DNA from: Halobacteroidaceae bacterium | GTDB taxonomy: Bacteria > Bacillota > Halanaerobiia > B1SED10-174 | DNA length: 64,000 nucleotides | Assembly: GCA_003554145.1 (NCBI GenBank) | Contig: PWFS01000001.1 | Span: 1,439-65,438, forward strand | Direction: 5' to 3' | Shown here: one piece after another, positions 1 through 64,000 of the stretch | Position numbering within the stretch: position 1 is the first letter of the stretch | Layout of the letters: the number at the start of each line of letters is the position of its first letter | Program-made: the position numbers and the translations under genes | The notes under the pieces: model-generated | Databases searched by the model: none | What the model was told of the DNA's origin: nothing | The model's input: only the letters and a program-made list of their open reading frames with translations

Positions 1-120
1 AATTATTATTGTTAGGAGGGCTTTTTTTTGGTTTCTATGGGAAAAACTACCAGCCCCATTGTTTTACTCCAATCCTGGTTCAGGTTATTATTAATTTAGA
101 ACTGGATTGGAGGAGATAGC

Positions 121-660
121 ATGCTTTTTGACAATAAAATTTTCATCACTCTTATAGTTTTTGTGCTGGGTCTTGCCGGCTGGCTTTTTTTAGGTAATCG
201 TTTATCCCCCCCGGTGATTTTGTCAGTTGAAACAGAAGGTGGGGGTGGCAATGAAGGTTTTTGTTTGCGTCATCTCAATCCCCTGCAGTATCGGGTGACC
301 CAGGAGGATGGAACAGAGCCTCCTTTTAACAATGAATACTGGGATCATTTTGAGCCCGGCATATACGTGGATATTGTTTCAGGGGAGCCCCTTTTTAGCT
401 CCCGGGACAAGTACGATTCGGGGAGCGGTTGGCCCAGCTTTACCCGACCCCTTTTTGAGGAAAATATTGTTGAAGTCAAGGATACCTCCCTGGGAATGAT
501 TAGGACTGAAGTTCGCAGTAAAGAAGGGGATACCCACCTGGGTCATGTCTTTGAAGATGGCCCTGAGCCCACCGGTCGGAGGTATTGTATTAATTCTGCC
601 GCCCTCCGTTTTATTCCCCAAGAAAAACTGGAAGAAGAAGGTTATGAGGGAATTTTCTAA
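121..660 (+). CDS. msrB: Peptide-methionine (R)-S-oxide reductase MsrB with ~50-aa N-terminal extension containing a TM helix and a Gly-rich linker
   Basis: Core motifs [70 protein letters not shown] typical of MsrB/SelR; GGAGGAG RBS 7-13 nt upstream of ATG 121; hydrophobic [17 protein letters not shown] at N-terminus. Confidence 0.85.
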
Positions 661-1097
661 AAAACCAGCAAGCCTGCGACCTGGATGACAGACTCAACCC
701 GTTGAAAACCGGTGTTTACATTGTTTGCGGAACAATAGAAGATCGGGGGAAAAACCCCGTTTTGGATTTAATGGTCAGAGCCCTCAATTTGCATTGGCAA
801 AAATAATTGCAATACCATCGATCAGACAGGAATTAAGCTTGTGGCGATATGAACAGTAATCAAAAACTAAGCCCAGGAATTTGCACCGACCTGATCGGCA
901 AAGCTTCAAAGATACATCAGGTTGACTTTAAAAAACAAATAACCTTGATGACGATCAAAGACCCCAGGATTTTTTCCAGGGGTCTTTTTCTTCCTGAGCA
1001 GGGAAAAAGAATTACCGGGAGCAACCAGGTGAACTGAAAAAAGCCTTCGAAAACCAGGCCCCGATTATGAGTTAAAAGCGCTACAAAGGGAACAGAA

Positions 1098-1127
1098 TTG
1101 ACCGCTTCTCTCTCCCCGTGGTAAGAT
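1098..1127 (+). promoter_or_regulatory. Candidate sigma70 promoter (TTGACC -17- TAAGAT) upstream of PurM-like gene
   Basis: TTGACC at 1098-1103, 17-nt spacer, TAAGAT at 1122-1127; sequence-only prediction. Confidence 0.35.
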
Positions 1128-1134
1128 TAAAGGT

Positions 1135-2286
1135 GTGCTTAGGAGAAAGAATTGCTTAACTTTAATAGGGAGGGATTCCCCGGTGAATACTGTTGAAAAA
1201 GCTTTAATGCATGGTCTTTTTGTTCATCTGCATCATAATATTGATCAGGCAATTGATTTTGGGCAGTTAGAGGAGTTGAATAAAAAAGTTGCCCGGATGT
1301 GGCCCGGCGCTCTTCTGGTGGGCCCCCATGATAACGATGATGCGGCTGTTTTTAAGTTCCCGGAAATGGATGGTTTGTTCGTAGGAAAAATGGAAAGCCA
1401 CTGTTCTCCAGGTGTTCCTCGTCCCTATGATGCTGCTGCTACCGGTGCAGGGGGGGCAATGCGTGATGTGGTGGCCATGGGAGCCCGACCCTTCTTTCTC
1501 CTTGATTTTATTGGAACCAGGCCCCTGGAACAGGAAGTGCTGGTTGGCCCCTGTGGCTTCAATGGAATTTGTGATTGTGGGCAGTGTCAGGTCATGACCA
1601 GCGGTGAGCGCCTGGGCCATATAATTAAAGGGGTTAAAGATATGTGCCAGTCCATGGACGTTTTTGTAGTGGGTGGAGGTCTTTCCACTTCCTTTAGCGA
1701 TATTGTTCCCGCAATAGTGGTAGCAGTTATTGGCAAATTAATAACCAGAGAACCTCTGACCAAGCCAGCAAAAAAAGCTGGTCATAAGCTGATTGTGGCG
1801 GGGACTACCGGCAAGGATGGCAATGATACCCTGTACCGGGCAGGGCTGGTGGAAGAAATGCGGCCCGCCCAGGCCTTATTTTCCGAAGAGCGCCAGGTTA
1901 TGGAGGCTTCTATTGCAGCTTTTAAGACAGGAAAAATCAAAGCCTGTTCTGACCTGGGAGCCGCTGGAATTGGAGCTGCTGTTTCGGAATCCGCCCGCTT
2001 TGGAGAACTGGGAGCGGAGGTTGATTTGTCCCGGGTTCCGGTTAACGCCCAGGATATTTCCCCCGAGGAAGTTTTGATCTGTGAAACTCAGGCCCGGATG
2101 CTATTCCACGTGGAGCCCCGGGACGAGGAGGAGGTTTTGCAAGTTATTCGAGAAGCGGGAGTGCCTGCTGAAGTAATCGGGGAGATTACTGCAGAAGCTA
2201 AAGAAGTGTTTAAATATGATGGCGAAATAATTGCAGAAATACCCAATGAGCCTACTCCAGAAATGATGGAAGAGCTAAGGAGTTAG
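1135..2286 (+). CDS. AIR-synthase-related (PurM superfamily) protein of unknown specific function; true start may be GTG ~1184 after AGGGAGGGA RBS
   Basis: Long ORF; DAAATGAGGAMRDVVAMGARP and Gly-rich segments resemble PurM/HypE/ThiL/SelD-type ATP-binding N-domain followed by C-terminal domain; 3' 370 nt are duplicated (diverged) at 3655-4090. Confidence 0.6.
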   Translation: MLRRKNCLTLIGRDSPVNTVEKALMHGLFVHLHHNIDQAIDFGQLEELNKKVARMWPGALLVGPHDNDDAAVFKFPEMDGLFVGKMESHCSPGVPRPYDAAATGAGGAMRDVVAMGARPFFLLDFIGTRPLEQEVLVGPCGFNGICDCGQCQVMTSGERLGHIIKGVKDMCQSMDVFVVGGGLSTSFSDIVPAIVVAVIGKLITREPLTKPAKKAGHKLIVAGTTGKDGNDTLYRAGLVEEMRPAQALFSEERQVMEASIAAFKTGKIKACSDLGAAGIGAAVSESARFGELGAEVDLSRVPVNAQDISPEEVLICETQARMLFHVEPRDEEEVLQVIREAGVPAEVIGEITAEAKEVFKYDGEIIAEIPNEPTPEMMEELRS

Positions 2287-2372
2287 AGAGAAAAGAATAA
2301 TTCAGCCAACCCCCTCTGGTGCATAATTTGGTGGCCCTCGGATTTCATTTTTGTTTTCTTGAGGATAATTGT
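1918..2372. repeat. Copy 1 of a diverged ~440-bp direct repeat (3' end of PurM-like gene plus downstream spacer ending ...ttgaggataat)
   Basis: Aligns by eye at roughly 80% identity with 3655-4090 (e.g. aaatcaaagcctgttctga..., gttccggttaacgcccaggatatttcccc..., caggcccggatgctattcc..., ggagtgcctgc.gaagtaatcgg, ...tgaggataat). Confidence 0.65.
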
Positions 2373-2456
2373 TCACTAACCCTAATGTTTGTGGGGTTAA
2401 GGTTCGGGTAATAAAAAGCAAAAGGGGACAGATAAGAAGGGAAGAAGGGGTCGAGG

Positions 2457-3323
2457 ATGGAAAGGTTTTTAGGCTCTGCAGATCCGGCGATCCGCCGATT
2501 GGCCGGGGATCAAAGGGCAGATGTTATGCAAAGTCCAAAGGTAAAGATCCTGATTAATTTTCCCGCTGTCCACCCTTATAAAAAGTGGTGGGGAACCCAC
2601 TGGCGATTGGTCTCCCTGGCTGATCTCGAGGTCAATCAAGCCCGAGCGGTAATTGAACCTGGCATTGAGCAGGAACTCAAATGGCTGGCTTCTCCCCGCC
2701 GTCGAATTAAGATTATCGATGGCCTGGTTCGGCATTGTGCTTCTCAGGAGGGTAATGCTGTTTATGCCTGCTCTCGCCTGGGCTTTGCTTCTGATCCCCG
2801 GGTAACAAAACTGGTGAACTGGTTAATAGACTGGCAGTGGCCTGATGGGGGTTGGAATTGTGATCAAAAGGCTTCGGGGCGCCGTTCGTCTTTTCACGAA
2901 ACTGTAACCCCCGCTCTGGGTCTGGTTGAATATTACCGGGCCACCGGTGAAAGAAAGGCCCTGACTGCAGCCCAAGAAGCTGCGGGTTTGCTCCTGGAGC
3001 ATAACCTTTTTCGCAGCCTGAAAACCGGAGAGGTGATTGACCCCGCCTGGCTTAAGCCCCATTATCCTCCCTACTGGCATTATGATCTTTTGCAGGGTTT
3101 GCGTTTAATTGATGCGGTGGGATTTTTACCTGATCCCCGGGCTGATGAAGCCCTGGAGATTCTGGAAAAAAACCGAAGGAAAGATGGACGCTTTGCGGGA
3201 CCCAAATGGTACTCAAAAAAACAGCCGGATGCTGTTGATTGGGGCAGTGGGGCAGAAAATGAAATGCTCAATCTGCTCATTGAAAAGGCTCTGCTGGCCG
3301 GGAGAAAAAATGAAAAAAGTTGA
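2457..3323 (+). CDS. Hypothetical protein with QW-type motif (DWQWPDGGW = Q-x3-G-x-W), possibly alpha/alpha-toroid prenyltransferase/terpenoid-cyclase-like fold
   Basis: 288-aa ORF with codon usage like neighbours; single clear QW motif and Trp-rich composition; lies on 1.3-kb segment bracketed by the diverged direct repeat. Confidence 0.5.
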   Translation: MERFLGSADPAIRRLAGDQRADVMQSPKVKILINFPAVHPYKKWWGTHWRLVSLADLEVNQARAVIEPGIEQELKWLASPRRRIKIIDGLVRHCASQEGNAVYACSRLGFASDPRVTKLVNWLIDWQWPDGGWNCDQKASGRRSSFHETVTPALGLVEYYRATGERKALTAAQEAAGLLLEHNLFRSLKTGEVIDPAWLKPHYPPYWHYDLLQGLRLIDAVGFLPDPRADEALEILEKNRRKDGRFAGPKWYSKKQPDAVDWGSGAENEMLNLLIEKALLAGRKNEKS

Positions 3324-3654
3324 ACAATGCTCGGGGATAACACTTTTTGATTACCATTAAAAGGGAAGGGTCATTTAACCCTATATATATGGTGGGGGAG
3401 CAGTTGTTGTGGGGTTGATATAAGTACTGTTTAAAGCTGGGTAGCCCTGGATGCAGCAACAAAAATTAAGAAACTCGTTTTTGGAGTTAAAAAGATCATC
3501 TTTGCCAAAAATTTAATATCGGGATGCTGCGCCAATTATTTCCTGTTGGGGCTTGTTTTTTTGCCCCGGGCCCATAAACCCTAATTCGGGCTCAGCCTTC
3601 GAGGTGAAAGGGTAACCCCCAGATTATTTTGGAAAGCCACTATTGCTCTATAAA

Positions 3655-4090
3655 AGCTTTTAAGACGGTCAAAATCAAAGCCTGTTCTGATCCGGGAACT
3701 TTTTTTTCTGTAGCCCTGCTTTGGGAGAACTGGGAACCGAGGTTGAATGGTCCCGGGTTCCGGTTAACGCTCAGGATATTTCCCCGAGGGAGTTCGAGTT
3801 TGTGAACCTCAGGCCCGGATGCTATTCCGCGTGGAGCCCCAGGACGAGGAGGATCTTCTGAAAGTTATCATAAAAGCCGGAGTGCCTGCAGAAGCAATCG
3901 GGTAGAGTACTGCAGAAACTAAAGAAGGGTTAAAATATGAAGGGGAAAAATTTCTAAAATACCCAATTAGCCTCCTCCGGAAATGGGGGAGGAGCCAGGG
4001 TGAAGGAGAGAAAAGATTAGATTAGCCCACCTGGGGGGCATAATTTCGAGGCCATCCTTTTTCATTTTTGGCCTTCCTGAGGATAATATG
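3655..4090 (+). pseudogene. Degenerate duplicate (gene remnant) of the 3' end of the PurM-like gene 1135..2286; disrupted by frameshifts and an in-frame stop
   Basis: Nucleotide similarity to 1918-2372 with indels; the six-frame ORF track gives no long +-strand ORF here and reading the aligned copy-2 sequence shows an in-frame stop (gggTAGagtactgcagaa) plus indels; its 3' end overlaps the last codons of the intact CNNM gene. Confidence 0.6.
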
Positions 4091-5126
4091 TTTTCTTTCT
4101 TCCGTGCAGAGCAATGCCCTGATTTTGAACAATTCCCCTTAAAAGACGGCCCAGTATATCGGAGCCGGTTATTACTTTTTTCTGAGTTCCCCACAGCAGG
4201 ATAATATCTTCATCTATTACGTCATCTGCACCATGCTGGGGCTGGACTTTGAGGCGCTGGATGATTTTTCCCAGGGGAGCGTGGTCATCCCTGACAATAA
4301 TGGGGCGATGGCAGTACCGGTAGGGGTTAAACCCCTCAAAGTTAAAAAGAGCCTCCCGGATAAACTTATCTGAATCAAGAACCATTCCCGGTTCTCCCTG
4401 GGGATCAACTATAACAATCCACTTTTTCTGGGAGGCCTGGATTTTTTGTAAAAACTCATCTGCAGGTTCTGGTTTTATAGCTGGAAAAACAGGCCGTTTG
4501 CTTTCAAATTCCACCTGGATAATGCTCTGGGGATCAAGGGGTTCTCCTTCGGCAGCCAGGGGCAGATCATCCAGGGCCAGAAAATTTAAGGCCCCTTTTC
4601 CTTCCATTCGGTTTATTTCCGTTTCCCCTGATTCCATGTGTAGTTTTATCAATTCCCGCATATCCTTTTCCCGAAGGAAGTGAATAGCTTCTGATCCCAG
4701 CCAACAATCCAGGACCAGGGCAGTTGGTCGGGCAATGGGAAAGAGAATTAACTGATAAAAGCGAAGCAGGGGAGCCAGCCGGGCTCCTACTTTAATTGCA
4801 TTGCGAGAAAAATAGGCCTGGGGGATGATTTCTCCGGCTATGGTAATTACCACTGTGGAAAAAAGAAAAGCGCTGATCCCGGCCAGAACTGATCCAGATA
4901 AGAGGGCCAGGAGAACATTGACTGAAACATTGGCCCACAGGATGGTTACCAGCAGAAAATTCGCATCTTCCCTTAATTCCAGGACTTTAACTGCATCGGG
5001 GTTGTTCTTGCCTGCCTCCATTTCCAGGCGCATTTTGCTCACGCTAAAAAAAGCCAGGTTTAAACCGGAAAGTGTTGCTGACTGGGAAAGACAGATAATA
5101 ATTCCAATCCAGGTTAAAAGTATCAT
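4062..5126 (-). CDS. CNNM/DUF21-domain membrane protein with divergent CBS pair (HlyC/CorC-family, putative Mg/Co transport-related); lacks C-terminal CorC_HlyC domain
   Basis: N-terminal 4 hydrophobic helices with NxxLxxxxxGxxLAG-like DUF21 pattern, downstream CBS-like segments; AGGAGGG RBS 5 nt before ATG. Confidence 0.7.
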   Translation of the reverse strand: MILLTWIGIIICLSQSATLSGLNLAFFSVSKMRLEMEAGKNNPDAVKVLELREDANFLLVTILWANVSVNVLLALLSGSVLAGISAFLFSTVVITIAGEIIPQAYFSRNAIKVGARLAPLLRFYQLILFPIARPTALVLDCWLGSEAIHFLREKDMRELIKLHMESGETEINRMEGKGALNFLALDDLPLAAEGEPLDPQSIIQVEFESKRPVFPAIKPEPADEFLQKIQASQKKWIVIVDPQGEPGMVLDSDKFIREALFNFEGFNPYRYCHRPIIVRDDHAPLGKIIQRLKVQPQHGADDVIDEDIILLWGTQKKVITGSDILGRLLRGIVQNQGIALHGRKKTYYPQEGQK

Positions 5127-6252
5127 TAGAGCCCTCCTGTTTTTGTTTTTCAGCTCTTAATCTCCAGGAAAGTTCAACAGGAAAATACTACTTTTTTAAA
5201 AAATTTCCAGTCCACTGGCTCAAAGGATCAAAGCTGGAGTTTTCCTCAGAGAGGTTTCTGGATATTGCTATGTTGGGGGCTGGGAAAAGGTTTTTGCGGG
5301 TAGAAAAGTGTAAAAAATATTTTACATCAGGGGTGAAATTTAAAAAGAAAAGGAAGGGTGTGCAAAATAATGGACAGGTGAAGGTGGGGGTTGTCTAAAG
5401 TTCAACACAAAGAGAAAATTCCTGATACACAGGCGTTTAACTTATACCCTGCTCTTCCTGCATTCTTCTGTAGTTCGGGGAGAACATAGTACAGTACAGA
5501 AAAGGAAAAAATATTGTAATTAAGAAACGAAATAGGAGAGGGGTAATTAAAGGTTAAACTCCTGGCAGAGGCCCATTACAGGCAATTTTATCCCCGGAGA
5601 GATGTTTAAATCTGTCTGTTTTTTTTTCTGTTTCTGAATGGGACTGGAGCAAAATTATTTCCAGAGAAAAATTTTTTAAGCAAAAAAAAGAATAAAAACC
5701 CCCCATTTTTGGGCCACCTTTATTTTGGGTGCTTGATTATTATTGGGAAAAAAATTGTAGGGTTGATAGGCCTGTTTTGGTACATTTATTGCTTTATAAT
5801 TGGGCAGGAAAATAAAACAATGAAAGGGAAGGTGTTTTAATTTTTTTTCAGTGGACCTGGAATAAGGAGATAAAGGTCCTGAAAAAGGCTTTTCTTGGGG
5901 AAAGGGGTAACCCGGGGGAGTTTACACTTGTTTTTTTGGCGTTTTTAAATTTTTTACCCTGGGGTCAATGGTCATTTTTTTCAGAACACCAGTTGATAGC
6001 AGAAAAACCGGGGTAATAAAATCCCAATGTGGGGGAAAAGCCATTTCATTTAAACTGGCAGAATGCCCCAAACCAGAACCGGAACCAATCAGGGGAAGAA
6101 GGTCCTGGGGATGCAAGAAGATTTTGGGAATAGTTTTTCAGGCCCAGAGGAATTTTAGTTCAAAACAATTTACCCGGAAAATCCCTTTCTGATCCAGAAA
6201 AAAGAAAAGCTATAATAATATAGCCAAAAATTTACAGGAAAGAGGTGTTTTG

Positions 6253-7146
6253 ATGAAAAAAATTAGAGCGGCAGTTGTGGGGTATGGCAATATTGGAAAA
6301 TATACAGTTGATGCCATTAATGCGGCCGGAGATATGGAACTGGCCGGGGTTGTTCGGCGCAAAAAATCTCTTAAGGGAGCAGAAAAATTCCCCTATAAGG
6401 TTGTGGAATCAATAACTGAACTGGATGATGTTGATGTTGCACTCCTGGGGGTTCCTACCCGAATGGTACCTCAGTACTGCCGGGATTTACTGGCGATGGG
6501 AATTAACACAGTTGATTCCTACGATATTCATGATGTTAAGGATTTAAAAAGGGAACTGGCCCAGGTGGGCAAAGCCCACAATTCAGCAGCGGTTATAGCT
6601 ACTGGCATAGACCCCGGGATGGGTTCTGTGACCAGGGCGCTTTTTAAGTTTATGGCTCCCGGGGGGATAACTCACACCAATTATGGACCGGGAATGAGCA
6701 TGGGCCACTCTGTCGCGGTTAAAGCTATTCCCGGAGTTAAAGATGCCTTATCCCTGACCATACCTAAAGGACAGAGCATGCATAAAAGGGTTATTTATGT
6801 GGAGATTGAAGATGGGGAAGATTTTGAACAGATTCAGCAGAAGGTCAAAGCGGATGATTATTTTGTCAATGATGAGACTCATCTTTTCCAGGTAGATAAT
6901 GTGGAAGAAATGATAAACATGGGCCATAAAATCCAAATTGAGAGGGAAGGCGTGTCCAGCGAAGTTCATAATCAGCGCTATGAGCTGAAAATAGAAGTGC
7001 AGAATCCTGCTGCCACGGCCCAGGTAATGGTTGCTTCTGCCCGGGCCAGCATGAGGGTGGAACCAGGTGCCTATACCATGCTGGATATTCCTCTTGTTCA
7101 TTTTATTGAAGGGGACCCCGAAGAGTTAATTAACCGGTTAATTTAA
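6253..7146 (+). CDS. ddh: meso-Diaminopimelate D-dehydrogenase
   Basis: IRAAVVGYGNIGK Rossmann start, GIDPGMGS, NYGPGMSMGHSVAVKAIPGVKDAL, HKRVIYVE match recalled C. glutamicum Ddh motifs (VAIVGYGNLGR, WDPGMFS, WGPGLSQGHSDALRRIPGV, HKRQCFVV); length 297 aa. Confidence 0.85.
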   Translation: MKKIRAAVVGYGNIGKYTVDAINAAGDMELAGVVRRKKSLKGAEKFPYKVVESITELDDVDVALLGVPTRMVPQYCRDLLAMGINTVDSYDIHDVKDLKRELAQVGKAHNSAAVIATGIDPGMGSVTRALFKFMAPGGITHTNYGPGMSMGHSVAVKAIPGVKDALSLTIPKGQSMHKRVIYVEIEDGEDFEQIQQKVKADDYFVNDETHLFQVDNVEEMINMGHKIQIEREGVSSEVHNQRYELKIEVQNPAATAQVMVASARASMRVEPGAYTMLDIPLVHFIEGDPEELINRLI

Positions 7147-7175
7147 GGGAAGTTTGAACTGAAAAGCAGAAAAAA

Positions 7176-7216
7176 GTCCTGAAACAGGGAGCCGTCCTGC
7201 TTCAGGATTTTTTTTG
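7176..7216 (+). terminator. Rho-independent terminator after ddh
   Basis: gtcctgaaacaggg...cctgcttcaggat hairpin followed by TTTTTTTTGTT. Confidence 0.5.
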
Positions 7217-7374
7217 TTGGACAGATATTTTTTCGCATCTTTGACCTGCCCTGATAGTTTCCATTTATGGAAATCTACTCCCAGAAGATAATAAAATTAG
7301 AGGAATCCGAGGGGGAAAATAGAACTTTAAGGTATGCTTAATGAAAATGATTATTGGAAAAGAAGGTGAAAAAA

Positions 7375-9192
7375 ATGGCCCAGACTCTGGCCTATATAAA
7401 TGGTGAGCACTTTTATTATGCTTTTGTGGCAGGAAGTAACGAGGTCTCCCGCTACCGGGATTTCCTCAATAAGATTAACGTTTTTCCAGTTTTTGATAGC
7501 GATACCGGTAATAATCTGGCCCAGACCTTAAACTACATTGTGGATTCGGTTCAGCCCCAAAAATCTCTGGGGGAGACAGTTCGTTCCCTGGCCAATGCTT
7601 CATTGAGTGGTGCTGTCGGAAATTCTGGTATTATACTGGCCCAGTTTATTAACGGGCTGGCCCGGGAAATTGGCGAAGTCAGTTCCCTGACTCCAGAAGA
7701 TTTTGGGGATAAGGTCCGGCGAGCAGTACCCTATGCTTACAAAGCGGTGGCTCGACCGGTGGAGGGAACCATGCTGACAGTTTTAAGGGAATGGTCGGAG
7801 GCCCTGAAAAAGGCGGCAGAAGAAACCGGGGATATTATGAAGATGTTCAAGAATTCCCTGGATCAGGCCCGGGTATCTCTGCAGGAAACAACTGATAAGA
7901 TTAAGGTCCTAAAAGAGGCCCTGGTGGTGGATGCCGGGGCCCAGGGTTTTGTTTTTTTCCTGGAGGGTGTAGCCCGCCTGGTGGAAACCGGTAATATCAG
8001 GTCCCTGCTGCGCCAGAAGGCCCCGGACCTGGCTATAGAGGAGCCCTGGGCCGGGGTAAGTGGTGAAATAAACCTGAGGTATTGTTCTGAAGCCCTGTTA
8101 AAGGGGGAAGACCTTGACCATGAAGAACTGCGGGAAAAACTGGAACCCTCTGGTGATTCTCTGATTATTGCTGGAACCGGGGAAAAGGTAAAAATCCATC
8201 TCCATACCAATAAACCGGATGAGTTTTTCTTCCAATTGAGGGATTACGGGACCATTATCCATCAGAAAGTTGATGATATGCAGCGGCAGTACCAGGTAGC
8301 TCATGAGCGACAAAATAAAATTGCTCTGATTACTGATTCTATTGCTGATATTCCCCAGGAAACAATAGACCGGCATCAGATTCACCTGATTCCCATCAAC
8401 CTGATAATTGAAGGATCTACTTTCCTGGATAAAGTATCTATCAAGCCCGATCAGATTTACTCCATACTGGATCAGGTGAAGGAATATCCCACTTCATCGC
8501 AACCCCCTCTGAAAACTGTAGAGAAAATGCTCAATTTTCTCTCTCAGTATTATGAATCAATAATTGTGGTTTCGGTATCCAAAGAACTGAGTGGAACCTG
8601 GAATGTTTTTTCCCGCGCTGCCCAACCACTGCAAAAACAGGGTAAGAAGATTTCCATTATTAATTCCCGTCTCAATTCCGGGGCCCAGGGGTTACTGGTT
8701 CAAAAAGCTGCCCAACTAATTGAAAAGGAATTGGAACACGAGGAAATTGTGGAAATTCTGGAAGAAAAAATCAAGCAAACCAGCATTTTTGTTAGTGTTG
8801 CTACTTTTAAATATATGGTCCGGGGAGGACGGGTCAGCCCGATGAAAGGGTTATTGGGTAAAGTTTTAAACCTGAAACCCATTGTTTCTCTGGACGAAGA
8901 AGGGCGGGGCACTGCATTTGCCCGCAGCTTCAGCCGGAGGGGCAGTACTAAAAAAATAGTGGACATCATAAAGGGAATTAAAGAAAAAAGTCCGGTGGAA
9001 AGTTACTGTATTGTCCATGCCGGGGCTCCAGAAAAAGCTCAATCTTATCGAGATATTTTTTCCAGGATGCTGGGGAAAGAACCGGATTATGTGGTTGAAA
9101 TATCTCCGATTGTTGCTTTAAGTGCGGGCCTGGGAGCAGTTGCAGTTGCGGTGATGACAGGAGAGGAAGAAGCTGCCCCGGTTGTTTCTTGA
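7375..9192 (+). CDS. DAK2-domain / DegV-domain fusion protein (YloV/FakA-like fatty-acid kinase-type architecture)
   Basis: N-terminal Dak2-like region; C-terminal DegV signature KIALITDSIADIP..., GSTF.D, SxxLSGT; start chosen at ATG 7375 after GAAGGTG RBS (ORF extends to 7354). Confidence 0.65.
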   Translation: MAQTLAYINGEHFYYAFVAGSNEVSRYRDFLNKINVFPVFDSDTGNNLAQTLNYIVDSVQPQKSLGETVRSLANASLSGAVGNSGIILAQFINGLAREIGEVSSLTPEDFGDKVRRAVPYAYKAVARPVEGTMLTVLREWSEALKKAAEETGDIMKMFKNSLDQARVSLQETTDKIKVLKEALVVDAGAQGFVFFLEGVARLVETGNIRSLLRQKAPDLAIEEPWAGVSGEINLRYCSEALLKGEDLDHEELREKLEPSGDSLIIAGTGEKVKIHLHTNKPDEFFFQLRDYGTIIHQKVDDMQRQYQVAHERQNKIALITDSIADIPQETIDRHQIHLIPINLIIEGSTFLDKVSIKPDQIYSILDQVKEYPTSSQPPLKTVEKMLNFLSQYYESIIVVSVSKELSGTWNVFSRAAQPLQKQGKKISIINSRLNSGAQGLLVQKAAQLIEKELEHEEIVEILEEKIKQTSIFVSVATFKYMVRGGRVSPMKGLLGKVLNLKPIVSLDEEGRGTAFARSFSRRGSTKKIVDIIKGIKEKSPVESYCIVHAGAPEKAQSYRDIFSRMLGKEPDYVVEISPIVALSAGLGAVAVAVMTGEEEAAPVVS

Positions 9193-9442
9193 AGTTAAAA
9201 ACGGAAGGGAAACAGCCAGAGTAACAGGACCATAATTCCCGCCTTAGCTGGTATCAGCTTTCCCTTCAGGTATAGGCCCGGGGTTCCGGGCCTTTAGAAA
9301 CTCAGCCCTGCTTCCAGTTGGAGAATAATCCTCAACAGGGGCAGAAAATCAGGGATTAAGCTGTTTTGAGTTTAGACAATAATTGAGGGGGAAAGAACTG
9401 CAAAACTGCAGGAAGCCCCGAGATCAGGAGGGTGTTTAACCA

Positions 9443-10213
9443 ATGGGAGAACTTTTTTTTCAGGCCGCCCTGGCCGTTTTTATTTATTTTTTTATTTTTT
9501 TCCTGATAGCCCAGGCTATAAAAAATAATTCTATTGTCGATATCGGCTGGGGAATGGGCTTTATTGTTGTCGCCCTGATTACCCTTTTCAGCAGTGGAAA
9601 TTTTACAGCCCGCAGCATTATTGTTACCGTCCTGATAATTATCTGGGGAGGGCGCCTAACATATCATCTGTTCCGGCGCAACTGGGGCCAACCAGAAGAT
9701 TTTCGTTATGCTAAATGGCGCCGGGACTGGGGTAAATGGCTTATCCCCCGCTCCTTTTTCCAGATATTCATGCTGCAGGGGGTAATGATGCTGATTATTG
9801 CCTTCCCCATAATACTGATCAATGCTTCTAACCGGCCGGGCCTTAATTTACTCGATTTTCTGGGTCTTTTCATCTGGGTGGTGGGGTTCTTTTTTGAGGC
9901 TGTGGGTGACCGGCAACTGGCAATTTTTAAAAGTGACCCCGCAAATAAGGGGCGGATAATTCAAAGCGGCCTCTGGAAATATACCCGCCACCCCAACTAT
10001 TTTGGAGAGGTTACCCTGTGGTGGGGGATATTTTTCCTGGCTTTATCAGTTCCCCTGGGCTGGACCGGTGTGATCAGCCCCCTGACCATTACCTGGCTGA
10101 TGTTGTACGTTTCAGGGGTTCCAATGCTGGAGAAAAAATATAAAGATAATCCCGAATTTCAGGATTATGCCCGCGGGACCAGCAAATTTATTCCTCGTTT
10201 GCCCCAAAAATAG
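9443..10213 (+). CDS. DUF1295 / steroid-5-alpha-reductase-like membrane protein
   Basis: Multi-TM protein with C-terminal [17 protein letters not shown] motif typical of DUF1295/ICMT/steroid reductase superfamily. Confidence 0.7.
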
Positions 10214-10230
10214 ACCGGGAGGTAATTGCT

Positions 10231-10632
10231 ATGGGACAGGTGATCAAACTTTATTTCTTAACCCTGGCTGTCTTTTTAATTGTTGATTTAGCCTGGCTGG
10301 GGCTTGTGGCCCGGGATTTTTATCGGGAACAGCTGGGAAATTTGATGAGAGCCAATGTTAACTGGACTGCAGCCATTATTTTTTACCTTATTTTCATTGG
10401 AGGGATCCTCTTTTTTGTAGTTTACCCTGCCCTGGAAAGAGATAGTATGGTTTATGCCCTACTGGTTGGAGGTTTATTTGGATTTATTACTTATGCTACT
10501 TATGATCTAACCAATCTGGCCACACTGCAGGGCTGGCCGCTAACCATGACCCTGGTTGATCTGGCCTGGGGGACTTTCCTGGGGGCTTCCGTTTCTTTTT
10601 TGAGTTTTGTTATGGGCAAATTCCTTCTTTAA
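10231..10632 (+). CDS. DUF2177-like small integral membrane protein
   Basis: 133 aa, four hydrophobic segments, GGGAGG RBS; immediately downstream of DUF1295 gene (common pairing). Confidence 0.55.
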   Translation: MGQVIKLYFLTLAVFLIVDLAWLGLVARDFYREQLGNLMRANVNWTAAIIFYLIFIGGILFFVVYPALERDSMVYALLVGGLFGFITYATYDLTNLATLQGWPLTMTLVDLAWGTFLGASVSFLSFVMGKFLL

Positions 10633-10908
10633 AGCTATTTGGCCTGTTTCAGGGAATTTGAATATCTGGAGCAATATGATTAAGATGTATTCTGGGATAA
10701 GCCGATAGTTCAATTGGGGCGGAGCGATATGCAGGGAAAATGTGATGAGCAGTGGAGCAAAGAAGCTTTTTAATGTCTTTCCCGATTCCGGGAAAAAATA
10801 CAGGGGCAGGAAAAGGAATTTGCCGACAATGGGTTGCAAAGGACAATGCCTGCAGAGTGAGAATTATCACGGGAAAAAAGCAATAATTAATTATCCCCAT
10901 AAAAAATA

Positions 10909-10929
10909 ATCACCCTTTCGCAGGGTGAT
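10909..10929 (-). terminator. Terminator hairpin for minus-strand permease gene (ATCACCCT-ttcgc-AGGGTGAT) followed on minus strand by TATTTTTTAT
   Basis: Perfect 8-bp stem, 5-nt loop; U-run on minus strand. Confidence 0.45.
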
Positions 10930-10941
10930 AAGGCGCTGGAC

Positions 10942-10976
10942 AAACCCCGGGAATTTTTCTGGGGTTTGTTTTTTAT
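10942..10976 (+). terminator. Plus-strand terminator (AAACCCCGG...CTGGGGTTT + GTTTTTT)
   Basis: GC-rich stem with T-run; convergent with the minus-strand hairpin. Confidence 0.4.
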
Positions 10977-11006
10977 CCTGGAATTGGCCTGGGGCAGGCT
11001 GAGAAA

Positions 11007-12383
11007 CTAAAAATCCTCCTCCCGAATCCGGGCCAGCTGCAAAAGGCTGCGCCCCTGCTGGCGCAGGGAGTTTTCCCGCACCTGAAAATAAATCAGGCCA
11101 GCAATTATCCACAGGAGGAATAGAAGGCTGAAAATAACTCCCAGGGGTTGTGAATACAGATCTACCAGCAGGATAATAATTATTATTAATGCCAGCAGTA
11201 GACCAATTCCTGCAGAAAAATAAAGCCAGAAAATTGGAAGGCGGAAGGAACTGCTGGCAAAAGCCCGGGGAGCTCGCCTGGGAAGAACAACTGCTGCGCC
11301 AATTAAAGGTAAGAAAATAATAATTCCTCCCAGGGAGCCAAGAATAGTAAAGGTTTCCAGGAATTCTTCCCCCAGAACGATAATGGCCAGACTCGAGGCC
11401 AGATATATGATGGTCAGAAACCAGTGGGGAGTACCAAAGCGCCTGTTTACCGCCAGGAGAGATGAAGGGAAAAAACCGTCGGCAGTCATTACCAGGAGTG
11501 ATTTGGTGCCCCACATAAAACTGGCATTAAGGGTAGTAGTTATTGCAACCACTCCTCCCGCAAAAACAAAAAAGTTCAGGCCGCCCCGGCCCATAAAAAT
11601 TTCTGCGGAGGCAGTAAGGGGCTGTCCGGCACTGATTTCCCAGGGTACAGCCCCTGCAGCAACAAATACTACCAGGAGGTAAAAAACAGTAACCAGGGGA
11701 ATGGAAAACAAAAAGGCCCGGGGAATGTTCTGCCGGGGATTTTTTATCTCTCCTCCCAGTTCAACGATGGCATTGGCTCCCATGTAGGTAAAGGTTAAAA
11801 TGCTGGTGGCCAGGGCCAGTCCGTAATACCCCTGGGGCATAAAAGGTTCAAAATTATCCAGGCTGACCGTGGGAAACCCAGACCAGGTAAAATAGAAAAG
11901 AGAACTTATTAAGAGCAAAACCAGCCCCCCCTGAATAGCGGTAGCCAGGGATAACCCCAGGATATTAATCAAAAAAATCCCGGTTAAAATGGCCAGGGCT
12001 ACGGGAACGGTGGGCCAGTCAAAAATGGCCTGCAGGTAGCGGGCAGCGCTGAGGGCATAAAGGGGAAAAGCCCCTAAAAGAGCCCCTGCTATGTAGACCC
12101 ATATTCCCAGGAAGGCAGCCCTGGGGGAAAAAAGGCGGCTGGAATAACGGTAATTGCCTCCGGTTACCGGCAGGGATGCTCCCAGCATGGCCAGGAGGAG
12201 CATCAAAAAGGCGATTGGAATTACAGCCAGGGCATAGGCCAGGATTACTGAAGGGCCGGTAAATTCAATCGCCATTCCGGTTAGAACAAAAATACCGGCT
12301 CCAATTGTTTGCCCCACGGCAATGGCAATTAGGCCAGGTAAACCAAGAGTTCTTTTCAGACCAAATTCACTCTTTGAGGACAT
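11007..12383 (-). CDS. APC-superfamily amino acid permease
   Basis: 458 aa, about 12 TM segments, N-terminal GLPGLIAIAVGQTIGAGIF consensus of amino-acid permeases. Confidence 0.8.
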   Translation of the reverse strand: MSSKSEFGLKRTLGLPGLIAIAVGQTIGAGIFVLTGMAIEFTGPSVILAYALAVIPIAFLMLLLAMLGASLPVTGGNYRYSSRLFSPRAAFLGIWVYIAGALLGAFPLYALSAARYLQAIFDWPTVPVALAILTGIFLINILGLSLATAIQGGLVLLLISSLFYFTWSGFPTVSLDNFEPFMPQGYYGLALATSILTFTYMGANAIVELGGEIKNPRQNIPRAFLFSIPLVTVFYLLVVFVAAGAVPWEISAGQPLTASAEIFMGRGGLNFFVFAGGVVAITTTLNASFMWGTKSLLVMTADGFFPSSLLAVNRRFGTPHWFLTIIYLASSLAIIVLGEEFLETFTILGSLGGIIIFLPLIGAAVVLPRRAPRAFASSSFRLPIFWLYFSAGIGLLLALIIIIILLVDLYSQPLGVIFSLLFLLWIIAGLIYFQVRENSLRQQGRSLLQLARIREEDF

Positions 12384-12420
12384 GGAAGGCCTCTTTCTGG
12401 GAAGTAATTATAATAATATT

Positions 12421-12449
12421 ATAATACAATAACGGCCCGAAACAGTCAA
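12421..12449 (-). promoter_or_regulatory. Candidate sigma70 promoter for permease (TTGACT -17- TATTAT on minus strand)
   Basis: Reverse complement reads TTGACTgtttcgggccgttattgTATTAT; about 30 nt upstream of start codon at 12383. Confidence 0.4.
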
Positions 12450-12454
12450 AACAT

Positions 12455-13717
12455 TTAAAGGCGGCGGCGGGCGGCCCGGGCATGACCGGCCAGCCCTTCC
12501 CAATCAGCCAGGGTAGCTGCCGCCGGGCCAATCTGGCGCAAACCTGTTGCAGTAATCTCCAGGGTAGTGGGTAATTTGACAAAATCCAGGACATTAAGCC
12601 CTCCTGCATAACGGGCGGTGGTATTGGTGGGCAGGGTGTGATTTAAACCGCTGGTATAATCTCCAAAAACTTCGCAGGTTTGCTGACCCAGGAATAGCGA
12701 GCCAAAATTGAGGAGTTTTTCCTGGAAATAATCCTGATTTTGAACCTGCAGTTCCAGGTGTTCCGGTGCCTTTTTGTTGGCAATTTCTATTGCCTGCTCA
12801 TTATTTTCCACCAGGATTATAGCTCCGTTGCGATCCAGGCTCTGCCTGGCGATTGCCCCAGTGGGGAGATCCTGCAACTGTTTATTAACATTTTCCTTCA
12901 CTTTTTTGGCCAGGGCAGAGGAGGTAGTAATAAGGACAGCGATTGCTGCCGGGTCATGTTCGGCCTGGGCCAGGAGATCAGCGGCAATTAATTCCGGATC
13001 ACCGCTCTGGTCGGCAATAATCATAACTTCAGTGGGCCCCGCCAGGAGATCAATCCCCACCCTTCCCAGTACAATCTTTTTGGCCTGAGTTACATAGCTA
13101 TTTCCAGGTCCAACAATTTTATCCACCTGGGGTACTGTTTCCGTGCCGTAGGCCAGGGCTCCAATGGCCTGAACTCCGCCCAGGCGGTATATTTCCTGGA
13201 TACCGATTAAATCTGCAGCCGCAAGGATCGCGGGGTTAATATCTCCGGAGAAAGAAGGGGGTGAGGAAATAATGATTTTTTCAGCTCCAGCCACCTGGGC
13301 TGGGACTGCCCCCATCAGCAGGGAAGAAATAAGGGGGAAAGAACCCCCGGGGACATAGACCCCCACCCGGGAAATGGGAATGACCCGCTGCCCAGCTTTG
13401 ACCCCGGGCGTAATTTCGATCTCAAAATCCTGTATTTGTCCTAACTGTCTGCGGGCAAAAATTCGAATATTATCCGCTGCCAGCCTGCAGGCCTCGAGAA
13501 AATCGGGATCGGCCTGCTCCCGGGATTCTTTGATGGTCTGGAGGGGAACTTTCAGGGCAGCAGGACGAACTCCGTCGAATTCTTCAGTATAATCCAGAAG
13601 GGCCTGATCTCCCTTCAACTGCACCTGATCCAGAATTTCTTTTACCGTGGCTGCATCACCCTCCTCCTGATAGGAAAAAAAGGAGGGTTCAAGGTCTTTA
13701 CCGGTAATAATTTTCAT
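12455..13717 (-). CDS. hisD: Histidinol dehydrogenase
   Basis: MKIITGKDL... start; conserved HisD segments (GVYVPGG, AGPTEVMIIAD, AEHDPAA, NHTLPT); ORF extends 14 codons upstream to 13759. Confidence 0.9.
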   Translation of the reverse strand: MKIITGKDLEPSFFSYQEEGDAATVKEILDQVQLKGDQALLDYTEEFDGVRPAALKVPLQTIKESREQADPDFLEACRLAADNIRIFARRQLGQIQDFEIEITPGVKAGQRVIPISRVGVYVPGGSFPLISSLLMGAVPAQVAGAEKIIISSPPSFSGDINPAILAAADLIGIQEIYRLGGVQAIGALAYGTETVPQVDKIVGPGNSYVTQAKKIVLGRVGIDLLAGPTEVMIIADQSGDPELIAADLLAQAEHDPAAIAVLITTSSALAKKVKENVNKQLQDLPTGAIARQSLDRNGAIILVENNEQAIEIANKKAPEHLELQVQNQDYFQEKLLNFGSLFLGQQTCEVFGDYTSGLNHTLPTNTTARYAGGLNVLDFVKLPTTLEITATGLRQIGPAAATLADWEGLAGHARAARRRL

Positions 13718-14958
13718 TTTCTGTGCCTCCTTTTGAGTTCGGTCAGGACTTCCATCCAATCCACATCCTCCTGGGATAAAAGCACCAGCAGGTGGTATAG
13801 TAGATCAGCTGCCTCCCAGGTCAGGTTATCCCGATCGTCAGCCATTATTACTTCTTCACTTTCCTCCCTGATTTTTTCTCGCACTCCGGGTCCATCAAGG
13901 CTGGCGGTATAGGATTGGGGAGGAGCATTCTCCAGCCGGCTTTGGATAATATCCTGGAGGAGGGAGGGAGAGAAAGTGCGGGAACCGAAGCAGGAATATT
14001 TCTCCTGATGACAGGCTGTTCCTGATTGATCAACTGTAGCCAGTAGCGCATCACCATCGCAATCGGAACGCAGCGAAATTAACTCCTGAAAGTGCCCGGA
14101 GGTTTCTCCCTTGGTCCATAACTCCTGGCGGGAGCGGGAAAAATAGCACATTTTATTGGTCTTCAGGGTTTGAAGTAAGGATTCCCGACTGGAATAGGCC
14201 AGCATTAAAACCTGGCCATGACGATCCCTGCTTATAGTGGGAATTAAGCCCTGGTCCCAGTTAAGGGTGGCAATAAAGGCTTCTTCCAGGGATATTTTGC
14301 CCGAATAAAGGGCCATTCCCAGCTGGATTTTGATTTCCATGCGGGAGAGTTTTTGGATTTGCTCCAGGCTGGAAATACCTCCTGCTGCAGTAATTCTGCC
14401 GGGGGCCAGAACAGTAGCCCTGTTAAATAAGTCCATATCTGTTCCAGTCATGGTGCCCTCCCGGTCAATGCAGGTGACCAGAAATTCTGCTGCATATTCT
14501 TTTAATTGGGGCAGAACCTGCTCCAGGGTCATTCCCGTGCTCCGGGTCCAGCCGTGGGTTTGAACTTTCCCTTCTCGCACATCAAGGGCAATAACAATCT
14601 GTTCGGGTGCAAGGATTTTTCTTAAATCGTTCAAAAACTCTTTATTAATTCCTCCGGCTGAGAAAGCCCTGGTGCCAATGATTATTTTTTCGGCTCCCAT
14701 TTTGATTAGTTCCCGGGCTCGTTCGGGGGTCCTGATGCCGCCCCCTGCTCTGCAGTGGGCCAGTGGAAAAATCTGGGCCAGAAGCTCATTATTCTGACCC
14801 TGATCCAGGGCTGCATCCAGGTCTATTACTGCAACTTCTCCCACACGATTAAAATCCCGGGCCAGCTGCAGGGGGTTGTCGTGTTCCAGGATCTTCTCCC
14901 GGCCCTGACGCAATTGAACTGCCCGGCCATCCATCAGGTCAATAGAAGGGATCAGCAT
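13714..14958 (-). CDS. hisA-hisIE: Apparent trifunctional fusion: HisA (ProFAR isomerase) + HisI (PR-AMP cyclohydrolase) + HisE (PR-ATP pyrophosphatase)
   Basis: N-terminal MLIPSIDLMDGRAVQL...GGGIR (HisA barrel, ~235 aa), then without stop WDQGLIPTISRDRHGQVLMLAY...CHQEKYSCF (HisI), then ...YTASLDGPGVREKIREESEEV...AADLLYHLLVLL (HisE). Confidence 0.8.
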   Translation of the reverse strand: MLIPSIDLMDGRAVQLRQGREKILEHDNPLQLARDFNRVGEVAVIDLDAALDQGQNNELLAQIFPLAHCRAGGGIRTPERARELIKMGAEKIIIGTRAFSAGGINKEFLNDLRKILAPEQIVIALDVREGKVQTHGWTRSTGMTLEQVLPQLKEYAAEFLVTCIDREGTMTGTDMDLFNRATVLAPGRITAAGGISSLEQIQKLSRMEIKIQLGMALYSGKISLEEAFIATLNWDQGLIPTISRDRHGQVLMLAYSSRESLLQTLKTNKMCYFSRSRQELWTKGETSGHFQELISLRSDCDGDALLATVDQSGTACHQEKYSCFGSRTFSPSLLQDIIQSRLENAPPQSYTASLDGPGVREKIREESEEVIMADDRDNLTWEAADLLYHLLVLLSQEDVDWMEVLTELKRRHRK

Positions 14959-15707
14959 CGAACCGGCACCCCCCGGGCGGCGAGGAATTCTTTAATGGCC
15001 GGGATTGACGTATCTCCAAAATGAAGGAGGGAAGCTATCAGGACCGCGTCCGCTTTTCCGATTTCAATACCCCGGGCCAGGTGTTCCAGACTTCCTGCTC
15101 CCCCGGAAGCAATAACGGGGATGTTGACTGCTTCGGACATTTTTTGCAATAATTCCAGATCATAACCTTCTCGGGTTCCATCGCGATCAATGGAGTTTAA
15201 AAGGATCTCTCCTGCTCCCAGGGCTTCCCCTTTTCGGGCCCATTCAACGGCTTTTTCCTGGGTTGGAGTTCTTCCTCCATGACTGTAAGCGTACCAGGAA
15301 TCGTCGCAAAAAGCTGCATCAATACTCAGAACAATGCACTGGGACCCAAAAAGAGTTGCTCCCCGGGTTAAGAGTTCAGGATCGGCAAGGGCGGCAGTGC
15401 ATACAGCAACCTTATCGGCCCCTGCTTCAAGAGCCCGGCGCATATCTTCCACCGATCGAATTCCTCCTCCTACAGTCAGGGGGATAAAAATCTCCCGGGC
15501 CACTTTCTGCACCAGTTCCAAAACGGTCTGTTCTTCCCGGGGTGAAGCCCCAATATCCAGGAAAGTTAATTCATCGGCTCCTTCTTGATAATAATGCCTG
15601 GCCATTTCCACCGGATCGCCGGCTGGTCTTAATTCCTGAAACCGGGTGCCTTTAACCACCCGGTCCCGATCAACGTCCAGGCAGGGAATTATTCTTCTGG
15701 TTAACAT
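14952..15707 (-). CDS. hisF: Imidazole glycerol phosphate synthase cyclase subunit
   Basis: MLTRRIIPCLDV..., GADKV, conserved HisF motifs; ORF could start 5 codons earlier (15722). Confidence 0.9.
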   Translation of the reverse strand: MLTRRIIPCLDVDRDRVVKGTRFQELRPAGDPVEMARHYYQEGADELTFLDIGASPREEQTVLELVQKVAREIFIPLTVGGGIRSVEDMRRALEAGADKVAVCTAALADPELLTRGATLFGSQCIVLSIDAAFCDDSWYAYSHGGRTPTQEKAVEWARKGEALGAGEILLNSIDRDGTREGYDLELLQKMSEAVNIPVIASGGAGSLEHLARGIEIGKADAVLIASLLHFGDTSIPAIKEFLAARGVPVRC

Positions 15708-16326
15708 TGCTACCACCTGCACCTTCTAACCAATTATTTAATAGTTTTAGCCCCAGAGGACCGCTTTTTTCAGGATGAAATTGAACTCCCCAGATATTAC
15801 CGGATTGGATTACGGTGGGGTAGGAAATATCTCCATAGGCAGTCAACCCCAGGACCCAGTCAGCTCGATTTTTTTCCGGGGGAATATAATAACTATGCAG
15901 AAAGTAGAAAAACTGGGGATTGTCAGGTTCTGGAGTCAGAGGACATGCCTTTTGCCACCAGACCTGATTCCAGCCGATCTGGGGAACTCGCCGGACCTGG
16001 AAACGTTGTAGCAGTCCCGGGAAATAATCAAACCCCGGGATGTCGGGGGATTCCCTGCTTCCCGAAAACAGGAGCTGTAAGCCCAGGCAAATTCCCAGAT
16101 AAGGGCGGTTGTTGCCCAGCCAGGTCTGAATTGGGGAAAAGAGCTGCCTCGATTTTAGGGCCTGAATTGCTGCTCCAAAACTACCCACTCCCGGCAGAAT
16201 TAAACGGTCAACTTGCTTCAGTTGTTCGGGCCGGTTAATCAGCACCGGTTTTTCCTGCAAAAAGCGGAGAGCATTCAGGACTGAATGAAGATTTCCTGCT
16301 TCATAGTTCACCACCCCGGTTTTCAT
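15670..16326 (-). CDS. hisH: Imidazole glycerol phosphate synthase glutamine amidotransferase subunit
   Basis: MKTGVVNYEAGNLHSV..., GICLGLQLLF (catalytic Cys), QFHPEKS. Confidence 0.85.
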   Translation of the reverse strand: MKTGVVNYEAGNLHSVLNALRFLQEKPVLINRPEQLKQVDRLILPGVGSFGAAIQALKSRQLFSPIQTWLGNNRPYLGICLGLQLLFSGSRESPDIPGFDYFPGLLQRFQVRRVPQIGWNQVWWQKACPLTPEPDNPQFFYFLHSYYIPPEKNRADWVLGLTAYGDISYPTVIQSGNIWGVQFHPEKSGPLGLKLLNNWLEGAGGSNVNQKNNSLPGR

Positions 16327-16328
16327 AT

Positions 16329-16910
16329 CTAAAGGACCCCCTTGGTACTGGGAAGATGCGATTTACCGGTTAAACTGCTGGCTGCCTGCAGGGCCCGGGC
16401 AAAAGCTTTAAAGAGGGCTTCAATCTGATGGTGGTCGCTGCGTCCATACAGGATTCGCAGGTGAATTGCAGCCTGGAGGGAGCGGGACAGGCCTCCAAAA
16501 AAATCAAATATCAGATCGCAGGGAAAATCTCCAACCTGTTCTCCCCGGGGAGAAAAGTCACAGTGGAAATATGATCGTCCGGAGAGATCTACTGCGGCCA
16601 TGGCCAGGGTTTCGTCCATGGGAAAAAAGAAAAAACCTGCTCGCTGTATGCCCTTTTTATTTCCCAGCGCCTTTTGCAAGGCTTCTCCCAGGGCAATTCC
16701 CGTATCCTCTACCAGGTGATGGGGATCAACATGGAGGTCTCCCTGGAGAGAAGCTTCCAGGTTCAGACTGCCGTGACAGGCCAGGCATTCCAGCATATGG
16801 CTAAAAAAGCCCAGTTCACAATCTATATTGCTCTGCCCGGAACCATCCAGGGTGACTTTAATTTTAATCTCTGTTTCCCTGGTCTTTCTGCTTACAATTC
16901 CCGATCGCAT
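16329..16910 (-). CDS. hisB: Imidazoleglycerol-phosphate dehydratase
   Basis: RKTRETEIKIKVTLDGSG, DPHHLVEDTGIALG, HHQIEALFKAFARAL typical IGPD. Confidence 0.9.
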   Translation of the reverse strand: MRSGIVSRKTRETEIKIKVTLDGSGQSNIDCELGFFSHMLECLACHGSLNLEASLQGDLHVDPHHLVEDTGIALGEALQKALGNKKGIQRAGFFFFPMDETLAMAAVDLSGRSYFHCDFSPRGEQVGDFPCDLIFDFFGGLSRSLQAAIHLRILYGRSDHHQIEALFKAFARALQAASSLTGKSHLPSTKGVL

Positions 16911-18625
16911 TCTAAAACCTCCTCCAGTTCCATAATACTCTCTATTATTCTGTGGGCTCCTGCTTTTTGCAGGGCTTCCCGATCGGAAAGGGTATTTCCC
17001 GGGGGCATAAAACCCAGGGGAATTAAACCTGCTCTGCGGGCCGCCTCCATATCATCGGGAGTATCCCCGATATAATAACCGCGGGAACTCCCCATTTTTT
17101 CCAGGGCCAGCTCCAGTCCTGCCGGGTCAGGCTTGCCCTTTTCGGGGGGCAGATCATCCATGGTGATTATCGGGGAGAAAAAATCTTTTAATCCCAGGTG
17201 CTCCAGGGTAAAAAAAGCTTCGGACCGGGGCCTACCTGTAACAATACCAAGTTTAAATTTCCGGCTTAACTTCCCCAATAATTCGCGATTAATAAGGGGT
17301 TTTTCTTTTTGAATTAAACCATTCCAGTCCTGGCCCAGGTAAAACTCCTGGAATTTTTCAATAATCCGGGAGCGGGGAATATCAATTTTTCTCCTTTCAA
17401 GCAGGGCTGCCGTTAGATCCCAGTCATTATTAAAACCCCCCGCCCTTTTCGCTGCAGCAATTTCCTCCTGATCCGGTCTCTGTCCGCTGAAAAACTTAAC
17501 TGTGGCAGCAATGGCCTCTCGGTAAGAAGAACGGACATCGACCAGGACCCCGTCCAGATCAAATAGCAGGACTGATGGAGAGAGAACCTTCTCCAGGGCC
17601 TGTAACAACTGTTCATGGTCCTTCCGGGTGCCAATGCTGATCCGCAGGTACTCCTCCAGAGGAGGATAATTTTCCAGGGAGCGGACCCGTATATTTTCCC
17701 GGGCCAGGGCCTTTTGTACTGCGGCAGCCCCGGGTCCCACTTTAATCAGGATAAAATTGGTAGCGGTAGTACGGGTCTCAATATGCAGACGAGCCAGGGC
17801 TTTTTGTAAAAAGACTTTTTCCTGTTCCACGAACTCTTTTTCTTTTTCAATAAATTCCTGATCAGAGAGAGCCGCCCGGGCGGCAACAACTGCTGGACCA
17901 CTGAGGGGGTAGGGAGGATTAATCAGGTGCAGTTTTTCAATTATGCTGGTCGACCCAATTATATAGCCCAGGCGCAAACCGGCCAGACCGTAGGCCTTGG
18001 AAAAAGTTCGAATCAGGATCAGATTGGGAAACTCTTCCAGCAGAGGGACTGCTGAAACTCCAGAATAGTGGTGGTAGGTTTCATCAATAATAACCGGGGT
18101 TTGGGGGAAATTCTGCAGGATCCGGGTAATGGTTTCCAGGGTGATTATTTCCCCGGTAGGGCTGGCGGGATTAACCAGGATAAGGGCTGCGGGGGGTTCA
18201 GTTGATTGGGCCAATACCTGATCCAGGGGAAAGGTTAGGTCCGGCCCATACTTAATTTCTCCAGGCCGGGCCTGCCGCAGGTTTAAAAAGAGGCGGTACA
18301 TGGAATAGGTGGGGGGGGTCAGGACCACATCCTTATTTTTTTCTACCAGTGCCTCCAGAATAACCCGGATGGCTTCATCCCCGCCACAGGTTAAAATGAG
18401 ATTCTCGGGCCTGACTCCCACCTCATTAGCCAGTTCAAGATAAAGTTCATGATAATCAGGATAGGCAAATAGGGTTTCGGGTTCTAAACGGGAGAGCTCT
18501 TCCTTTACCCGGGGTGAAGGACCCCGAGGATTTTCATTCATATCCAGGCAGATCTGTTTAGAACGGGGAGTGGTGGAAACGGGGTAAGGGGATAAATTTT
18601 CCAGGGCAGTTCTTACTCGGATCAT
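16892..18625 (-). CDS. hisC: Histidinol-phosphate aminotransferase fused to C-terminal HAD-IA phosphatase domain (putative bifunctional HisC / histidinol-phosphatase)
   Basis: N-terminal class-II aminotransferase with YPDY, SKAYGLAGLRLGY (PLP-Lys); after ~350 aa continues in frame into FDLDGVLVD (DxDG motif I), GIVTGRP (motif II), K...GDTPDDMEAARRAG (motifs III/IV). Confidence 0.8.
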   Translation of the reverse strand: MIRVRTALENLSPYPVSTTPRSKQICLDMNENPRGPSPRVKEELSRLEPETLFAYPDYHELYLELANEVGVRPENLILTCGGDEAIRVILEALVEKNKDVVLTPPTYSMYRLFLNLRQARPGEIKYGPDLTFPLDQVLAQSTEPPAALILVNPASPTGEIITLETITRILQNFPQTPVIIDETYHHYSGVSAVPLLEEFPNLILIRTFSKAYGLAGLRLGYIIGSTSIIEKLHLINPPYPLSGPAVVAARAALSDQEFIEKEKEFVEQEKVFLQKALARLHIETRTTATNFILIKVGPGAAAVQKALARENIRVRSLENYPPLEEYLRISIGTRKDHEQLLQALEKVLSPSVLLFDLDGVLVDVRSSYREAIAATVKFFSGQRPDQEEIAAAKRAGGFNNDWDLTAALLERRKIDIPRSRIIEKFQEFYLGQDWNGLIQKEKPLINRELLGKLSRKFKLGIVTGRPRSEAFFTLEHLGLKDFFSPIITMDDLPPEKGKPDPAGLELALEKMGSSRGYYIGDTPDDMEAARRAGLIPLGFMPPGNTLSDREALQKAGAHRIIESIMELEEVLECDREL

Positions 18626-18626
18626 T

Positions 18627-19490
18627 TCAAATAACAACCTTTCGAAGTTCATATTCCAGGATATCCGTTGCTCCAAACTTTTTTAGTATTGGAATAATAC
18701 GGGCAGCTTCATCCCTGGGAACTGCAGCTTTTACCGCAAACCCCTCCTCCCGATGGAGGGTGGAAACAGTAGGAGAGCGCATACAGGGTAGAATTTTGAC
18801 TACTGTTTCCAGTTGCTCGCGGGGGACATTCATTTCCAGCATTACCCGGGTGCGGGCGTCCAGGATGGACTGAAAAAGGAGCTTTAGCTCTTCAATTTTT
18901 TCTTTTTTCCAGGGATCCTCCAGGGCCTGGGGGTTGGCGATAAACCTGGTAGACGAATTCAGGAGGGTAGATACAATTGACAGGTGATTTTCCTTAAGAG
19001 TCTGACCGGTGGAGGTGTTATCAATTATCATATCTGCATCTTCGGGTGGGAAAACTTCGGTGGCTCCATAGGTTCGGATCAAAACATAGTCAAAACCCTG
19101 TTCCTGCAGGAATTTTTCTGCCAGTAGTTGATACTCTGAAGCGACAACAATTCTTTTCTTTTTTAGTTCTGTCAGGGAAGAATTATAGGGGATCGCCGCT
19201 ACTATTTGCACTGGATTAAAACCCAGATTGAGTACTTCTTTTACGCCTGCTTCTGTTTCCAGGATCCAGTCCAAACCGGTGAATCCAGCATCATGACTCC
19301 CCAGTTCCACCAGAGAGGGAATATTCTGGGGTTTCATAATTTTCACCTCAATGGAACTGTCGCTGACAAAAGGACGATAACCCCGGGTTGAAAGGTTGAT
19401 CTCAATTCCAGCCTCCTCCAGCAAACGAACGACATTGTCAAAAATTCTTCCCTTGGGCAACATCAGGCGGAGCAGTGACATGGTTAACAC
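18627..19490 (-). CDS. hisG: ATP phosphoribosyltransferase, long form with C-terminal regulatory domain
   Basis: LRLMLPKGR, DAGFTGLD, IIDNTSTGQTL; about 285 aa. Confidence 0.85.
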   Translation of the reverse strand: MLTMSLLRLMLPKGRIFDNVVRLLEEAGIEINLSTRGYRPFVSDSSIEVKIMKPQNIPSLVELGSHDAGFTGLDWILETEAGVKEVLNLGFNPVQIVAAIPYNSSLTELKKKRIVVASEYQLLAEKFLQEQGFDYVLIRTYGATEVFPPEDADMIIDNTSTGQTLKENHLSIVSTLLNSSTRFIANPQALEDPWKKEKIEELKLLFQSILDARTRVMLEMNVPREQLETVVKILPCMRSPTVSTLHREEGFAVKAAVPRDEAARIIPILKKFGATDILEYELRKVVI

Positions 19491-19540
19491 CTCTTTTACT
19501 TCGCTAATTGGGTAGAGAAATAAAGGATAATACAGGACTT

Positions 19541-19575
19541 ATTATAACAAAAGTTGGAGGCAATTAAAACCCCCT
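19541..19575 (-). promoter_or_regulatory. Candidate his-operon promoter (extended -10 TGTTATAAT on minus strand)
   Basis: Reverse complement reads ...ttttgTTATAAT about 50 nt upstream of hisG start; weak -35. Confidence 0.3.
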
Positions 19576-19958
19576 TTTTTTGGTTTTACAAAAAAAATGT
19601 TAAATAGAGAGGAGGCAGGGTATCCTTCTGGTTTATTCCACAGAGAAAATACGGAAGAAAAAATGCTCTATGGGGGTTTCAGTTTCCCGAGATCACTATA
19701 TAGCTCCAGGTTAATTGGGTGCGGAACCGAAGCAGGGAAAATAATGCCTTTGCTGCAAACATGGAACCCGGATCTCCATAAATCAGAGTTTAAAAGGGAG
19801 AGGAACTGAATAACGGGCCCCTGGTGGAAAAACGGGGAAGAGGCTCACGGGGTAATAATAAAGAGGAAAAAATGGTTTAATGGGGTTTGGAAAAGGTTCA
19901 GGGCTCTTTATCAGGGGAATTATGCCTGGATAGGGGAAAAAAGAAAACTTTTATCCTG

Positions 19959-19985
19959 TTGCTTTTTTACCTATCCTGTTATAAT
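19959..19985 (+). promoter_or_regulatory. Candidate promoter for nitronate monooxygenase gene (TTGCTT-15-TATAAT)
   Basis: TTGCTT 19959-19964, TATAAT 19980-19985, 55 nt before ATG 20040. Confidence 0.3.
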
Positions 19986-20039
19986 TAAGATTACAGCTTA
20001 AGTATAGGCAAGTTTAATTATTGCTTGGGAGGAGAGCCA

Positions 20040-20981
20040 ATGGCTGGAGAATTAAAAATTGGAAAGCTTAAAATACCTATCCCTGTTATCCAGGGAGGTA
20101 TGGCAGTCCGCATTTCTACAGCTCCACTGGCTGGAGCGGTGGCTAATGAGGGCGGTGTGGGGATAATAGCCGGTACCGGCATGAGTCTCTCAGAATTAAG
20201 AGATGAAATTAGAAAAGCCCGGGAGTTAACCACGGGAATAATAGGAGTCAATGTCCTGTTTGCGGTAAATAAATTTACCCGGCTGATAAAAACAGCCATT
20301 GAAGAAAAAGTAGATTTAATTATTTCCGGGGCCGGTATTTCCCGGGACATGTATCGCTGGGGAAGAGAGGGTGGAGTGGATATTGTTCCCGTCGTTTCCA
20401 CCGGGAGGCTGGCCAGGATGGCCGAAAGATTTGGAGCTGCAGCAGTTATAGTGGAAGGCAATGAAGCGGGGGGACATCTGGGGACAGATCGACCCCTCAG
20501 GACTATCCTACCGGAGGTAATATCCACGGTAAATATCCCGGTTATTGCCGCGGGGGGAATAATGGAGGCCATTGATATTAAAGAGATGCTGGAACTGGGA
20601 GCGGATGGAGTTCAGATGGGCACCCGTTTTGCAGCCAGCGAGGAATCAAATGCTTCCCCCGAATTTAAGGATTCTTATGTCCGGGCAACCGGTGAGGATA
20701 TTGGGATAATTTCCAGCCCGGTAGGGCTCCCCGGGCGGGGCATAGTCAATAATTTTGCGCGCAGTATTGCCGGAGGTAACAAGCGGGAAATAGGGCGTTG
20801 TTATCAGTGCCTTAAACGCTGCTCCCATCAGTACTGTATTATGGAAGCTTTAAACAATGCTCACCGGGGGGGCAATAGCAGAGCGGCTTTATTCTTTTCC
20901 GGGACAGGAGTGGGGCAGATTAAAGAAATACTATCTGTTCAAGAGATTTTTAAGAATTTAAAGACTGCTTTTAAAGCTTAA
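20040..20981 (+). CDS. Nitronate monooxygenase / 2-nitropropane dioxygenase family FMN oxidoreductase (FabK-like)
   Basis: PIIQGGMA, GGVGII, EAGGH, VIAAGGI, GADGVQMGTRF motifs; GGGAGGAG RBS before ATG 20040. Confidence 0.8.
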   Translation: MAGELKIGKLKIPIPVIQGGMAVRISTAPLAGAVANEGGVGIIAGTGMSLSELRDEIRKARELTTGIIGVNVLFAVNKFTRLIKTAIEEKVDLIISGAGISRDMYRWGREGGVDIVPVVSTGRLARMAERFGAAAVIVEGNEAGGHLGTDRPLRTILPEVISTVNIPVIAAGGIMEAIDIKEMLELGADGVQMGTRFAASEESNASPEFKDSYVRATGEDIGIISSPVGLPGRGIVNNFARSIAGGNKREIGRCYQCLKRCSHQYCIMEALNNAHRGGNSRAALFFSGTGVGQIKEILSVQEIFKNLKTAFKA

Positions 20982-21094
20982 GCCGGTTTTTTAGCAGGTT
21001 GAGTGCAGGTGCAAAACCCTTAAATTGCGGAGTTTTCCTGGGTCCGATTTTCAGCCAGGCACCCTTTTGATAACAGGGAGAGGGGGTAAGAGAA

Positions 21095-21709
21095 ATGAGG
21101 ATGGGTTATATAGTTTTGATTACAGCCCTGTTTTTATTTTCCCTACCGGGAACAGCTGCAGGGTCGGACCTCCATTCATTATGGGAAAAATCCCTGACAA
21201 TAATGGAAAAGCACGAGGAAAGTCCCGGGGAATGGCTTTTTATTTCCATTGAACAATATAACCGCCGGGGCAATCTGTCCGAGTCTTCTAAAGAATGGGT
21301 TCACTTGGAGGGAGAATTAGAAGAGGATGAGCTTCCCGGAAATTTTAGTCTTAACCCTTTTACCCAGGAGAATATCCAGAACCTGGACATCAGCTTTAAG
21401 GGCCGGACCACTTCTGCTGAAAATCTGGAACTGATAAAAATAGGTTTTGTAATAAAACAGGAAGATGGTGATATCCTGGAGGGTACCGCCTGGTTGGAAG
21501 AAGAAACCGGGGCCTTGCGAAAAACAACTTTGTCCCCGGGGGATTTGCCCCTGGGGGTTCGTCGGTTTCAAATCCAGATGGAGTATGAATATTTACCGGG
21601 AGAGAGCTGGTCTCTGGAGAAAGCCTATTTTGAGTTTAAAGGATCCTGGATTATAGTCCACCGGGATATCAGGGGTTATTTTGAATTTCATGAAGAAAAG
21701 GATAGGTAG
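21095..21709 (+). CDS. Secreted hypothetical protein (signal peptide)
   Basis: N-terminal MRMGYIVLITALFLFSLPGTAAG signal-like sequence; GAGGGGG RBS. Confidence 0.5.
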   Translation: MRMGYIVLITALFLFSLPGTAAGSDLHSLWEKSLTIMEKHEESPGEWLFISIEQYNRRGNLSESSKEWVHLEGELEEDELPGNFSLNPFTQENIQNLDISFKGRTTSAENLELIKIGFVIKQEDGDILEGTAWLEEETGALRKTTLSPGDLPLGVRRFQIQMEYEYLPGESWSLEKAYFEFKGSWIIVHRDIRGYFEFHEEKDR

Positions 21710-21803
21710 GGGTTGAAGATTTAATTGCCCGGTGTTTTTCTCAAAAAGAAGGGATCACCGAAAAGCTTGCTCAGAACAACCCCAAAAAGGTTGTGGAGGG
21801 TAT

Positions 21804-22604
21804 GAAATGGTAGAAGTAAAAAAAATCTCCGGAGAAGGAGTTCTGCATAAATGCAGCCTGGAGGGCTTTAATTTTCAGGTCGACCCTTATATTGGTTGTG
21901 AGCACTTGTGTTCATACTGTTATGGGCTTAATCAGGCCATCTCTGACTGGGAAAAACAAATACTGAGTTATGGGGATATTATCGGTGAATTATCTGGCAA
22001 ACTTGCGGTTTTCCCCCCACAAACCATATATATGGGCATGAATTGCGACCCCTATCAGCCAGCAGAAAAACATTTTCAAATGACCCGGGATATTTTAATT
22101 TTGCTGGGGGGAAGTGGGTTTTCGGTTAGCATTCTTACGAAATCGCCGCTGATTTTAAGGGATTTAGATGTTCTGAGCAGGATGGAGGGGGCTTCAGTGG
22201 GGACTTCAATTGCTTTTTCTACAGAAGAAACCCGAAAAAAGTTTGAAAAAAACAGCCCCCCCATTACTGAAAGGCTGGAGATGCTGGCCTCGATGAAAAA
22301 AGCTGGCATAAAAACCTATACCCTGATCTGCCCGGTTTTTCCTTTCATCACTGATACCCTGCAGTTGATTGAAAAGGCTGCACCCTGCTCTGATACCATA
22401 TGGGTTTATCCCCTGCAGATTCAGGGCGAGGAAACCAGTAACTGGCAGAATATAAATCAGATTCTGGAGAACCATTTCCCGGGGATCAGGGCTGAGTTTG
22501 AGGAAATTGTGCTTTCTCGCGGACATCCCTACTGGCAAATATTAAAAGAAGAACTGACAGAAATACGGGATAAAAGAAATCTGGATTTACAGATTAAATT
22601 GTAA
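21804..22604 (+). CDS. Radical SAM protein (SplB/COG1533-like)
   Basis: CEHLCSYCY = CxxxCxxC radical-SAM cluster motif near N-terminus; start ATG 21804 after GGAGGG (ORF extends to 21732). Confidence 0.65.
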   Translation, partial: EMVEVKKISGEGVLHKCSLEGFNFQVDPYIGCEHLCSYCYGLNQAISDWEKQILSYGDIIGELSGKLAVFPPQTIYMGMNCDPYQPAEKHFQMTRDILILLGGSGFSVSILTKSPLILRDLDVLSRMEGASVGTSIAFSTEETRKKFEKNSPPITERLEMLASMKKAGIKTYTLICPVFPFITDTLQLIEKAAPCSDTIWVYPLQIQGEETSNWQNINQILENHFPGIRAEFEEIVLSRGHPYWQILKEELTEIRDKRNLDLQIKL

Positions 22605-22708
22605 ACAGGGGAAGAATTTCAGGGAGCCCGGCTCGTAGCTCCAGGTTTAAAAGTGGATAGTTCCGGGGAAAAAAGGAATCAGCTTTTTGGAGAGAGTGGG
22701 AATGGAAA

Positions 22709-23476
22709 ATGATAAAATATAGGAAATATGGTTCCCGACCGTTTCAAATAGCAGTTATTCATGGAGGACCAGGAGCCCCCGGCAGTCTGCAGTCCCTGGC
22801 CCTTTTCCTGGAAAAACAGGGCGGGGTTCTGGAACCAATGCAGAGCAAAAACACAATTTCCGGTCAAATTAAGGAATTAAGGGAATTATTACTGGAAGAG
22901 GGTACTGTTCCTGCGGTTCTGGTTGGCCATTCCTGGGGCGCCTGGCTGGCATATTTGCTGGCTGCTGATTATCCAGGGCTGTTAAGCCGGCTGATCCTTA
23001 TCGGCACAGGTCCTTTCCAGGATACTTATTTGCCGGAGCTGGAGGCCGAAAGAGAAAAAAGAATAAGCCCGGCAGAAAAACAAAAACTGGAAAAATTAAA
23101 AAATAATATCCACGATCCCGCTTCCTTTCAGAAACTGGGGGAAATAATGTCCCGGATTGATTCCTGGGCGCCGATTCCAGGAGAAAACAGGGCGATTGCC
23201 TATCAGCCCTGGATTTTTAATAGCATAATGGAACAGTTGGGGAAAATGCGCTCAGAAGGGTCCTTACTGGATGCAGGCCGAAAAATTAAATGCCCGGTGG
23301 TTGTGATTCATGGATTTTATGATCCTCATCCCTTTAAAGGCGTAATTGAGCCCCTGCAGGAGGTAATTAATCAGCTTGATTATTTCCTGCTGGAGAATTG
23401 CGGCCATTATCCCTGGCTGGAGAAAGAAGCCCGAACCCGGTTTTGGGCTATAATGGAAAAAGTGCTGCAGGGATAA
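22709..23476 (+). CDS. Alpha/beta-hydrolase fold protein
   Basis: GHSWGAW nucleophile elbow (GxSxG), later D and H-containing segments (HGFYDPHP, CGHYPW). Confidence 0.7.
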   Translation: MIKYRKYGSRPFQIAVIHGGPGAPGSLQSLALFLEKQGGVLEPMQSKNTISGQIKELRELLLEEGTVPAVLVGHSWGAWLAYLLAADYPGLLSRLILIGTGPFQDTYLPELEAEREKRISPAEKQKLEKLKNNIHDPASFQKLGEIMSRIDSWAPIPGENRAIAYQPWIFNSIMEQLGKMRSEGSLLDAGRKIKCPVVVIHGFYDPHPFKGVIEPLQEVINQLDYFLLENCGHYPWLEKEARTRFWAIMEKVLQG

Positions 23477-23624
23477 AGTTGATTTTTTAACTCAATTCAG
23501 GGCTATTCAAGCCCGGTTGCAAAGCAGATTTTAACTGGCTGTTTTGTGGAAAAATTGATAGGGGAACAGTTTTTGCGAGCCAGGAAAAATAAGGAACGGT
23601 TTCCCGGTCCAGAATAAAAAATAG

Positions 23625-23651
23625 GCCCCTTCCAAAATTATTGGAAGGGGC
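23625..23651. terminator. Bidirectional terminator between hydrolase and osmC (GGCCCCTTCCAA-aatta-TTGGAAGGGGC)
   Basis: Perfect 11-bp stem flanked by A-run upstream and T-rich downstream. Confidence 0.55.
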
Positions 23652-23782
23652 TATTATTGCCTTTTATTCTTAAGAAACAGGGCCCCGAAATCAGTTGTTT
23701 AGCAAAAAGGTACTTGAGGTGATGTTAAAAAGATGCCTCGATCGGATTGATTGGCCCTGAGTAACCCGGTCCATGAATTTTC

Positions 23783-24175
23783 TCAGTCAGCAATAACGGT
23801 TTCGATGGCCGGGGGGGTTTTCAGGTGTTTTTTTACGGTACAGGTTTCCGCTGCTTTGATGATCGCTTTGCGATATTTATCTGGAAAAGCAGGGGGTAGC
23901 TTAATTTCGATCTGGACCCTGTCCACAAGCTTTTTTTCCTGATTTTTGTGAGTCCTGAGGTTTAATTCAATTTCCTCGGTGGGAATACCTCGATCCCGGC
24001 AAAACTGCAGAACATAGTAGCCTGCACAGGTTCCAAGTGAAGCCCAGAAAAGATCGAAGGGCGAGGGAGCAGTATCATTACCGCCTGCTTCTGAGGGTTG
24101 ATCGGTGTGAACCGTAAAACCATTATAGGAGGCGTCAACTTTTTGTCCTCCTGGAAAAGAGATTTCCATATTCAT
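23783..24175 (-). CDS. osmC: OsmC/Ohr-family peroxiredoxin-like protein
   Basis: 130 aa; LFWASLGTCAGYYV and AETCTVKKHL (two conserved Cys) typical of OsmC family. Confidence 0.8.
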   Translation of the reverse strand: MNMEISFPGGQKVDASYNGFTVHTDQPSEAGGNDTAPSPFDLFWASLGTCAGYYVLQFCRDRGIPTEEIELNLRTHKNQEKKLVDRVQIEIKLPPAFPDKYRKAIIKAAETCTVKKHLKTPPAIETVIAD

Positions 24176-24610
24176 AGCTTTTATCCCTCCTGTTGGGTGG
24201 ACTGAATCCAGTATATCACAAAAACAAATTTCTGGAAATAAAGCCAGAACCGTTATTTCTTTTTAGTTTTCTTTTCCAGCAGGTGTTTTTCCGCCTCTTT
24301 AACTATTCGGTCCAGGTCCTCTTCTGTCCCCCGGGGAAGATCTGGAGCTTTAAAATCCCCCAGGATTTGCTGGACTTCCTCATAGGCCCGGTCCAGGACA
24401 GCTGGCTGTCCTTGAAAATATATTTCTCTAATAGTTTACCGCTGCACCGAGCAGCGAATTTTATAATTTCTAAAAAAGGTATTAATTCCCTGCAAATTGT
24501 TTCAGAAAATTCCGAATCACGGGGCAAGGGTTTTTGAAGTGCAGGTTTTCTGGCTGAAAGGGGGTAAATAATTAACAGGGGAAATTATGCCCCGGGGAGG
24601 TGATTATTAA

Positions 24611-25291
24611 ATGTGCGGTCGTTTTTCTCTCACCGTTGACGAATTTTTTATTTTGATTGAAAGATTTGGCATTAAGGGCTCACCTGATATTGAGTACCGC
24701 CCCAGTTATAATATTGCCCCGAGCCAGCCCGTATTGATCATAAGAAAGAGGGCAGGAGATTTGCAGGCGGCTTATGTAAAATGGGGTTTGATCCCCGCCT
24801 GGGTTAAGGATCTGCAGAAAGCCCCCAGAATTATCAATGCCCGCTCGGAAACTGTAGGGGAAAAGCCATCTTTTCGTTCTGCTTTTCGCCGCCGGCGCTG
24901 CTTGATTCCCGCTGATGGGTTTTATGAGTGGAAGAAAGAGGGACAGAAGAAAATCCCGTTCCGATTTCACCTGCCCCAGGATCAATTATTTGCTTTTGCT
25001 GGAATATGGGAAAAGTGGCAGGGGGCGGAGGGAGAAGTGATTGAGACCTCAAGCATTTTAACTGCTGAAGCCAGCCCGGATGTTGCCCCTGTCCATGAGC
25101 GGATGCCTCTCATTCTTAAGACGGAACAGGAAAAAATGTGGCTGGCAGAAGAGGCCGAAGAAAAGGATTTAAAAGAATTAATCGCAGCTTTTAAGCCACC
25201 CCGTTTAGAAATGTACCGGGTTTCCCAGGCGGTAAATTCACCTCGCAATAATTCCCCCCAACTATTGGAGAAAAAAGATACTCTGTTCTAA
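24611..25291 (+). CDS. SOS-response associated peptidase (SRAP/YedK, abasic-site processing protein)
   Basis: MCGRF N-terminus with catalytic Cys2, YNIAPSQ, FYEW; GGAGGTG RBS. Confidence 0.85.
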   Translation: MCGRFSLTVDEFFILIERFGIKGSPDIEYRPSYNIAPSQPVLIIRKRAGDLQAAYVKWGLIPAWVKDLQKAPRIINARSETVGEKPSFRSAFRRRRCLIPADGFYEWKKEGQKKIPFRFHLPQDQLFAFAGIWEKWQGAEGEVIETSSILTAEASPDVAPVHERMPLILKTEQEKMWLAEEAEEKDLKELIAAFKPPRLEMYRVSQAVNSPRNNSPQLLEKKDTLF

Positions 25292-25298
25292 ATGAATA

Positions 25299-25322
25299 AA
25301 GCCCCGGTAAAAACCGGGGGCT
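25299..25322. terminator. Hairpin AGCCCCGG-taaaaa-CCGGGGGCT between convergent SRAP and methyltransferase genes
   Basis: GC stem; T-rich flank on minus strand. Confidence 0.4.
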
Positions 25323-25327
25323 GTTAG

Positions 25328-25903
25328 TTAATAAATGAAGGGTAAAAAGCGGTAACGCTGGGCTTTCCATTCCAGGTAGCGGGTTCCAATTACTTCTTCC
25401 ATTAATTCTTCCTCTTCCTGCATTCTTTTATTTAAAGAAGCAAACATTATCACCGCAGAAAAAATCGCGGCAGGATAGTTGGTGAGAAAGAGGGGGATAC
25501 CGGTAGTGAGGAGAAAAAGGCCCAAATACAGGGGGTGACGCAGATAAGAATAGAGACCTGAACCGACCAGGGCCTGACTTTCTTCAGCCTCAGTTGCCCG
25601 GCTGAAATTCAGTCCCAGCATTTTTATGGACCAGTAGCGGCAGATCAGCCCGCTCAGGTAAATCATTAATCCCCCGGTTCTCATGATACTTCCCGCCGTC
25701 CCGGAAACAAGCCCTATTCCAGCTCGGCTAAGAGAAATGGATAGAATTATTGACGCCAGGATGGAAAACATAATGATAAAAAATGACCCCTGCCCCTTTT
25801 TGTCCTGGGTGGAGGAGGGGAAAAAAATAAATTCAGCCCACCACATCAGGGTTGCAGCGATAAAAAGGATCATTTGAAAATCCCAGATTAATGGTTCGCG
25901 CAT
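25328..25903 (-). CDS. Isoprenylcysteine carboxyl methyltransferase (ICMT)/phospholipid methyltransferase-family membrane methyltransferase
   Basis: Multi-TM; GLYSYLRHPLYLG motif characteristic of ICMT/PEMT family. Confidence 0.65.
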   Translation of the reverse strand: MREPLIWDFQMILFIAATLMWWAEFIFFPSSTQDKKGQGSFFIIMFSILASIILSISLSRAGIGLVSGTAGSIMRTGGLMIYLSGLICRYWSIKMLGLNFSRATEAEESQALVGSGLYSYLRHPLYLGLFLLTTGIPLFLTNYPAAIFSAVIMFASLNKRMQEEEELMEEVIGTRYLEWKAQRYRFLPFIY

Positions 25904-26033
25904 GGATCTGCCTCCTTTTATTAACAGAATCAGGTTGGTGAAAACTGTTCATTTAAAGGGCAGGAATTTTTTCCTGCTGGGGGAATTAATTAATAATTAA
26001 TCTTAATAAAAAGCACAGTTAGGGGGTTTGTTT

Positions 26034-27533
26034 ATGAGTAAAGGAAAAGTTGTAGTTGTCGGGGCTGGCCCGGGGGGGCTTACCAGTGCTATGCTCCTGG
26101 CGACAAGAGGTTTTGAGGTGCAGGTTTTCGAAAAGGAACCGGTCCTGGGGGGGCGCAATGCGGCATTGAAACTGGGGGATTATACTTTTGATATTGGACC
26201 AACTTTTTTTATGATGAAATTTATTCTGGACCAGATTTTCAAGGAAACAGGCCGGCAGGCTGAAGATTATCTGGATTTCAAACTTCTCGATCCCATGTAC
26301 CGGCTGCAGTTTGAGGATCGGGAAATATACATATCCAGTGATACCGAGAAAATGCAGGCGGAAATAGATCGGCATTTTCCGGGCAATGAAGGAGCTGTGC
26401 AAAACTTTTTAAGCCGTGAAGAAAAGAGACTGAAAAAACTTTTGCCCTGCCTGCAGCGACCATATAGTTCCTGGACTGATCTACTGGCTCCTGAAGTCCT
26501 GCAACTTCTGCCGCGCTTGAGTCTGGGTAGATCCCTTTTTGATGTTCTGGGAGACTATTTTTCCGAAGAACAGTTGAAACTCTCCTTTACTTTTCAGGCC
26601 AAATACCTGGGGATGTCTCCCTGGGAATGTCCCGGAGCCTTTGCCATTATTCCATTTATTGAACATAATTTTGGTATTTATCATATTCAGGGGGGCTTGA
26701 ATCAGATATCCGAGATGATGGGGAAAATTGTCCAGGAAGAGGGCGGGCAGATTCATACATCTACTCCGGTCAGCAAGATTATGGTTAAAGAAAAAAGAGC
26801 CTGTGGGGTAGAACTGGAGGATGGAACCCGGGTGGAAGCAGACAAGGTTATAATTAATGCGGATTTTGCCCATGCCATGAACGAATTATTTGACCCCGGG
26901 GTTTTGAAAAAGTATAACTCTCAGGCCCTGGAGCGCAAGAAATATTCCTGTTCCACCTTTATGCTGTACCTGGGCCTGGATAGGGAATATGATATCAATC
27001 ATCACAATATTGTTTTTGCCAGGAATTACCGGGAAAATGTTGATGATATTTTCAAGAATTTTAAATTGAGTGATGATATGTCCATCTATATCCAAAATCC
27101 TACTATAACTGATCCCGGTTTAGCCCCTGCAGGCCACTCGGCCCTGTATATCCTGGTTCCAATTGCCAATCGGCAGGCACCGGTGGAATGGAATGAACAA
27201 CAGGTTAAATATTACCGGGACCTGGTCCTGCAGACGATTAAGGAGAAAACCAGCCTTAAGGATATCGAGGAACATATTGTCCAGGAAAAGGCCATAACCC
27301 CTTTAAACTGGGAACAGGATTTCAGTGTTTACCGGGGGGCCACTTTTAACCTGGGTCATAATCTGTCCCAGATGCTCTATTTCCGGCCCCGGAACCGTTT
27401 TGAAGAGCTGGATGATTGCTTTCTGGTTGGGGGTGGAACCAATCCCGGCAGCGGCTTACCCACAATCTATGAGTCCGGCCGGATTGCTACCCGCCTGATA
27501 TGCTCAGATTATAATTTGCCATATGACCTTTAA
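26034..27533 (+). CDS. Phytoene-desaturase-family FAD oxidoreductase (CrtI/CrtN-like)
   Basis: VVVVGAGPGGLTSAMLLATRGFEVQVFEK dinucleotide-binding motif, C-terminal GGGTNPGSGLP; start ATG 26034 (ORF from TTG 26028). Confidence 0.8.
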   Translation: MSKGKVVVVGAGPGGLTSAMLLATRGFEVQVFEKEPVLGGRNAALKLGDYTFDIGPTFFMMKFILDQIFKETGRQAEDYLDFKLLDPMYRLQFEDREIYISSDTEKMQAEIDRHFPGNEGAVQNFLSREEKRLKKLLPCLQRPYSSWTDLLAPEVLQLLPRLSLGRSLFDVLGDYFSEEQLKLSFTFQAKYLGMSPWECPGAFAIIPFIEHNFGIYHIQGGLNQISEMMGKIVQEEGGQIHTSTPVSKIMVKEKRACGVELEDGTRVEADKVIINADFAHAMNELFDPGVLKKYNSQALERKKYSCSTFMLYLGLDREYDINHHNIVFARNYRENVDDIFKNFKLSDDMSIYIQNPTITDPGLAPAGHSALYILVPIANRQAPVEWNEQQVKYYRDLVLQTIKEKTSLKDIEEHIVQEKAITPLNWEQDFSVYRGATFNLGHNLSQMLYFRPRNRFEELDDCFLVGGGTNPGSGLPTIYESGRIATRLICSDYNLPYDL

Positions 27534-27550
27534 AGGAGGGAGGGGCTTAT

Positions 27551-29032
27551 TCAGCCCCTTCCTTTAGTTATTTTATCCCGGACCTGCAGTCCCGAAAGGA
27601 AGGCCATGGGCATTCCCCCGCCGGGGTTTACGCTGCCCCCGGTAAAAAATAGGTTGCGATATTTGCCGCTGACCTTGGGAGCTTTGAAACCCAGGTTTTT
27701 TTTGCGGTCAGAAACCACTCCGTAAATTGCTCCCCGATTGGAAAGATACAGGTTTTGAATATCGGCCGGGGACCACATCAGTTCGGTGACAATATGTTTA
27801 CGCAGGTCGGTTAACCCCATTTTTTCCAGTTTTTGCAGGACCTTTTCCCGGAGATCCATTAAATCCCCCTGAGAAAAAGGCTGCTCCTGTAGATGGGGAA
27901 TGTGGGGCAAAATTTTAATCACTTCTCCCCCCTCTGGAGCAGTTGCAGGATTGGTCTGGGTGGGAGCGACCAGGTAAATGGTTGGATCTTCAGGCAGTTT
28001 TTTCTCCTGGAAAATAGTGTGGAAGTGTTTTTCGGGATCGGAGGAGAAGAAAAAGTTGTGATGGGCCAGGTCGGGGTACTTGCGATCAACTCCCAGGTGC
28101 AGCACCAGCCCCGAACAGGCCGGTTCAAAGCGGTTCAGGCTGCGCATAAAGGCCTCTTCTTCCCCCAGCAATTCCTTATAGGCGGGGATAACCTCCATGT
28201 TGGAAACAAATAAATCACCCTTTACGACTTCCCCGTTCTCCAACTCCAGGCAGGTGATGGAACTCCCTTCAGTACGAAGACGACTGACCCGGCTTTCCAG
28301 GTGAACTTTGCCTCCCAGTTCCTGGAAAAGCTTCTGCAGGGCCTCACTCAGTTTAAAAAGGCCCCCCCGCACATACCATAACCCGAATTCATGCTGAATA
28401 AAGGGTAAAAGGTTCAGAATAGCCGGGGCTGAGTAAGGGGAGGAGCCTACGTACTTGATGAAAAAATTAAAAATATCAATGAGATAGGAGTTGTTTATGT
28501 AGCGGTTAACCCCCCGGTTCATGGTGGAGAACAGGTCAAAGCCCCGCAGGGTATCCCAGATTCCGTGAAATCGGATCAACTGGGGAAGGGTATCGATACC
28601 CTCCTGGAAATAACCTTTTTCCACCTGTTCATAGAGTTTTTTGGTGTAGGATAAAAATCGGTTCATTTCCTCTGCATCCTTAGAACTCAGGATGCTGTTT
28701 TTCTGTACCATTTCTTCGGGGGCAGCATAGAGGTCAATAACCGTGTCATCGGGGAAGAAATTGCGCCACTGCAGTTCCAGCAGTTCAAATTCCACGTAAT
28801 CCTTAATGTTGCGGCCAGCTTCGGTGAAGGCCTGTTCAAAAATATGGGGCATGGTTAGAATGGAAGGCCCCAGGTCAAAGGAAAAACCATCCTGCTCAGT
28901 ATAATTGAGCTTACCGCCCAGGTGCTTATTTTTTTCAAAGAGCTCAACTTCATAACCAGAATTCAAAAGGGAGATACCGGCAGCAAGTCCTCCCAGGCCG
29001 CCACCAATGATTTTTGCCTGCGGGGTATTCAT
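27551..29032 (-). CDS. Second phytoene-desaturase-family FAD oxidoreductase (CrtI/CrtN/CrtP-like)
   Basis: KIIGGGLGGLAAGISLLNSGYEVELFEK..., GGSVNPGGGMP; convergent with first copy, 17 nt apart. Confidence 0.8.
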   Translation of the reverse strand: MNTPQAKIIGGGLGGLAAGISLLNSGYEVELFEKNKHLGGKLNYTEQDGFSFDLGPSILTMPHIFEQAFTEAGRNIKDYVEFELLELQWRNFFPDDTVIDLYAAPEEMVQKNSILSSKDAEEMNRFLSYTKKLYEQVEKGYFQEGIDTLPQLIRFHGIWDTLRGFDLFSTMNRGVNRYINNSYLIDIFNFFIKYVGSSPYSAPAILNLLPFIQHEFGLWYVRGGLFKLSEALQKLFQELGGKVHLESRVSRLRTEGSSITCLELENGEVVKGDLFVSNMEVIPAYKELLGEEEAFMRSLNRFEPACSGLVLHLGVDRKYPDLAHHNFFFSSDPEKHFHTIFQEKKLPEDPTIYLVAPTQTNPATAPEGGEVIKILPHIPHLQEQPFSQGDLMDLREKVLQKLEKMGLTDLRKHIVTELMWSPADIQNLYLSNRGAIYGVVSDRKKNLGFKAPKVSGKYRNLFFTGGSVNPGGGMPMAFLSGLQVRDKITKGRG

Positions 29033-29140
29033 AACTATTTATCGCCACCTTTTTTTGCCAGAATATAGTAATAGTTCTGATTAAAGCCCGGAAATCCTGC
29101 AATTTTTTTTCAAATTAAAGGATTTGTTTACCGGAAATAA

Positions 29141-29169
29141 TTGACAGGGAGAAGCTTTGTTGATATAAT
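29141..29169 (+). promoter_or_regulatory. Consensus sigma70 promoter TTGACA-17-TATAAT driving ArsR-family regulator
   Basis: TTGACA 29141-29146, exactly 17-nt spacer, TATAAT 29164-29169; GGAGG RBS 29197-29201; ATG 29209. Confidence 0.6.
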
Positions 29170-29208
29170 TAACTCGGTCAAAAAAAATTAACCGTTGGAG
29201 GCAAATCC

Positions 29209-29784
29209 ATGCAGGATGTCCTTTTTTTGACCCGGTTAGAACAGCTGAAAGCTTTAAGTGACCCCCTGCGGATGGCAATATTAGCCCGGCTGATGGAACA
29301 ACCCTATACCGGGCAGCAGCTGGCCCGAATATTAGAGGTGCCCCGCAGCAAGGTCCATTATCACCTGGGGGAAATGGAAAAGAACGGTATTGTAGAGGTA
29401 GTTCGCCGGGAGGAAAAGCAGGGGATTATGCAAAAATTTTACCGGGCAGTAGCCCGCTCTATTGTTCCCAGTTCGGAACTCCTGGGGTTTGTTGATGCAC
29501 ATTCCGTGCGCAGTGTGGGGCTGGAGGTAGTGGAAAAAACCCGGGAGGAAATTCTCCGAGCGCCTCCTGAAGCCCTGGAATTCAAAGAAGGCTCCATCCA
29601 GGAACAGACTTCTCTCTTTTACAACTTCCAGGTTCAAATGAAGCCCCGAGAATTTGCGGTTTTATTGGGGGAAATTGAGAAGATCCTGGGTAAGATTGAA
29701 AGTCGGGATGGTAGTGGAGAAGAAAGTTTTTTTGTCAGTTTTACCGGGTTTTCCCGGAGCCCGCAATCTCCCCCGGCTCCTTAG
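29209..29784 (+). CDS. ArsR/SmtB-family HTH transcriptional regulator with C-terminal extension
   Basis: LSDPLRMAILARL...GQQLARILEVPRSKVHYHLGEMEKNGIV winged-helix signature. Confidence 0.7.
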   Translation: MQDVLFLTRLEQLKALSDPLRMAILARLMEQPYTGQQLARILEVPRSKVHYHLGEMEKNGIVEVVRREEKQGIMQKFYRAVARSIVPSSELLGFVDAHSVRSVGLEVVEKTREEILRAPPEALEFKEGSIQEQTSLFYNFQVQMKPREFAVLLGEIEKILGKIESRDGSGEESFFVSFTGFSRSPQSPPAP

Positions 29785-29969
29785 TTTTGTTTTTCGATTC
29801 TAACCGGGTCTCCCCCGTATAATATGTGGCAGGTGAAAACAGGAGCAAAAAGGAACCCCCTTTTCCTGAAAGCTCCTGTTTTGCCTTTTCGGAAATGACA
29901 ACTGCAGGAAGATATAATAGGGGCGTTATGATATAATGAAAAACATCACTCCCAGAGGGAGGGGTATCC

Positions 29970-30662
29970 ATGAAAACACTTGGTTTGATTGGCGGCATGA
30001 GCTGGGAATCTACCAGCGAATATTACCGCATAATCAATCAGACGGTTAAAGAAAAACTGGGTCCCACCCATTCCTGCCGAAGCGTAATCTATTCGGTGGA
30101 TTTTGCTGAAATTTCCCGAATGCAGCATCAAAGGGATTGGGAAGGGCTGACAGCGGAAATGGTTGAGATTGCCCGAAGACTGGAGAAAGCAGGAGCAGGG
30201 TTAATAATAATCTGCTCCAATACCATGCATATTATGGCTGATGTTGTTGCGGATAAGATTGAAGTGCCCCTTCTGCATATTGTTGATGTAACTGCGGAAG
30301 CCATTAAGGAGCAGGGCCTGAAAACAGCTGGCCTTTTGGGAACCAGTTTTACCATGGAGGAGGGCTTTTATAAAGAACGGTTGCGGGACAAACATAATCT
30401 GACTACCCTTACTCCATCAGCCCCCGAGCGAGAAACAGTTCACAGGATAATTTATGAGGAATTAATTTCCGGGCAAATTAAGGAACCATCCCGGCAAAAA
30501 TTCCAGGAAATTATTCAGAACCTGAAAGAGCGGGGAGCAGAGGGAATAATTCTGGGATGTACAGAGATCCCCCTTTTAATCAGGGCCGAGCACAGTAATT
30601 TGCCCCTTTTCGATACTACCCTGCTCCATGCCCGGCGGGCAGTTGAAGAAATTTTAAAATAA
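29970..30662 (+). CDS. Aspartate/glutamate-racemase-family protein (aspartate racemase-like)
   Basis: GLIGGMSWEST, IICSNTMH (Cys), GIILGCTEIPLL (second Cys). Confidence 0.8.
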   Translation: MKTLGLIGGMSWESTSEYYRIINQTVKEKLGPTHSCRSVIYSVDFAEISRMQHQRDWEGLTAEMVEIARRLEKAGAGLIIICSNTMHIMADVVADKIEVPLLHIVDVTAEAIKEQGLKTAGLLGTSFTMEEGFYKERLRDKHNLTTLTPSAPERETVHRIIYEELISGQIKEPSRQKFQEIIQNLKERGAEGIILGCTEIPLLIRAEHSNLPLFDTTLLHARRAVEEILK

Positions 30663-30692
30663 AAGGAAGTAGCAGGGGAAGGGGTTTTGCTA

Positions 30693-31142
30693 ATGTTAAA
30701 AACAAAGATCAGGAGCATAATCCTGCTGAGCCTGATTCTGATTATGGTTTTGGCTCCTGCTGTACATGCCGCCGAACTGACCCTGGGGATTAAGCGAGGA
30801 GCAGGGCTGGGAACCGGGGGAGTGGAAGCAGAACTGGGGGTTAAGGGAAGGATGGCCTTTTTTATTGGCGCAGGCTTTCATCATCAACTGCTCAGCCTTA
30901 ATTCCGGGCTGAGGTTATATATTAATCCCTCCCGGGATGGGATTTTTGTCAGCTCTTTTCTGGGTCGGGTCACCGATTTTAGTGGAAGCCCAACGGGGGG
31001 ATATGCCCTGGGGGGTACCGTAGGTTATAGCTGGGAGTTTGCTCCTCCCTGGCGAATTATGTTTGAGGGAGGTGCCCTGCTGGGTTTTGACGGTAGTCGA
31101 ATACCGACGGTGGGATTTGGAGTTGGGTATCAAATTTTTTAG
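30693..31142 (+). CDS. Small outer-membrane beta-barrel protein (OmpW/OmpX-like)
   Basis: Signal peptide ending AVHA-AE, alternating Gly/aromatic beta-strand pattern, C-terminal ...GVGYQIF aromatic terminus typical of OMPs. Confidence 0.55.
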   Translation: MLKTKIRSIILLSLILIMVLAPAVHAAELTLGIKRGAGLGTGGVEAELGVKGRMAFFIGAGFHHQLLSLNSGLRLYINPSRDGIFVSSFLGRVTDFSGSPTGGYALGGTVGYSWEFAPPWRIMFEGGALLGFDGSRIPTVGFGVGYQIF

Positions 31143-31156
31143 GGGAGTCGATTTCA

Positions 31157-31969
31157 GTGCTTTATGAGTTGCAACCAGCCCATTTTGGCAGATGTTCAGA
31201 ACTGGTTAATCTCCTGGGCCAACTGGAGGTCAGAGCAATTATCGGTGGGAATAATCCGGGGCGGGTTTTTGTAGATAATGAAGAAAACCCATCTACAGGG
31301 CTGGTCTGGCTGGGTAACCTGGATGGGTTCTTTTTTATCGGACGGGAGGATAATGAGGAATTCAACCGGGAGGCCCCTCAATTTATCGAACGGGTAATTG
31401 GGCCCCAGGCCCGGGACCAGGGAGTAGAATGGTTTGAATGTTTTGGGAACCGACCCCAATGGGATAAAGTAATTAAAAAGATATTTGCCGGAAGAGAGAT
31501 GGAGACCTGGAAACAAAAAGTATTTTCTCTTACCCCAGAAAAGATGCAGCCTCTAAAAAAACCTGATGGTTATTCGCTGATAAAAATTAATGGGGAGAGT
31601 TTTGCTCCGACCCTGGAAAATTATCGGTACTGGCAGGAAAGGATAATTGAATTCTGGGGTGATATATCTTCATTCCTGGAAAAGGGGACTGGCTATGGTG
31701 TGCTCCAGGGGGACAAACTGGTTGGGATGTGTTTATCCGGGTTTGTTTGGGAAGGAGTTCACGGGGTTGATATTGAAATCCTGCCTGATTATCAGGGTCA
31801 AAAGCTGGGGAGTTTAATTAGCCAGGCCTTCTTGAATGAATGCAGCCGCAGGGGCTGGACTGCTTACTGGGATTGTATGGAACAAAACCGGGCTTCAGAA
31901 GCAATTGCTCGGAAAATTGGCCTGCAGGAACAATTTTCCTATCAGGGCTTTGAATTTGAATTAAAGTAG
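31157..31969 (+). CDS. GNAT-family N-acetyltransferase (C-terminal GNAT domain)
   Basis: C-terminal VDIEILPDYQGQKLGSLI..., RRGWTAYWDC pattern; GTG start after AGGGGAG RBS. Confidence 0.6.
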   Translation: MLYELQPAHFGRCSELVNLLGQLEVRAIIGGNNPGRVFVDNEENPSTGLVWLGNLDGFFFIGREDNEEFNREAPQFIERVIGPQARDQGVEWFECFGNRPQWDKVIKKIFAGREMETWKQKVFSLTPEKMQPLKKPDGYSLIKINGESFAPTLENYRYWQERIIEFWGDISSFLEKGTGYGVLQGDKLVGMCLSGFVWEGVHGVDIEILPDYQGQKLGSLISQAFLNECSRRGWTAYWDCMEQNRASEAIARKIGLQEQFSYQGFEFELK

Positions 31970-31999
31970 CAAAGGGACAGGAAAGATGATAGATTTATG

Positions 32000-33052
32000 T
32001 TATAAAAACGGGGGGCGATAGCTGGCGGTTAAAGGGAATTTTTCCTGAGGGTGTATTGCTTCAATAAGATTGATTATTATATCCTCTTCCTGGCGGGTTA
32101 TTACCGGAAATCCATGGTGCCTGTTGCGATACTTTATTGGTCGGCCTTCTTTTTCCCGGGCCCGGATAAAGTCCAGGTGATGCTGGAGACGCTTTAAAAT
32201 ATAATTATTGCCTTCCTGGAGAAAAAGAAAAGCCCGGTCCCTGGCCATTTCCCCCAGGGAGGGTTTGAGGTCCACCCCGGTGCTGTTTCTTTCTGAGGCA
32301 ATTGCGGCCAGCATAACCGTTCCCGTTCCGGCAAAGGGGTCCAGGACCTGATCGCCTTTGATGGAAAACATGTTTATCAGTCGATAGGCCAGCTCAAAAG
32401 GGAAAGCCCCACTGCGCCCATTCCCCTTTTTATTGTTGATGGTTTGCCGGGCCCCTTTTAACTGGGACCAGACATCGGAAAACCATTTATTCCGTTCTTC
32501 CCAGAAAAAGGCGCTCTCCCGCCTTTTTTGTTTTTGTTCCGGGCAGTTAAACTGCCGTTTTTCTCCTTTGCGCAGGAGCAGTATGTATTCATGTTCCAGG
32601 GTGACATAAGCGCCGGGAGGTAACATGCCGGAGCCCATAAACTTATTGGGGGCATTGGTTTCTTTTCTCCAGATAATTGCCGGAAGAGGGTTCAAGCCCT
32701 TTTCCTGGCAGTAACTGAGGATCCGGGCATGATTGGGAAACAGTTGAAAATTGCTGTTAACCGTCCGGGTAGCGTCACCAATATTGATGCAGGCCATTCC
32801 CCCGGGTTTTAAGACCCGGCAGATTTCGTCCCAGCAATAGTCTAACTGTCGGTGCATGAGCTCAAAAGCCCTGATTCCTGCTCCCTGCATAAGGGCTTCT
32901 TCGACTTCAGGGTCCAGTCCCATGAAAAGTTCGTCCCACATGGCAATCATGGGATAGGGAGGCGAGGTAACAATCAGATCCATACTGTCCCGGGATATCA
33001 TTTCCAGGTGCCGGGAATCACCGATTATGAAATCATGGCAGGTAGTCATCAT
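32000..33052 (-). CDS. DNA methyltransferase, beta-class amino-MTase (N6-adenine or N4-cytosine); no cognate restriction gene nearby
   Basis: Motif IV TSPPY near N-terminus, motif I VLDPFAGTGTV near C-terminus (beta-class order). Confidence 0.8.
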   Translation of the reverse strand: MMTTCHDFIIGDSRHLEMISRDSMDLIVTSPPYPMIAMWDELFMGLDPEVEEALMQGAGIRAFELMHRQLDYCWDEICRVLKPGGMACINIGDATRTVNSNFQLFPNHARILSYCQEKGLNPLPAIIWRKETNAPNKFMGSGMLPPGAYVTLEHEYILLLRKGEKRQFNCPEQKQKRRESAFFWEERNKWFSDVWSQLKGARQTINNKKGNGRSGAFPFELAYRLINMFSIKGDQVLDPFAGTGTVMLAAIASERNSTGVDLKPSLGEMARDRAFLFLQEGNNYILKRLQHHLDFIRAREKEGRPIKYRNRHHGFPVITRQEEDIIINLIEAIHPQEKFPLTASYRPPFL

Positions 33053-33234
33053 TTCCTCCTGGTAGGATCAATTTTCTCAATATTATCAAATTGGAACTGG
33101 TAAATCAATGTTAGAACTGAGGAGGGGATAGTGAGTAGGAAAGGGGGGGCAAAACGTGCCAGCAGGCAGGATAAAAGAGGCTTTTATCATCAGCCCGGGA
33201 AAACCGGTTAAAAAATAAGCGGGGAAAAAGGAAA

Positions 33235-33510
33235 TTGCCGTTGGAGGAGGAAGAGGTTAGAAGGAGGTGGGGGGTTTTGCTGACCATAAAGTGTGCCCGC
33301 TGCAAGAGCAAAGTCATGCAGTATAAAAAAATCGGGCAGGGTCGGGTTTTGCGCTGCTATCTCCCTCGGATCAAACGATTTTTTGCCCGGGTGGAAAAAG
33401 GTCAACTTCAGTGTCCGGGCTGTGATAATATTATTGGGAAAAAGAAAACCGGGTTTTTTCAAATGAACCGCAGGGAGTTTACTTATTCCGGGAAAAAAAT
33501 AAAAAAATAA
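33235..33510 (+). CDS. Small basic zinc-ribbon protein (CxxC...CxxC); start uncertain
   Basis: CARCKS ... CPGCDN four-Cys arrangement; Lys/Arg-rich; possible TTG start near 33276 after GGAGGTG. Confidence 0.35.
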   Translation: MPLEEEEVRRRWGVLLTIKCARCKSKVMQYKKIGQGRVLRCYLPRIKRFFARVEKGQLQCPGCDNIIGKKKTGFFQMNRREFTYSGKKIKK

Positions 33511-33602
33511 TTGACCTTAGAGTTAAGGCAGGAATCGGAAACCGGGACAGGAAATAATAAGAGATGGATTGTCCCGGAAAAAGAAAGAAACAGGAGGGAT
33601 AA

Positions 33603-35583
33603 AATGTCAGTTGAAAAGCTTGCAGTTGACACCATAAGGTTTTTGGCCGTGGATGCCGTGGAGAAGGCGAAATCGGGACACCCCGGACTGCCCATGGGTG
33701 GTGCGGCCATAGGTTATACCCTCTGGAGCAGATTTTTAAATCATGATCCCCGGGACCCGGGCTGGCCAGACCGTGACCGCTTTGTTCTCTCTGCTGGCCA
33801 CGGCTCCATGCTCCTTTACGGTCTGTTACACCTTTTTGGATATGACCTGACCATGGATGATATCAAGGCTTTTCGACAGTGGGGTAGCAAAACCCCCGGT
33901 CACCCGGAAGCAGGTATTCCTCCCGGGGTAGAAACCACCACCGGCCCCCTGGGTCAGGGGCTGGGTAATGCAGTGGGAATGGCCATAGCCGAGCAGCGCC
34001 TGGCGGGGGAATTCAATCAGCCCGATCTGCAGCTGGTTGATCATTATACCTATGTTTATACCGGAGATGGATGTATGATGGAGGGAATAAGCAGTGAAGC
34101 CGCATCACTGGCCGGTCATCTGGGGCTGGGCAAGTTGATCTGTTTGTATGATGATAATGAAATAACCATCGATGGGCCCACCGACCTTACCTTTTCGGAA
34201 GAGGTGGGTAAGCGCTTTGAGGCCTTTGGCTGGCAGGTTTTAACGGTAGAAGATGGACAGAATATTGAAGAAATTGCCCGGGCTATTACAGCGGGTAAAG
34301 CCCACTCTCAGGCTCCAACCCTGATCAAAGTAAAAACCCGAATTGGTTACGGGAGCCCTTCTAAAGAAGGAAAGGCTGCTGCCCACGGTGCTCCCCTGGG
34401 TGAAGAAGAGGTTAAAGCCACCCGGGAAAACCTGGGCTGGCCTGTTGATAAGGAGTTCCATGTTCCTGCGGAGGTAAAGGAGCATTTTCGTTCCCTGCAG
34501 GAAAAAGCCATAGAGAAACGCCGAGAATGGGATAAAATATGGTCTCAGTATGAAACAGAATATCCGCAGAAGGCCCGGGAATGGAAAATGTGGCATGATA
34601 ATCGCCTGCCGGAGGACTTAAAGAAATCTCGTCCCCTTGAATTTACTGAACCTGTGGCTACCCGGGCTGCTTCAGGGGAAATTATGCAGAAAATCTCCGG
34701 TTATCTTCCCAACTTTATGGGTGGTTCTGCCGATCTCTATGCTTCCACAAAAACTCATTTAAAAGAAAAGGAAGACTTTACCCGGGATAACCGCAAAGGC
34801 AATAATATCTTTTTTGGCGTCAGGGAGCATGCCATGGGAGCAATTGTCAACGGAATGGCTCTTCATGGTGGGCTTCGGCCCTTTGCTTCTACTTTCCTGG
34901 TTTTTGCCGATTACATGAAACCCCCCCTGCGCCTGGCTGCCCTTTCCCACCTCCCTGCAATTTTTGTTTTTACTCATGATAGTATTGGAGTGGGGGAAGA
35001 TGGCCCCACCCATCAACCAATAGAGCAACTGGCCATGTTGCGTTCCATCCCCAATATGTGTGTTTTAAGGCCAGCAGATGGGCGGGAGACTGAAGTTGCC
35101 TGGGAAAAAGCCCTGCAGAATCAGCAGGGCCCCACCAGTATTGTTTTGACCCGGCAGAAGCTGCCTCCTCTGGAGGGCTCATCTTCAGAAGCGGGAAGAG
35201 GTGCCTATATTGTGGCCGGGGATAAGGACAGTAATCCTGATTTAATTTTAATGGGCAGTGGTTCCGAAGTGCACCTGATTGTGCAGGCCCGGGAACAACT
35301 GGTGAAAGAAGGTTACCGGGTTCAGGCGGTGAGCTTCATGAGCTGGGAACTATTTGCTGCTCAGCCCCGGGAATATCAGGAACGAATTCTTCCTCCTGGA
35401 GTTAAAAAGCGACTGGCAGTTGAGGCAGCAGCTTCACTGGGGTGGGAACGCTTTGTGGGCCAAGAAGGCCTGGTCTGGGGAATTGATGAATTCGGAGCTT
35501 CTGCGCCTGGAGATTTATTAATGGAGAAAAAAGGGTTTTCGGTGGAAAATATTGTTCAGCAGGCCCGAAAACTCCTGAAATAG
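33603..35583 (+). CDS. tkt: Transketolase
   Basis: [40 protein letters not shown] (TPP motif), full length ~660 aa. Confidence 0.9.
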
Positions 35584-35702
35584 GTTGCGATTTAAGGACA
35601 GGGTTGATTTAATGGGAAGAAAAAACCTTTGCCCTTGGTTCAAAATTGAGGTTGCTTTTGGATTTTCCCGTAGGGCAGAAATTAAGGGGAGATGGTGCGT
35701 GG

Positions 35703-37343
35703 ATGGTGGGTAAAGCCGTTTTAATTTTACTTTTAATTTTTTTTACTTCAGGCGGCTTGAGTTTTGCTCAGGAAGAATGGCCCGAAGGCTGGTCCCGGGA
35801 AGGGAGTGTTGCTGTATTTGGTGACTATTCTCGGGATTATAGCCTGTTGATTACCGGGAGTGGGGACCGCTTAGTTGCTGGATTTGAGGGAAGCACCGTT
35901 CGAAATATCAGGGCAACTTTGCTTCGCAATGGAAATGAGATCTATACTTCCCCTACTTTTTTTAACGCCTTTCAATCGGAATTGGTTGTTGATGAGAGGG
36001 GCGGTTATCATCTATTCTGGGTTGAGCGGGAGGGTAGCCTGCAGCGAATTCTCTACACCTATATTGATGGGGATGGAGAAATCCGCCAGGATAGCCTTAT
36101 TCTCCGGGAGAGCCCGTCGCGGATCGATGGGATGACCGCCGTTGAGAGAGTAGAAGGGGAAATTCACCTGATCTGGTCAGATGTGGAAAGACCGGAGGGT
36201 GTTCTGCTGCACATGATTATTGAAGAAGGGCAAATTGTCCAGGACTATCAGGTTCTGGTAAAAGATCCCTTCCGTCCCACCGGAAGTACTTTTGTTTTTG
36301 ACCGGGAGGGGTACCTCCATTTATTCTGGAGAAAAATTGATGATTGGGAAATGAATTGTTATTATCAGAAATTTACCCCCGAAGGTGAGGCAGCGGGCCC
36401 CGCGGACAAGCTGGTTAAGCTGACCAATCTGGATGGAGACCGCCGTCCGGTTATTGATGCTGAACTAAAGGCATTTTGGGATGAGGAGGGGCAGATCTAC
36501 CTGATTTTTTCCGGGCAGGATCAACAGGCAGGCATGGATAACGGCCATTTTTCGCAGATTGTACTGGAAAAAGGCCGTTCTCCCGGCGAACCCATGCGTA
36601 TTTCTCCCAGTTTTCAACGCCTGCAGTCCATGGATGCGATTATTACTCCTGAGGCCCTGCACCTGGCCTGGGTTCATTTCCAGGGGAATCGCTATCGGCC
36701 ATTTTATATGAAAGTTTCCCGGGAAGGGGAAATTCAGTATGGGCCTCAGGTTATGGATCTAACTACTTCTGGAGGTTTGAATCCCCGCCTGGCCCGGGAT
36801 AATGATTCCATTCACTATTTCTGGCAGAGAACAGGCAGCGAAGTTGGAACTGTTGATATACTGGCCCGCAATGACGGAAATCCCCAGTCTCCTCCCCTGG
36901 GTTATGCCCTGGGGCTGGGCAAACGTAATCCCCACCTGGGCTTTTTGTATGTCCTGGGGGTAGGATTTGTTTATGCAGCCCTGTTAACAGTTTTTGCAAA
37001 ATTCCTGGGCCCGGTCGCGGTTTATTTCATTCTGGCCCTGGCCAATCGTCTGAAATTGATTGGCAATCTGGAAAAATTTCCTGTGCACGGAGCCCTGGTA
37101 ATTATGGCCGGTTTATTTTTGTTCCAGGATACAGTACTGGACTTTATTCACCTGGAATGGTCTGGCCGTTTCTTCCCCCTGCTGGCAGCTTCACTGGCTT
37201 CTGCTTTTGCCCTCCTGATGAAAAAAGGGGAAAAACGATGGTTGAAACTGGATAATACCATGGGCTGGGTTTTCTTCATGGTGCTCTGGTTATACTGGTA
37301 TACCTTTTTAATCACGGTTCCGAATTTAATTATAACCTCCTGA
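35703..37343 (+). CDS. Paralog A: membrane-anchored repeat protein (EWPEGWS motif, six x-H-L-x-W repeats, C-terminal 4-TM domain); uncharacterised family
   Basis: Signal/TM MVGKAVLILLLIFF; repeats YHLFW, IHLIW, LHLFW, IYLIF, LHLAW, IHYFW spaced ~50 aa; hydrophobic C-terminal ~130 aa; 15 nt upstream of polA; paralogs at 39957 and 58974. Confidence 0.6.
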   Translation: MVGKAVLILLLIFFTSGGLSFAQEEWPEGWSREGSVAVFGDYSRDYSLLITGSGDRLVAGFEGSTVRNIRATLLRNGNEIYTSPTFFNAFQSELVVDERGGYHLFWVEREGSLQRILYTYIDGDGEIRQDSLILRESPSRIDGMTAVERVEGEIHLIWSDVERPEGVLLHMIIEEGQIVQDYQVLVKDPFRPTGSTFVFDREGYLHLFWRKIDDWEMNCYYQKFTPEGEAAGPADKLVKLTNLDGDRRPVIDAELKAFWDEEGQIYLIFSGQDQQAGMDNGHFSQIVLEKGRSPGEPMRISPSFQRLQSMDAIITPEALHLAWVHFQGNRYRPFYMKVSREGEIQYGPQVMDLTTSGGLNPRLARDNDSIHYFWQRTGSEVGTVDILARNDGNPQSPPLGYALGLGKRNPHLGFLYVLGVGFVYAALLTVFAKFLGPVAVYFILALANRLKLIGNLEKFPVHGALVIMAGLFLFQDTVLDFIHLEWSGRFFPLLAASLASAFALLMKKGEKRWLKLDNTMGWVFFMVLWLYWYTFLITVPNLIITS

Positions 37344-37360
37344 ATGGAGGTTGGGAGTTG

Positions 37361-39940
37361 ATGGTTTTGGCCAAGAAGTCTTTTATTATTGATGGGCACA
37401 GTCTCGCTCACCGCTGCTTTTATGCCATGCCTCCCCTCTCTACCCGGGGAAAACCCATGGGTGCAGTTTTTGGGGTGGCCAAAATTCTCCTGAAAATATT
37501 GCAGGAGGAAAAACCAGAATTTCTGGGGGTGGCTTTTGATCACCCCAGTCCTACTTTTCGCCACCGGGAGTTTCCGGATTATAAAGCTCAGCGGGAGAAG
37601 ACCCCAGATGAACTGCGACCTCAGTTTTCAGATATTAAGAAGCTTCTGCAGGTGATGGGTATCCCCATTTATGAGCAGGAAGGATTTGAAGCCGACGATG
37701 TCCTGGGCAGCCTGGCTCAAATTCTGAATAACAGGGATTATGAAACCTATATTATTACCGGGGACAAGGATAGCCTGCAACTGGTGGACGATAAGGTTCG
37801 GGTCCGCTATACCCTGCGGGGTATAACGGAAACTGTTGACTATACTCCCGAACAGATTGAGGAACAATATGGACTGGATCCCCAACAGCTAATTGATGTA
37901 AAAGCTCTGATGGGAGATAGCTCGGATAATATACCCGGGGTTCCGGGTATCGGGGAAAAAACCGCCCTACAGCTGATTAAAAAGTATGATAATGTGGAAA
38001 ACCTCCTGGACCATAGATCGGAAATTAAAGGCAAAAGAGGGCAGGCCATTGAAGAAAATAAGGATTTTATACTGCTGAACAAGAAACTGGTGACTATTGA
38101 AACCGGATTGTCAGTGGAAATAGGAAAAGACCTGAAACAGTACACTGACCCACCCTGGTCAGAGGTTGCGGAGCTTTTTCGCGAATGGCAGTTTTCCAGC
38201 CTGCTCAACGCCCTGCCCCTGGGCACAGAAGATCAACCTCCAAAAAAGGAAATCGATTTTCTGGAGATCGATAATGAAGAAGTTTGGGCCCGGGTTAAAG
38301 ATGATTTTAAACCCCTAAATCCCCTTCCAGTGGCCTGGGTGGTGCAGGGGCAGAGGCCCCTGGAATACAGGCTACAGAAACTGGCGCTGGGTGGCGAGGA
38401 TCAGGTGCTAATTTTTTCAGGGGAAAGTCTGCCTGAAGATATCCAGGAATTGCTTCAGAGTTCAGAGCAGGATAAAATTGGCCACAATTTTAAATCTGTT
38501 TTTAAGTTGATAAATCCGGGAGGGAAGCTATTCGACACTTCCCTGGCCTTTTATCTGCAGGAACCTGGAAGTGCTCCCCCCGAGTTGGGACAGCTGGTGG
38601 AAAGAATTTGCGGGGCAAACATAGAGGATGAAACAGATATTTCCGACCTGGCCCGCATGGTTAATTACCTGCCCGAGGTAGGGGAATACCTGGAGGAGCA
38701 ATTGGAGAAAAACAGCGTCCTGGAAGTTTTTGAAGAAGTTGAAGCCCCCCTTATTCCTGTTCTGGCAGAAATGGAGGCCAATGGAATAAAGATTGATCAG
38801 GAATTTCTTAAAAAACTCTCTGCAGAACTGGAGAAAAAGCTCCAGGGTATTAAAGAGAAAGCCTACAGCTATGCGGGGCGGGAGTTTAACCTCAACTCCC
38901 CCAAGCAACTGGGGGAGGTCCTGTTTGAGGAACTGGAGCTGCCGGTTTTAAAGAGGACCAAGACCGGTTATGGTACCGGGGCAGATATCCTGGAAAAGCT
39001 CCGGGACCAGCATCCCATTATTGAATATATTCTCCATCACCGCCAGCTGTCCAAGCTAAAATCCACCTATGTTGATGCTCTCCCGGCCCTGGTAAATTCC
39101 CGGACCGGTCGTCTGCACACCTCATTTCATCAGAATATTACTGCAACCGGTCGTCTCAGCAGTTCCGAGCCCAACCTGCAGAACATCCCCATCCGAACCA
39201 GGGAAGGACAGAAAATTCGGCGGGCTTTCGTTGCTGATAAGGGAAATATGCTCCTGGCTGCAGATTATTCCCAGATTGAATTGCGGGTTCTGGCCCATAT
39301 GGTGGGGGAGGGGGGCCTGAGGCGGGCCTTTTCTGAGGGTCGGGATATTCACACCCAGACTGCCAGTGAGGTTTTTGGGGTGGACCCTGGAGAAGTTGAT
39401 CCTGAGTTGCGGCGCCGGGCAAAAGTTATTAATTTTGGGCTGGCTTACGGAATGTCTGCTTACGGGCTGTCCCAGGATTTAGATGTTTCCCAGGAGGAGG
39501 CCAGGGATTATATCGAACGTTATTTCAACCGCTTTCCCGGGATGAAAGAATATATCGACAGTTGTATTCAAAAAGCCCGGGAGAAGGGATACGTGGAAAC
39601 CCTGCTCCAGAGAAAAAGATATCTTCCTGATATTAATCACCGGGTACCCCATCGGCGCAACTTTGCCGAAAGAATGGCTATTAACACTCCCATCCAGGGT
39701 ACTGCAGCTGATATTATGAAAATGGCCATGCTCAAAGTATTTGAAGAGTTGAAGTCCTGGCCAGGAGTACGCATTCTCCTCCAGGTCCATGACGAACTGG
39801 TCCTGGAGGTCCCAGAAAAAGAAGCAGAAGAGGTGGGAAAGGTAGTTGCCGAGGCCATGGAAAATGCTTTTGATCTTGCAGTTCCCCTGGAAGTGGATTT
39901 GAAAAAAGGTCCCAACTGGATGGATATGACGGCTTTTTAA
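37361..39940 (+). CDS. polA: DNA polymerase I (5'-3' exonuclease + vestigial 3'-5' exo + polymerase)
   Basis: 5'-nuclease N-terminus, pol motifs DYSQIELR (A), RRRAKVINFGLAYGMS (B), QVHDELVLEV (C); proofreading DxE motif not evident (Bst/Taq-like). Confidence 0.95.
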   Translation: MVLAKKSFIIDGHSLAHRCFYAMPPLSTRGKPMGAVFGVAKILLKILQEEKPEFLGVAFDHPSPTFRHREFPDYKAQREKTPDELRPQFSDIKKLLQVMGIPIYEQEGFEADDVLGSLAQILNNRDYETYIITGDKDSLQLVDDKVRVRYTLRGITETVDYTPEQIEEQYGLDPQQLIDVKALMGDSSDNIPGVPGIGEKTALQLIKKYDNVENLLDHRSEIKGKRGQAIEENKDFILLNKKLVTIETGLSVEIGKDLKQYTDPPWSEVAELFREWQFSSLLNALPLGTEDQPPKKEIDFLEIDNEEVWARVKDDFKPLNPLPVAWVVQGQRPLEYRLQKLALGGEDQVLIFSGESLPEDIQELLQSSEQDKIGHNFKSVFKLINPGGKLFDTSLAFYLQEPGSAPPELGQLVERICGANIEDETDISDLARMVNYLPEVGEYLEEQLEKNSVLEVFEEVEAPLIPVLAEMEANGIKIDQEFLKKLSAELEKKLQGIKEKAYSYAGREFNLNSPKQLGEVLFEELELPVLKRTKTGYGTGADILEKLRDQHPIIEYILHHRQLSKLKSTYVDALPALVNSRTGRLHTSFHQNITATGRLSSSEPNLQNIPIRTREGQKIRRAFVADKGNMLLAADYSQIELRVLAHMVGEGGLRRAFSEGRDIHTQTASEVFGVDPGEVDPELRRRAKVINFGLAYGMSAYGLSQDLDVSQEEARDYIERYFNRFPGMKEYIDSCIQKAREKGYVETLLQRKRYLPDINHRVPHRRNFAERMAINTPIQGTAADIMKMAMLKVFEELKSWPGVRILLQVHDELVLEVPEKEAEEVGKVVAEAMENAFDLAVPLEVDLKKGPNWMDMTAF

Positions 39941-39956
39941 AAGGGAGGAGAAGCCG

Positions 39957-41621
39957 GTGCGAAGGTTAACCTGGTTTATTCTGGGCCTGGCCATTCTTTG
40001 GGGGACGGGTACCGCAGCCCGAGAGGTGGAATGGCCCGAGGGCTGGTCTGCTGCAGAAACAATAGATCAGTATAGCATTTTCTCCCAGCGTTACGATGTT
40101 GACTTTAACCAGCAGCAGGATCAGTTTGTAGTTGCGGGAATTACAGGTTCCCGGGGTGCAATGCACCTGATCCTGGATATATTTGAAGCAGGTATTACCC
40201 CCCAAAAAAAGGACCGGCTTCTGGTGCGAGAAGAATCCAGTTTTATTGATTTTCCCCTGGTCTTTATTGATTCTTCTGGTAATTTTCTGTTATTCTGGAT
40301 GGAGGAAATTAATCGCATCCGCCATATTTATTTCCAAAAAATGGATAGAGATGGAAATTTTCTCGGGGATCGGGTAATTATCCTGGAATCTCCCCGCCGG
40401 ATCAGCAATATGCGGGGTTTTTTGGACGAAAAGGATCGGGTTCACTTGAACTGGACGGGCCTGGGAGAAACCGGCCTGGAAATCCACTACAGCCGGCTTG
40501 GGCCTGGGGGCGAGATTGAGCAGGAACCAATTGCCCTGACTTCTTCCGAGAAGTTTTCGTATCGAGGGCTGATTTTGAGTGATGGAGAAAAATTGCACCT
40601 GTTCTGGGTTGAATTGTTCCAGCTTTCTGCTGACTTACAATACCAGCAGTTTAACCTGGAGGGTGATCCCCTGGGTTCAAGCCAGACCATTGCCCATGTA
40701 TCCCTGGTGGATCGGGCTGGTTTTCCTTTTCTGGAAATATCCATGGACGGGGTGCTGGATGAGAGGGGTGAAATCCATCTGATCTGGAATGCCCAGGGAG
40801 ATGGTGACGATTTATTTCGTTCTGGTTCGGATATTTTTTACTCTCGGTTTCGGGATGGGAAAATGGTGGTGGAACCACAGAACCTTATTGCTTACTGGGC
40901 TGATGCCCATTTTCCCGTAATAGCTATAGCCGGTGATAAAATAAAAATTGCCTGGGAAGATCATCTCCGGGCCCCGGTTAGAATTGCCTATCAATCCTGG
41001 GAAAAAAATCAGGAAGGTCCAATAGAGTCTGTTTATCTCAATTACGGGGTCAATTCTGGCTTTTCTCCCCGCATCCTTATTGATGGGGAAGGTTGGGCCC
41101 ATGTGTTCTGGTATAATTTTTTTCGGGATAGAAATATTATAGAAGTTAAAACAATAAATCACCGTTACCCCGGAAGTCCTTCATTTTGGTACCAGCTGGG
41201 TTTGGGGACTGAAAGCCCATTCCAGCGATTGCTTTATGTCCTGGGGTTAAATTTTCTCCTCGCTCTTCTAAACAGTCTTACCCACCTCCATTTTATAATT
41301 ATTGTGATTTTGATGCTGGCCCTGGCCGGGAATTATCTGGATTTAAAAAAGTTTACCTGGGGAGTTATTTTTACCGGTTTTGCCCTGATTTTTTTATTAC
41401 AGGAAACGGGCTGGTACTATCAGCCCCTCTACCTGGAAGGGGGATTTGAATTTCTGTCTACAGCCCTGGCCGCTCTGCTGGTATATGTTTTTTTAAGGGC
41501 TTTTTCTGACTGGCCGGGGATTAAAGATGCCATGGGGCAATTTATAGTTTTCTGGCTTTTTGTTTACTGGCAGACCTTTTTTTCCTTTATTCCCCATTAT
41601 ATTAATGAGATTATCCCTTGA
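39957..41621 (+). CDS. Paralog B of the membrane-anchored repeat protein family
   Basis: GTG start after AGGGAGGAG; VEWPEGWS motif; repeats LLFWMEE, VHLNW, LHLFWVE, IHLIWNA, IKIAWED, AHVFWYN; C-terminal TM helices; 17 nt after polA stop. Confidence 0.6.
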   Translation: MRRLTWFILGLAILWGTGTAAREVEWPEGWSAAETIDQYSIFSQRYDVDFNQQQDQFVVAGITGSRGAMHLILDIFEAGITPQKKDRLLVREESSFIDFPLVFIDSSGNFLLFWMEEINRIRHIYFQKMDRDGNFLGDRVIILESPRRISNMRGFLDEKDRVHLNWTGLGETGLEIHYSRLGPGGEIEQEPIALTSSEKFSYRGLILSDGEKLHLFWVELFQLSADLQYQQFNLEGDPLGSSQTIAHVSLVDRAGFPFLEISMDGVLDERGEIHLIWNAQGDGDDLFRSGSDIFYSRFRDGKMVVEPQNLIAYWADAHFPVIAIAGDKIKIAWEDHLRAPVRIAYQSWEKNQEGPIESVYLNYGVNSGFSPRILIDGEGWAHVFWYNFFRDRNIIEVKTINHRYPGSPSFWYQLGLGTESPFQRLLYVLGLNFLLALLNSLTHLHFIIIVILMLALAGNYLDLKKFTWGVIFTGFALIFLLQETGWYYQPLYLEGGFEFLSTALAALLVYVFLRAFSDWPGIKDAMGQFIVFWLFVYWQTFFSFIPHYINEIIP

Positions 41622-41638
41622 GGGAGGCCTGGACAATT

Positions 41639-41854
41639 ATGGGTTTCTGGCAGGTTTTAATTCAGAAAAAAAGTATTCTTTTCATTGTATTGACTTTACT
41701 GGGTGCAGTTTGTGTTTTTGCCTATATCTATCTGGTAGGTTTGACTGAACCCGCTGAAAGAGGCAGTCTCTGGCTGCCCAAACTGATTATTTTCCTGGTC
41801 CTACTATTATCTCTGATTATTCGTTTTCAGGTGGACCGGTTTAAGAATAAATAG
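41639..41854 (+). CDS. Small 2-TM membrane protein
   Basis: GGGAGG RBS, two hydrophobic helices; overlaps end of paralog B. Confidence 0.4.
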   Translation: MGFWQVLIQKKSILFIVLTLLGAVCVFAYIYLVGLTEPAERGSLWLPKLIIFLVLLLSLIIRFQVDRFKNK

Positions 41855-41870
41855 GGGAGGGGTTGAAGTT

Positions 41871-42737
41871 TTGCCCGAACTGCCAGAAGTAGAAACTGTG
41901 CTGCAATCATTACTTCCAATTCTTCAGGGAAAAACAGTTAATTCTGTAAAAATCAATCACCCCCAGGTAATAGGGTGGCCAGAGTCGCCCCTGACCTTTG
42001 CCCGGGAGTTGACCGGTTTGATTTTCCGGGATGGCCACCGCCGGGGCAAATTTTTAATTTTCCAGATGTCGGGTGAGCGCAGGCTTATTTTTCACCTGCG
42101 GATGACCGGTCAGCTTTTTTATCAGGAAGGGTTTGTTTCTCCTGCCCCCCATACCCACCTGATTCTGGTTCTATCTGGAGGTGGGGCAGTTAACTTTAAG
42201 GATACCCGGCGTTTTGGGAGAGCATATTTACTGCGACCGGGAGAGGAAAAAGAGGCGGGGAACCTGGAGAGACTTGGTCCAGAACCCCTGGATCCAGATT
42301 TTTCCCCAAATGACTTTAAGGATGTTTTAAAAAAAAGGTCCGGCCGGATAAAATCCCTTCTTTTAAATCAATGTTTTCTGGCGGGGCTGGGAAATATTTA
42401 TGTTGATGAAATACTATTCCGCAGCTCTGTTCACCCGGAAACACCGGCTTCCCGCCTGAGGGAAGAGGAAATGGATCGCCTTTACTGCAACATGCGAACC
42501 ATTCTCCGGGAGGCGATATCGGGTCGGGGGACCACTTTCCGGGACTATCGCGATGGAACCGGTCAGGCGGGCGATTTTCAGGGGTTACTACAGGTTTATG
42601 GCCGGGAAGGTCAGAACTGTCCCCATTGTGCGGAGGAAATCAGAAGAAAAAAAGTAGCGGGAAGAAGTTCTTTTTTCTGTCCTCGCTGTCAGAAGGATGA
42701 TAGTTATGACCCTGATTCGATTGGAGAATGTAAGTAA
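41871..42737 (+). CDS. mutM: Formamidopyrimidine-DNA glycosylase
   Basis: (M)PELPEVETV N-terminus with catalytic Pro2/Glu3, C-terminal CPHC...CPRCQ zinc finger; TTG start. Confidence 0.9.
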   Translation: MPELPEVETVLQSLLPILQGKTVNSVKINHPQVIGWPESPLTFARELTGLIFRDGHRRGKFLIFQMSGERRLIFHLRMTGQLFYQEGFVSPAPHTHLILVLSGGGAVNFKDTRRFGRAYLLRPGEEKEAGNLERLGPEPLDPDFSPNDFKDVLKKRSGRIKSLLLNQCFLAGLGNIYVDEILFRSSVHPETPASRLREEEMDRLYCNMRTILREAISGRGTTFRDYRDGTGQAGDFQGLLQVYGREGQNCPHCAEEIRRKKVAGRSSFFCPRCQKDDSYDPDSIGECK

Positions 42738-44565
42738 ATATTTTTCGGGAGAACTTCTTCTGGAAGGAGTTAATCTACAGGTTGAGAACGGTGACCGCCT
42801 GGGTTTAATTGGCAGGAATGGTACGGGAAAAACCACTCTCCTGGAAATAATCCGGGGGAATAAAGAAGCTGATCAGGGGGTAATTGAGCGCAATCGCAAT
42901 ATTACTACTGGATTTTTGCCCCAGACCCTGCTGTGGGCCCAGGAAGGTCTGGTTTCTGATTATCTGTGGAAGGCCTTTTCGGAACAGGTGCAGCTTCGAA
43001 AACAACTGGAAAAAATTACGGAGGCAATAAGCGAAAAAGCAGATAGTACTCTTCTGGAGAAATATGCCCGACTGCAGGAAAAATTTGAAGAAGCCGGGGG
43101 CTATGAATGTGAGAGCAGAATCCGGGGCATCATTAACGGGCTTGGTTTTGCCGAAGAAGCTCTGGACCGGGATCTGAGGAGTTTCAGTGGAGGGGAAAAA
43201 ACCCGCCTGGCCCTGGCCCGCCTTCTTTTGGAAAAGCCAGACCTTTTACTCCTGGATGAACCAACCAATCACCTGGACCGCAACAATCGGGAGTGGCTGG
43301 CCTCTTTTCTCCAGGATTATCCAGGGGCCCTGATTCTGGTTTCTCACGACCGCTATTTTCTGGATCAGGTGGTGCAGGGTATTCTGGAAATTGATTACTG
43401 CCACCTTTATAATTATCCAGGCAATTATTCCAGCTTCACCCAGCAGCGGGAATTAAAAGTTAAAACCTGGGCCCGCGAATATGAAAAACAGCAGGAAGAA
43501 ATTGCAGCCCTGGAAGATTTTATCCGTAGATACAAGGCTGGACAGCGAACTAAAGAAGCCCGGGCCCGGGAAAAGAGACTGGAGCGAATGAAGCGTATTC
43601 CTCCACCTCCGCCGCCTCGCAAGAAATTAAAACTTCGTTTTCCCCTGAATCGCATGAGTGGCCAGGAGGTTTTGGAAACCAGTAATCTGGGCTGTGTTAA
43701 AGAGGGCCGAAAACTTTTTTCCGGGGTGGAAACCGAGCTCCGGCGCGGGGAGAGAATTGCCTTTCTGGGTCCCAACGGGGCAGGAAAAACAACTTTTCTC
43801 AAGTGCCTTCTGGACAGTCATCCCCATCAGGGAATGGTTAAATGGGGGCACGGAGTAGAAACCGGTTATTTTGATCAAGAGGGAGGTTTTTTGCCCAGGG
43901 AAAAAACTCTTTTTGAAATTGTGGCCGATTATGGATTGACCCGCCGGCAGGATATAATGGATCATCTTGGTGCTTTTCGATTTGGCGGCGAAGAAGCAGA
44001 AAAGCAGGTGAAGATGTTAAGTGGAGGTGAGTTGTCCCGCTTTAATCTGGCCCTACTGGTTTTGCAGGGCGCCAATGTTCTTCTGCTGGATGAGCCCACC
44101 AATCACCTGGATCTGGATCTGCAGGAATGGCTGGAAGAGGCCATGGTTGCTTTTAAAGGAACCCTCGTTTTCACCTCCCATGATCGCTATTTTATTGAGC
44201 GGGTTGCCACCGGGATCTGGTATTTAAACAGGGGGTTTTTCAAGCAATTTTCGGGTAGTTATGAGGAATTTTTGGATTGGGAACGGGAATTATTGGCTTC
44301 CTGGAAAAAGCCTGCCCGGGCAAAAAAAGAAAGGGGCAAAAAAAAGGCGGTTCCCGCCAGAAAAGAAAACGGGAAAAAAAAGAGGCAGCACCTGGAAGAG
44401 GAAATATCCCGCCTGGAAAAAATTATAGGGGAATATAATTCGCTCTTTGCTGACCCAGAATTTTTTAAGAGGGACGATGTTGCAGAATTAACTGCTGATT
44501 ATGAAGAGAAGAAGGAAAAACTGGAAAAGCTAATGGAAGAATGGGAAAAGACCCTGGAAGAATAA
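42706..44565 (+). CDS. ABC-F family ATPase (two ABC domains, Uup-like C-terminal Lys-rich coiled coil)
   Basis: Two Walker A (GRNGTGKTT, GPNGAGKTT), two LSGGE signatures, inter-domain linker, C-terminal KKERGKKKAV...; overlaps mutM by 32 nt. Confidence 0.85.
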   Translation: MTLIRLENVSKYFSGELLLEGVNLQVENGDRLGLIGRNGTGKTTLLEIIRGNKEADQGVIERNRNITTGFLPQTLLWAQEGLVSDYLWKAFSEQVQLRKQLEKITEAISEKADSTLLEKYARLQEKFEEAGGYECESRIRGIINGLGFAEEALDRDLRSFSGGEKTRLALARLLLEKPDLLLLDEPTNHLDRNNREWLASFLQDYPGALILVSHDRYFLDQVVQGILEIDYCHLYNYPGNYSSFTQQRELKVKTWAREYEKQQEEIAALEDFIRRYKAGQRTKEARAREKRLERMKRIPPPPPPRKKLKLRFPLNRMSGQEVLETSNLGCVKEGRKLFSGVETELRRGERIAFLGPNGAGKTTFLKCLLDSHPHQGMVKWGHGVETGYFDQEGGFLPREKTLFEIVADYGLTRRQDIMDHLGAFRFGGEEAEKQVKMLSGGELSRFNLALLVLQGANVLLLDEPTNHLDLDLQEWLEEAMVAFKGTLVFTSHDRYFIERVATGIWYLNRGFFKQFSGSYEEFLDWERELLASWKKPARAKKERGKKKAVPARKENGKKKRQHLEEEISRLEKIIGEYNSLFADPEFFKRDDVAELTADYEEKKEKLEKLMEEWEKTLEE

Positions 44566-44610
44566 TCAGGTTAATGAGCAGAGAAAATATGGCTGCAGGG
44601 GAGGGATAGC

Positions 44611-45234
44611 TTGGAAAAAATAGGAATTACGGGAGGCCTGGGCACGGGCAAATCAAAGGTCCTGGAAATTGTTCGAAAATTGGGGAGCCCGGCTATCAGC
44701 GCCGATGAAATAGTTCATCAGGAAATGGGAAAAGGCCAGAAGGTTTATGAAGAAATTGTCCACAGTTTCGGGGAAAATATCCTGGGAGAAAACGGTGAAA
44801 TTGACCGGTCCAGGCTGGCTGAAATCGTTTTCACAGATGAGAAAAAAAGGCAGCAACTGGAAGCACTGGTTCATCCCCGAGTCCGGGAAGTAATATTGGA
44901 ATTCTTTGACCAACAGGCCCGTAAGGAACCCTCCCCGGCGGCTGTTTTTGTTGAAGTGCCCCTTCTTTATGAGGTGGGCTGGGAAAAACATTTTGACCGG
45001 GTATGGGTGGTTTATGCCCCCCGGGAAATGGTCCGCAATCGCCTATTAAAAGCCAATCGCTATTCTCCGGAAGATCTTAATGCCCGTCTTCAGGCCCAGA
45101 TGTCCCTCCGGGAAAAGGTAAAAAGGGCCGATGTAGTTATTGAGAATAAGGGCAGCCTGCGAGACCTGGAAAAAAGAGTCCGGGAGAGGTGGAGAAGAAT
45201 TCATGCCAAAAATAGCTCTGATCGCCCACGATAA
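44611..45234 (+). CDS. coaE: Dephospho-CoA kinase
   Basis: IGITGGLGTGKS P-loop; about 200 aa; TTG start after AGGGGAGGG. Confidence 0.85.
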   Translation: MEKIGITGGLGTGKSKVLEIVRKLGSPAISADEIVHQEMGKGQKVYEEIVHSFGENILGENGEIDRSRLAEIVFTDEKKRQQLEALVHPRVREVILEFFDQQARKEPSPAAVFVEVPLLYEVGWEKHFDRVWVVYAPREMVRNRLLKANRYSPEDLNARLQAQMSLREKVKRADVVIENKGSLRDLEKRVRERWRRIHAKNSSDRPR

Positions 45235-45568
45235 AAAGAAAAAAGAGATGGTCCAGCTGATAGGCAATTTTCGGGATCGGTTGGAGGGACAGGGCCTTTT
45301 TGCAACGGGGAATACCGGAAAGCTTTTGATTGAAGAGCATAATCTGGCCATAAAAACTATGGCTTCAGGCCCTCTGGGCGGGGATCAGCAAATTGGAAGC
45401 CTGGTCACTTCTGGAGAAGTAAATGTGGTAATTTTTTTGCGGGATCCTCTAACTGCTCAGCCCCATGAGCCGGATATAACCGCATTAATGAGGGTTTGTG
45501 ATGTCCATGAAATCCCCCTGGCAACCAATATTACATCCGCAAGAATTATCCTGGATGGGGTACTGTAG
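45203..45568 (+). CDS. mgsA: Methylglyoxal synthase
   Basis: MPKIALIAHDKKK..., LFATGNTG, GPLGGDQQIG, IFLRDPL conserved MgsA segments; overlaps coaE 3' end by 32 nt. Confidence 0.85.
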   Translation: MPKIALIAHDKKKKEMVQLIGNFRDRLEGQGLFATGNTGKLLIEEHNLAIKTMASGPLGGDQQIGSLVTSGEVNVVIFLRDPLTAQPHEPDITALMRVCDVHEIPLATNITSARIILDGVL

Positions 45569-45613
45569 ATAGATTGAAAAAATGGAAAGAGAGAGGGCAG
45601 GTGTAGGGGTAAA

Positions 45614-46165
45614 ATGAAAGCATTTTCCTTCCGGGCGGTATTATTTAATGCTGGAGTGGGTTTTTTGATTATTTTTCTCCTATTTCCTCAGCTGGGGCGG
45701 TTATATTACCCCTTTTTATTCCGGGAAGAAATAGAGGAACTGGGGGCAATTTATGACCTTGAACCAGAATTAATTGCTGCCCTGATCCACGTAGAAAGCA
45801 AATTTAATACTGCAGCCGAATCGGGCAAAGGCGCCCGAGGGCTCATGCAGATAATGCCTTCTACCGGGGCCTGGGTTGCGGGGGGGCTGGGCATTCTGGA
45901 TTTTGACCCCGAGGATCTTTTTGATCCCCAGGTCAATTTGCAGATTGGCTGCTGGTACCTGGCCAGTTTACGGGAAGAGTTTTCCAGCATTACAACTGCC
46001 CTGGCTGCCTATAATGCGGGGCGGGGTAATGTTAAGGGCTGGCTCAATAATGGCATCTGGGATGGGACCCCGGAAAATAGGGATGATATCCCCTTCCTGG
46101 AGACCAGGACTTACTTGAGTAGAATTGAGAGAACTCTGCACAGGTATAGGAGTTTGTACGAATAA
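45614..46165 (+). CDS. Lytic transglycosylase (SLT domain)
   Basis: LIHVESKFN (catalytic Glu), GLMQIMPSTG, AYNAG motifs. Confidence 0.75.
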   Translation: MKAFSFRAVLFNAGVGFLIIFLLFPQLGRLYYPFLFREEIEELGAIYDLEPELIAALIHVESKFNTAAESGKGARGLMQIMPSTGAWVAGGLGILDFDPEDLFDPQVNLQIGCWYLASLREEFSSITTALAAYNAGRGNVKGWLNNGIWDGTPENRDDIPFLETRTYLSRIERTLHRYRSLYE

Positions 46166-46335
46166 TTAAATAGCATTTTTTGCTTATTTTTGCAGGAAAA
46201 ATAAAATGTAAAGCGAATATGAATTTAAATGAGTTAAATATTTTTGCTTTTTTTTATGGGGGTGATAATTGGAGTTTTCTGGAATTAAATGTTTGAATTT
46301 ATGGGGTGTCATAATTCTTTAAGGAGGAATGCTCA

Positions 46336-48051
46336 GTGAAAAAAAGTCTGGTTGTGTTTTTTGTGGGGGCATTGGTCCTGGCCATGTCCTTTTCCGTAAT
46401 CGCCGCCGTGCCCGCCGATTACGTTGAATCTCCCTATCCAGTGGGGAATGTGGGGGAAACTCTCTTAAGTTCTCAAATTTCTGACCCAAGAACTTTTAAT
46501 ACCCATATTGCCAAGGAAACCTCTTCTACAGATGTTATTAATCAGTTTTTGACCTCTTTTACCCGCCGTGATCCTCATACTGCCGAGATCATTCCTAATC
46601 TGGCTAAGGGATGGGATTTCAGTGATGATGGACTGGAGTGGACTTTTTATCTTCGTGAGGGGGCAAAATGGAGTGATGGAACGCCCATCACTGCCTATGA
46701 TGCGGAATTCACCTTTGACGTAATTTATGACGAAACTGTTCCCACCAGCTCCCGGGATGTTTTGCAGGTAGCAGGGCAGTATCTGGATTATGAAGTTATT
46801 GATGATTACACTTTCCGCCTGTATCTTCCCGAGCCTTTTGCTCCTCTGCTTGCCACCCTGCCCAATATTGTTCCCAAGCATGCCCTTTATGATGCGTGGG
46901 AAGCCGGGGACTATAATGAAACCTGGAGTATTAATACTCCACCCTCAGAAATAATCGGTTCAGCTGCCTTTATGCTGGGTGGCTATCGTCCGGGTGAGCG
47001 TGTTGTTCTGCTTCGTAATCCCAACTTCTGGCATGTAAATGAGCGGGGAGACGCCCTGCCTTATATTAGCCGCTGGATTATGCAGATTGTTGAAAGTCAG
47101 GATGCTGCCAGTCTTGCCTTTGAAGCTGGAGAAACCCATGTAAACAGTGTGCGTCCGGCTGACTATGCGCGTTATCGCATGAATGAGCGTAACTGGAATA
47201 TGCAGGTGCATAATATGGGCCCAACTTTCAGCACCCTTTTTGTTATCATGAATATGAATCCACGGGGTCCGCACTTTGAAGAAGAGCCCTACAAACTGGA
47301 ATGGTTCAAAAATCTCCATTTCCGCAGGGCAGTAGCTCATGCTGTGGATAAGTATACCATGGTTGATCAGCTCTATGATGGGCTGGCTACTCCTCAGTGG
47401 TCTCCAGTTAGTGCGCCCAATGAATTCTTCCTCAATCCCGATGTCAAGAAATATGAGTATGACCTGGATGCAGCCCGGGAAGAACTGGAAAAGGGTGGCT
47501 TTACCTGGGATGCCCAGGGCCGGCTGTTTGATGATGATGGTAATCGGGTCAGCTTTATTCTGACCACCAATGCCGGTGTTGATGTGCGCGAAGGTGCCGG
47601 TAACCTGCTACAGGCTGACCTGCAGGAGCTGGGTATGGACGTAACCTTCACCCCGGTTGATTTCAACTACCTGGTCAATCAGCTGACCAGTGAGTTTGAA
47701 TGGGATATGATGATTATGGGTCTTACCGGTGGCCTCGAACCCCATACCGGCCGCAATGTATGGCATTCTTCGGGTAACCTGCATATGTGGAATCCTTTAC
47801 AGGATGAGCCCGCTACCGAATGGGAAGCCCGGATAGATGAAATCTTTGACGAAGCTGCAACTGTTCTCGATCCGGATGAGCGCCAGGCTCTCTATTATGA
47901 GTGGCAGGAAATTATTGCCGAACAGGTTCCCATTATTTATACCGTTGTTCAGGATAGTCTCCTTGCTATGCGCAACACGGTTAAGAATGCTGATCCTACC
48001 ATTGTTGGCGGCTGGACTCACAATATAGAAAGTCTCTTTATTGAAAGATAG
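46336..48051 (+). CDS. oppA: ABC transporter substrate-binding protein, family 5 (oligopeptide/dipeptide)
   Basis: 571 aa; signal peptide without lipobox Cys; family-5 SBP size and composition; GTG start after AAGGAGG; heads permease/ATPase operon. Confidence 0.8.
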   Translation: MKKSLVVFFVGALVLAMSFSVIAAVPADYVESPYPVGNVGETLLSSQISDPRTFNTHIAKETSSTDVINQFLTSFTRRDPHTAEIIPNLAKGWDFSDDGLEWTFYLREGAKWSDGTPITAYDAEFTFDVIYDETVPTSSRDVLQVAGQYLDYEVIDDYTFRLYLPEPFAPLLATLPNIVPKHALYDAWEAGDYNETWSINTPPSEIIGSAAFMLGGYRPGERVVLLRNPNFWHVNERGDALPYISRWIMQIVESQDAASLAFEAGETHVNSVRPADYARYRMNERNWNMQVHNMGPTFSTLFVIMNMNPRGPHFEEEPYKLEWFKNLHFRRAVAHAVDKYTMVDQLYDGLATPQWSPVSAPNEFFLNPDVKKYEYDLDAAREELEKGGFTWDAQGRLFDDDGNRVSFILTTNAGVDVREGAGNLLQADLQELGMDVTFTPVDFNYLVNQLTSEFEWDMMIMGLTGGLEPHTGRNVWHSSGNLHMWNPLQDEPATEWEARIDEIFDEAATVLDPDERQALYYEWQEIIAEQVPIIYTVVQDSLLAMRNTVKNADPTIVGGWTHNIESLFIER

Positions 48052-48138
48052 TTGGAGTAATTAAAATAAGGGGGGAGAGTTTCCTCTTCCCCCTTAATTT
48101 TTTATTCTATCTGATCGCTGGGGGAGAGGAGGCCTAGT

Positions 48139-49110
48139 ATGAGGATTTATATAATCCGGCGAATTCTGCAAATGTTTCCCCTGCTTTTGGGTATCAGTAT
48201 GATGAGCTTTTTTGTACTGAACCTATCGCCGGGGGATTTCCTTGCCCAGATAGAAATGAATCCAGACATCTCGGCAACTTTAATTGCCCAGATGCGGGCA
48301 GATTTTGGCCTGGACCAACCGGTGTGGGTTCAGTATTTTTACTGGCTGCGGGAACTATTAAGATTAAATTTTGGCGAATCTTTTGCCTATCGGATTCCTG
48401 TGGAACAGTTGATTGGTTTTCGAATAATGAATACCTTCCGGCTGTCCCTGGCCGCAACGGTTTTAACCTGGGTTGTGGCAATTCCAGTGGGGATTCATGC
48501 TGCAATTAACCGCTATTCACTGCGGGATAATGTTCTTACCTTTTTCACCTTTTTTGGAATATCCGTACCCAACTTTTTCTTTGGGTTGATTCTTCTATTC
48601 CTGATTGCCAGATATGGATTGTTAGGTTTACCCGTGGGGGGTATGACTTCATGGTACCACGAAGAATTATCTTTTATGGCCAGGATGTGGGACTATATTC
48701 GTCACCTTATTCCACCGACCATAGTTCTGGCAACTGCAGGAATGGCCGGCCTGATGCGTCAAATGCGAGGGCAGATGATGGATGCAATGAGTCAGGATTA
48801 TATACGAACTGCACGATCCAAGGGCTTGAATGATCGGGTGGTTATTTATAAACATGCTCTGCGTAATGCCATCAACCCCCTGATTACTATTTTTGGTTTT
48901 AGTATCAGTGCTCTTTTGAGTGGAGCTGCAATTACCGAGGTAGTTTTCAGTTATCCAGGTCTGGGGAATATGCTCCTTACTGCAGTAAGGCAAAAAGATC
49001 TATATGTCGCCATGGCTGGACTTATGATGGGAAGTGTTCTTCTTATCCTGGGGAATCTTCTGGCAGATATTCTGCTTGCAGTTACCGATCCCCGGATAAG
49101 ATATAATTAG
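48139..49110 (+). CDS. oppB: Oligopeptide ABC transporter permease
   Basis: DYIRTARSKGL...VIYKHALRNA signature of OppB/DppB. Confidence 0.85.
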   Translation: MRIYIIRRILQMFPLLLGISMMSFFVLNLSPGDFLAQIEMNPDISATLIAQMRADFGLDQPVWVQYFYWLRELLRLNFGESFAYRIPVEQLIGFRIMNTFRLSLAATVLTWVVAIPVGIHAAINRYSLRDNVLTFFTFFGISVPNFFFGLILLFLIARYGLLGLPVGGMTSWYHEELSFMARMWDYIRHLIPPTIVLATAGMAGLMRQMRGQMMDAMSQDYIRTARSKGLNDRVVIYKHALRNAINPLITIFGFSISALLSGAAITEVVFSYPGLGNMLLTAVRQKDLYVAMAGLMMGSVLLILGNLLADILLAVTDPRIRYN

Positions 49111-49128
49111 AGGAAAGGAGGTATAATT

Positions 49129-50466
49129 GTGCAGCAACCTCCAGCCAATCAGGATTTTGAAAAGCAAAGAAAAAAAATGGAGAGCGAAGAAGATTTTATC
49201 CGCTCACCTATAAGGGTAGCCTGGATGCGATTAAAAAGGCACCGCCTGGCTCTTTTTGGGGGAATTGTTCTGGCAATTCTTTATTTCTCTGTTATTTTTG
49301 CCCCCCTGTATGCTCCCTATGACCCCTATCAGCAGTTCCGGGGGAAATCATATCACCCTCCTGTTTCCATCCGGGTTCGAGATGAGGATGGGAATTTCCG
49401 AATGCCCTTTATCTACAATTACCTCCGTGGCCACCGCTATATGATATATGGATATTTTGATCAGGAGGATCCGGATACTGGTGAGATGACTGAACTTGAG
49501 GAGGACCTGGGGACTTTTGATGTTGTTGACCGGGCGGAGGCCCATGGTAAGGCCGAAAAAATTGCGGAGGAAGAAGGAGCAGATGATTTCACCTATTTCC
49601 CAATTATGAGGATCTGGGTGGAAGACAGGCAGGAATCACCCCGCTTTCCGTTGAAACTATTTGCAGAGTCGGATAGAGATTTTTCGGTTCTCGGAATTCC
49701 TGCCAGTACAAAAATCCTGGGTCTGGGAGAACCCAGCTTTGCAGACCCCTATTCTGAGCGGGAAACCGCACGTATTTTTCTGTACGGTACTGATCAGTTT
49801 GGCCGGGATAATTTCAGTAGACTTCTGCACGGAGGTCGGGTCTCCCTGTTTATTGGTATCGTAGCCCTGATGATCAGTACTTTTATTGGAATGATTTTTG
49901 GAGGCATTTCCGGGTATTATGGAGGCTGGATTGATAACATGATGATGCGCCTGGCAGAAGTGGTTATGAGTTTCCCGCAATTTTATCTACTCATGGCCCT
50001 GGCCGCGGTTTTACCCCTGGACATGACTTCTGCTGCCCGGTTCTTTTTAATCGTTGTGATCCTGGCTTTTGTAGGCTGGGCCGGCCTGGCCCGGGTTATC
50101 CGGGGTATGGTTCTATCCATCAGTCAGCAGGACTTTGTCGAGGCTGCACGAGCTCTGGGCGGTAGTGACCTGCGAATTATTATTCGTCATGTTCTTCCCA
50201 ACACCTACACTTATGTAATTGTAGCTGCAACCCTGGCCCTTCCCGGCTATATTCTGACCGAGGCTGGATTGAGCTTTTTGGGCCTGGGGATACAGCAACC
50301 ACAGGCCAGCTGGGGGAACATGTTATCAGCGGCCCAGAGCATTAGAGTTTTGACCGAAAATGCCTGGCTACTGGTTCCCGGTTTCTTTATTTTTATTGCT
50401 GTTCTGGCGTTCAGTTTCTTGGGTGACGGCATCCGAGATGCTTTTGATCCCAAGACTGATGTATAA
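49129..50466 (+). CDS. oppC: Oligopeptide ABC transporter permease with extended N-terminal periplasmic region
   Basis: C-terminal OppC/DppC permease core (EAARALGGSDLRII); about 150 extra N-terminal residues after first TM. Confidence 0.85.
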   Translation: MQQPPANQDFEKQRKKMESEEDFIRSPIRVAWMRLKRHRLALFGGIVLAILYFSVIFAPLYAPYDPYQQFRGKSYHPPVSIRVRDEDGNFRMPFIYNYLRGHRYMIYGYFDQEDPDTGEMTELEEDLGTFDVVDRAEAHGKAEKIAEEEGADDFTYFPIMRIWVEDRQESPRFPLKLFAESDRDFSVLGIPASTKILGLGEPSFADPYSERETARIFLYGTDQFGRDNFSRLLHGGRVSLFIGIVALMISTFIGMIFGGISGYYGGWIDNMMMRLAEVVMSFPQFYLLMALAAVLPLDMTSAARFFLIVVILAFVGWAGLARVIRGMVLSISQQDFVEAARALGGSDLRIIIRHVLPNTYTYVIVAATLALPGYILTEAGLSFLGLGIQQPQASWGNMLSAAQSIRVLTENAWLLVPGFFIFIAVLAFSFLGDGIRDAFDPKTDV

Positions 50467-50488
50467 AAGAAAGGAGGCTTAACAAAAA

Positions 50489-51514
50489 GTGGCAAAAGAT
50501 GTGCAGAACGAGAAGAAATCCAAAGAACTACTCTTAGAGGTCAAAAACCTAAAAACCTACTTTCACACCGAGGACGGCGTGGTTAAAGCTGTTGATGGTG
50601 TATCCTTTGAAATTTACAAAGGAGAGGTATTAGGTATTGTTGGAGAATCTGGTTGTGGCAAAAGTGTAACCTCGCTGTCTATTATGCGCCTGGTCCAGGA
50701 ACCCCCTGGGAAAATCTCTGCCGACACACTTACTTTTGAAGGAGCGGAAATCCTGAAAAAGAGTGAATCTGCTATGAGGAGGATCAGGGGGAATGATATC
50801 TCCATGATCTTCCAGGAGCCGATGACCTCGCTGAACCCGGTGTATACTGTTGGAAATCAGATTTCCGAAGCCATTATTCTCCACCAGAAATTGTCCAAGG
50901 ACAAGGCTATGAAAAATGCGGTCGAAATGCTGCGCAAGGTTGGTATTCCGCTTCCCGAGAAAAGGGTGCATGAATACCCCCACCAGCTTTCCGGTGGTAT
51001 GCGCCAGCGGGTAATGATCGCCATGGCACTGTCCTGTAACCCTAAACTCTTGATTGCCGACGAACCAACCACCGCACTGGATGTTACCATCCAGGCCCAG
51101 ATCCTGGAGTTAATGGGTTCTTTGCAGCGGGATTTCGATGCAGCCATTATGTTGATCACTCATGACCTGGGAGTAGTTGCTGAGACCGCCGACCGAGTAG
51201 TGGTTATGTATGCGGGTAAGGTAGTGGAATATAGTGATGTGAATACGATTTTCCACAATCCTCGCCACCCCTATACCTGGGGTCTTCTGCAGTCCATCCC
51301 GCGTCTTGATGAAGAGCGGGAGCGACTCCTGGTAATTGAAGGTGTGGTTCCCAATCCGCTATTCCTGCCGGATGGTTGCAAATTCCACCCTCGCTGTCGT
51401 TTTGCTTCTGAGAGATGTTCAGAAGAAGAACCCGAACTGGAAAATATCAATCAAGATCATCAAGTTCGCTGCTGGCATTATGATAAAGTTGCCGAAGCGG
51501 ATAAAAAGGTTTAA
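50489..51514 (+). CDS. oppD: Oligopeptide ABC transporter ATP-binding protein
   Basis: GESGCGKS Walker [10 protein letters not shown]-terminal oligopeptide-ABC Cys-containing extension. Confidence 0.9.
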
Positions 51515-51530
51515 TTGGAGGTGAATTCTG

Positions 51531-52529
51531 GTGGCTAACGAAGAAATCCTACTAGAAGTCAATAATCTCAAGAAATACTTTCCCATAAAGGGTGGAGTTT
51601 TCGGCCGGGTTGTTGGCAATGTTAAAGCTGTAGACGGAGTTTCCTTTTATGTAAATAAAGGGGAGACTGTGGGACTTGTTGGTGAATCCGGTTGTGGCAA
51701 GACCACGACCGGGAAAGTTGTTCTCCGCCTGGAAGAAGCAACAGAAGGCGAAATTCTTTTTGAGGGTCGCAATGTCCTGGAACTGGGGCGGGAAGAAATG
51801 CGCAGCCTGCGCCGGGAAATGCAGATAATTTTCCAGGACCCCTATAGTTCACTGAACCCCCGGATGACCGTTGGCAATATTATCGGGGAAGCCCTGGAAA
51901 TTCACGGTCTGGCCCGGGGTAAGGCCAAGGAAAAGAAAGTTAAAGAACTTCTGGAAGTTGTTGGGCTTACCGCCCATCACATGCGCCGCTATCCTCACGA
52001 GTTTAGCGGTGGGCAGCGTCAGCGGATCGGTGTAGCCCGAGCCCTGGCCGTGGATCCCAAATTGATTGTATGTGATGAACCTGTTTCAGCCCTTGACGTT
52101 TCTATTCAGGCCCAGGTTATTAACCTGATGGAGGATTTGCAGAAGGAATTTGACCTGACCTATCTATTTATTGCCCACGACTTGAGTGTGGTCAAGCATA
52201 TCAGTGACCGGATTGCAGTTATGTATCTGGGGAAAATTGTTGAACTGGCTGATAAAGCGGCACTGTTTAAAAAACCCATTCATCCCTATACCCAGGCTCT
52301 TCTCTCCGCCATTCCCATTCCTGATCCAGCAATTAAGAGGGAGAAGATAATTCTGAAGGGTGATGTTCCCAGCCCAGTTAATCCTCCCTCGGGTTGCCGT
52401 TTTCACACCCGTTGCCCCTACGTTATGGATATTTGCAAAACAGAGGAACCCGAATTTGTGGACTGGGGAGATCGGCACTTTGCTGCCTGTCACCTGGAAG
52501 AAGGTGCTCCCGAAAGAGAAGTTCTTTAA
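51531..52529 (+). CDS. oppF: Oligopeptide ABC transporter ATP-binding protein
   Basis: [18 protein letters not shown]-terminal CRFHTRCP motif. Confidence 0.9.
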
Positions 52530-52552
52530 ACCAAACTCAAATCAGGATAGAA

Positions 52553-52581
52553 AAGGAGAGGCCAGCCCTCTCCTTTTTCTT
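52553..52581 (+). terminator. Rho-independent terminator of opp operon (GGAGAGG-ccagc-CCTCTCC + TTTTTCTT)
   Basis: 7-bp GC stem plus T-run 24 nt after oppF stop. Confidence 0.6.
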
Positions 52582-52891
52582 ATGGGTGTGCCCGACATAT
52601 CTATTGAGGATCTCGCCTTTTATGGCAGATTAGGATGATGAAAAGGGCAAGATTGCCCAGGGGCTGGAGGCGCTGTAGGGAGCAGTCTGACGAACTGTAG
52701 AGTAGAAGAGGAGCACTGGGAAGGGAGCCCAGTGTGGGAATTTTGGCCTAATGGATGAAACTTATTCGGGAGCAGCTTATGCGGCTCGTAGGCAAGTTAT
52801 AGGAGAGGGGAAGTCCTCGTTTAGCTCGGGGCTTCTCCACTCAATTTTTTTCGGGTGCTGGCAGGAAATGGCTCCAGAAAAATTATATTAC

Positions 52892-52920
52892 TTGACCCTG
52901 ACTCCCTGCACTGGTATTAT
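52892..52920 (+). promoter_or_regulatory. Candidate sigma70 promoter TTGACC-17-TATTAT upstream of small acidic membrane protein
   Basis: TTGACC 52892-52897, 17-nt spacer, TATTAT 52915-52920. Confidence 0.4.
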
Positions 52921-53026
52921 TTAAGTGAATAGGGATTGTTGTAATATTAATCTGTTGATAATCAGGGAAATGGTCCCGCCCGGATAGTTTGCTCGGAATA
53001 TAGCTTCTCGGAGAGGGGGGCGGATA

Positions 53027-53212
53027 ATGTACGAACCAGATAGAGACCGGGAAAAAGAGGAAAGAGAAGGAAGGGAAGAAGAAGAGGTTAAACCAACCTG
53101 GAAGGATTTTCTGGCTATGACCATTGCTGCTTATGAAATTATCCTGGTCCCGATGCTAATAATTTTCGCCGTTCTGGGAGGTGTAATATTCCTTTTTTAC
53201 CTTATATTTTAA
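53027..53212 (+). CDS. Small tail-anchored membrane protein with poly-acidic/charged N-terminus (61 aa)
   Basis: GAGAGGGGGG RBS 6 nt before ATG; EPDRDREKEEREGREEEEVK then single C-terminal TM helix; followed by hairpin terminator. Confidence 0.45.
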   Translation: MYEPDRDREKEEREGREEEEVKPTWKDFLAMTIAAYEIILVPMLIIFAVLGGVIFLFYLIF

Positions 53213-53227
53213 TAAGAATAGCAAAAA

Positions 53228-53258
53228 CCCCCGCCTTGCCGGGGGTTTTCACATATGC
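53228..53258 (+). terminator. Terminator ACCCCCG-ccttgc-CGGGGGT + TTTC
   Basis: GC-rich hairpin directly after 53027..53212 stop. Confidence 0.45.
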
Positions 53259-54062
53259 TGCTGATGGTCGGTTTAATGTGATTGATTTATGGGAAATTAA
53301 TAGTAATATTGACTCATTAAAATGAGAGTTTTTGCAATTTTGAAATTATATTGGTTTTCCATAACGCATATTTAGATCATAAACCCTGCAAATCCGGAAA
53401 AAAGCTCAGTTATTATTTCCAGGCTATTAACCTCAAATTTAATCAGTAGTTTTAGCTCTGACAATTAATTTCTTTTTTCAATTTCCCGGAATTTGCAATG
53501 GATTACGTTAATAATTTAGAGGAAAAGATTAAGACGATAATAAATTCATTATTTTGTTGTAGAGAGTTTAGTAGAAGAAGGAAATAGTTGAATAATTAAT
53601 AAACTGCTGGGTTTGAAGTCCCATGCAGAACTCTCTTTTTGCTTTAACAGGTCTTGATTACAACCCTCGGGCGAGTATTAAAAATTAGCAGAAAAAATTT
53701 AAAAATTCGCAAAAATTTTAAGAATTTTGGCTTATAATATAGTAGAGGGGGTGATTATTTTCAATTACGGTAAAATGAAATAACTTTTTCAAGTTTAAGG
53801 GAAATTGTTCTTGCAATATTTAAACTTAAATGGTTTTTTGCGGTTTTTAGGGCAATTCGGAGGGTAGCTAAACATTGAGAAGAATAGTTTAATCAGCAGC
53901 TAATTATTTTGGTCAGACCTGTAGTTTATTGGCGTTTAAAACCGACGAGGAATTAAAATGGGGCTTAAAGTTTGAAGGGCTCATAGGTTACAAGGGGCAG
54001 CGCTCTTGCCGTTATTAGGTTCTGGAAAGGAGTTCAAAATTTAAAAAGATGGGAGATAGGGC

Positions 54063-54599
54063 ATGTCAGAAAATATTATCCTGTTACTTGTTGCGGTTGT
54101 AGTTGGAGGTGGTTTAATTGCTGGTATCTTATATTTTATTCTCCGTCACATGCGGGGCTCAATTAAATTATCCCTACCCCAGACAGCATTTAACCCGGGA
54201 AATAAGATTAGCGGTGAGTTTGATCTTCTCGCAAAAAAACCCATCCAGGGAAATAAACTTATCGTTAGGTTGATTGGGCAACAGGTCACCAGGCACCACC
54301 AGAATGGGAAGAGCAGGACGCGCTCCCAGGAGATTTACAGGGATGAAGTTCTTGTTGAAGAGGCTAAGGACTATCCTGCCGGATATACTGGTAAGTATAG
54401 CTTTGAAATTAACACCCCGAATACAAATGAAACAGAATTTCTAAATTCTCCTCTTGGTCAAACTCTAAATGCTGCTGTTCGATTGCTCAGTAACCGAAAC
54501 ACACGCCTCCAATGGAGGGTAGAAGCCAGGCTGGATGCCAAAGGTATTGATCTGGTAGCAGCAAAAAAAATTACCCTAAATACCAAATTTATGGGGTAA
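54063..54599 (+). CDS. Hypothetical N-terminally membrane-anchored protein
   Basis: 178-aa ORF after GGGAGATAGGG RBS; N-terminal TM IILLLVAVVVGGGLIAGILYFIL; sits at edge of AT-rich island. Confidence 0.45.
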   Translation: MSENIILLLVAVVVGGGLIAGILYFILRHMRGSIKLSLPQTAFNPGNKISGEFDLLAKKPIQGNKLIVRLIGQQVTRHHQNGKSRTRSQEIYRDEVLVEEAKDYPAGYTGKYSFEINTPNTNETEFLNSPLGQTLNAAVRLLSNRNTRLQWRVEARLDAKGIDLVAAKKITLNTKFMG

Positions 54600-55023
54600 T
54601 TTTATGAGTTCCACCGTATTGGAGGTTTGTTGAACACACGCCAGATAAGGCAAAACCTGATAAAGTCAAAGGTCTCAGTTGGAATTGGACAATTAGCGTA
54701 ATCATGCAGTTGCAGACAATAACCCGGGAGCTGTTTAACTTCTTATTATTTTATCAATTCTATAGATATATAAGGGAATATGGGGCATAAGTTTCCGACT
54801 ACTACCAATTAAGCCCTTATACAGGCTTATTACCCCAATGGTGGACAATGAAAATTAACCAAACCACCTTGCTTTGAGCTCCTATGTTTGTGGGGAGCTT
54901 TTTTCATTTTTGAAAGGAGCCTGCAGAAAACTTCCAGTAACAGTTTGAGTTAAGGATCAATGTCGAAAAAATGAAACCGCAACCACTCATCATTAGGAGA
55001 GTTTGCGGCAAAAAAATCAAGAA

Positions 55024-55110
55024 TGGTGCCGAGAGCGGGATTCGAACCCGCACAGGCTCACGCCCACAGCGCCCTCAACGCTGCGTGTCTGCCAATTCCA
55101 CCATCTCGGC
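55024..55110 (-). tRNA. tRNA-Leu (anticodon GAG), class II with long variable arm
   Basis: Reverse complement GCCGAGATGGTGGAATTGGCAGACACGCAGCGTTGAGGGCGCTGTGGGCGTGAGCCTGTGCGGGTTCGAATCCCGCTCTCGGCACCA: 7-bp acceptor stem, anticodon stem CAGCG/CGCTG with loop TTGAGGG (anticodon GAG), T-loop GGTTCGAATCC, encoded CCA. Confidence 0.85.
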
Positions 55111-55427
55111 TCTTTTAATATTATAACACATCCAAAAAACCTGTCAATAATTCAACAGATGAATTGCCGGCACTATTCCAGGCAGAAAACATTTTGGAAG
55201 GGGAAAGTCAGTACAGAGAATCTCCGAAATTTTTGTTAGTTTTTTCTTTTCTGCTTCAGGAAAAATAAAAATCTAATAGAGGTTGGAACGGGGAGGGATC
55301 AGGGAAAAGGAGGGCCATATAATAAAAAACAGGAATAGGAAGCATTACTGAGTAAAAAGGAAAAAAAGACCGTTAAATCGGGGTTTTTTTGCAGGGGAAA
55401 AGGTATGTTTGCCGAATTTAAACGTTA

Positions 55428-56915
55428 ATGTTTTTTGCAGGGGGGATAATTTTGGAAAAATGGCGTGATGTACTGGCCCTGCTTGTAATTCTGGGCCTGG
55501 TGGCAGCCTCCCTGGGGGCCATATTTTTCCTGCAAAGGGGAATTGATGTGCAGGTTTTTACTCCGGAAAATCGTATTGTGGCCCGAAATATAGGGGCCAC
55601 TGGTGAAGTGCATTTTTCGGGGGGGGAGAGAGTGTATTCTCCTTTTGCGGGTATAATTGCCGAAGTCCAGGTAAAAAAAGGAGAACTGGTGGAAAAGGGC
55701 GATCCCCTTTTTATTTATGATACCGAGGAATGGGAAAGAGAATTAATGCAGTTGAAACTGCGCTTCCAGCAGCTAAAAGAGGAAGAATCTTTTAGGGAAA
55801 ATCAAATTCGAAGAGAACTTGCTGACCTGGAAGCCAGAAAAATGGACTGGCTTTTGCGGGAAGAAGAACTTCATTATTCTCAGGATATAAGAAAATGGGA
55901 AATGGAATGTTTGATCCAGGATCTGGAAAGGGAATTAGATCAGGCGAGAAAAGATCTGGCTGATCTGGAGGATTTTTATCATTCAGAATATGTTACCTGG
56001 CGAGAAGTTCAAAAAGCACGGGATCAAGTTGCAAACCTGGACCATGAACTGAAAAGGGCCAGGTTGGACCAGAAACAGGTCCTGGAGGTTGAATTCCCCC
56101 TGCAGGAAAAGATTTTAAACAGAGAAGGTTTGCGGATCAGTAACAAAATAGAAGAAACCCGCAAAAAACTGGAAGTTTTCCTGGAAAAAAAAGGCCTGAA
56201 TTCTGCCTACCAGGAAATGGAACTAATTCAGGGCAGCATTGAACAACTGGAACTGAGGCTGGCGAATAAGGAAGTGATGGCTCCAGAAGAGGGGCTGGTT
56301 AACAGCCTGATGCTGGAACAGGGCCAGAGGGTTAATCAAGGATTGCTGGCCCTAGAAATTAATGATCCTGCTGCAATTGAGATTGTTCTGAAGGTCAACT
56401 CCCGGGATTTTCACCGACTGGAAAAGGGGCAGGAGGTGGAGGTTTTCCTGGAGGACATTCATCCTCCCCTGAGTGGAAAAATTGAATGGATAGCACCCTG
56501 GGCTGAAGAACAATTGGTAGAAACCGGGGTTGTTTTGACGGACCGGCGAGATCTTCTCCGGCCGGGAATGGTCGTAGAAGCACAGATTAATCTGACCGGA
56601 CGGCGCCTTCTGATACTTCCCCCCCAGGCAGTTTTTGAGCGTGAACTTCAAGATACCAGGATGATAATCAGGGAGGGAGAGGATACTGCCTATTATGTAT
56701 TTCTGGTGGACAAGGATTCCCGGGAGGTTTATCCCAGTCGGGTGCGTATCGGACAGGAAACTCAGGATTATATTGAAATTGTTTCCGGCCTCAGTGCTTC
56801 CAGCAATGTAGTTATCGGGGATACCGAGGCTCTTAACAGGTTGGAAGGCTACCTGACCGAGTGGGAACAGAGGTTGATTGAAGAAATCAGGGAAAATTTT
56901 ACTGATAATAATTAG
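55428..56915 (+). CDS. HlyD-family membrane-fusion / periplasmic adaptor protein (start may be TTG 55452)
   Basis: N-terminal TM, long coiled-coil heptad region (ELMQLKLRFQQLKEEE..., DLADLEDF...), C-terminal beta-barrel/lipoyl-like segments. Confidence 0.7.
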   Translation: MFFAGGIILEKWRDVLALLVILGLVAASLGAIFFLQRGIDVQVFTPENRIVARNIGATGEVHFSGGERVYSPFAGIIAEVQVKKGELVEKGDPLFIYDTEEWERELMQLKLRFQQLKEEESFRENQIRRELADLEARKMDWLLREEELHYSQDIRKWEMECLIQDLERELDQARKDLADLEDFYHSEYVTWREVQKARDQVANLDHELKRARLDQKQVLEVEFPLQEKILNREGLRISNKIEETRKKLEVFLEKKGLNSAYQEMELIQGSIEQLELRLANKEVMAPEEGLVNSLMLEQGQRVNQGLLALEINDPAAIEIVLKVNSRDFHRLEKGQEVEVFLEDIHPPLSGKIEWIAPWAEEQLVETGVVLTDRRDLLRPGMVVEAQINLTGRRLLILPPQAVFERELQDTRMIIREGEDTAYYVFLVDKDSREVYPSRVRIGQETQDYIEIVSGLSASSNVVIGDTEALNRLEGYLTEWEQRLIEEIRENFTDNN

Positions 56916-56926
56916 GAGCTGTTTTT

Positions 56927-58993
56927 ATGGTTCGCTTTTTCTCGCGCAGGATTCTAACCGTATTATTGCTGATCTGGCTTCTAACTGCAATAATTTTTGC
57001 CCTGATTGCTGCTTCTCCCGAAGGGTTGGAGAGAGTTCTTCCTGTTAGTGGATCCGGCCCCTTTGAGCTGGCCCGAGAAAGGAGTATCAATAACCTGGAT
57101 TCTTCTCCAGCCAGGGAGTATTTTGTCTGGATTGGGGAAATGTTATCCGGGAATCTGGGAACTGTTGGAGGTACTGGCTCAACCGGGTTCCCCCTGATCA
57201 CCATTCTGGGACAGCGCCTGGCTGTTAGTTTTATACTGATTGGAACCTCACTCATTGTCGCGGTGTCAGCCGGGCTGATAATGGGGGTTTACTCTGCCCT
57301 CCGTCCCCACAGTATCCTGAGCAGATTATTGAATTACCTGGGTATACTGGGAGTTTCTATTCCTGATTTTGCCCTGGGAATTCTGTTATTGATAGTATTT
57401 GCTGTTCATCTGCAGTGGCTTCCTTCCGGTGGTCAGCAGGGCCTCCTATTTGATGAAACAGGCCTGAGTATGATCCTTGACCGTTTGCGCCATTTAATTC
57501 TACCGGTGATAACCCTTGCCGCTGGTTATATTGCCATTTTTTCTGAGCATGTAAAAACAGCCTTATCCCTCACCGTCCGGGAAGACTATATTCGTACCGC
57601 TCGTTCCAAGGGACTTTCCGAAAAAGTGGTTATTCTCAAGCATGCCCTGCGCAACAGCATGATTCCCATTCTGGCTTCCCTTTTTTCTTCCCTACCCTTT
57701 TTTCTGGGGGGAATAGTGGTGGTAGAACACCTCTTTTCCTGGCCCGGTTTGGGCTCTTTCATTTATCGTAATGTCCTGGACCGAACCGGGGATTTTTACG
57801 TGGTATTAATTATAACCGGGCTGATATCCTTTATTACCCTGATGGGGAGTCTCCTGGCTGACTTTTTGTATGCCCTGGTGGATCCCCGGGTGCGCAATCC
57901 GGTGGAAAAAACGGATAAAGGAATTCCCCTACTAAATATTTTTATTGTTGCAGGAACTGGCCTGTTCGCAGTTTTCTTTTACTTCTGGATTCTGGAACCC
58001 GCTTACAGCTTCCTGGGGTCAGGAATGGTTATTGGGATGGCCTTTGCTGGCTTTCTGACCCTTATTGGCATCTGGGTATTGCCCCGCCGAAAAGAAAAAA
58101 AACAACCCAACTCTCCAGGAGGATCCTTGACGACCTGGTCTCAGGCGTTACCTGTTTTTAACTGGAGATTAATTATTGGTTTTTTCCGGGGCCTGGCTCG
58201 TCCGGGAGTAATTCTGGGAATTATTATCCTGATCAGTATAATGGGAGGTTATTTCTATACTCAGAGCGAGGGTTTAATGCGGGTGAGTGATATGCCTGTA
58301 GACCTGGAAAATCGTCTTGCGCCCCCTTCCCTGGAAAATATTTTAGGAACTGATCGAATTGGGAGGCCAGTTTTAACTGCGGTTTTAATTAATGCTGGTA
58401 ATACTATGAGCCTGGTTTTTTATATAACACTTATTGGTCTTCTGGGAGGAACTGTTCTGGGGGTCCTTTCCGGTTATCTGCAGGGTCTTTTTGACCGCTC
58501 CCTGATGGCCATATTTGATCTGCTGTCCTCAATCCCCAGTTTTTTCTTTGTGTTTTTGATTATGGGGGCCATTGGTCAGGAGGAGAACATAATAATAATG
58601 GCTGCTGCGGTGGTAGGTTTGATAGAGCTAACCCGGGTTATCCGGGCCCGGATGCTTTCCATTAAAGAATTCCAGTTTGTGGAGGCTGCCCGCTCCCTGG
58701 GTAATTCTGACCTGCAGATTCTGGCCCGCCATCTTCTTCGCAATGTTTTTCCCCTGATCTGGGGACAGGGTTTGATTCTTTTTGGCCGTAATATGGTTTT
58801 ATTATCTTCTCTGGGGTATTTGCGGATAATACCTTCTACTACCTGGGGTTCAATGGCCGGTGATGCCGTGCGGTCTTCCCTTTATGATTGGTGGGTCAGC
58901 CTGGGGCCCATCATTATGATTATCCTGGTAGTTTTTGCCGTAAATATTATCGGGAAGGGGGTGCTGGGAAACATTGATCCCCTTAAGAAATAA
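56927..58993 (+). CDS. Fused OppB-like + OppC-like ABC permease (single 688-aa polypeptide); no ATPase or SBP in operon
   Basis: First half contains DYIRTARSKGLSEKVVILKHALRN (OppB/DppB signature); second half contains EAARSLGNSDLQIL (OppC/DppC signature). Confidence 0.75.
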   Translation: MVRFFSRRILTVLLLIWLLTAIIFALIAASPEGLERVLPVSGSGPFELARERSINNLDSSPAREYFVWIGEMLSGNLGTVGGTGSTGFPLITILGQRLAVSFILIGTSLIVAVSAGLIMGVYSALRPHSILSRLLNYLGILGVSIPDFALGILLLIVFAVHLQWLPSGGQQGLLFDETGLSMILDRLRHLILPVITLAAGYIAIFSEHVKTALSLTVREDYIRTARSKGLSEKVVILKHALRNSMIPILASLFSSLPFFLGGIVVVEHLFSWPGLGSFIYRNVLDRTGDFYVVLIITGLISFITLMGSLLADFLYALVDPRVRNPVEKTDKGIPLLNIFIVAGTGLFAVFFYFWILEPAYSFLGSGMVIGMAFAGFLTLIGIWVLPRRKEKKQPNSPGGSLTTWSQALPVFNWRLIIGFFRGLARPGVILGIIILISIMGGYFYTQSEGLMRVSDMPVDLENRLAPPSLENILGTDRIGRPVLTAVLINAGNTMSLVFYITLIGLLGGTVLGVLSGYLQGLFDRSLMAIFDLLSSIPSFFFVFLIMGAIGQEENIIIMAAAVVGLIELTRVIRARMLSIKEFQFVEAARSLGNSDLQILARHLLRNVFPLIWGQGLILFGRNMVLLSSLGYLRIIPSTTWGSMAGDAVRSSLYDWWVSLGPIIMIILVVFAVNIIGKGVLGNIDPLKK

Positions 58994-60665
58994 TCGGGCC
59001 CTGCGCCTGGGACTACTATTTTTGATCCTCCTCGGGGTGGGAACGCATTTTTTGCTGCTTCCGGATCAGGCCGGGGAAGAAAAATCCATATTGCATTCTC
59101 CCCGGCACTTAATTACCCATATTCAGGCGGGTAATTACCCTCCTGCTTTTTTGTTAGAGGAAGAAGGGATTATCCATTTTCTGGGCCGGGAACAGGGGCA
59201 TATATTGCAGTACATCAGGCTGGAAGATTATTTCACTCCTTCCCTCCAGGAAAAAATCAAATTTTCCAGGGATATTACTCTTGAATATGTTCTCCCTCTG
59301 GGACAGGAAGAGGGAGGGGATCTCCTGTTTGCCGTTGTTGGCCGGGAAAGATGGGAGCATAGTATTTTTCTTCTGTCCAGAGAAGAAGGGGAATGGGTTC
59401 AAAAAAAGTTACCCCTCCACCCTGTTCAGAGTAAGGATGTAGACGGGTTGTTAATTAAAGACGAAGTAGTTCTGGTGTATGTGGAACGTGAAGAAGATCA
59501 ATATCACTTAAAAATGAAGAAAGGTAATAATTCTCCCATATCCCTTTTTTCTTCTCCAGGCCATATCGGCTTACCTCGCCTGGAGATCGATGAAAAAAAC
59601 AGGCTGCATGTTATGTGGAAAGGCACCCGGGGAGCCGTTGGTATAATGCAGTATCAGGTGTTCTGTCCGGAAGAGGGTGAACCCCAGAGCGAGAATCCCC
59701 GGGAACTGGGGGAAGCTTCAATTTATTTTGGAGAGATCTCCGGTCAGCCCCGCTTGTTTCGAGAGGATCCGGGAGGCAGCCTGATGGTTGATGCAGGGGG
59801 AAATGTTTTTCTGGCCTGGACCGATGCTTTCTGGGAACCTCTTCTGGGGGTTCATCGAAGCAAGGTCCACCTGACCCGCCTATCTTCAGATGGTCAGGAG
59901 CAGGGAGAATGGATTTTTTCTGGATTGGAAAACTTTTCCCTGGCCCCCAGGCTTTTGACTATTCCCGAGAAAGGGACTGCTCTTTTTTTGGAAGACCTGG
60001 CGGGGAATCAGTTTAATCTTCAATTTTTGGAACTTTGCCCGGAGGTGGATGACTTTATTTCTCCCAGCCGTTTTACCCCCTTTTATGGCAATCATCGGCT
60101 GGCTGCTGTTGACAGTGATGAAGAAGGGGAAAAAATGGTTATGTGGCGGACCATGGATGGGAGAAAGGACGCAGTATGGGCCCGGAGCAGTCGGCAGTCA
60201 TCTTTACCCACCTGGTACGATAGCTGGGGACTCTGGTTTGCCCGGGAGGGGACCCAAGATCTTTTCATTGAAGGGAGCCTCCTGATGTTATACAGTCTGG
60301 CGGGAGGGGTTGCTTTTCTGGGTCGAAACGCTCTAATTATTGCCCTGATTGCCCTACTGCTCTATGGTTTGCAGACTTACCGGTTCCTGGGGAAAATTAA
60401 TTTCTTTATTTTCTCCGGCTTATTATTGGCCCTTTTATTCTTTTTCCAGGAATTTTTCCCCCTGTTTTATTCACCTCCTTACGCTCAACCGGGGTTGCTG
60501 CTGTTTTCTGCCCTGATTACAACAACGGTAATGATTGGAGTTGCCCGTAAACACTGGTTTGATGGAGGAGAAGAAATAATATACCTGAGCTATACTGTTT
60601 TCTGGATTTTCTTTAATTCCTTTTTGATCTTACTGGCTACGGCGCCAGCAACTTTCCACCCCTGA
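58974..60665 (+). CDS. Paralog C of the membrane-anchored repeat protein family (TTG start overlapping permease stop)
   Basis: N-terminal TM LGLLFLILLGVG; repeats IHFLG, LLFAVVG, VLVYVERE, LHVMWKG, VFLAWTD, MVMWRT; C-terminal 4-TM region. Confidence 0.55.
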   Translation: MIPLRNNRALRLGLLFLILLGVGTHFLLLPDQAGEEKSILHSPRHLITHIQAGNYPPAFLLEEEGIIHFLGREQGHILQYIRLEDYFTPSLQEKIKFSRDITLEYVLPLGQEEGGDLLFAVVGRERWEHSIFLLSREEGEWVQKKLPLHPVQSKDVDGLLIKDEVVLVYVEREEDQYHLKMKKGNNSPISLFSSPGHIGLPRLEIDEKNRLHVMWKGTRGAVGIMQYQVFCPEEGEPQSENPRELGEASIYFGEISGQPRLFREDPGGSLMVDAGGNVFLAWTDAFWEPLLGVHRSKVHLTRLSSDGQEQGEWIFSGLENFSLAPRLLTIPEKGTALFLEDLAGNQFNLQFLELCPEVDDFISPSRFTPFYGNHRLAAVDSDEEGEKMVMWRTMDGRKDAVWARSSRQSSLPTWYDSWGLWFAREGTQDLFIEGSLLMLYSLAGGVAFLGRNALIIALIALLLYGLQTYRFLGKINFFIFSGLLLALLFFFQEFFPLFYSPPYAQPGLLLFSALITTTVMIGVARKHWFDGGEEIIYLSYTVFWIFFNSFLILLATAPATFHP

Positions 60666-61068
60666 ATAAGGGTAGAATTGGACCGTCAGAAACTAAAACT
60701 ATTGGATTAGTTGTCAGGGAGATCTCCAGAGGAAAGCGGGGCAATTATGGAGGCAGATAAAGAGTGAGCGGGTTTTTTATCCTGAGCCTGCTCCTGGCTC
60801 CAGCTGTTTTCATGCCCTGATAAAAAAGCCTCCGGGACAGTTAGAGGTCAAACCAAGAACCAGACAATTTCCAAAAAACCCTGTTCTTCGATTCAGCAGT
60901 CTCGGAAATTATTTCAGGCCTGGATTCAGAGCAGAGGTTTTTTTTTATTTTCCTGTCCGGTTAGTTGTGAAGGTAGGGAATAAGGAAGAAGGAAGTCAGG
61001 AATAAAACTTTTTTTATCAACAGGCTTTTAAGGCTTGTTTTTTTTATATTTTTTTAGTATCATTTGTT

Positions 61069-62331
61069 ATGAGGGTGTGCACCGTTTGTGCACATACTCT
61101 ACCTGGAGGTGAGAGAGTGCATCCATTTTTAGAACATGTTAACCCGGCACTGGGATCATTATTGAAAGCTTTAAATATGGATAAAACATTTGTTAAAGGG
61201 GAGGGTAGCTGGCTCTATGATGAAAAGGGAGACTGTTATCTGGATATGGTGTCCTCATATGGTGCCCTTCCTTTCGGTTATAATCCTCCTGCTATCTGGG
61301 AGGCTCTAAAACAGGTTGAAAAAACAGCAGAACCGAGCCTGGTTCAACCTTCATTCTTAGGAGCTGCGGGGGAACTGGCCCGTCGTCTGGTAGAGCTGGC
61401 GCCTCCCGGGATGGACAAGGTCACATTTACCAATAGTGGGACCGAGGCGGTGGAGGCAGGAATCAAAATGGCCCGAGCTCGCACAGGGCGTCAGGGAATT
61501 ATTTCTACCTACGGGGGCTTTCACGGCAAAACCCTGGGGTCTCTCTCTGCTACAGGTAGGGCCTCCTATCAAAAGCCATTTTTTGCTCCTGTAGAGGGTT
61601 TTGGATTTATTCCCTTTGGGGACCTGGAGGCTCTGCAGCGTGTTCTTGCTGAAAAAGGTGAGCAAATTGCTGCGGTGGTCCTGGAACCCATTCAGGGTGA
61701 GGGAGGCATAGTTGAACCTCCTCCTGGATATTTGCGGCAGGCCCAGGAGTTATGTACCGAGAATGGGTCCTTATTAATTGTCGATGAAATTCAAACTGGC
61801 CTGGGGCGAACAGGGTATCTTTTCCTTGCTGCTGAAGAGGGCTTCACTCCCGATATTATTACCCTGGCCAAAGCCCTGGGGGGCGGTCTTTTCCCTATTG
61901 GAGCCGTTCTGGCCAGAGGAGATGTTTTCACCGATGATTTTGGTAACAAGCACTCCTCCACTTTTGCGGGCAATACCCTGGGGGCCAGGGTAGGAATTGC
62001 AGTTCTGGATCTTCTGACTGAGCGGGAAGGAGCATTGCTGCAGGAAGTCAGGGAGAAAGGGAAGCGTTTTAAAAAGGGCCTGGAAGAAATTAAAGAGGCT
62101 CATTCCAGAGTAATCAGAGAAATTCGAGGCCGGGGTTTTCTCCTGGGGATTGATTTTGATGTTTCCCGTTTCAATCTCCCCGAAACCCTCCTGGGAATCA
62201 TGGGCGATCAGGAAATGCTGACTCCGGTTCTTTCCAGCCATCTTCTCTGTCAGGAGCAAATCCGGGTGGCTCCAACCCTTAACGGAGATACAGTGATCCG
62301 AATTGAACCACCTCTGAATGTTAAAGATTAG
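61069..62331 (+). CDS. Class-III PLP-dependent aminotransferase (acetylornithine/omega-aminotransferase family)
   Basis: FVKGEGSWLYDEKG, TFTNSGTEAVEAGIKMAR, LLIVDEIQTGLGRTG, TLAKALGGG (PLP Lys) motifs. Confidence 0.8.
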   Translation: MRVCTVCAHTLPGGERVHPFLEHVNPALGSLLKALNMDKTFVKGEGSWLYDEKGDCYLDMVSSYGALPFGYNPPAIWEALKQVEKTAEPSLVQPSFLGAAGELARRLVELAPPGMDKVTFTNSGTEAVEAGIKMARARTGRQGIISTYGGFHGKTLGSLSATGRASYQKPFFAPVEGFGFIPFGDLEALQRVLAEKGEQIAAVVLEPIQGEGGIVEPPPGYLRQAQELCTENGSLLIVDEIQTGLGRTGYLFLAAEEGFTPDIITLAKALGGGLFPIGAVLARGDVFTDDFGNKHSSTFAGNTLGARVGIAVLDLLTEREGALLQEVREKGKRFKKGLEEIKEAHSRVIREIRGRGFLLGIDFDVSRFNLPETLLGIMGDQEMLTPVLSSHLLCQEQIRVAPTLNGDTVIRIEPPLNVKD

Positions 62332-62364
62332 GAAATTGATTATGCCCTGGAGGCAATAAAGAGA

Positions 62365-63738
62365 ATGGCCGGACAGTTGGAAAGAGGCAACACTGCCGCA
62401 ATTCTTAATCACCTGACTTCCAGTAAAGCTGTTCCTTCTCCCAGGATTAAGGCCAGACCTATCCGGCAGCCTCTTTCTGAAGACCCTGAAGAAGGCCGCT
62501 GGGCTTTCATTGCTCATCCCCTGGACATGGAAAATTATCGGGATTTTGATCGAAGCCTGCTTTCTCTGGAAGATGATGATATTCAGGAGCTCACCAGCAG
62601 GTGGAATGATCTGGTTGAGCCTTTCCTGGTTTCCGAAGCACGCATTGAAACCCCGGTCGGGGCCCGGGCCCGAGGAGAATTTATAATTGTTCCCCGTACT
62701 GCGGAGGAGCTGATAGAGATGCCTGGAGAAAAATCTCTACAGGAAGTTCGCCAGGCCCTCAACATGGCCCGGGACAGGGGAGCCAGGATTGTAGGACTTG
62801 GGGCCTACACCTCGGTGGTTAGCCGGGGAGGCCTCCATCTCCGTAAAGAGGGAGTACCCATTACTACCGGTAACAGCTTTACCGTTGGTTCGGCGATAAA
62901 AGCGGTGGAGAAGGCTGCCGCCAGCATTGATCTGCCCCTTAATCAGGCTCAAATAAGCGTCGTTGGTGCTACCGGGGCAATTGGTGGGGCTTCCGCTTTT
63001 CTCCTGGCTGAAAGAGCGGGAGGTTTAAACCTGATAGGAAATCCCCGCCATCCTGATAAAGCCTATCGCCGGCTATTAAAAACCTGTGCTCGAATTTATC
63101 GTCATTTGCTTAAGAAGGCAGAAGAAGGGGAAAGATTTGGCCCGGGCTCAATTGGAAGCTGGCTTCTGCAGCAAAAGAATGCTCCTGCTCCGGGAGAATC
63201 TCTGGCCCGCTTCTTAAAATGGACAGAGGAAATACAGCAGGAGCAGGAAACACCTGTAAAAATTTCTTCCTCCTGCCCCGATTCCCTACCCGAGTCGGAT
63301 ATAACTGTAATTGCGACCAGTTCCCTGGCTGAGTTTATTACAGCAGATATGCTAAAGGCAGGAGCTATTGTCCTTGACCTTTCTCGCCCTCCCAATGTTA
63401 GCCGTTCAGTGGAAAACAACAGGCCCGATGTCCTGGTTATTGACGGAGGTGTTATTAAAGCTCCTGGTGAACCCGACTGGGGCTGGAATTTTGGTTTTGA
63501 AAGGGGCCTGGCTTATGCCTGTATGACTGAAACCTTCATCCTGGCCCTGGAAAAAAATTATCGCAATATGAGTCTGGGAACCGATTTAAATTTAAAAGAT
63601 ATGAATTATATCCAGGAGATGGGTGAAAAACATGGTTTTGAACTGGCTGGCTTTCGCAGTTTTGATCGACCTCTGGACTTAAATAAATGGGAAAGATTTG
63701 TTGATTTCAGGTGTAAAAAGGATCCTCTCTACCGATAA
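62365..63738 (+). CDS. Acyl-ACP-reductase (AAR)-like NAD(P)-dependent dehydrogenase with ~90-aa insertion
   Basis: Motif-by-motif resemblance to recalled cyanobacterial AAR: LNHLTS (GHLTS), GLGAYTSVV (LGGFTSI), TTGNSFTVGSAI (TTGNTHTAYVI), VVGATGAIGGA (VVGATGDIGSA), VLVIDGG (VLIDGGYP), KHGFELAGF (RHGFQPLAL); 33 nt downstream of the aminotransferase. Confidence 0.55.
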   Translation: MAGQLERGNTAAILNHLTSSKAVPSPRIKARPIRQPLSEDPEEGRWAFIAHPLDMENYRDFDRSLLSLEDDDIQELTSRWNDLVEPFLVSEARIETPVGARARGEFIIVPRTAEELIEMPGEKSLQEVRQALNMARDRGARIVGLGAYTSVVSRGGLHLRKEGVPITTGNSFTVGSAIKAVEKAAASIDLPLNQAQISVVGATGAIGGASAFLLAERAGGLNLIGNPRHPDKAYRRLLKTCARIYRHLLKKAEEGERFGPGSIGSWLLQQKNAPAPGESLARFLKWTEEIQQEQETPVKISSSCPDSLPESDITVIATSSLAEFITADMLKAGAIVLDLSRPPNVSRSVENNRPDVLVIDGGVIKAPGEPDWGWNFGFERGLAYACMTETFILALEKNYRNMSLGTDLNLKDMNYIQEMGEKHGFELAGFRSFDRPLDLNKWERFVDFRCKKDPLYR

Positions 63739-63740
63739 AG

Positions 63741-63780
63741 AATAAGCTCTTATTTCCCCGGGAATAAGAGCTTTTTTCTT
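63741..63780 (+). terminator. Rho-independent terminator (AATAAGCTCTTATT-tccccggg-AATAAGAGCTT + TTTTTCTT)
   Basis: 11-bp perfect stem and T-run immediately after stop of 62365..63738. Confidence 0.7.
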
Positions 63781-64000
63781 CAATCTTCTTGGCCTTATTT
63801 TTTATTTAGAGTGCCATACCGCAACTCTAATTGGCCCCTTTCCAGGAAGCAAATCTTTTTAACACAAAGGTGCGGGAAATCACTGCAGGGCGCGATTAAA
63901 AGGGATTTGCCGGGTCTTAGAAAGGATAATACTGCGTGTCTGGTTGGGGAGTATTGCTATAGGGAACCCAAAAAGCCACTTTATTGAAGAAAAATGTTCA

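Follow-up and report, generated by a model that had tools for sequence, protein, structure and literature searches.

A decayed gene-end direct repeat around a single inserted gene at a convergent junction in an uncultured soda-lake bacterium

Organisation of the locus

The DNA analysed here (64 kb, hereafter the window) comes from an uncultured soda-lake bacterium. At the locus under study two convergent genes have an accessory gene between them, and the accessory gene lies in a segment, X, with one copy of a diverged direct repeat on each side. The features are as follows.

1183..2286, plus strand: AIR-synthase-related ("PurM-like") gene, intact, 367 aa as called (mechanical ORF start at 1135)
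1909..2373, plus strand: repeat copy A, with the PurM-like 3' end (1909-2286), spacer (2287-2342) and CNNM relic (2343-2370)
2374..3646, plus strand: inserted segment X, about 1.27 kb, made up of 83 nt upstream, the 288-aa gene and a 323-nt non-coding tail
2457..3323, plus strand: 288-aa gene, the only real ORF of X; α/α-toroid, single domain, one QW motif
3647..4004, plus strand: repeat copy B part 1, a 5'-truncated, frameshifted PurM-like pseudogene fragment with premature stops
4005..4092, no strand assigned: repeat copy B part 2, with spacer (4005-4061) and the working CNNM end (4062-4092, minus strand)
4062..5126, minus strand: gene for a convergent CNNM-domain membrane protein, intact, 354 aa (Pfam CNNM, E=5e-34)

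The PurM-like product matches the Pfam families AIRS (E=3.5e-15) and AIRS_C (E=1e-25), and its matches to PurL, SelD, ThiL and HypE in NCBIfam are all sub-threshold. Its gene gives dN/dS values of 0.03-0.05 against sister lineages. The CNNM protein shares 75-82% aa identity with the convergent neighbour in relatives, and dN/dS for the CNNM gene is 0.10 against L108, a related lineage with the same arrangement. Across 600-6300 promoter-like sites occur at chance frequency and terminator-like sites in modest excess (8 against 4.3 ± 2.2 in shuffles), none of the eight falling at the spacer or a junction. Rfam searches returned no RNA family match in this interval and no family in X.

Extent of the direct repeat

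Smith-Waterman alignment pairs 1909-2373 with 3647-4092 in 17 blocks, with 371 matches, 69 mismatches and 25 + 6 unaligned nt, which amounts to 84.3% identity over aligned columns only, with numerous indels. The local alignment score of 425 is well beyond chance, 200 shuffles giving a mean of 19.5 (sd 2.3, max 31), and BLASTN reports 77.8% identity across 468 columns with gaps counted (E=2e-100). A sequence-only reading of the locus had placed a diverged repeat at 1918-2372 and 3655-4090, at roughly 80% identity with indels; its position is almost exactly right, and the repeat begins 9 nt earlier (1909/3647), with weak further similarity possible back to 1893/3619. By BLASTN the pair is the sole long repeat in the window. 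A repeat search splits it into co-linear blocks (D1, D2, D3, D5, D9 and D10) at offsets of 1717-1738 nt.

As that reading had described, copy A takes in the end of the PurM-like gene with its stop (the final 378 nt, 1909-2286) and the spacer to CNNM, here 56 nt; to these can be added ~27 nt from the 3' end of the convergent CNNM ORF. In L109, a further lineage with the arrangement, copy A retains about 19-22 nt more of the CNNM 3' end, and the original duplicated unit extended about 20 nt deeper into CNNM, as seen there. The insert flanks, 2371-2456 and 3324-3646, showed no similarity above shuffles to neighbouring DNA, to the CNNM gene or to the remainder of the PurM-like gene, so the duplication did not exceed about 0.49 kb.

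Fate of the two copies

The upstream copy had been taken as the functional PurM-like end and the downstream copy as a frame-lost pseudogene that keeps the real CNNM 3' end, and several comparisons bear this out. The PurM-like fragment of copy B matches the protein in three different frames (tblastn pieces in frames 1, 3, 2 and 1), and in its alignment with copy A two GAG codons have become in-frame TAG stops and a net 16 nt have been lost. The CNNM part of copy B is the working last ~10 codons and stop, according to the alignment and the ORF table, and the CNNM 3' end in copy A is a non-functional relic. Outgroup polarisation assigns 43 of the 47 resolvable coding differences to the copy B branch and 4 to copy A, which therefore has the outgroup state at 43 of the 47 polarisable sites. 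Compared with L108, copy A is 97.6% identical, like other coding sequences (97.6-98.5%), and for copy B the figure is 91.4%, with 10 gap columns, which does not exceed the identity of intergenic DNA; copy B changes at least as fast as such DNA.

Divergence between the copies (K about 0.18) lies nearly all on the pseudogene branch, and the coding differences are evenly spread over codon positions (24:20:26). Together with the 43 to 4 split, this even spread indicates near-identical copies at the time of the event, followed by neutral decay of copy B. The two copies are also much closer to each other than either is to any outgroup (~74% nt) and have in common lineage-specific states that are derived relative to all five outgroups, so the duplicated DNA arose in this bacterium's own lineage after its split from the relatives.

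The insert and its gene

One gene with a QW motif had been noted between the copies, and a single real ORF (2457-3323) is present. The motif of its 288-aa product reads K-L-V-N-W-L-I-D-W-Q-W-P-D-G-G-W, in which Q127, W128, D130, G131, G132 and W133 do not vary across an alignment of 43 family sequences. A dN/dS of about 0.12 points to purifying selection on the gene. With its QW motif and α/α-barrel fold the protein resembles class II terpene cyclases and prenyltransferases, from which it differs in being a single domain, in having no DxDD catalytic motif (translation read directly) and in reaching no profile above threshold: there is no match in Pfam at E<=0.01, the NCBIfam squalene cyclase model gives 13 bits against a cutoff of 323, and a PDB profile search gives E=0.33 for SHC. 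In structure the 288-aa protein matches YPO2471 best, an exported protein that is uncharacterised; its α/α-toroid family is large and likewise uncharacterised.

ORF, Pfam and repeat searches found no transposase, integrase or terminal inverted repeats, the 323-nt tail contains no detectable coding relic, and X has no homology to neighbouring DNA. Plasmid and phage collections gave no nucleotide match, and protein searches of phage, plasmid and IMG/VR collections gave nothing or remote matches at 28-37% aa identity. There is no second copy of X in the 64-kb window and no near-identical paralogue of the 288-aa protein in the protein collection searched, and homologues of the gene in other genomes (L103-L105) have no flanking repeats. 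The 9-mer AACCCTAAT occurs near both ends of X and was taken as chance, its left copy not being kept in L108 or L109.

Composition was also considered, codon adaptation of the insert having been suggested at the outset as a check. The 288-aa gene is not foreign-looking: its codon usage ranks 14 of 40, its GC3 is typical, and its GC of 0.511 against 0.480 ± 0.021 is uninformative. It is synteny, then, that marks the gene as acquired, since composition gives no foreign signal. No terminator hairpin was found between the PurM-like gene and the 288-aa gene, so that read-through is conceivable, and the latter may be co-transcribed with the former by this route.

Empty sites, spread and age

Comparison with relatives, suggested at the outset as a means of finding an uninterrupted junction, shows that the arrangement is not ancestral. 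In five Halobacteroidaceae-type MAG or metagenome contigs at 82-83% aa identity (L001, L002, L016, L023 and L099), the PurM-like and CNNM genes are directly convergent across a spacer of 55-93 nt, without the 288-aa gene or X, and are followed by the same downstream neighbours as in the window (DAPDH-like, Dak2/DegV). An uninterrupted junction in five relatives makes the insert arrangement the derived one.

The same structure is present in L020-22 and L112 (~100% nt), in L108 and L110 (96.5%) and in L109 (89.6%). An assembly artefact was accordingly ruled out, the diverged copies being found again in independent assemblies of several different samples. The PurM-like protein falls in a 90% cluster of five, every one of them with the insert; the CNNM protein cluster has a single member. 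Between the insert-carrying lineages dS is 0.27-0.35. The event is old and fixed, and it predates a split with dS of about 0.3. The databases searched yielded neither a closer strain with an empty site nor an intermediate lineage, nothing falling at 83-94% aa identity of the PurM-like protein, and genome and metagenome scans returned nothing at 83-99% identity.

Origin of the arrangement

We favour, with moderate confidence, a single old gene-acquisition event at the convergent junction, through one-step insertion-duplication by a single crossover (Campbell-type or ends-in). The ancestor would have had the PurM-like and CNNM genes facing each other across a 56-nt spacer. The donor DNA would have joined the foreign 1.27-kb X to a same-lineage copy of the junction of ~0.47-0.49 kb, comprising the final ~380 nt of the PurM-like gene and the final ~47 nt of CNNM with the spacer between them. 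Entering the chromosome through one homologous crossover, either as a circle (Campbell-type) or as a linear molecule (ends-in), it would have produced target copy, X and target copy in that order, with the PurM-like gene ending in copy A and CNNM in copy B. As both stop codons lay inside the homologous segment, a full 3' end would have been left to each gene, and with neither gene disrupted fixation would have been possible. Later the spare PurM-like fragment of copy B and the spare CNNM relic of copy A decayed neutrally, and selection retained the 288-aa gene.

The boundaries of the repeat match those of X to within about 20 nt, no A-B adjacency is present, and L109 shows an older A|X junction; such coincident ends would be predicted by a single event. 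Campbell-type origin had been proposed from the sequence at the start, and the data fit it as regards a single event, near-identical copies and coincident ends. The homologous single-crossover mechanism and the nature of the donor molecule are what we infer from there, and one-step illegitimate and two-step histories have to be weighed beside it. A Campbell-type origin also needs an earlier illegitimate joining of X to a 0.47-kb chromosomal fragment, and no donor molecule or circular form was found in any collection searched, plasmid, phage and IMG/VR included. Insertion by a transposon or IS element was rejected, as had been argued from repeat length: the duplication is about 465 bp against the 2-14 bp expected, the ends of X have no inverted repeat, and there is no transposase.

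A one-step illegitimate event, whether unequal end-joining of sister chromatids or template switching that captures X, would lead to the same end product. Breaks or switches about 0.47 kb apart on sister chromatids or at a stalled fork, rejoined by end-joining or by microhomology-mediated template switching, would give a tandem duplication with X captured at the joint, and hence exactly the A-X-B order with initially identical copies. Such a route makes a pre-formed chimeric donor unnecessary and accords with the absence of any recombinase or mobile-element gene. It is nevertheless a minority possibility in our estimation: after decay neither junction shows convincing microhomology, the window holds no second X and the protein collection no near-identical paralogue, and the capture of a complete functional gene as filler DNA is uncommon.

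The elements e14 and phage 21 in the icd gene of E. coli leave a displaced icd fragment behind, tRNA-gene-targeting islands being a further case, and X could by analogy be the stump of a larger site-specific integrative element in the PurM-like 3' end, with copy A as the element-borne replacement end, copy B as the displaced native end, and the integrase and the rest later deleted. The geometry fits, an intact end adjoining the gene and a displaced non-functional 3' fragment lying across the insert, and the 323-nt non-coding tail could be a remnant. We consider this origin unlikely, however. Unlike those elements, 2374-3646 contains no integrase or other element gene, its tail has no coding relic, and similarity to phage, plasmid or IMG/VR sequences was not found. 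The repeat is longer here and includes part of the neighbouring CNNM gene, needless for a gene-restoring att site. The differences, too, reflect decay of one copy and not two selected alleles: they are not concentrated at synonymous sites (24:20:26), and their 43:4 distribution toward the copy B branch means that copy A was no diverged allele brought in by an element.

Bacteria often undergo tandem duplication (see also PMC3784515), and a 0.47-kb duplication could have come first, with X arriving later at the join point or replacing intervening sequence, a history of the kind that the sequence-only reading gave as its second alternative. Yet a later insertion would have had to strike the join to within about 20 nt, with A and B nowhere left adjacent; a short tandem duplication, being unstable, would have had to last until the second event; and all three diverged lineages already have both the duplication and X. 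Such a two-step history thus seems rather improbable. The converse proposal, that the arrangement is ancestral and that the relatives lost X and one copy by scarless recombination between the direct repeats, would account for the empty sites, since recombination between A and B should restore exactly the junction that the relatives have. Against it, K of about 0.18 between A and B is far below the divergence from the relatives (coding ~74% nt, spacer essentially unalignable), A and B share states derived with respect to all five outgroups, and the relatives would have had to undergo the loss independently at least three times (L001/L099, L016/L023 and L002), so that we regard it as very improbable indeed.

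Comparison with known systems

Campbell-type integration, which is exploited in insertion-duplication mutagenesis, resembles the present case in the same-orientation target repeats of hundreds of bp that flank the insert, in an empty site with one repeat copy (here in five relatives), in needing no element-encoded recombinase, and in leaving intact any gene that ends within the homology segment. The flanking repeats, the empty target in relatives, the near-identical copies of the same lineage and the coincident ends all accord with it. In conjugation experiments with E. coli, circular non-replicating plasmids that entered the chromosome through a single crossover produced inserts with duplications of 109-950 bp of the homologous locus on either side; the study ascribed these products to circles crossing over once and not to homology-facilitated illegitimate recombination, HFIR (PMC3240628). 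In contrast to those cases, the event here is natural, ancient and fixed, in an uncultured anaerobe; the homology segment spans the 3' ends of two convergent genes, neither of them disrupted; and one copy has decayed by about 16% plus indels. HFIR in natural transformation is comparable in that a few hundred bp of homology anchor foreign DNA with no mobile-element machinery (PMC3240628), whereas in the classical form of HFIR recipient DNA is deleted or replaced as the foreign DNA goes in, and the present locus has a flanking duplication.

It could further be imagined that X with its homology arm is the footprint of unrecognised single-accessory-gene mobility by small recombinase-less circles, which would acquire a stretch of a few hundred bp across a convergent junction and insert without disruption by host homologous recombination, the α/α-toroid gene family being a travelling cargo. 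We hold this to be decidedly improbable. The structure is genuine, but as a scar of gene acquisition it is ordinary, and no new mechanism or system is revealed by it.

As such a scar the locus provides a clean natural case of gene gain between convergent genes without harm to either. The event can be dated from the fossil that it left, since the decayed gene-end copy serves as an internal neutral clock, with K of about 0.18 against dS of 0.27-0.35 between lineages. Annotators should treat 3647-4004 as a pseudogene fragment and not as a gene, and the 288-aa ORF as an acquisition specific to the lineage; the α/α-toroid family to which this cargo protein belongs may deserve study of its own.

Structure and extent of the direct repeat

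The convergent junction of the PurM-like and CNNM genes occurs as two diverged direct copies with an insert between them. The features concerned are:

1183-2286 (+), PurM-like gene, AIR-synthase-related
1909-2373, copy A: last 378 nt of the PurM-like gene including the stop, spacer 2287-2342 (56 nt), 27 nt homologous to the CNNM 3' end
2374-3646, insert X, with a single gene
2457-3323 (+), gene for a 288-aa QW-motif protein
3647-4092, copy B: the same three parts, spacer 4005-4061; the CNNM end alone is functional
4062-5126 (-), convergent CNNM gene

A repeat search of the window returned co-linear blocks at offsets of 1717-1738 nt. Local alignment of the copies gives 371 matches, 69 mismatches and 31 unaligned bases in 17 blocks; the score of 425, against 19.5±2.3 (maximum 31) for shuffles, and a BLASTN identity of 77.8% over 468 columns (E=2e-100) bear out the long diverged repeat proposed in the sequence-only reading. 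Comparison of the flanks found no homology past the repeat ends in either direction; a left-hand extension of 16 nt is possible but weak. BLASTN self-comparison of the 64-kb window found no second repeat of comparable size. The sole other self-match (80 nt, 75% identical, 50582-50661 and 51621-51700) covers the Walker-A regions of two neighbouring genes (50489-51514 and 51531-52529) for Opp-type ABC-transporter ATPases, which are ordinary paralogues.

The ORF ending in copy A carries the Pfam domains AIRS and AIRS_C and encodes an AIR-synthase-related protein with sub-threshold scores for PurL, SelD, ThiL and HypE. In copy B the same protein is matched piecewise in frames 1, 3, 2 and 1; in the alignment, two GAG codons have become in-frame TAG stops, and there is a net loss of 16 nt. 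The structural interpretation first put forward, of a frame-broken PurM-like fragment joined to a functional CNNM end, holds.

Derived state of the duplication

Relatives of the PurM-like protein were found at 19 loci (one genome per species scanned) and at more than 80 in a metagenome scan. The closest five (L001, L002, L016, L023 and L099; 82-83% amino acid identity) bear labels of soda-lake sediment MAGs, either Halobacteroidaceae or Bacillota. Each of them has the uninterrupted junction anticipated for related genomes, with CNNM directly convergent across a spacer of 55-93 nt, shares the downstream DAPDH-like and Dak2/DegV genes with the window, and has no 288-aa gene at the locus.

Copies A and B are about 74% and 68% identical to L016 at the nucleotide level and far closer to each other than to the outgroups. 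Where they differ in coding sequence, the outgroups agree with A at 43 sites and with B at 4 (23 ambiguous). This polarisation, the mutual closeness of the copies and the uninterrupted relatives together place the duplication within the window's lineage. The coding differences are spread 24:20:26 over codon positions. On these comparisons the copies were essentially identical at formation; B has since decayed unconstrained, and A has been kept under selection.

The insert and its gene

The 288-aa product has no Pfam match and belongs to a large α/α-toroid family of more than 6000 detectable homologues that is without a Pfam model; apart from self, its closest match has 70% identity, and UniRef names a few actinobacterial members 'prenyltransferase'. 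The QW motif noted earlier is invariant across the family. The gene's codon usage does not stand out within the window, and a dN/dS of 0.12 against the homologue at L109, a metagenome contig with the same arrangement, indicates purifying selection. Homologues at three other loci (L103-L105) lie in unrelated, variable accessory-gene neighbourhoods, with toxin-antitoxin modules (MazE/PemK, PIN/HicB-like) and SUFU, ankyrin-repeat and DNA_alkylation genes, and have no flanking repeats. X holds no transposase, integrase, terminal inverted repeats or Rfam family, and its nucleotide comparison with plasmid and phage collections gave no match; no relatives of the protein family were found in IMG/VR.

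The spacer between the two convergent genes forms, in the relatives, a strong bidirectional intrinsic-terminator hairpin (L001 3556-3612, L016 1186-1242; z -2.3 and -2.5). Neither window spacer folds better than shuffles, which suggests that transcription of the PurM-like gene may run on into the 288-aa gene.

Origin of the scar

The insert is bracketed by two copies of the target; the empty site has one copy, and the repeat ends meet the insert ends. Together these are the signature of single-crossover insertion-duplication, a plausible mechanism and the one towards which we lean. A circular (or ends-in linear) molecule with a homology segment would have recombined once with the chromosome; a segment spanning both stop codons of the convergent pair would leave both genes complete, which would account for the event being tolerated and becoming fixed. 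The same outcome was obtained experimentally in E. coli, where inserts are likewise flanked by duplications of the homologous locus, of 109-950 bp (PMC3240628). The scar is an insertion of a known kind and not a new system.

A one-step illegitimate event capturing X, such as unequal sister-chromatid joining or template switching, would leave an identical end product, and we regard it as unlikely rather than negligible. An origin from a site-specific element of the e14/icd type, since decayed, is improbable: the substitution pattern is contrary to it, the repeat includes CNNM sequence, and no element gene is present. A two-step history is slightly less credible again, needing an improbable insertion on the join point itself, and an ancestral arrangement later lost in the relatives is very improbable, being contradicted by the small A-B distance and the derived states shared by A and B.

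Age and conservation of the insertion

The structure is identical (100%) in one JGI and two Logan assemblies (L020-22), and recurs in a second JGI sample (L112, 99.97% nucleotide identity), in two ENA loci (L108 and L110, about 96.5%) and in the NCBI metagenome contig L109 (89.6%).

Identity of the window to L108 falls from 97.6-98.5% in functional coding sequences to 95.4% in ordinary intergenic DNA, 93.7% in the insert's non-coding tail and 91.4%, plus 10 gap columns, in the PurM-like fragment of copy B.

The window and L109 are separated by a dS of 0.27-0.35, and A from B by a distance of about 0.18, nearly the whole of it on the B branch; by these figures the event dates from around the split of the window and L109 or somewhat earlier, which fits the presence of the insert in L109. 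The scar is old and fixed. Copy A of L109 keeps some 19-22 more nucleotides of the CNNM 3' end, ATGTTTTCTTTTTCCCCAC (L109 1940-1966, compared with window 2370/2371 and 4088-4110); the original duplicated unit thus reached approximately window position 4110, and a 19-nt deletion followed exactly at the joint of A and X in the lineage of the window and L108.

Other features of the window

The sole tRNA gene, tRNA-Leu(GAG) at 55024-55110 (-), is distant from and unconnected with the scar. Each of the five closest relatives has, in the interval from CNNM to the DAPDH-like gene, a gene for an ankyrin-repeat protein of 239-256 aa. In the window the corresponding 1.1 kb from the CNNM start (5127-6249) is AT-rich (35-41% GC) and gene-poor, with no Rfam match; tblastn found no remnant of the ankyrin-repeat gene in the window. 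This segment is a second lineage-specific change, adjoining the insertion.

What the first reader, a model, noticed from the sequence alone, without database searches (positions are those of the whole stretch)
16892..18625. HisC fused in-frame to a HAD-IA phosphatase domain: candidate bifunctional aminotransferase/histidinol-phosphatase
The hisC ORF continues for about 230 aa beyond a complete class-II aminotransferase into a domain with all four HAD motifs (FDLDGVLVD, GIVTGRP, K, GDTPDD). No PHP-type hisK or IMPase-type hisN is present in the operon. Consecutive pathway steps (IAP to histidinol-P to histidinol) fused in one polypeptide would be a neat solution to the missing phosphatase. I do not recall it as a standard arrangement.
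Basis: partly seen in the sequence, partly recalled or inferred. Interest (0 to 1): 0.55.

Follow-up and report, generated by a model that had tools for sequence, protein, structure and literature searches.

The report
HisC fused to histidinol-phosphate phosphatase
One gene in a histidine operon encodes a histidinol-phosphate aminotransferase joined to a phosphatase of the recently characterised archaeal histidinol-phosphatase family, so two consecutive steps sit on one protein; the fusion is real, common in uncultured microbes and absent from the papers I could search.

Summary
On the minus strand, 16892-18625 is one uninterrupted 577-aa ORF: a HisC aminotransferase (aa 1-348), a 3-residue linker and a HAD phosphatase (aa 352-577) with all four catalytic motifs. 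It is not an artefact. The identical protein occurs in independent assemblies. At least 120 full-length homologues (36-60% identity) share a gap-free junction and intact catalytic residues in both domains.

The HAD domain belongs to the TIGR01548 family. That family most probably contains the two archaeal histidinol-phosphate phosphatases tested in vitro, nmHisN and toHisN. The domain carries their substrate fingerprint in the Y-R-K-D variant. In other genomes the same HAD protein is a separate gene between hisC and hisB. Two such operons otherwise match this one, and their hisC stop overlaps the HAD start (ATGA). No PHP, IMPase or second HAD protein lies in the 64-kb window.

Activity is inferred, not shown. 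The components are known, but reviews of his-gene fusions do not list a hisC fusion, and databases name these proteins only "histidinol-phosphate transaminase". Among the 150 closest 50%-identity representatives of the HAD domain, 95 are fused. Verdict: new variant of a known kind, moderate interest.

The parts
16892..18625 (-). Whole fused gene hisC-HAD (577 aa plus stop)
   Evidence: One uninterrupted ORF. The identical protein is found in independent assemblies. There are 120 full-length homologues.
17582..18625 (-). HisC domain, aa 1-348 (histidinol-phosphate aminotransferase, step 7)
   Evidence: TIGR01141 hisC scores 283.6 bits, above the 276.55 cut-off. Pfam Aminotran_1_2 E 1.8e-47. The top 40 Foldseek PDB hits of the AF2 model are HisC structures or HisC-family aminotransferases, TMt 0.84-0.91.
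17996..17998 (-). Codon of Lys210, the PLP-binding lysine (S-K motif)
   Evidence: S209 and K210 are invariant in 121/121 fused sequences, as are R218, D181, Y184 and R328.
17573..17581 (-). Linker Ser-Pro-Ser between the last HisC helix and the first HAD strand
   Evidence: Alignment of 121 sequences shows at most 12 gapped sequences at any linker column. In the AF2 model, helix 334-347 leads directly to strand 352-355.
16895..17572 (-). HAD phosphatase domain, aa 352-577 (predicted histidinol-phosphate phosphatase, step 8)
   Evidence: TIGR01548 scores 139.3 bits. The AF2 model has pLDDT 95.2 with a Rossmannoid core and a helical C1 cap. The closest solved relative by sequence is 6iah, Tt82 of Thermococcus thioreducens.
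17552..17560 (-). HAD motif I, D356-L-D358 (nucleophile and general acid/base)
   Evidence: Both Asp are invariant in 121/121 sequences. Coordinates verified.
17423..17524 (-). Cap segment carrying the substrate fingerprint: Y368, R369, I372, I389, K393, D401
   Evidence: These correspond to Y24, D25, I28, I52, K56 and E64 of nmHisN (PMC10804674). Conservation in the fused family: Y 117, R 102, I 108, I 109, K 115 and D 117 of 121. They lie in cap helices 1-3 of the model.
17237..17239 (-). HAD motif II, Thr463
   Evidence: T in 120/121 sequences.
17132..17134 (-). HAD motif III, Lys498
   Evidence: K in 119/121 sequences.
17051..17068 (-). HAD motif IV, G520-D-T-P-D-D525 (Mg2+ ligands)
   Evidence: G520, D521 and D525 are invariant in 121/121 sequences.
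18627..19490 (-). hisG (long form, with HisG_C), directly upstream; its stop is 1 nt before the hisC start
   Evidence: Pfam HisG plus HisG_C; sequence.
16329..16910 (-). hisB, imidazoleglycerol-phosphate dehydratase only (no phosphatase domain); overlaps the end of hisC-HAD by 19 nt
   Evidence: Pfam IGPD covers 33-174 of 193 aa. NF002111 monofunctional HisB scores 237 bits, above its 231 cut-off.
15670..16326 (-). hisH
   Evidence: Pfam GATase.
14952..15722 (-). hisF
   Evidence: Pfam His_biosynth E 7e-78.
13714..14958 (-). hisA-hisI-hisE fusion (414 aa), a second unusual fusion in the same operon
   Evidence: Pfam His_biosynth plus PRA-CH plus PRA-PH. At least 120 homologous clusters have the same three domains.
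12455..13759 (-). hisD, last gene of the operon
   Evidence: Pfam Histidinol_dh E 1.3e-154.

Best explanation
The gene encodes a bifunctional enzyme for steps 7 and 8 of histidine biosynthesis.

The N-terminal PLP domain (HisC, Lys210) transaminates imidazole-acetol phosphate with glutamate to give L-histidinol phosphate. The C-terminal Mg2+-dependent HAD domain then hydrolyses histidinol phosphate to histidinol. In that domain Asp356 is the nucleophile and Asp358 the acid/base. Thr463 and Lys498 hold the phosphate, and Asp521 and Asp525 hold the metal. A single helical cap supplies Tyr368, Arg369, Lys393 and Asp401 to recognise the substrate. hisD, in the same operon, oxidises the histidinol.

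The HAD domain is an orthologue of the stand-alone nmHisN/toHisN-type phosphatase gene that sits between hisC and hisB in other genomes. The fusion arose by loss of the hisC stop codon. In split operons that stop overlaps the phosphatase start (ATGA).

The fusion fixes a 1:1 ratio of the two enzymes and keeps them together. The irreversible hydrolysis would pull the reversible transamination forward.

Shown here: domain make-up, conservation, homology and gene context. Inferred: substrate specificity, activity and any kinetic benefit.
For: (a) HisC identity. TIGR01141 scores above its equivalog cut-off. The fold matches solved HisC structures. PLP-site residues are invariant.

(b) An active HAD phosphatase. 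All four motifs are invariant or nearly so in 121 fused sequences. The model has pLDDT 95.

(c) Family. TIGR01548 is the best hit by more than 80 bits over any other named phosphatase. All 55 of 55 fused members hit both TIGR01141 and TIGR01548. The best stand-alone relatives, at 45-54% identity, are named TIGR01548 family, including Bathyarchaeota. The best PDB sequence match is the Thermococcus phosphatase Tt82. Kinateder et al. 2024 showed that Nmar_1556 is a specific histidinol-phosphate phosphatase homologous to toHisN, with related clusters in Thaum-/Bathyarchaeota, Euryarchaeota, Thermococcales and delta-Proteobacteria.

(d) Fingerprint. Y, I, I, K and D are present with the same relative spacings (+1, +4; -4, +8) as Y24/D25/I28 and I52/K56/E64. 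Arg at position 25 matches the paper's cluster II.

(e) Context. Of 80 genome loci found with the HAD domain, 12 are fused to HisC and 35 are separate genes inside his clusters, mostly in the order hisC-HAD-hisB.

(f) Split orthologues. L083 and L084 have the operon hisG-hisC-HAD-hisB-hisH-hisF-hisA~IE-hisD, with an ATGA overlap at the hisC/HAD boundary. Their HAD proteins are 51-52% identical to this domain.

(g) No other candidate. hisB here is dehydratase only, and no PHP, IMPase or other HAD protein lies in the window.

(h) Genetics. A transposon insertion in the HAD hydrolase HVO_0431 makes Haloferax volcanii a histidine auxotroph (PMC8305020). I could not verify that HVO_0431 belongs to this family.
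Against: No fused protein and no Arg-25-type member has been assayed. Kinateder et al. themselves call the assignment of the Arg-25 class less reliable.

The TIGR01548 score is just under the curated cut-off: 139.3 bits for the domain alone and 136 bits in the full protein, against 140.2.

I could not obtain the Nmar_1556 or TON_0887 sequences. The fingerprint mapping therefore rests on residue spacing and on the alignment to 6iah, not on a direct alignment.

Only 64 kb of the genome could be inspected, so another histidinol phosphatase elsewhere is not excluded.

Tt82 is, from my memory of its publication, described as having broad substrate specificity.
Confidence: 0.85

Rival explanations
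1. The HAD domain is a phosphatase for a different substrate, such as phosphoglycolate, a sugar phosphate, pyrophosphate or phosphoserine. On this view it is fused to HisC for a reason other than consecutive catalysis, and the true histidinol phosphatase is encoded elsewhere.
For: The Foldseek top hits are generic HAD-IA phosphatases of mixed or unknown specificity. The Arg-25 variant of the fingerprint is untested. The TIGR01548 score is marginally below its cut-off. The rest of the genome was not seen.
Against: Scores on PGP, PpaX, beta-PGM and nucleotidase models are 20-59 bits, against cut-offs of 140-415. The domain or gene is embedded in his clusters in 47 of 80 sampled genomes across many phyla. 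The cap residues shown to matter for histidinol-phosphate turnover are conserved. nmHisN hydrolysed none of nine other phosphoesters.
Confidence: 0.09
2. The fusion is an artefact: a sequencing frameshift or a missed stop codon joins two adjacent genes, hisC and a HAD gene.
For: In related operons the two genes are separate and overlap by 4 nt, so one base error could join them.
Against: The identical 586-aa product is called in at least three independent sources or assemblies. A 577-aa form occurs in relatives at 57-60% identity on 57-66 kb contigs. The junction aligns with almost no gaps across 121 sequences. Of the 150 closest 50%-identity representatives, 95 are fused. There is no homopolymer at the junction.
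Confidence: 0.01
3. The HAD domain is catalytically inactive and acts as a regulatory or oligomerisation module of HisC.
For: None specific. It is a generic possibility for an appended domain.
Against: Every catalytic residue of the HAD machinery is invariant or nearly invariant across 121 sequences at 36-60% identity. The stand-alone orthologues are ordinary full-length enzymes.
Confidence: 0.02

Closest known systems
nmHisN (Nmar_1556) of Nitrosopumilus maritimus, a HAD-type histidinol-phosphate phosphatase (Kinateder et al. 2024, PMC10804674)
   Same: Both are HAD phosphatases with one large helical cap inserted after motif I. Both are encoded next to hisC and hisB. The fingerprint residues Tyr, Lys and an acidic residue, plus two accessory aliphatic residues, keep the same relative spacing. 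nmHisN is Mg2+-dependent and specific for histidinol phosphate in vitro.
   Different: nmHisN is a stand-alone monomer, whereas this domain is the C-terminal half of a HisC fusion. Position 25 is Arg here and Asp in nmHisN. The cap is shorter here: six helices of at least 4 residues in the model, against nine reported. No direct sequence alignment could be made.
toHisN (TON_0887, Thermococcus onnurineus) and its solved relative Tt82 (PDB 6iah, Thermococcus thioreducens)
   Same: Same HAD subfamily. 6iah is the best PDB sequence hit (E 1.3e-16, 30% identity), aligning SY(D/R)EA and (R/K)xxGxFxxD. toHisN has proven histidinol-phosphate phosphatase activity according to PMC10804674.
   Different: These are stand-alone proteins with a Y-D-R-D fingerprint, from hyperthermophilic archaea. 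That Tt82 is an orthologue of toHisN is my inference from its fingerprint and taxon.
Euryarchaeal 'cluster II' and delta-proteobacterial homologues of nmHisN (PMC10804674); probably also HVO_0431 of Haloferax volcanii (PMC8305020)
   Same: They share the Y-R-K-D fingerprint with Arg at position 25. Halobacterial loci L041 and L054 in my scan carry it. Insertion in HVO_0431 causes histidine auxotrophy.
   Different: They are stand-alone and often unlinked to his genes. None has been assayed in vitro. Membership of HVO_0431 in this family was not verified here.
Bifunctional HisB (HisNB) of E. coli and other gamma-proteobacteria
   Same: A HAD-superfamily histidinol-phosphate phosphatase fused to another histidine-pathway enzyme and encoded in the his operon.
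   Different: It belongs to a different HAD subfamily with small caps: TIGR01656 scores only 25.6 bits here, against a cut-off of 84. The phosphatase is N-terminal and fused to the dehydratase, so steps 8 and 6 are joined and are not consecutive. It evolved independently from GmhB (PMC9798254, abstract).
Other his-gene fusions (hisIE, HIS4 = hisIE-hisD, HIS7 = hisH-hisF)
   Same: Fusion of pathway neighbours within or derived from his operons.
   Different: Reviews list fusions involving hisD, N, B, H, F, I and E only. hisC and hisA are not among them.

Membership tests
HisC, histidinol-phosphate aminotransferase (TIGR01141) | Score above the curated equivalog cut-off | tested here: met
   283.6 bits against 276.55. 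The CobD model reaches only 186.8 against 290.55. All 55 of 55 fused homologues hit TIGR01141.
HisC, histidinol-phosphate aminotransferase (TIGR01141) | PLP-binding lysine and the conserved Asp/Tyr/Arg of fold-type I aminotransferases | tested here: met
   K210, D181, Y184, R218 and R328 are invariant in 121/121 sequences. The PLP-O3' Asn position is Ser155 here; in the family it is N in 82 and S in 39 of 121.
HisC, histidinol-phosphate aminotransferase (TIGR01141) | HisC fold | tested here: met
   AF2 model pLDDT 92. The top 40 PDB matches are HisC structures or HisC-family aminotransferases, with TMt 0.84-0.91 and rmsd about 2 A for most.
HAD superfamily phosphatase | Motifs I (DxD), II (T/S), III (K/R) and IV (GDxxxD or DD) | tested here: met
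   D356/D358, T463, K498 and G520-D521...D525, each invariant or present in at least 119 of 121 sequences.
HAD superfamily phosphatase | Rossmannoid core with a cap inserted after motif I (subfamily IA / C1 cap) | tested here: met
   The AF2 model (pLDDT 95.2) has strand 7-10, then helices between residues 20 and 111, then strand 113-117. Foldseek gives 262 PDB matches at E<=0.001, and the 50 listed are almost all HAD-family proteins.
nmHisN/toHisN-type histidinol-phosphate phosphatase (NCBIfam TIGR01548) | Score at or above the TIGR01548 cut-off | tested here: inconclusive
   139.3 bits (domain alone) and 136 bits (whole protein), against a cut-off of 140.2. The next-best named family scores 58.6 bits. 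That nmHisN itself is a TIGR01548 member is inferred from the named Bathyarchaeota relatives and from PMC10804674. It was not tested directly.
nmHisN/toHisN-type histidinol-phosphate phosphatase (NCBIfam TIGR01548) | Fingerprint Y24-D25-K56-E64 (toHisN: Y-D-R-D) plus accessory I28 and I52 | tested here: inconclusive
   Y368, K393, D401, I372 and I389 are present. Position 25 is Arg369, not Asp. This matches the paper's cluster II and delta-proteobacterial class, which the authors rate likely but less reliable. The mapping was made through spacing and 6iah.
nmHisN/toHisN-type histidinol-phosphate phosphatase (NCBIfam TIGR01548) | Gene located in a his cluster beside hisC and hisB | tested here: met
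   Here it is fused to hisC and followed by hisB. In 80 sampled genomes, 12 are fused and 35 are his-linked. Split operons L083 and L084 have the same order.
nmHisN/toHisN-type histidinol-phosphate phosphatase (NCBIfam TIGR01548) | Specific Mg2+-dependent hydrolysis of L-histidinol phosphate | not testable with these tools
   This needs an enzyme assay or complementation.
HisB-N type (DDDD / HAD-IIIA) histidinol phosphatase (TIGR01656) | Score above the domain cut-off; small caps | tested here: not met
   25.6 bits against 84.15. Only the motif III-IV region matches. The model has a large helical cap.
Phosphoglycolate phosphatase / PpaX / beta-phosphoglucomutase-type HAD-IA enzymes | Score above the equivalog cut-offs | tested here: not met
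   PGP_bact 56.8 against 180. PpaX 58.6 against 218. bPGM 21.2 against 189.
PHP-type (HisK/HisJ) or IMPase-type (HisN) histidinol phosphatase | Presence of such a gene in the operon or window | tested here: not met
   No PHP or Inositol_P Pfam hit in any of the 52 ORFs of at least 90 aa in the window. The rest of the genome could not be tested.

The most novel reading that the evidence does not exclude
The fusion is more than co-expression. The HisC dimer with two appended phosphatase domains passes histidinol phosphate directly from the PLP site to the HAD site, by proximity or electrostatic channelling. Together with the HisA-HisI-HisE fusion in the same operon, and the HisG-HisC-HAD triple fusions in DPANN archaea, it would reflect a consolidated histidine metabolon in these lineages. 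A weaker corollary is much more probable: the fusion serves as Rosetta-stone proof that the whole Y-R-K-D class of TIGR01548 proteins is the missing histidinol phosphatase of Acidobacteriota, Aminicenantes, KSB1, Melainabacteria, Planctomycetota, CPR, DPANN and haloarchaea.
Probability: 0.15. Interest if true: 0.65.

Novelty: new variant of a known kind. Interest (0 to 1): 0.5.

Why it matters
Histidinol-phosphate phosphatase is the one non-conserved step of histidine biosynthesis. It was the most frequent low-confidence step in automated amino-acid pathway annotation, in 28% of 148 prototrophs in GapMind (PMC7311316).

A covalent fusion of HisC to a TIGR01548 HAD domain is strong genomic evidence for function. 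So is the same gene lying between hisC and hisB in dozens of genomes. Together they indicate that the Arg-25 class of this family, left uncertain by its discoverers, is a histidinol phosphatase. That would fill the gap in many bacterial and archaeal phyla known mostly from metagenomes. It would also correct hundreds of database entries now named only 'histidinol-phosphate transaminase'.

The finding adds hisC (and hisA) to the list of his genes known to fuse. It also offers a natural two-step enzyme on which to test whether coupling an irreversible phosphatase to a reversible transaminase gives a kinetic advantage.

Tried and rejected
- Direct alignment with Nmar_1556 or TON_0887 was not possible. 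The sequences are not held, the paper has no text supplement, and no returned protein was named Nitrosopumilus.
It kept 600 stretches and 229 relatives and returned 80 loci. It did not return the window's own genome, so the distribution is a sample, not a census.
- The afdb50 fold library was unavailable, so no UniProt-annotated structural neighbours could be listed.
- I could not read model coordinates. The distance and orientation between the PLP and HAD sites, and the placement of fingerprint residues around the active site, were therefore not measured. Only their position in cap helices 1-3 was seen.
- A neighbour-joining tree of 306 HAD domains needs at least 16 fused/split changes. HisC-domain identity to the query is no higher in fused than in split loci. 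This suggests several fusion or fission events. The tree has no support values, and some 'stand-alone' metagenomic proteins may be fragments, so I make no firm claim.
- The promoter/terminator scan of 10800-20100 gave promoter-like sites near shuffle expectation and terminator-like sites that were not interpretable. Rfam found no leader, T-box or riboswitch upstream of hisG, only one tRNA in the window.
- Literature searches found no description of the fusion. They covered HisC-phosphatase fusion, TIGR01548, Tt82, bifunctional aminotransferase/phosphatase, and 'fused to' with hisC. The library lacks most subscription journals, so absence is not proof.
- The organism was not identified. Only the assembly accession GCA_003550965.1 is known, and named relatives of the operon proteins include KSB1 and Aminicenantales.
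Full report
OBSERVATION

The feature lies on the minus strand. One ORF runs from 18676 (TTG) to the stop at 16892-16894. That start is the most plausible. It lies 1 nt after the hisG stop codon and about 12 nt after a GAAAGG. The closest homologues are also 577 aa, and the family consensus starts MIxP.

Pfam places Aminotran_1_2 at aa 23-344 (E 1.8e-47) and HAD_2/Hydrolase at aa 352-534 (E 2.5e-19 and 8e-22). The surrounding genes are all on the minus strand and tightly packed or overlapping. They are hisG, hisC-HAD, hisB (dehydratase only, 193 aa), hisH, hisF, a hisA-hisI-hisE fusion, and hisD.

IS THE FUSION REAL?

Yes. The identical protein is called on contigs from NCBI assembly GCA_003550965.1, from an independent Logan assembly of run SRR490134, and from JGI data. 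A search of 5.8 billion protein clusters returned at least 120 full-length homologues with both Pfam domains, at 36-60% identity and 88-100% coverage.

In an alignment of 121 such sequences the junction has almost no gaps: at most 12 sequences are gapped at any linker column. The last HisC helix is followed by 3-5 residues and then the first HAD strand, xLLFDxDGVLVD. The junction DNA has no homopolymer run. Both domains are under purifying selection for catalysis. The PLP lysine K210, together with D181, Y184, R218 and R328, is invariant. So are HAD residues D356, D358, G520, D521 and D525, while T463 and K498 are present in at least 119 of 121 sequences.

AlphaFold2 gives a confident two-domain model (pLDDT 92, pTM 0.79), with helix 334-347 running straight into strand 352-355. 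Its best 40 PDB matches are HisC structures or HisC-family aminotransferases that cover only the N-terminal 330-370 columns. No listed solved chain covers both domains.

WHAT IS THE HAD DOMAIN?

NCBIfam assigns it to TIGR01548 ('HAD-SF-IA-hyp1'). The score is 139.3 bits, a hair under the 140.2 cut-off. Every functionally named HAD model scores far below its own threshold: PpaX 58.6 against 218, phosphoglycolate phosphatase 56.8 against 180, and the E. coli-type histidinol-phosphatase domain 25.6 against 84. All 55 fused homologues tested hit both TIGR01141 (hisC) and TIGR01548. Searching with the domain alone finds stand-alone proteins of 220-250 aa at 45-54% identity. Their sources name them 'TIGR01548 family HAD-type hydrolase', from Bathyarchaeota, KSB1, Aminicenantales and Acidobacteriota.

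The best match among solved structures is 6iah, phosphatase Tt82 of Thermococcus thioreducens (E 1.3e-16). It also has the highest sequence identity, 30%, among the Foldseek hits. The domain model (pLDDT 95.2) shows a Rossmannoid core with a single helical cap between motifs I and II.

LINK TO CHARACTERISED ENZYMES

Kinateder, Mayer, Nazet and Sterner (Protein Sci 2024, PMC10804674) studied Nmar_1556 of Nitrosopumilus maritimus. It is a stand-alone HAD protein encoded between hisC and hisB. They showed that it is a specific Mg2+-dependent histidinol-phosphate phosphatase (kcat 0.79 s-1, KM 73 uM) that hydrolysed none of nine other phosphoesters. It is homologous to the earlier characterised toHisN of Thermococcus onnurineus.

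Their alanine scan defined a fingerprint in the cap: Y24, D25, K56 and E64, with accessory I28 and I52. toHisN has Y-D-R-D. A large euryarchaeal cluster and two small delta-proteobacterial clusters have Y-R-K-D. The authors call those clusters likely phosphatases, but less reliably so because of Arg at position 25.

In the window protein the corresponding residues are Y368, R369, I372, I389, K393 and D401. Their internal spacings are the same (+1 and +4 from Tyr; -4 and +8 from Lys). The alignment to 6iah pairs SYREA with SYDEA, and KRAGGFNND with RRKGSFGDD. Across the 121 fused sequences these positions are Y 117, R 102, I 108, I 109, K 115 (plus 6 R) and D 117. They fall in cap helices 1-3 of the model.

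The domain is therefore a member of this phosphatase family, of the Arg-25 class. I could not align it directly with Nmar_1556 because that sequence was not obtainable. This is the main gap in the chain of homology.

GENOMIC CONTEXT

A scan of species-representative genomes with an alignment of the HAD domain returned 80 loci. I annotated the six-frame ORFs of these loci with the window's own His proteins.

- In 12 loci the HAD domain is fused to HisC. These are Iainarchaeum, Gastranaerophilales, Aminicenantes, Myxococcota, Brocadiaceae, Microgenomates and unclassified bacterial MAGs.
- In 35 loci it is a separate gene inside a his cluster. Most are Acidobacteriota with the order hisIE-hisG-hisD-hisC-HAD-hisB-hisH-hisF-hisA. 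Others come from an archaeon, Methanosarcinales, Atribacterota, Spirochaetota and Anaerolineae.
- In 33 loci it is unlinked, and about ten of these are not true family members.

The Y-R-I-I-K-D pattern dominates in all three classes.

The closest stand-alone relatives, P0127 and P0167, are 51-52% identical to the domain over about 220 residues. They lie in operons that otherwise match the window: hisG, hisC (353-354 aa), HAD (224 aa), hisB, hisH, hisF, hisA~IE, hisD. In both, the hisC stop overlaps the HAD start as ATGA. The window gene is thus the fused form of a conserved, translationally coupled gene pair. In a KSB1 genome the HAD gene sits between hisG and hisB.

HOW COMMON IS IT?

An exhaustive HMMER search of 1.84 billion 50%-identity representatives with the HAD domain found 328 proteins at E<=1e-30. 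The lengths of the best 150 break down as follows.

| Length | Count | Reading |
|---|---|---|
| 500 aa or more, HAD domain C-terminal in nearly all | 95 | fused (4 of these exceed 700 aa) |
| 300-499 aa | 13 | probably truncated fusions |
| 260-299 aa | 6 | unclear |
| under 260 aa | 36 | stand-alone |

The proteins over 700 aa may correspond to the forms listed that also carry a HisG domain. Those are eight proteins of 707-782 aa; the five that carry a name are from Woesearchaeota, Diapherotrites or unclassified archaea.

A rough neighbour-joining tree of the HAD domains needs at least 16 changes between fused and split states. The HisC domain of the query is no closer to HisC of fused loci than to HisC of split loci. 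This suggests repeated fusion or fission, but I do not regard it as established.

OTHER PHOSPHATASE CANDIDATES

hisB is monofunctional. Pfam scans of all 52 ORFs of at least 90 aa in the window found no PHP, inositol-monophosphatase or additional HAD protein. The rest of the genome could not be examined.

MECHANISM

The best-supported reading, at confidence about 0.85, has these parts:
- The N-terminal domain makes histidinol phosphate from imidazole-acetol phosphate and glutamate.
- The C-terminal domain hydrolyses histidinol phosphate to histidinol by the standard HAD aspartyl-phosphate mechanism.
- The helical cap provides substrate recognition.
- HisD then completes the pathway.

The fusion guarantees equimolar synthesis and co-localisation. 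It also couples a freely reversible transamination to an irreversible step. Direct channelling is possible but purely speculative here.

Rivals, with their confidences:
- A different phosphatase specificity: 0.09.
- An inactive domain: 0.02.
- An assembly artefact: 0.01.

COMPARISON AND NOVELTY

Both halves belong to known families. A HAD-type histidinol phosphatase fused to another his enzyme is known from E. coli HisB. That case differs in three ways. It uses a different HAD subfamily, the fusion partner is the dehydratase, and the two steps joined are not consecutive.

Reviews of his-gene fusions list hisD, N, B, H, F, I and E only (PMC1963479, PMC10138114). The paper that discovered nmHisN does not mention any HisC fusion. 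Five further full-text searches found none. Databases label these proteins simply 'histidinol-phosphate transaminase'.

I therefore rate this a new variant of a known kind. Its value is practical. It is Rosetta-stone evidence that the Arg-25 class of TIGR01548 proteins is the missing histidinol phosphatase in many phyla. One independent hint points the same way: histidine auxotrophy of a Haloferax mutant in the HAD hydrolase HVO_0431 (PMC8305020). I did not verify that HVO_0431 belongs to this family. Histidinol phosphatase was the commonest low-confidence step in GapMind's amino-acid pathway annotation (PMC7311316). Interest: 0.5.

Noticed in passing
window 13714-14958 (minus): hisA, hisI and hisE are fused into one 414-aa protein (His_biosynth plus PRA-CH plus PRA-PH), joining consecutive steps 2, 3 and 4. 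At least 120 homologous clusters of about 414 aa share all three domains, and sources name them only 'bifunctional HisIE'. They sit on the same contigs as the HisC-HAD fusions, judged by matching contig lengths, and also occur in loci L007, L022, L083 and L084. Reviews of his fusions do not list hisA.
   Followed up: partly
proteins P0024, P0029, P0047, P0062, P0063, P0065, P0097, P0100; locus L003 3029-5365: Triple fusions of 707-782 aa carry a HisG domain (PF01634) in front of HisC-HAD. The five that carry a name are from Woesearchaeota, Diapherotrites or unclassified archaea. Steps 1, 7 and 8 would then sit on one polypeptide.
   Followed up: no
loci L083 5001-5004 and L084 1817-1820: In the split versions of the same operon the hisC stop and the HAD start overlap as ATGA. 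The HAD proteins there are 51-52% identical to the window's domain, but the adjacent HisC is only 28% identical. The two halves therefore have discordant histories.
   Followed up: partly
window 18161-18163 (Ser155 of the HisC domain): The usual NPNNPTG motif of HisC reads NPASPTG. The Asn that normally hydrogen-bonds PLP O3' is Ser here, and in 39 of 121 fused homologues.
   Followed up: partly
window 11007-12383 (minus): An amino-acid permease gene (AA_permease_2) lies 72 nt downstream of hisD on the same strand. A sigma-70-like site sits at 12449-12421 and a bidirectional terminator-like hairpin at 10909-10971. It may or may not be co-transcribed with the his operon.
   Followed up: no
window 7354-9192 (plus): A 612-aa protein combines a Dak2 domain and a FakA-like middle domain with a full DegV (FakB-like) domain (E 4.5e-66). 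It looks like a fusion of the fatty-acid kinase ATP-binding part with its fatty-acid-binding partner.
   Followed up: no
window 35646-37343, 39957-41621, 58974-60665 (plus): Three large ORFs (565, 554 and 563 aa) have no significant Pfam match. Two of them flank the DNA polymerase I gene (37358-39940).
   Followed up: no
window 54063-54599 (plus): A 178-aa ORF has weak arrestin-like Pfam hits (Arrestin_C E 1e-4, below the gathering score), next to the tRNA-Leu(GAG) gene at 55024-55110.
   Followed up: no
locus L085 1-416 and 4129-6895 (KSB1, GCA_016931935.1): In this KSB1 genome the TIGR01548 gene lies between hisG and hisB with no hisC beside it. An inositol-monophosphatase-family gene lies about 4 kb upstream. 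That genome could hold two candidate histidinol phosphatases.
   Followed up: no

Follow-up and report, generated by a model that had tools for sequence, protein, structure and literature searches.

Two genes for related membrane proteins bracket polA, the gene for DNA polymerase I, in a Halobacteroidaceae bacterium (GCA_003554145.1). This position raises the question whether the two proteins act together with the replication and repair enzymes encoded beside them or only share their place on the chromosome. The initial annotation had offered both answers, a DNA-repair-coupled envelope function and an operon hitch-hiker. The window, i.e. the whole stretch of DNA analyzed, comprises 64,000 nt of the forward strand (PWFS01000001.1, positions 1,439–65,438). 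All features described below are located on the + strand of the window and are numbered accordingly.

The polA cluster and its conservation

Gene A (35703..37343) encodes 546 residues counted from its ATG. An alternative start at TTG 35646 is possible. Gene B (39957..41621) encodes 554 residues. Between them lies polA (37358..39940), which was assigned from its open reading frame of 860 codons, the Pfam domains of its orthologues and the identity of 55–79% in syntenic loci. Gene B is followed by a small ORF of 71 codons (41639..41854), for which sequence and orthologue alignment predict a two-helix membrane hairpin. Next are mutM (Fpg; 41871..42737), the gene of an ABC-F ATPase (42697..44565) that overlaps the end of mutM, coaE (44611..45234; assigned from ORF and synteny), the gene of an SLT lytic transglycosylase (45614..46165), which is a conserved member of the cluster, and the operon of an Opp-type ABC importer (46336..52529) with a family-5 binding protein, two permeases and two ATPases. 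Rfam detects a single tRNA in the window.

The spacers are short: 14 nt between A and polA, 16 nt between polA and B, 17 nt between B and the small ORF and 16 nt between the small ORF and mutM. Each of the four contains a Shine-Dalgarno sequence (GGAGG or GGGAGG). No terminator-like hairpin is present in the intergenic spacers; the promoter and terminator scan as a whole did not rise above shuffled sequence. The tight bracketing of polA by two paralogs is thus borne out by the reading frames, their paralogy and the spacers of 14 and 16 nt, and the operon-like character of the region by the common strand, the Shine-Dalgarno sites and the lack of intergenic hairpins. Judging from this layout, one transcript probably carries A and B together with polA, mutM and coaE.

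In the relatives the gene order is tkt-A-polA-B-small ORF-mutM-ABCF-(MntP)-coaE-MGS-SLT-OppABCDF. This order, including the bracket around polA, is found in every syntenic soda-lake locus of sufficient length (L001–L005, L008–L013, L017 and L024–L026). Across these loci polA identity ranges from 55 to 79% and that of A falls to ~30%. The Opp operon, 4.7 kb downstream of B, is kept in every relative whose sequence reaches that far. One relative genome carries a second A-type copy in tandem. A gene of the MntP family, which encodes a membrane protein, is inserted between the ABC-F gene and coaE in L004 and L017, and the earlier view that membrane proteins are unusual in this cluster does not hold. 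In B. subtilis, another membrane gene, ytaF, is located between mutM and coaE. Relatives retain the small ORF behind B, and two distant family members are followed by a similar one (77 aa in Anoxybacter, 74 aa in L018). The encoded proteins align as two-helix hairpins with few conserved residues.

Paralogy and predicted structure of A, B and C

A and B share 25% identity across their full length (BLASTP, E 5e-37). Gene C (58974..60665; 563 aa), situated ~17 kb from the pair flanking polA, gives a weak BLASTP match to A or B (E 2e-4 to 0.02). It can be aligned with both end to end, and when the profiles of the A+B and C groups are compared (hhalign), the probability is 99.3% and the E-value 2e-20 across 437 columns, the membrane domain among them. 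By these comparisons C is a genuine, though distant, third paralog, as the initial annotation had proposed.

The N-terminus of A is a predicted signal peptide (aa 1–22; 35703..35768) that ends in GLSFA and precedes QEE. It coincides with a hydropathy segment (1–24) and with a helix in the structural model (2–17). The A-x-A-like motif suggests cleavage after SFA. Immediately behind the N-terminal hydrophobic segment, A and B carry the motif WPEGWS at residues 26–31 (35778..35795 in A, 40032..40049 in B). This motif is not present in the sequence of C. Of 44 family members, at least 70% keep its GWS core. Every family member has an N-terminal signal-like segment, and the core, where kept, follows 8–14 residues downstream. 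Lipoprotein processing was considered as a family feature and rejected, a convincing lipobox being found in one distant member only (P0008, LFSC).

Downstream of this motif A and B each contain six repeats of the H-L-x-W type, four strict and two degenerate, at a spacing of 50–60 aa. In A these are 103 HLFW, 155 HLIW, 206 HLFW, 266 YLIF (degenerate), 320 HLAW and 371 HYFW; in B they are 110 FLLFW (degenerate), 163 HLNW, 214 HLFW, 274 HLIW, 330 KIAW (degenerate) and 382 HVFW. The pattern is not due to chance, because it matches a confident propeller prediction and because the family profile retrieves thousands of proteins with the same blade.

The model of A, calculated with AlphaFold2 from an alignment of 20 sequences, has a mean pLDDT of 79. 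Residues 30–390 are all-β with a pLDDT of ~90. In the model, 28 strands form a seven-bladed β-propeller of four-stranded blades (aa 34–390; 35802..36872). When the repeats are aligned on the conserved Trp, a cryptic, degenerate seventh repeat (~41–85) becomes visible N-terminal to the other six, and the strand 34–40, directly after WPEGWS, closes blade 7. The suggestion of a repeat propeller is therefore supported and its six motifs were counted correctly, but the predicted number of blades is seven rather than six.

The propeller is followed by a C-terminal membrane domain (aa 410–545; 36930..37337) that is evident from hydropathy as well as from the model. It consists of four helices (410–449, 460–479, 491–509 and 519–545) and is modelled at a pLDDT of 50–78 only. 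In B the corresponding domain spans residues ~420–549. C, modelled at a pLDDT of 76 (75–92 in the membrane domain), has the same layout as A. Foldseek retrieves an identical set of structural neighbors for both. The structural check by AlphaFold models and Foldseek thus yields a propeller with a four-helix membrane domain for A and C, and the architecture initially ascribed to both A and B (signal peptide, β-propeller and a C-terminal domain with about four membrane helices) is confirmed in outline.

The best PDB matches of A are GH145 proteins (4irt, 5mum, 5muk), the PL42 lyase FoRham1 (7esk) and PL24/PL25 ulvan lyases. The top matches have E-values of ~1e-9, a TM-score of ~0.6 on the target and an identity of ~11%. 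All of the best structural matches are seven-bladed propellers. PLL lectins and CylK are among them and score as high as the GH145 and PL enzymes. The closest neighbors of the family in structure are enzymes (GH145, PL42, PL24/25), and an active site specific to a subfamily is possible.

In the probable topology the propeller is extracytoplasmic and the anchor resides in the cytoplasmic membrane. Lys and Arg abound in the two would-be cytoplasmic loops of A (~449–458 and 506–515), which contain the sole basic positions conserved throughout the family, 449 and 508 in A numbering. These predicted loops comprise only ~10–13 residues. Helix 2 of A carries QDT at its outer end.

An unannotated family and its gene neighborhoods

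A, B, C and the small ORF have no match above threshold in Pfam, NCBIfam or PADLOC, and the statement that no named family fits agrees with the Pfam and NCBIfam results. With Pfam BNR_4, A reaches 12.2 bits against a cut-off of 27.3 bits, and B and C give no match. At E ≤ 0.01, BNR_4 is matched by 5 of 44 family members. A sequence-profile search of the PDB returned chance matches only (e.g. AhpC, E ≥ 0.06). TolB was rejected as a relative on account of seven blades instead of six, the membrane anchor, the lack of a TolB match in Pfam and the lack of tol-pal neighbors. WD40 and FtsX/MacB-like architectures were ruled out by blade number, topology and the lack of HMM matches.

Word-indexed searches found a handful of homologues only. 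With an exhaustive profile search, on the other hand, 9737 proteins at E ≤ 1e-3 were retrieved from 1.84 billion representatives. Full-length members with propeller and anchor (515–600 aa) form about 34 clusters at 50% identity; those named include proteins of Anoxybacter fermentans (WP_127017045.1), a Halanaerobium MAG and Candidatus Acetothermia. When genomes and metagenomes were searched with the A+B alignment, only close relatives of A and B were found, all of them in MAGs of soda-lake sediment that carry the labels Halobacteroidaceae, Halanaerobiales or Bacillota. Two to four paralogs are present per genome. The remaining profile matches are proteins of 900–5960 aa that contain blades only, in several stretches each. 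Large secreted or T9SS-sorted proteins of Zixibacteria, Eisenbacteria and other groups (“T9SS type A sorting domain-containing protein”) share the same ~50-aa blade, D-x-x-G-x-F-V-V-x-W ... I-Y-x-Q-x-[FY], with E-values down to 1e-66. These uncharacterised proteins differ from the family in their size (900–6000 aa), in having numerous propellers in tandem as well as other surface domains, and in lacking the four-helix anchor.

There are no invariant columns among the 44 full-length members. At least 70% of them keep Gly29, Trp30, Ser31, Trp158, Asp200, Gly203, His206, Trp209, Tyr221, Gly291, Trp323, Pro361, Trp374, Gly404, Trp529, Phe535 and Pro540. These residues form the D-x-x-G turn, the H-L-x-W strand and the Gly, Pro and Trp positions of the repeats and are therefore structural.

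Linkage to polA is limited to one soda-lake clade. Beyond it, polA is not adjacent to any member of the family, and the check whether homologs always lie next to polA gave a negative answer: distant members are located beside Opp-type genes or elsewhere. In a rough neighbor-joining tree, which is indicative only, the polA-linked A and B clades are derived and the Opp-linked members occupy several other branches. Opp-type neighbors occur in three of the six distant contexts of non-C type. In Anoxybacter (L014) the family gene is located after an OppABCDF operon and before the 77-aa membrane protein. In L020 its start overlaps the end of the gene of a family-5 binding protein, and a full Opp operon follows. 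In Acetothermia (L021) it is preceded by genes of a binding protein and two permeases. The other three contexts are without such neighbors. In L018 the family gene precedes that of the 74-aa membrane protein, and in L019 it stands alone. On a Halanaerobium contig (L016) it precedes genes for LigD ligase, LigD primase-polymerase and Ku, a single case.

The C-type genes have a context of their own. The C cluster is headed by the gene of an HlyD-type periplasmic adaptor (55428..56915; Pfam HlyD_3 and HlyD_D23), which is conserved in L022. It is followed by the gene of a fused OppB-OppC-like permease of 688 aa (56927..58993) with two BPD_transp_1 domains and both EAA loops. The permease gene ends 20 nt inside C. 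C-type genes always follow such a fused permease gene, as seen in the window, twice in L022 and in L023, and overlap its end in the window and in L023. The order in L022 is HlyD-type adaptor, permease, C, permease, C', and this locus contains no ATPase or binding-protein gene in cis.

Proposed role of the anchored propeller

In our preferred reading, which is favored but held tentatively, A, B and C form a family of membrane-anchored propellers that serve as a binding or scaffold module, likely as an accessory of Opp-type transporters, and the position next to polA is inherited hitch-hiking. The signal peptide would export the seven-bladed propeller to the extracytoplasmic side, which would be the periplasm in the diderm Halanaerobiales, and the C-terminal four-helix bundle would tether it in the cytoplasmic membrane. 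There the propeller may provide a platform for ligand binding or scaffolding rather than a conserved enzyme, and may work next to Opp-type importers, where it would serve as a membrane-tethered subunit with a receptor, capture or processing function. The tightest link to a transporter is that of the C type, which appears to be translationally coupled to the fused OppBC-like permease with its intact EAA loops. Pfam gives no SBP_bac_5 match for A, B or C, and their fold is a propeller and not that of a binding protein. We know of no accessory propeller subunit for importers of the Opp/Dpp class, the recurrent neighbors of the family.

The accessory role is the best available mechanistic guess because coupling to permease or binding-protein genes, often with overlapping reading frames, recurs in independent lineages. 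Two facts weaken it: three members (L016, L018 and L019) are unlinked, and Opp operons are numerous in these genomes. Anoxybacter, for example, has three of them within 20 kb, which makes adjacency by chance more likely. Furthermore, A and B have no directly adjacent permease genes.

A tethered carbohydrate-active enzyme of the BNR_4/GH145/PL42/PL24-25 kind, which would cut uronic-acid glycans of the envelope or the environment for import of the products, is an unlikely alternative. Enzymes of this group (BNR_4, PF15892; BT3686, FoRham1, LOR_107, PLSV_3936) share the seven-bladed fold; they are soluble or secreted, whereas the family of A, B and C has a C-terminal four-helix anchor. The BNR_4 score of A, 12 bits, is far from the cut-off, and identity to these enzymes is only ~10%. 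In PL42, PL24 and PL25 the active site consists of an Arg neutralizer, a His or Tyr acting as base and acid, and a neighboring His (PMC8377490). A conserved set of this kind does not appear in the family sequences: none of the propeller positions holds a conserved Arg among the 44 members, and the conserved His206 and Tyr221 are repeat positions. The equally good structural match to lectins and to CylK also speaks against an enzyme. PLL, BP39L and CV39L lectins and the CylK propeller have seven blades in common with the family and no detectable sequence relationship to it; the PLL-type lectins are soluble, and CylK has an additional N-terminal domain and catalytic residues. As only structural positions are conserved and huge surface proteins have the same blade, a binding or scaffold role is likelier than a conserved enzymatic activity. 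The same structural conservation would suit a role in envelope architecture or biogenesis, e.g. as a periplasmic scaffold or peptidoglycan-associated factor of diderm Firmicutes, with the transporters as incidental neighbors. The predicted periplasmic location, a diderm host lineage (Mla and HlyD-type adaptor genes are nearby), the conserved SLT lytic transglycosylase and the two to four paralogs per genome agree with it. Nevertheless, such a role seems improbable: the family extends to Acetothermia and other lineages, known envelope-biogenesis domains were not detected, and the start/stop overlaps with permease or binding-protein genes suggest a partnership specific to transporters.

A DNA-repair-coupled envelope function, in which A and B would be partners of polA and mutM and might, e.g., tether the envelope to replication and repair or signal between them, is very improbable. 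The bracket is present in every member of the clade with tight, operon-like junctions, and one Halanaerobium homologue adjoins the LigD and Ku genes. Against this stand the distant members without linkage to polA, and a protein whose bulk is predicted to be extracytoplasmic, with loops too short to offer much contact for cytoplasmic repair enzymes. Moreover, the proteins have neither nucleic-acid-related domains nor PADLOC matches, and the MntP family shows that other membrane genes also occur in the cluster. Since the bracket is absent elsewhere, the bulk of the protein is predicted to lie outside the cytoplasm and the predicted loops are very short, hitch-hiking is favored over a coupling to repair. 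Of the two explanations offered initially, the operon hitch-hiker is the better fit. The bracket would then represent a vertically inherited, lineage-specific gene order in which A and B are carried along in a housekeeping operon. Its retention at 55% identity of polA and ~30% of A could also reflect selection for co-expression instead of inertia.

A bolder extension of the accessory role, which we regard as speculative and rather doubtful, would make the family an unrecognised partner subunit of Opp-type importers, a periplasmic propeller on a membrane anchor that accepts or processes substrate for the permease. C may then replace the soluble binding protein in modules of HlyD-type adaptor and fused permease, in which neither a binding protein nor an ATPase is encoded in cis, and uptake by way of A and B, both expressed from the polA operon, e.g. 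of peptides or of cell-wall fragments released by the SLT enzyme, would follow the expression of replication and repair genes.

The fold of these proteins is already known. New, relative to the libraries searched, are the family itself, its domain architecture of a BNR_4-like propeller, a four-helix anchor and a small membrane partner, and its association with transporters. The clade-specific bracket around polA warns against deducing a repair function from gene position. The analysis defines an unannotated family in Halanaerobiales, Acetothermia and other anaerobes, for which the genomic partners provide a testable lead. If the propeller is indeed a transporter accessory, it would represent a new type of component for ABC importers of the Opp class, particularly in diderm Firmicutes.

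Genes flanking the polA cluster and a DNA-repair neighborhood

Upstream of the transketolase gene, the window carries a gene for an N6/N4 DNA methyltransferase (32000-33052, minus strand) and an ORF of 91 aa with two CxxC pairs (33235-33510). The relatives have a gene for a methyltransferase and an ORF of 77 aa at matching positions upstream of tkt. In one relative (L017, 15341-16303), coaE is fused to an MGS-like gene, resulting in a single product of 320 aa. In L017 and in a second relative, L004, the ABC-F gene and coaE are separated by a membrane gene of the MntP family.

Another DNA-damage gene, for an SOS-response-associated peptidase (SRAP; window 24611-25291), precedes the polA cluster by 10 kb. 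In Halanaerobium sp. (L016, JAXKWA010000094.1, region 133-6368), a family member lies directly 5' of NHEJ genes, which encode a LigD ligase, an FMN_bind protein, a LigD primase-polymerase and Ku. This is a second, independent case of a family member adjoining DNA-repair genes, observed once and on a contig of 7 kb.

The HlyD-permease-C cluster and base composition

The third paralog, C, belongs to a cluster (window 55428-60665; L022 672-9656) that is headed by a gene for a HlyD-type periplasmic adaptor, followed by a fused OppB-OppC permease and the C-type propeller gene. The permease is of the importer type with both EAA loops intact. In L022 the permease-C pair is present twice, in tandem. 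No ATPase or binding-protein gene was found in cis with the cluster at either locus. It is unusual for a HlyD-type adaptor to be combined with a permease of the importer type.

Window 52530-55430, which separates the Opp operon from this cluster, has a low GC content (about 0.41) and sparse ORFs. This stretch contains a tRNA-Leu(GAG) gene (55024-55110, minus strand) and a gene for a membrane-anchored protein of 178 aa (54063-54599) with weak arrestin-like Pfam matches. A raised GC content (about 0.51) is found at window 11007-19490, where the minus strand carries an operon for histidine biosynthesis together with a gene for an amino-acid permease. The GC skew of this region is opposite to that of the remaining window, consistent with the switch of coding strand.

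Blade repeat and small membrane protein

Thousands of very large proteins, of up to about 6000 aa (P0030-P0166, from the exhaustive family-profile search), also have the propeller blade of this family as their repeat unit. Those with source names are surface proteins, either T9SS-sorted or of the 'choice-of-anchor' type, from Zixibacteria and Eisenbacteria. The large proteins are themselves uncharacterized, and Pfam BNR_4 covers them only weakly.

An ORF for a predicted two-helix membrane protein of ~70 aa (window 41639-41854) follows paralog B in all relatives. Similar ORFs are also located after two distant family members, in Anoxybacter (L014, 11660-11893) and at L018 (2885-3109), with low sequence conservation among the distant cases. 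This protein may act as a dedicated small partner.

Follow-up and report, generated by a model that had tools for sequence, protein, structure and literature searches.

The window, a stretch of 64,000 nucleotides from a Halobacteroidaceae bacterium, contains a short and compositionally unusual interval between its opp operon and an HlyD gene. The opp operon closes on the forward strand with a terminator hairpin (52551-52577) consisting of a perfect 11-nt inverted repeat and a T-run. On the same strand lies the gene for a 61-aa small membrane protein (53027-53212), which possesses a sigma-70-like promoter (52892-52920; TTGACC-17-TATTAT, TG-extended, 10/12) and the ribosome-binding site GGAGAGGGGGG. 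Its product combines a charged N-terminus with a KPxWKDFxAxTIAAY motif and one transmembrane helix. A bidirectional intrinsic terminator follows at 53221-53252 (13-bp stem, -18.8 kcal/mol, z = -3.8). Beyond it are an AT-rich non-coding stretch (53253-54062), a forward-strand gene encoding a protein of 178 aa (54063-54599), a non-coding tail (54600-55023) and, on the reverse strand, tRNA-Leu(GAG) (55024-55110; identified by ARAGORN, Rfam tRNA score 53 bits). The tRNA is served by a perfect TTGACA-16-TATAAT promoter on the reverse strand (55120-55147; 12/12 with TG). A previous description of this region made from the letters of the DNA, hereafter the sequence-only reading, had recognized a 61-aa ORF with its own promoter, ribosome-binding site and terminator, and a 178-aa ORF followed by tRNA-Leu; both assignments were confirmed. 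It had also regarded the two proteins as orphans, which they are not. The 61-aa protein is one of a family of small membrane proteins for which 29 cluster representatives were found at E <= 1e-3, and homologues of the 178-aa protein make up more than 215 clusters, with identities of 53-91%.

The stretch at 53253-54062 is the AT maximum of the whole window. Its GC content of ~0.31 lies 4.7 sd under the mean over all 800-bp windows (0.47, sd 0.033) and is also below that of ORF-free gaps (mean 0.41). The lowest-GC 800-bp window of the 64 kb was found at 53131-53930 (GC 0.3125), and 300-bp windows gave values of 0.29-0.33 within 53250-53999 and of 0.43-0.55 on either flank. Inspection of 53250-54062 in six frames revealed just three ORFs of 30-32 aa and none longer than 32 aa. 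This carries little weight alone, because stop codons are frequent at 31% GC. The AT-rich, ORF-poor character proposed for this DNA was therefore confirmed, as was its strongly non-uniform GC content. Pfam searches of the stretch in six frames detected no pseudogene or integrase remnant, and a search for copies of it in the rest of the window and in 115 loci found them only in the same species and in the lineage of the related locus L014. Candidate identities as an oriC, iterons, a CRISPR leader or an integron attC site were dropped, since repeat scans provided no supporting repeats or genes and the cumulative GC skew showed no switch.

The locus was compared with soda-lake MAGs of four sister Halobacteroidaceae lineages (L009/L018, L010/L016, L017 and L114+L019), retrieved by a contig profile search with an HlyD alignment; a query with a single HlyD protein found none. 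In all four lineages the gene order oppD-oppF, small membrane protein, bidirectional terminator, tRNA-Leu(GAG) and HlyD was kept. The opp terminator hairpin and the tRNA promoter were likewise kept in relatives, an equivalent TTGACC...TTATTAT stands ahead of the small gene in L009 and L010, and an orthologous tRNA-Leu was present in L009, L010, L017, L018 and L114. Syntenic orthologues of the 61-aa protein, 55-58 aa in length and 81-83% identical, were found in L009, L010, L017 and L114. The sequence-only reading had counted the 61-aa gene as part of an island; all relatives have it in the corresponding place (83% amino acid identity), which refutes this and assigns it to the conserved backbone. 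The terminator at 53221-53252 is also backbone. It aligns with the terminators of the relatives, which act on the small gene as well as on the tRNA.

In each of the four sister lineages, only 3-6 nt separate the terminator tail from the tRNA 3' end, whereas the window carries 1771 extra bases exactly at this terminator/tRNA junction. Global alignment with L009 and L010 showed the block at window positions 53217-53249 continuing directly into position 55024, and the same empty site was present in L017, L018 and L114. The additional DNA, which we term the islet, thus spans 53253-55023 (1.77 kb) and ends directly at the 3' end of tRNA-Leu(GAG) at 55024. An island had been proposed at 53200-55420. 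Extra DNA is indeed present there and the region is not syntenic, but its true extent is narrower, with the tRNA and its promoter belonging to the backbone. HlyD identity was 64-85% among the empty-site lineages and 50% between the window and each of them. Since the window lineage is equidistant from all empty-site lineages, parsimony alone cannot separate an insertion from a single loss.

At its distal edge (53256-53275, forward strand) the islet repeats the tRNA-Leu 3' end in direct orientation and degenerate form, putatively as a decayed att remnant. An ungapped comparison of TGCTGCTGATGGTCGGTTTA with TGGTGCCGAGAGCGGGATTC gave 12 matches in 20 positions, in register with the empty-site junction CATA|TGGTGCC. 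The binomial probability of such a match is 5e-4 and the empirical value 8e-4 (54/63919 window positions score as high), both to be read in the knowledge that the position was recognized after the fact. Local alignment of both islet ends for a longer att repeat yielded nothing significant. At the predicted distal junction, the search for the kind of repeat that flanks tRNA-linked elements yielded this short degenerate copy, a candidate att site.

The 178-aa gene is the sole ORF in the islet exceeding 38 aa; no integrase, excisionase or other mobility gene was detected there. With dN/dS values of 0.12 and 0.08, this cargo gene is under purifying selection and functional, and its GC3 of 0.391 is the second lowest among 52 ORFs. 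The family to which it belongs spans several phyla, including Verrucomicrobiota, Desulfobulbaceae, Marinimicrobia and others, in gene contexts that are unrelated: across 36 loci, no conserved neighbours were found beyond closely related genomes. Linkage to a tRNA and a long AT-rich leader were found only at the window locus. In most other genomes the family gene has a host-like GC content and appears resident, which counts against reading it as part of a mobile remnant. PADLOC returned no match for the 178-aa and 61-aa proteins, PHROGs gave only non-significant matches for them (E 0.017 and 0.27), and a scan of IMG/VR contigs with the alignment of the 178-aa family revealed no member. Phage and plasmid collections searched with the islet by blastn (distant mode) produced no match, and searches of phage, plasmid, viral and metagenome data brought up no intact progenitor element.

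The islet ends in a tail of 0.42 kb, in which Pfam searches of four of the six frames gave no match. It contains two terminator-like hairpins. One, at 54876-54900 on the forward strand, is positioned to serve the 178-aa gene; the other, a hairpin plus T-run spanning ~54969-55009 on the reverse strand, could terminate tRNA-Leu. Both are weak folds (z = -1.5 and -1.7). The tail is 97.6% identical in L014 and L015 and is in part common to a further locus, L013.

L014 and L015 come from independent samples and are 99.6% identical to each other. Between the window and these loci, positions 53790-55110 are 98-100% identical, with 98.9% identity at the third codon positions of the 178-aa gene, compared with 90.4% (third positions 85%) for the adjacent core gene HlyD. 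This excess over HlyD indicates recent lateral exchange of the right part of the islet. Identity to L014 changed stepwise, from 82-85% at 53490-53690 to 91% at 53690-53790 and 96-100% at 53790-54062; the left AT-rich part (to ~53790), at 82-85% and with indels, has diverged at about the neutral rate. For 53790-54062, function could be a further cause of the high identity, besides recent exchange.

Homology between L014 and the window begins at L014 position 1656, corresponding to window position 53490. The preceding L014 sequence (1-1655) encodes a 406-aa protein with DEDD_Tnp_IS110 and Transposase_20 domains, placing an IS110-family insertion point at 53485-53490 of the window, from which the IS itself is absent. 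Three assemblies also break in the AT-rich part, and together with the L014 element these breaks show that the region tolerates insertions. The IS110-family element lies within the AT-rich stretch of L014, has no sequence similarity to the AT-rich DNA of the window and has no copy in the window; it is a secondary insertion and not the origin of the islet. The best explanation of these patterns is that the islet is still exchanged among related strains by homologous recombination and serves as a target for IS insertion.

Taken together, we consider it probable that a mobile element once integrated at the 3' end of tRNA-Leu(GAG) in the ancestor of this lineage and that 53253-55023 is its worn-down remainder; the whole would then most likely be a decayed tRNA-linked genomic islet of an ordinary kind. 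The decayed, tRNA-adjacent element envisaged by the sequence-only reading is thereby supported in substance and corrected in several details. In common with tRNA-linked genomic islands, the islet is inserted exactly at a tRNA 3' end, is absent from related genomes, deviates towards AT and carries a patchily distributed accessory gene. The distal tRNA-end repeat of such islands may have its counterpart here in the degenerate 12/20 copy spotted post hoc. Unlike them, the islet is only 1.77 kb long, lacks an integrase or mobility gene and is almost half non-coding. We infer both an integrase-mediated origin and a direction of change by insertion, not loss. Accounts of this kind would begin with integration at the tRNA 3' end, probably by site-specific recombination, in the ancestor of the window's Halobacteroidaceae lineage. 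Integration would have restored an intact tRNA at 55024-55110 and pushed the original tRNA 3' fragment to the far edge beside the old bidirectional terminator, where it would have decayed to the 12/20 match at 53256-53275. The integrase and the greater part of the cargo would have been lost in later deletions, leaving ~0.8 kb of non-coding, AT-rich DNA, a single intact cargo gene under selection, and the 0.42-kb tail, which may now supply terminator-like hairpins. The main value of the result is one of annotation: it gives exact borders to a small islet, probably acquired horizontally, beside the tRNA-Leu(GAG) gene of an uncultured Halobacteroidaceae lineage from soda lakes.

Two other routes to the same arrangement were considered. 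The 1.77 kb might be ancestral and have been lost by one precise deletion before the four sister lineages diverged from one another, with no insertion at all. The HlyD identities make the window lineage an outgroup to the empty-site lineages, a single event fits the pattern in either direction, and no mobility gene is present. We nevertheless judge this quite unlikely: the deletion would have had to leave the terminator fused precisely at base one of the tRNA 3' end, the distal junction bears an in-register tRNA-end-like repeat, and the segment concerned is a compositional outlier that moves between strains and whose cargo family is patchy and elsewhere without tRNA linkage. Arrival without an integrase, by illegitimate recombination or by a capture event involving an IS110-family element like the one in L014, is improbable. 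The lack of an integrase and the presence of an IS110-family element inside the islet of a relative would fit it, and elements of this family insert site-specifically without long repeats. Yet the L014 IS shares no sequence with the AT-rich DNA and is set in from the edge of the islet by 235 nt. The insertion point of the islet coincides with a tRNA 3' end, the canonical site, and its opposite border bears a tRNA-like repeat.

Within the preferred reading of a decayed remnant, the AT-rich stretch is best read as mostly functionless filler, that is, decaying foreign DNA rather than a hidden RNA gene, with its last ~270 bp (~53790-54062) presumably supplying the 178-aa gene with its promoter and 5' UTR. 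The sequence-only reading had offered a structured non-coding RNA as an alternative, and an sRNA, riboswitch-like leader or other RNA gene would accord with several features of the stretch: it is free of ORFs, its GC skew is strongly positive (0.31-0.39 across 53550-54150), it contains promoter-like sites (53764 to 53736 on the minus strand, 10/12), a hairpin lies at 53604-53628, and the short element TTAAAGTTTGAAGGGCTCATAGGTT (~53962-53989) is common to the upstream region of L013. However, the Rfam 15 covariance models matched only the tRNA in 51000-57000 at E <= 1, with nothing inside 53253-55023, and found nothing beyond the tRNA in L013 and L014 at the same threshold. Sliding RNA-fold z-scores were unremarkable on both strands (between -2.3 and +1.3 in the AT-rich part); in the scan of 53200-55120 nothing stood out except the terminator and the 178-aa gene's 3' end. 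The hairpin has a z-score of -0.9 and has lost one pair in L014, 53490-53690 has diverged at a neutral rate with indels, the stretch tolerates an IS in L014, and the upstream gaps of other family members measure only 30-300 nt and hold no common motif. An RNA gene is accordingly very improbable. That the stretch is instead functional cis-regulatory DNA of the 178-aa gene, as a long curved promoter or a target of silencing by nucleoid proteins, we regard as unlikely, although phased A-tracts occur at 53676-53727 with a spacing of ~10-11 nt, 53790-54062 is 96-100% identical where HlyD is 90% identical, and AT-rich horizontally acquired DNA is the classical substrate of xenogeneic silencers. Against this, the left 500 bp evolves neutrally and is broken by the IS in L014, and no convincing sigma-70 promoter was found on the forward strand upstream of the gene. 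Moreover, the high identity extends equally over the synonymous sites of the 178-aa gene and the tail, which argues for recent exchange and not constraint.

The AlphaFold2 model of the 178-aa protein (pLDDT 87.5) comprises a transmembrane helix (residues 2-31) followed by one arrestin-like beta-sandwich lobe (residues 32-172). The predicted sandwich resembles those of Spo0M, the N-lobes of alpha-arrestins and Vps26. Foldseek matched the model to the N-lobe of ARRDC3 (4r7x), the N-domain of TXNIP (4gej) and Spo0M (5cl2), with top PDB matches at E 7e-10 to 2e-9, probability 1.0 and TM-scores of 0.48-0.63. Sequence identity to these arrestin-fold structures (Bacillus subtilis Spo0M, ARRDC3 and TXNIP) is only 14-17%. 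Spo0M is known to represent the arrestin clan in prokaryotes (PMC2515105). At the level of Pfam profiles, Arrestin_C matched the protein at E 1e-4 with 23.0 bits, under its gathering cut-off of 27.7, Arrestin_N scored 16.7 bits against a cut-off of 24.9, and Spo0M (PF07070) gave no match. The model thus displays the arrestin-type beta-sandwich fold without a gathering-level Pfam score, and canonical arrestins are two-lobed whereas this protein is single-lobed with an N-terminal transmembrane anchor.

The protein is predicted to be anchored in the membrane by its N-terminal helix with the arrestin-like domain in the cytoplasm, the latter because a conserved RxMRGSIK motif directly follows the helix (positive-inside rule). 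It is probably a membrane-proximal binding or adaptor module. A more far-reaching proposal is that the family constitutes widely conserved bacterial membrane-tethered single-lobe arrestins acting as cytoplasmic adaptors for membrane proteins, a prokaryotic counterpart of the alpha-arrestins, and that the 1.8-kb leader, gene and tail form a minimal cassette moved into tRNA-Leu(GAG) by an integrase acting in trans, and not a dead remnant; to this combined view we assign little probability. The cargo family is of modest wider value, as a well-conserved, membrane-anchored, arrestin-fold group present in multiple phyla for which no curated Pfam or NCBIfam model scores above threshold. Some of its members do carry a precomputed PF02752 match.

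The locus was compared with its counterparts in four sister lineages (L009/L018; L010/L016, with L011 and L012 of the same lineage; L017; and L114 with L019). All four share one arrangement: oppD and oppF come first, then a 55-58-aa orthologue of the window's 61-aa gene, a bidirectional terminator and a minus-strand tRNA-Leu(GAG), and after these HlyD, a 688-aa permease and a 561-aa protein. In each, the terminator T-tail lies 3-6 nt from the tRNA 3' end (...GGGGGTTTTTCATA/TGGTGCCGAGAGC...). In a global alignment, 53217-53249 pairs with the sister terminator and the next aligned block begins at 55024. The window therefore contains 1771 extra bases (53253-55023, here the islet), located at the precise point where, in the sister lineages, the terminator adjoins the tRNA 3' end. 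The HlyD proteins of the sister lineages are 64-85% identical among themselves and 50% identical to that of the window, which has this one group of relatives only (50% aa identity). In a scan of species-representative genomes these relatives are labelled Halobacteroidaceae or Bacillota MAGs from soda-lake sediments, an origin in agreement with a MAG study (PMC6146748). Contigs 99.9% identical to the window are found in Kulunda soda-lake sediment metagenomes and in MAG GCA_003550965.1.

The features described in the sequence-only reading were all present: a 61-aa ORF (53027-53212) with its own ribosome-binding site, a promoter-like site (52892-52920) and a strong hairpin terminator (53221-53252, z = -3.8); a 178-aa ORF (54063-54599); and tRNA-Leu(GAG) (55024-55110, minus strand), whose promoter (55147-55120, minus strand) is a perfect match. 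The 61-aa gene, its terminator, the tRNA and the tRNA promoter constitute conserved backbone; the 61-aa gene, previously counted as part of the island, falls outside it. Nor is its product an orphan, as had been proposed: an exhaustive HMMER search returned 29 cluster representatives at E <= 1e-3 sharing a KPxWKDFxAxTIAAY motif and a TM helix, and the syntenic orthologues are 81-83% identical. The tRNA itself is nearly identical between the window and the sister lineages outside its variable arm (55060-55075), which reads GGCTCACGCC in the window vs GGCAATTGCC, GGCGAATTGCC, GGCGATTGCC and GGCGAATGCC. Further downstream, the 688-aa protein (window 56927-58993; L009 11476-13542) has two BPD_transp_1 permease domains in a fused OppB/OppC-like arrangement; its position directly after an HlyD-type adaptor is an unusual pairing, kept in all relatives.

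The composition of the islet's left part, non-coding DNA at 53253-54062, bears out the AT-rich island proposed beside the tRNA. In 300-bp windows, GC is 0.29-0.33 at 53250-54000 vs 0.44-0.55 before and ~0.42 after; in 800-bp windows, 53131-53930 is the minimum of the whole 64 kb (0.3125; mean 0.47, sd 0.033; 4.7 sd below), far under the average for all ORF-free gaps (0.41) and under the other long gap at 5127-6249 (0.378). That second ORF-free gap spans 1123 bp and holds the second most AT-rich 800-bp window. As claimed, no credible ORF occurs in the stretch (three in 53250-54062, each 30-32 aa), a scarcity that is weak evidence alone because it is expected for DNA of 31% GC. The alternative raised earlier, that the stretch encodes a structured non-coding RNA, is not supported: 53253-54062 gave no Rfam match at E <= 1, and fold z-scores on both strands ranged from -2.3 to +1.3. 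Six-frame Pfam searches detected no gene remnant there, and no copies were found elsewhere in the window or in fetched loci outside its own species and a close relative. Additionally, the islet DNA matched nothing in phage and plasmid collections. In the window's species, three independent assemblies (two JGI metagenomes, one NCBI MAG) stop within the stretch, at 53307, 53433 and 53449, which suggests that AT-rich DNA is poorly covered there or that strains differ at this point. The last ~270 bp of the stretch may plausibly be regulatory. The 14-mer GGGGTGATTATTTT occurs at 53745-53758 (-315 from the 178-aa gene) and at 413-428 of L005, the locus of a 73%-identical homologue (-100 from that gene); its flanks are otherwise unrelated, and chance may account for it.

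We consider a decayed tRNA-linked genomic islet to be the best-supported reading, in keeping with the integrated element originally suggested: the site is empty in all four sister lineages, the composition is deviant and a degenerate in-register repeat lies at the distal junction. An element would have integrated at the tRNA-Leu(GAG) 3' end and then lost its integrase and most cargo; what remains would be AT-rich filler, a single selected cargo gene and a short tail. Neither an integrase nor any other mobility gene is present in 53253-55023. The non-coding tail (54600-55023) contains two weak, terminator-like hairpins: one would serve the 178-aa gene, and the other lies on the minus strand immediately past the tRNA. 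An element integrating at a tRNA 3' end would bring its own intact 3' end, leaving the displaced piece of the original at the far border to decay. In a multiple alignment of junctions, the post-terminator window sequence CACATA/TGCTGCTGATGGTCGGTTT is in register with the empty-site CATA/TGGTGCCGAGAGCGGGATT and matches the tRNA 3' end at 12/20 positions (binomial probability 5e-4 at this composition; 54 of 63919 window positions score as high). The direct repeat sought at the tRNA 3' end was recovered only as this putative degenerate copy, with no longer repeat between the islet ends. Such a match is what tRNA 3'-end integration would predict, and counts as suggestive, not conclusive.

The main uncertainty concerns whether the segment was gained or lost. 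Because the window lineage is the outgroup to all empty-site lineages, one loss in their ancestry would fit the tree equally well. Insertion is favoured by four observations: the junction falls exactly at the tRNA end, the repeat is in register, the islet's composition deviates and the segment moves between strains.

This mobility is seen in L014, a related locus from another sample that carries the islet and is confirmed at 99.6% identity by L015 from a second sample. The L014 HlyD gene is 90.4% identical to that of the window (third codon positions, 85%). Identity is 82-85% with indels at 53490-53690, 91% at 53690-53790, 96-100% at 53790-54590, 99.3% in the 178-aa gene (third codon positions, 98.9%), 97.6% in the tail, 100% in the tRNA and 92.8% at 55111-55451. 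The gradient shows that the rightmost 1.3 kb has recently passed between lineages, and that the left AT-rich part drifts at about the neutral rate. Homology starts at 53490; upstream, L014 carries an IS110-family element (L014 1-1655) encoding a 406-aa DEDD_Tnp_IS110 and Transposase_20 transposase, inserted at a point corresponding to window ~53485-53490, inside the AT-rich stretch, and having no sequence in common with the window. The element has ~230 nt of non-coding DNA 5' and ~200 nt 3' of the transposase gene and gave no Rfam match; in the IS110 family, non-coding ends of this kind are reported to encode guide (bridge/seek) RNAs. The more distant L013 (84% DNA identity) has only 54014-54736 and a 28-nt upstream element in common with the window.

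The 178-aa protein, the sole islet gene product, had also been called an orphan, yet it has >215 homologous clusters at 53-91% identity, the named hosts being Verrucomicrobiota, Opitutales, Desulfobulbus, Desulforhopalus and Marinimicrobia (mean column identity 62% among 39 aligned members). The gene is under purifying selection, since dN/dS is 0.12 in comparison with a homologue at 84% identity and 0.08 with another at 71%. Its confident AlphaFold model (pLDDT 87.5) comprises one beta-sandwich, preceded by a TM helix (residues 2-31); the sandwich resembles the ARRDC3 N-lobe, the TXNIP N-domain and B. subtilis Spo0M (Foldseek E 7e-10 to 2e-9); Pfam gave no match above threshold, with Arrestin_C and Arrestin_N sub-threshold. 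A conserved basic R-x-M-R-G-S-I-K motif directly after the helix suggests, by the positive-inside rule, that the domain is cytoplasmic. The gene's GC is 0.425 and its GC3 of 0.391 the second lowest of 52 window ORFs. Across 63 other metagenome loci, homologue GC tracks the host and gaps of 30-300 nt precede the gene; none has a tRNA close by, and neighbours are not conserved beyond close relatives. Linkage to a tRNA and a long AT-rich leader are therefore features of the window's lineage alone. One copy in Desulfobulbus alkaliphilus sits among IS200, toxin-antitoxin and DDE transposase genes. In kind the islet is ordinary, and its borders are now precisely placed; the wider appeal of the locus is limited to this uncharacterised family of single-lobe, membrane-anchored proteins with an arrestin fold.

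Two other stretches of the window were noted. Between the opp terminator and the 61-aa gene promoter, ~310 bp (52580-52890) absent from L009 and L010 may be a second small lineage-specific insertion; it is G-rich on the plus strand (GC skew about +0.26), has fold z-scores of only -1.0 and -1.3, and contains a 57-aa ORF (52751-52924) without Pfam match. Elsewhere, 3647-3953, within a 738-bp ORF-free gap (3324-4061), copies 1909-2232, the 3' part of ORF 1135-2286, at 83-91% identity and is apparently a gene fragment that was duplicated, or a pseudogene.
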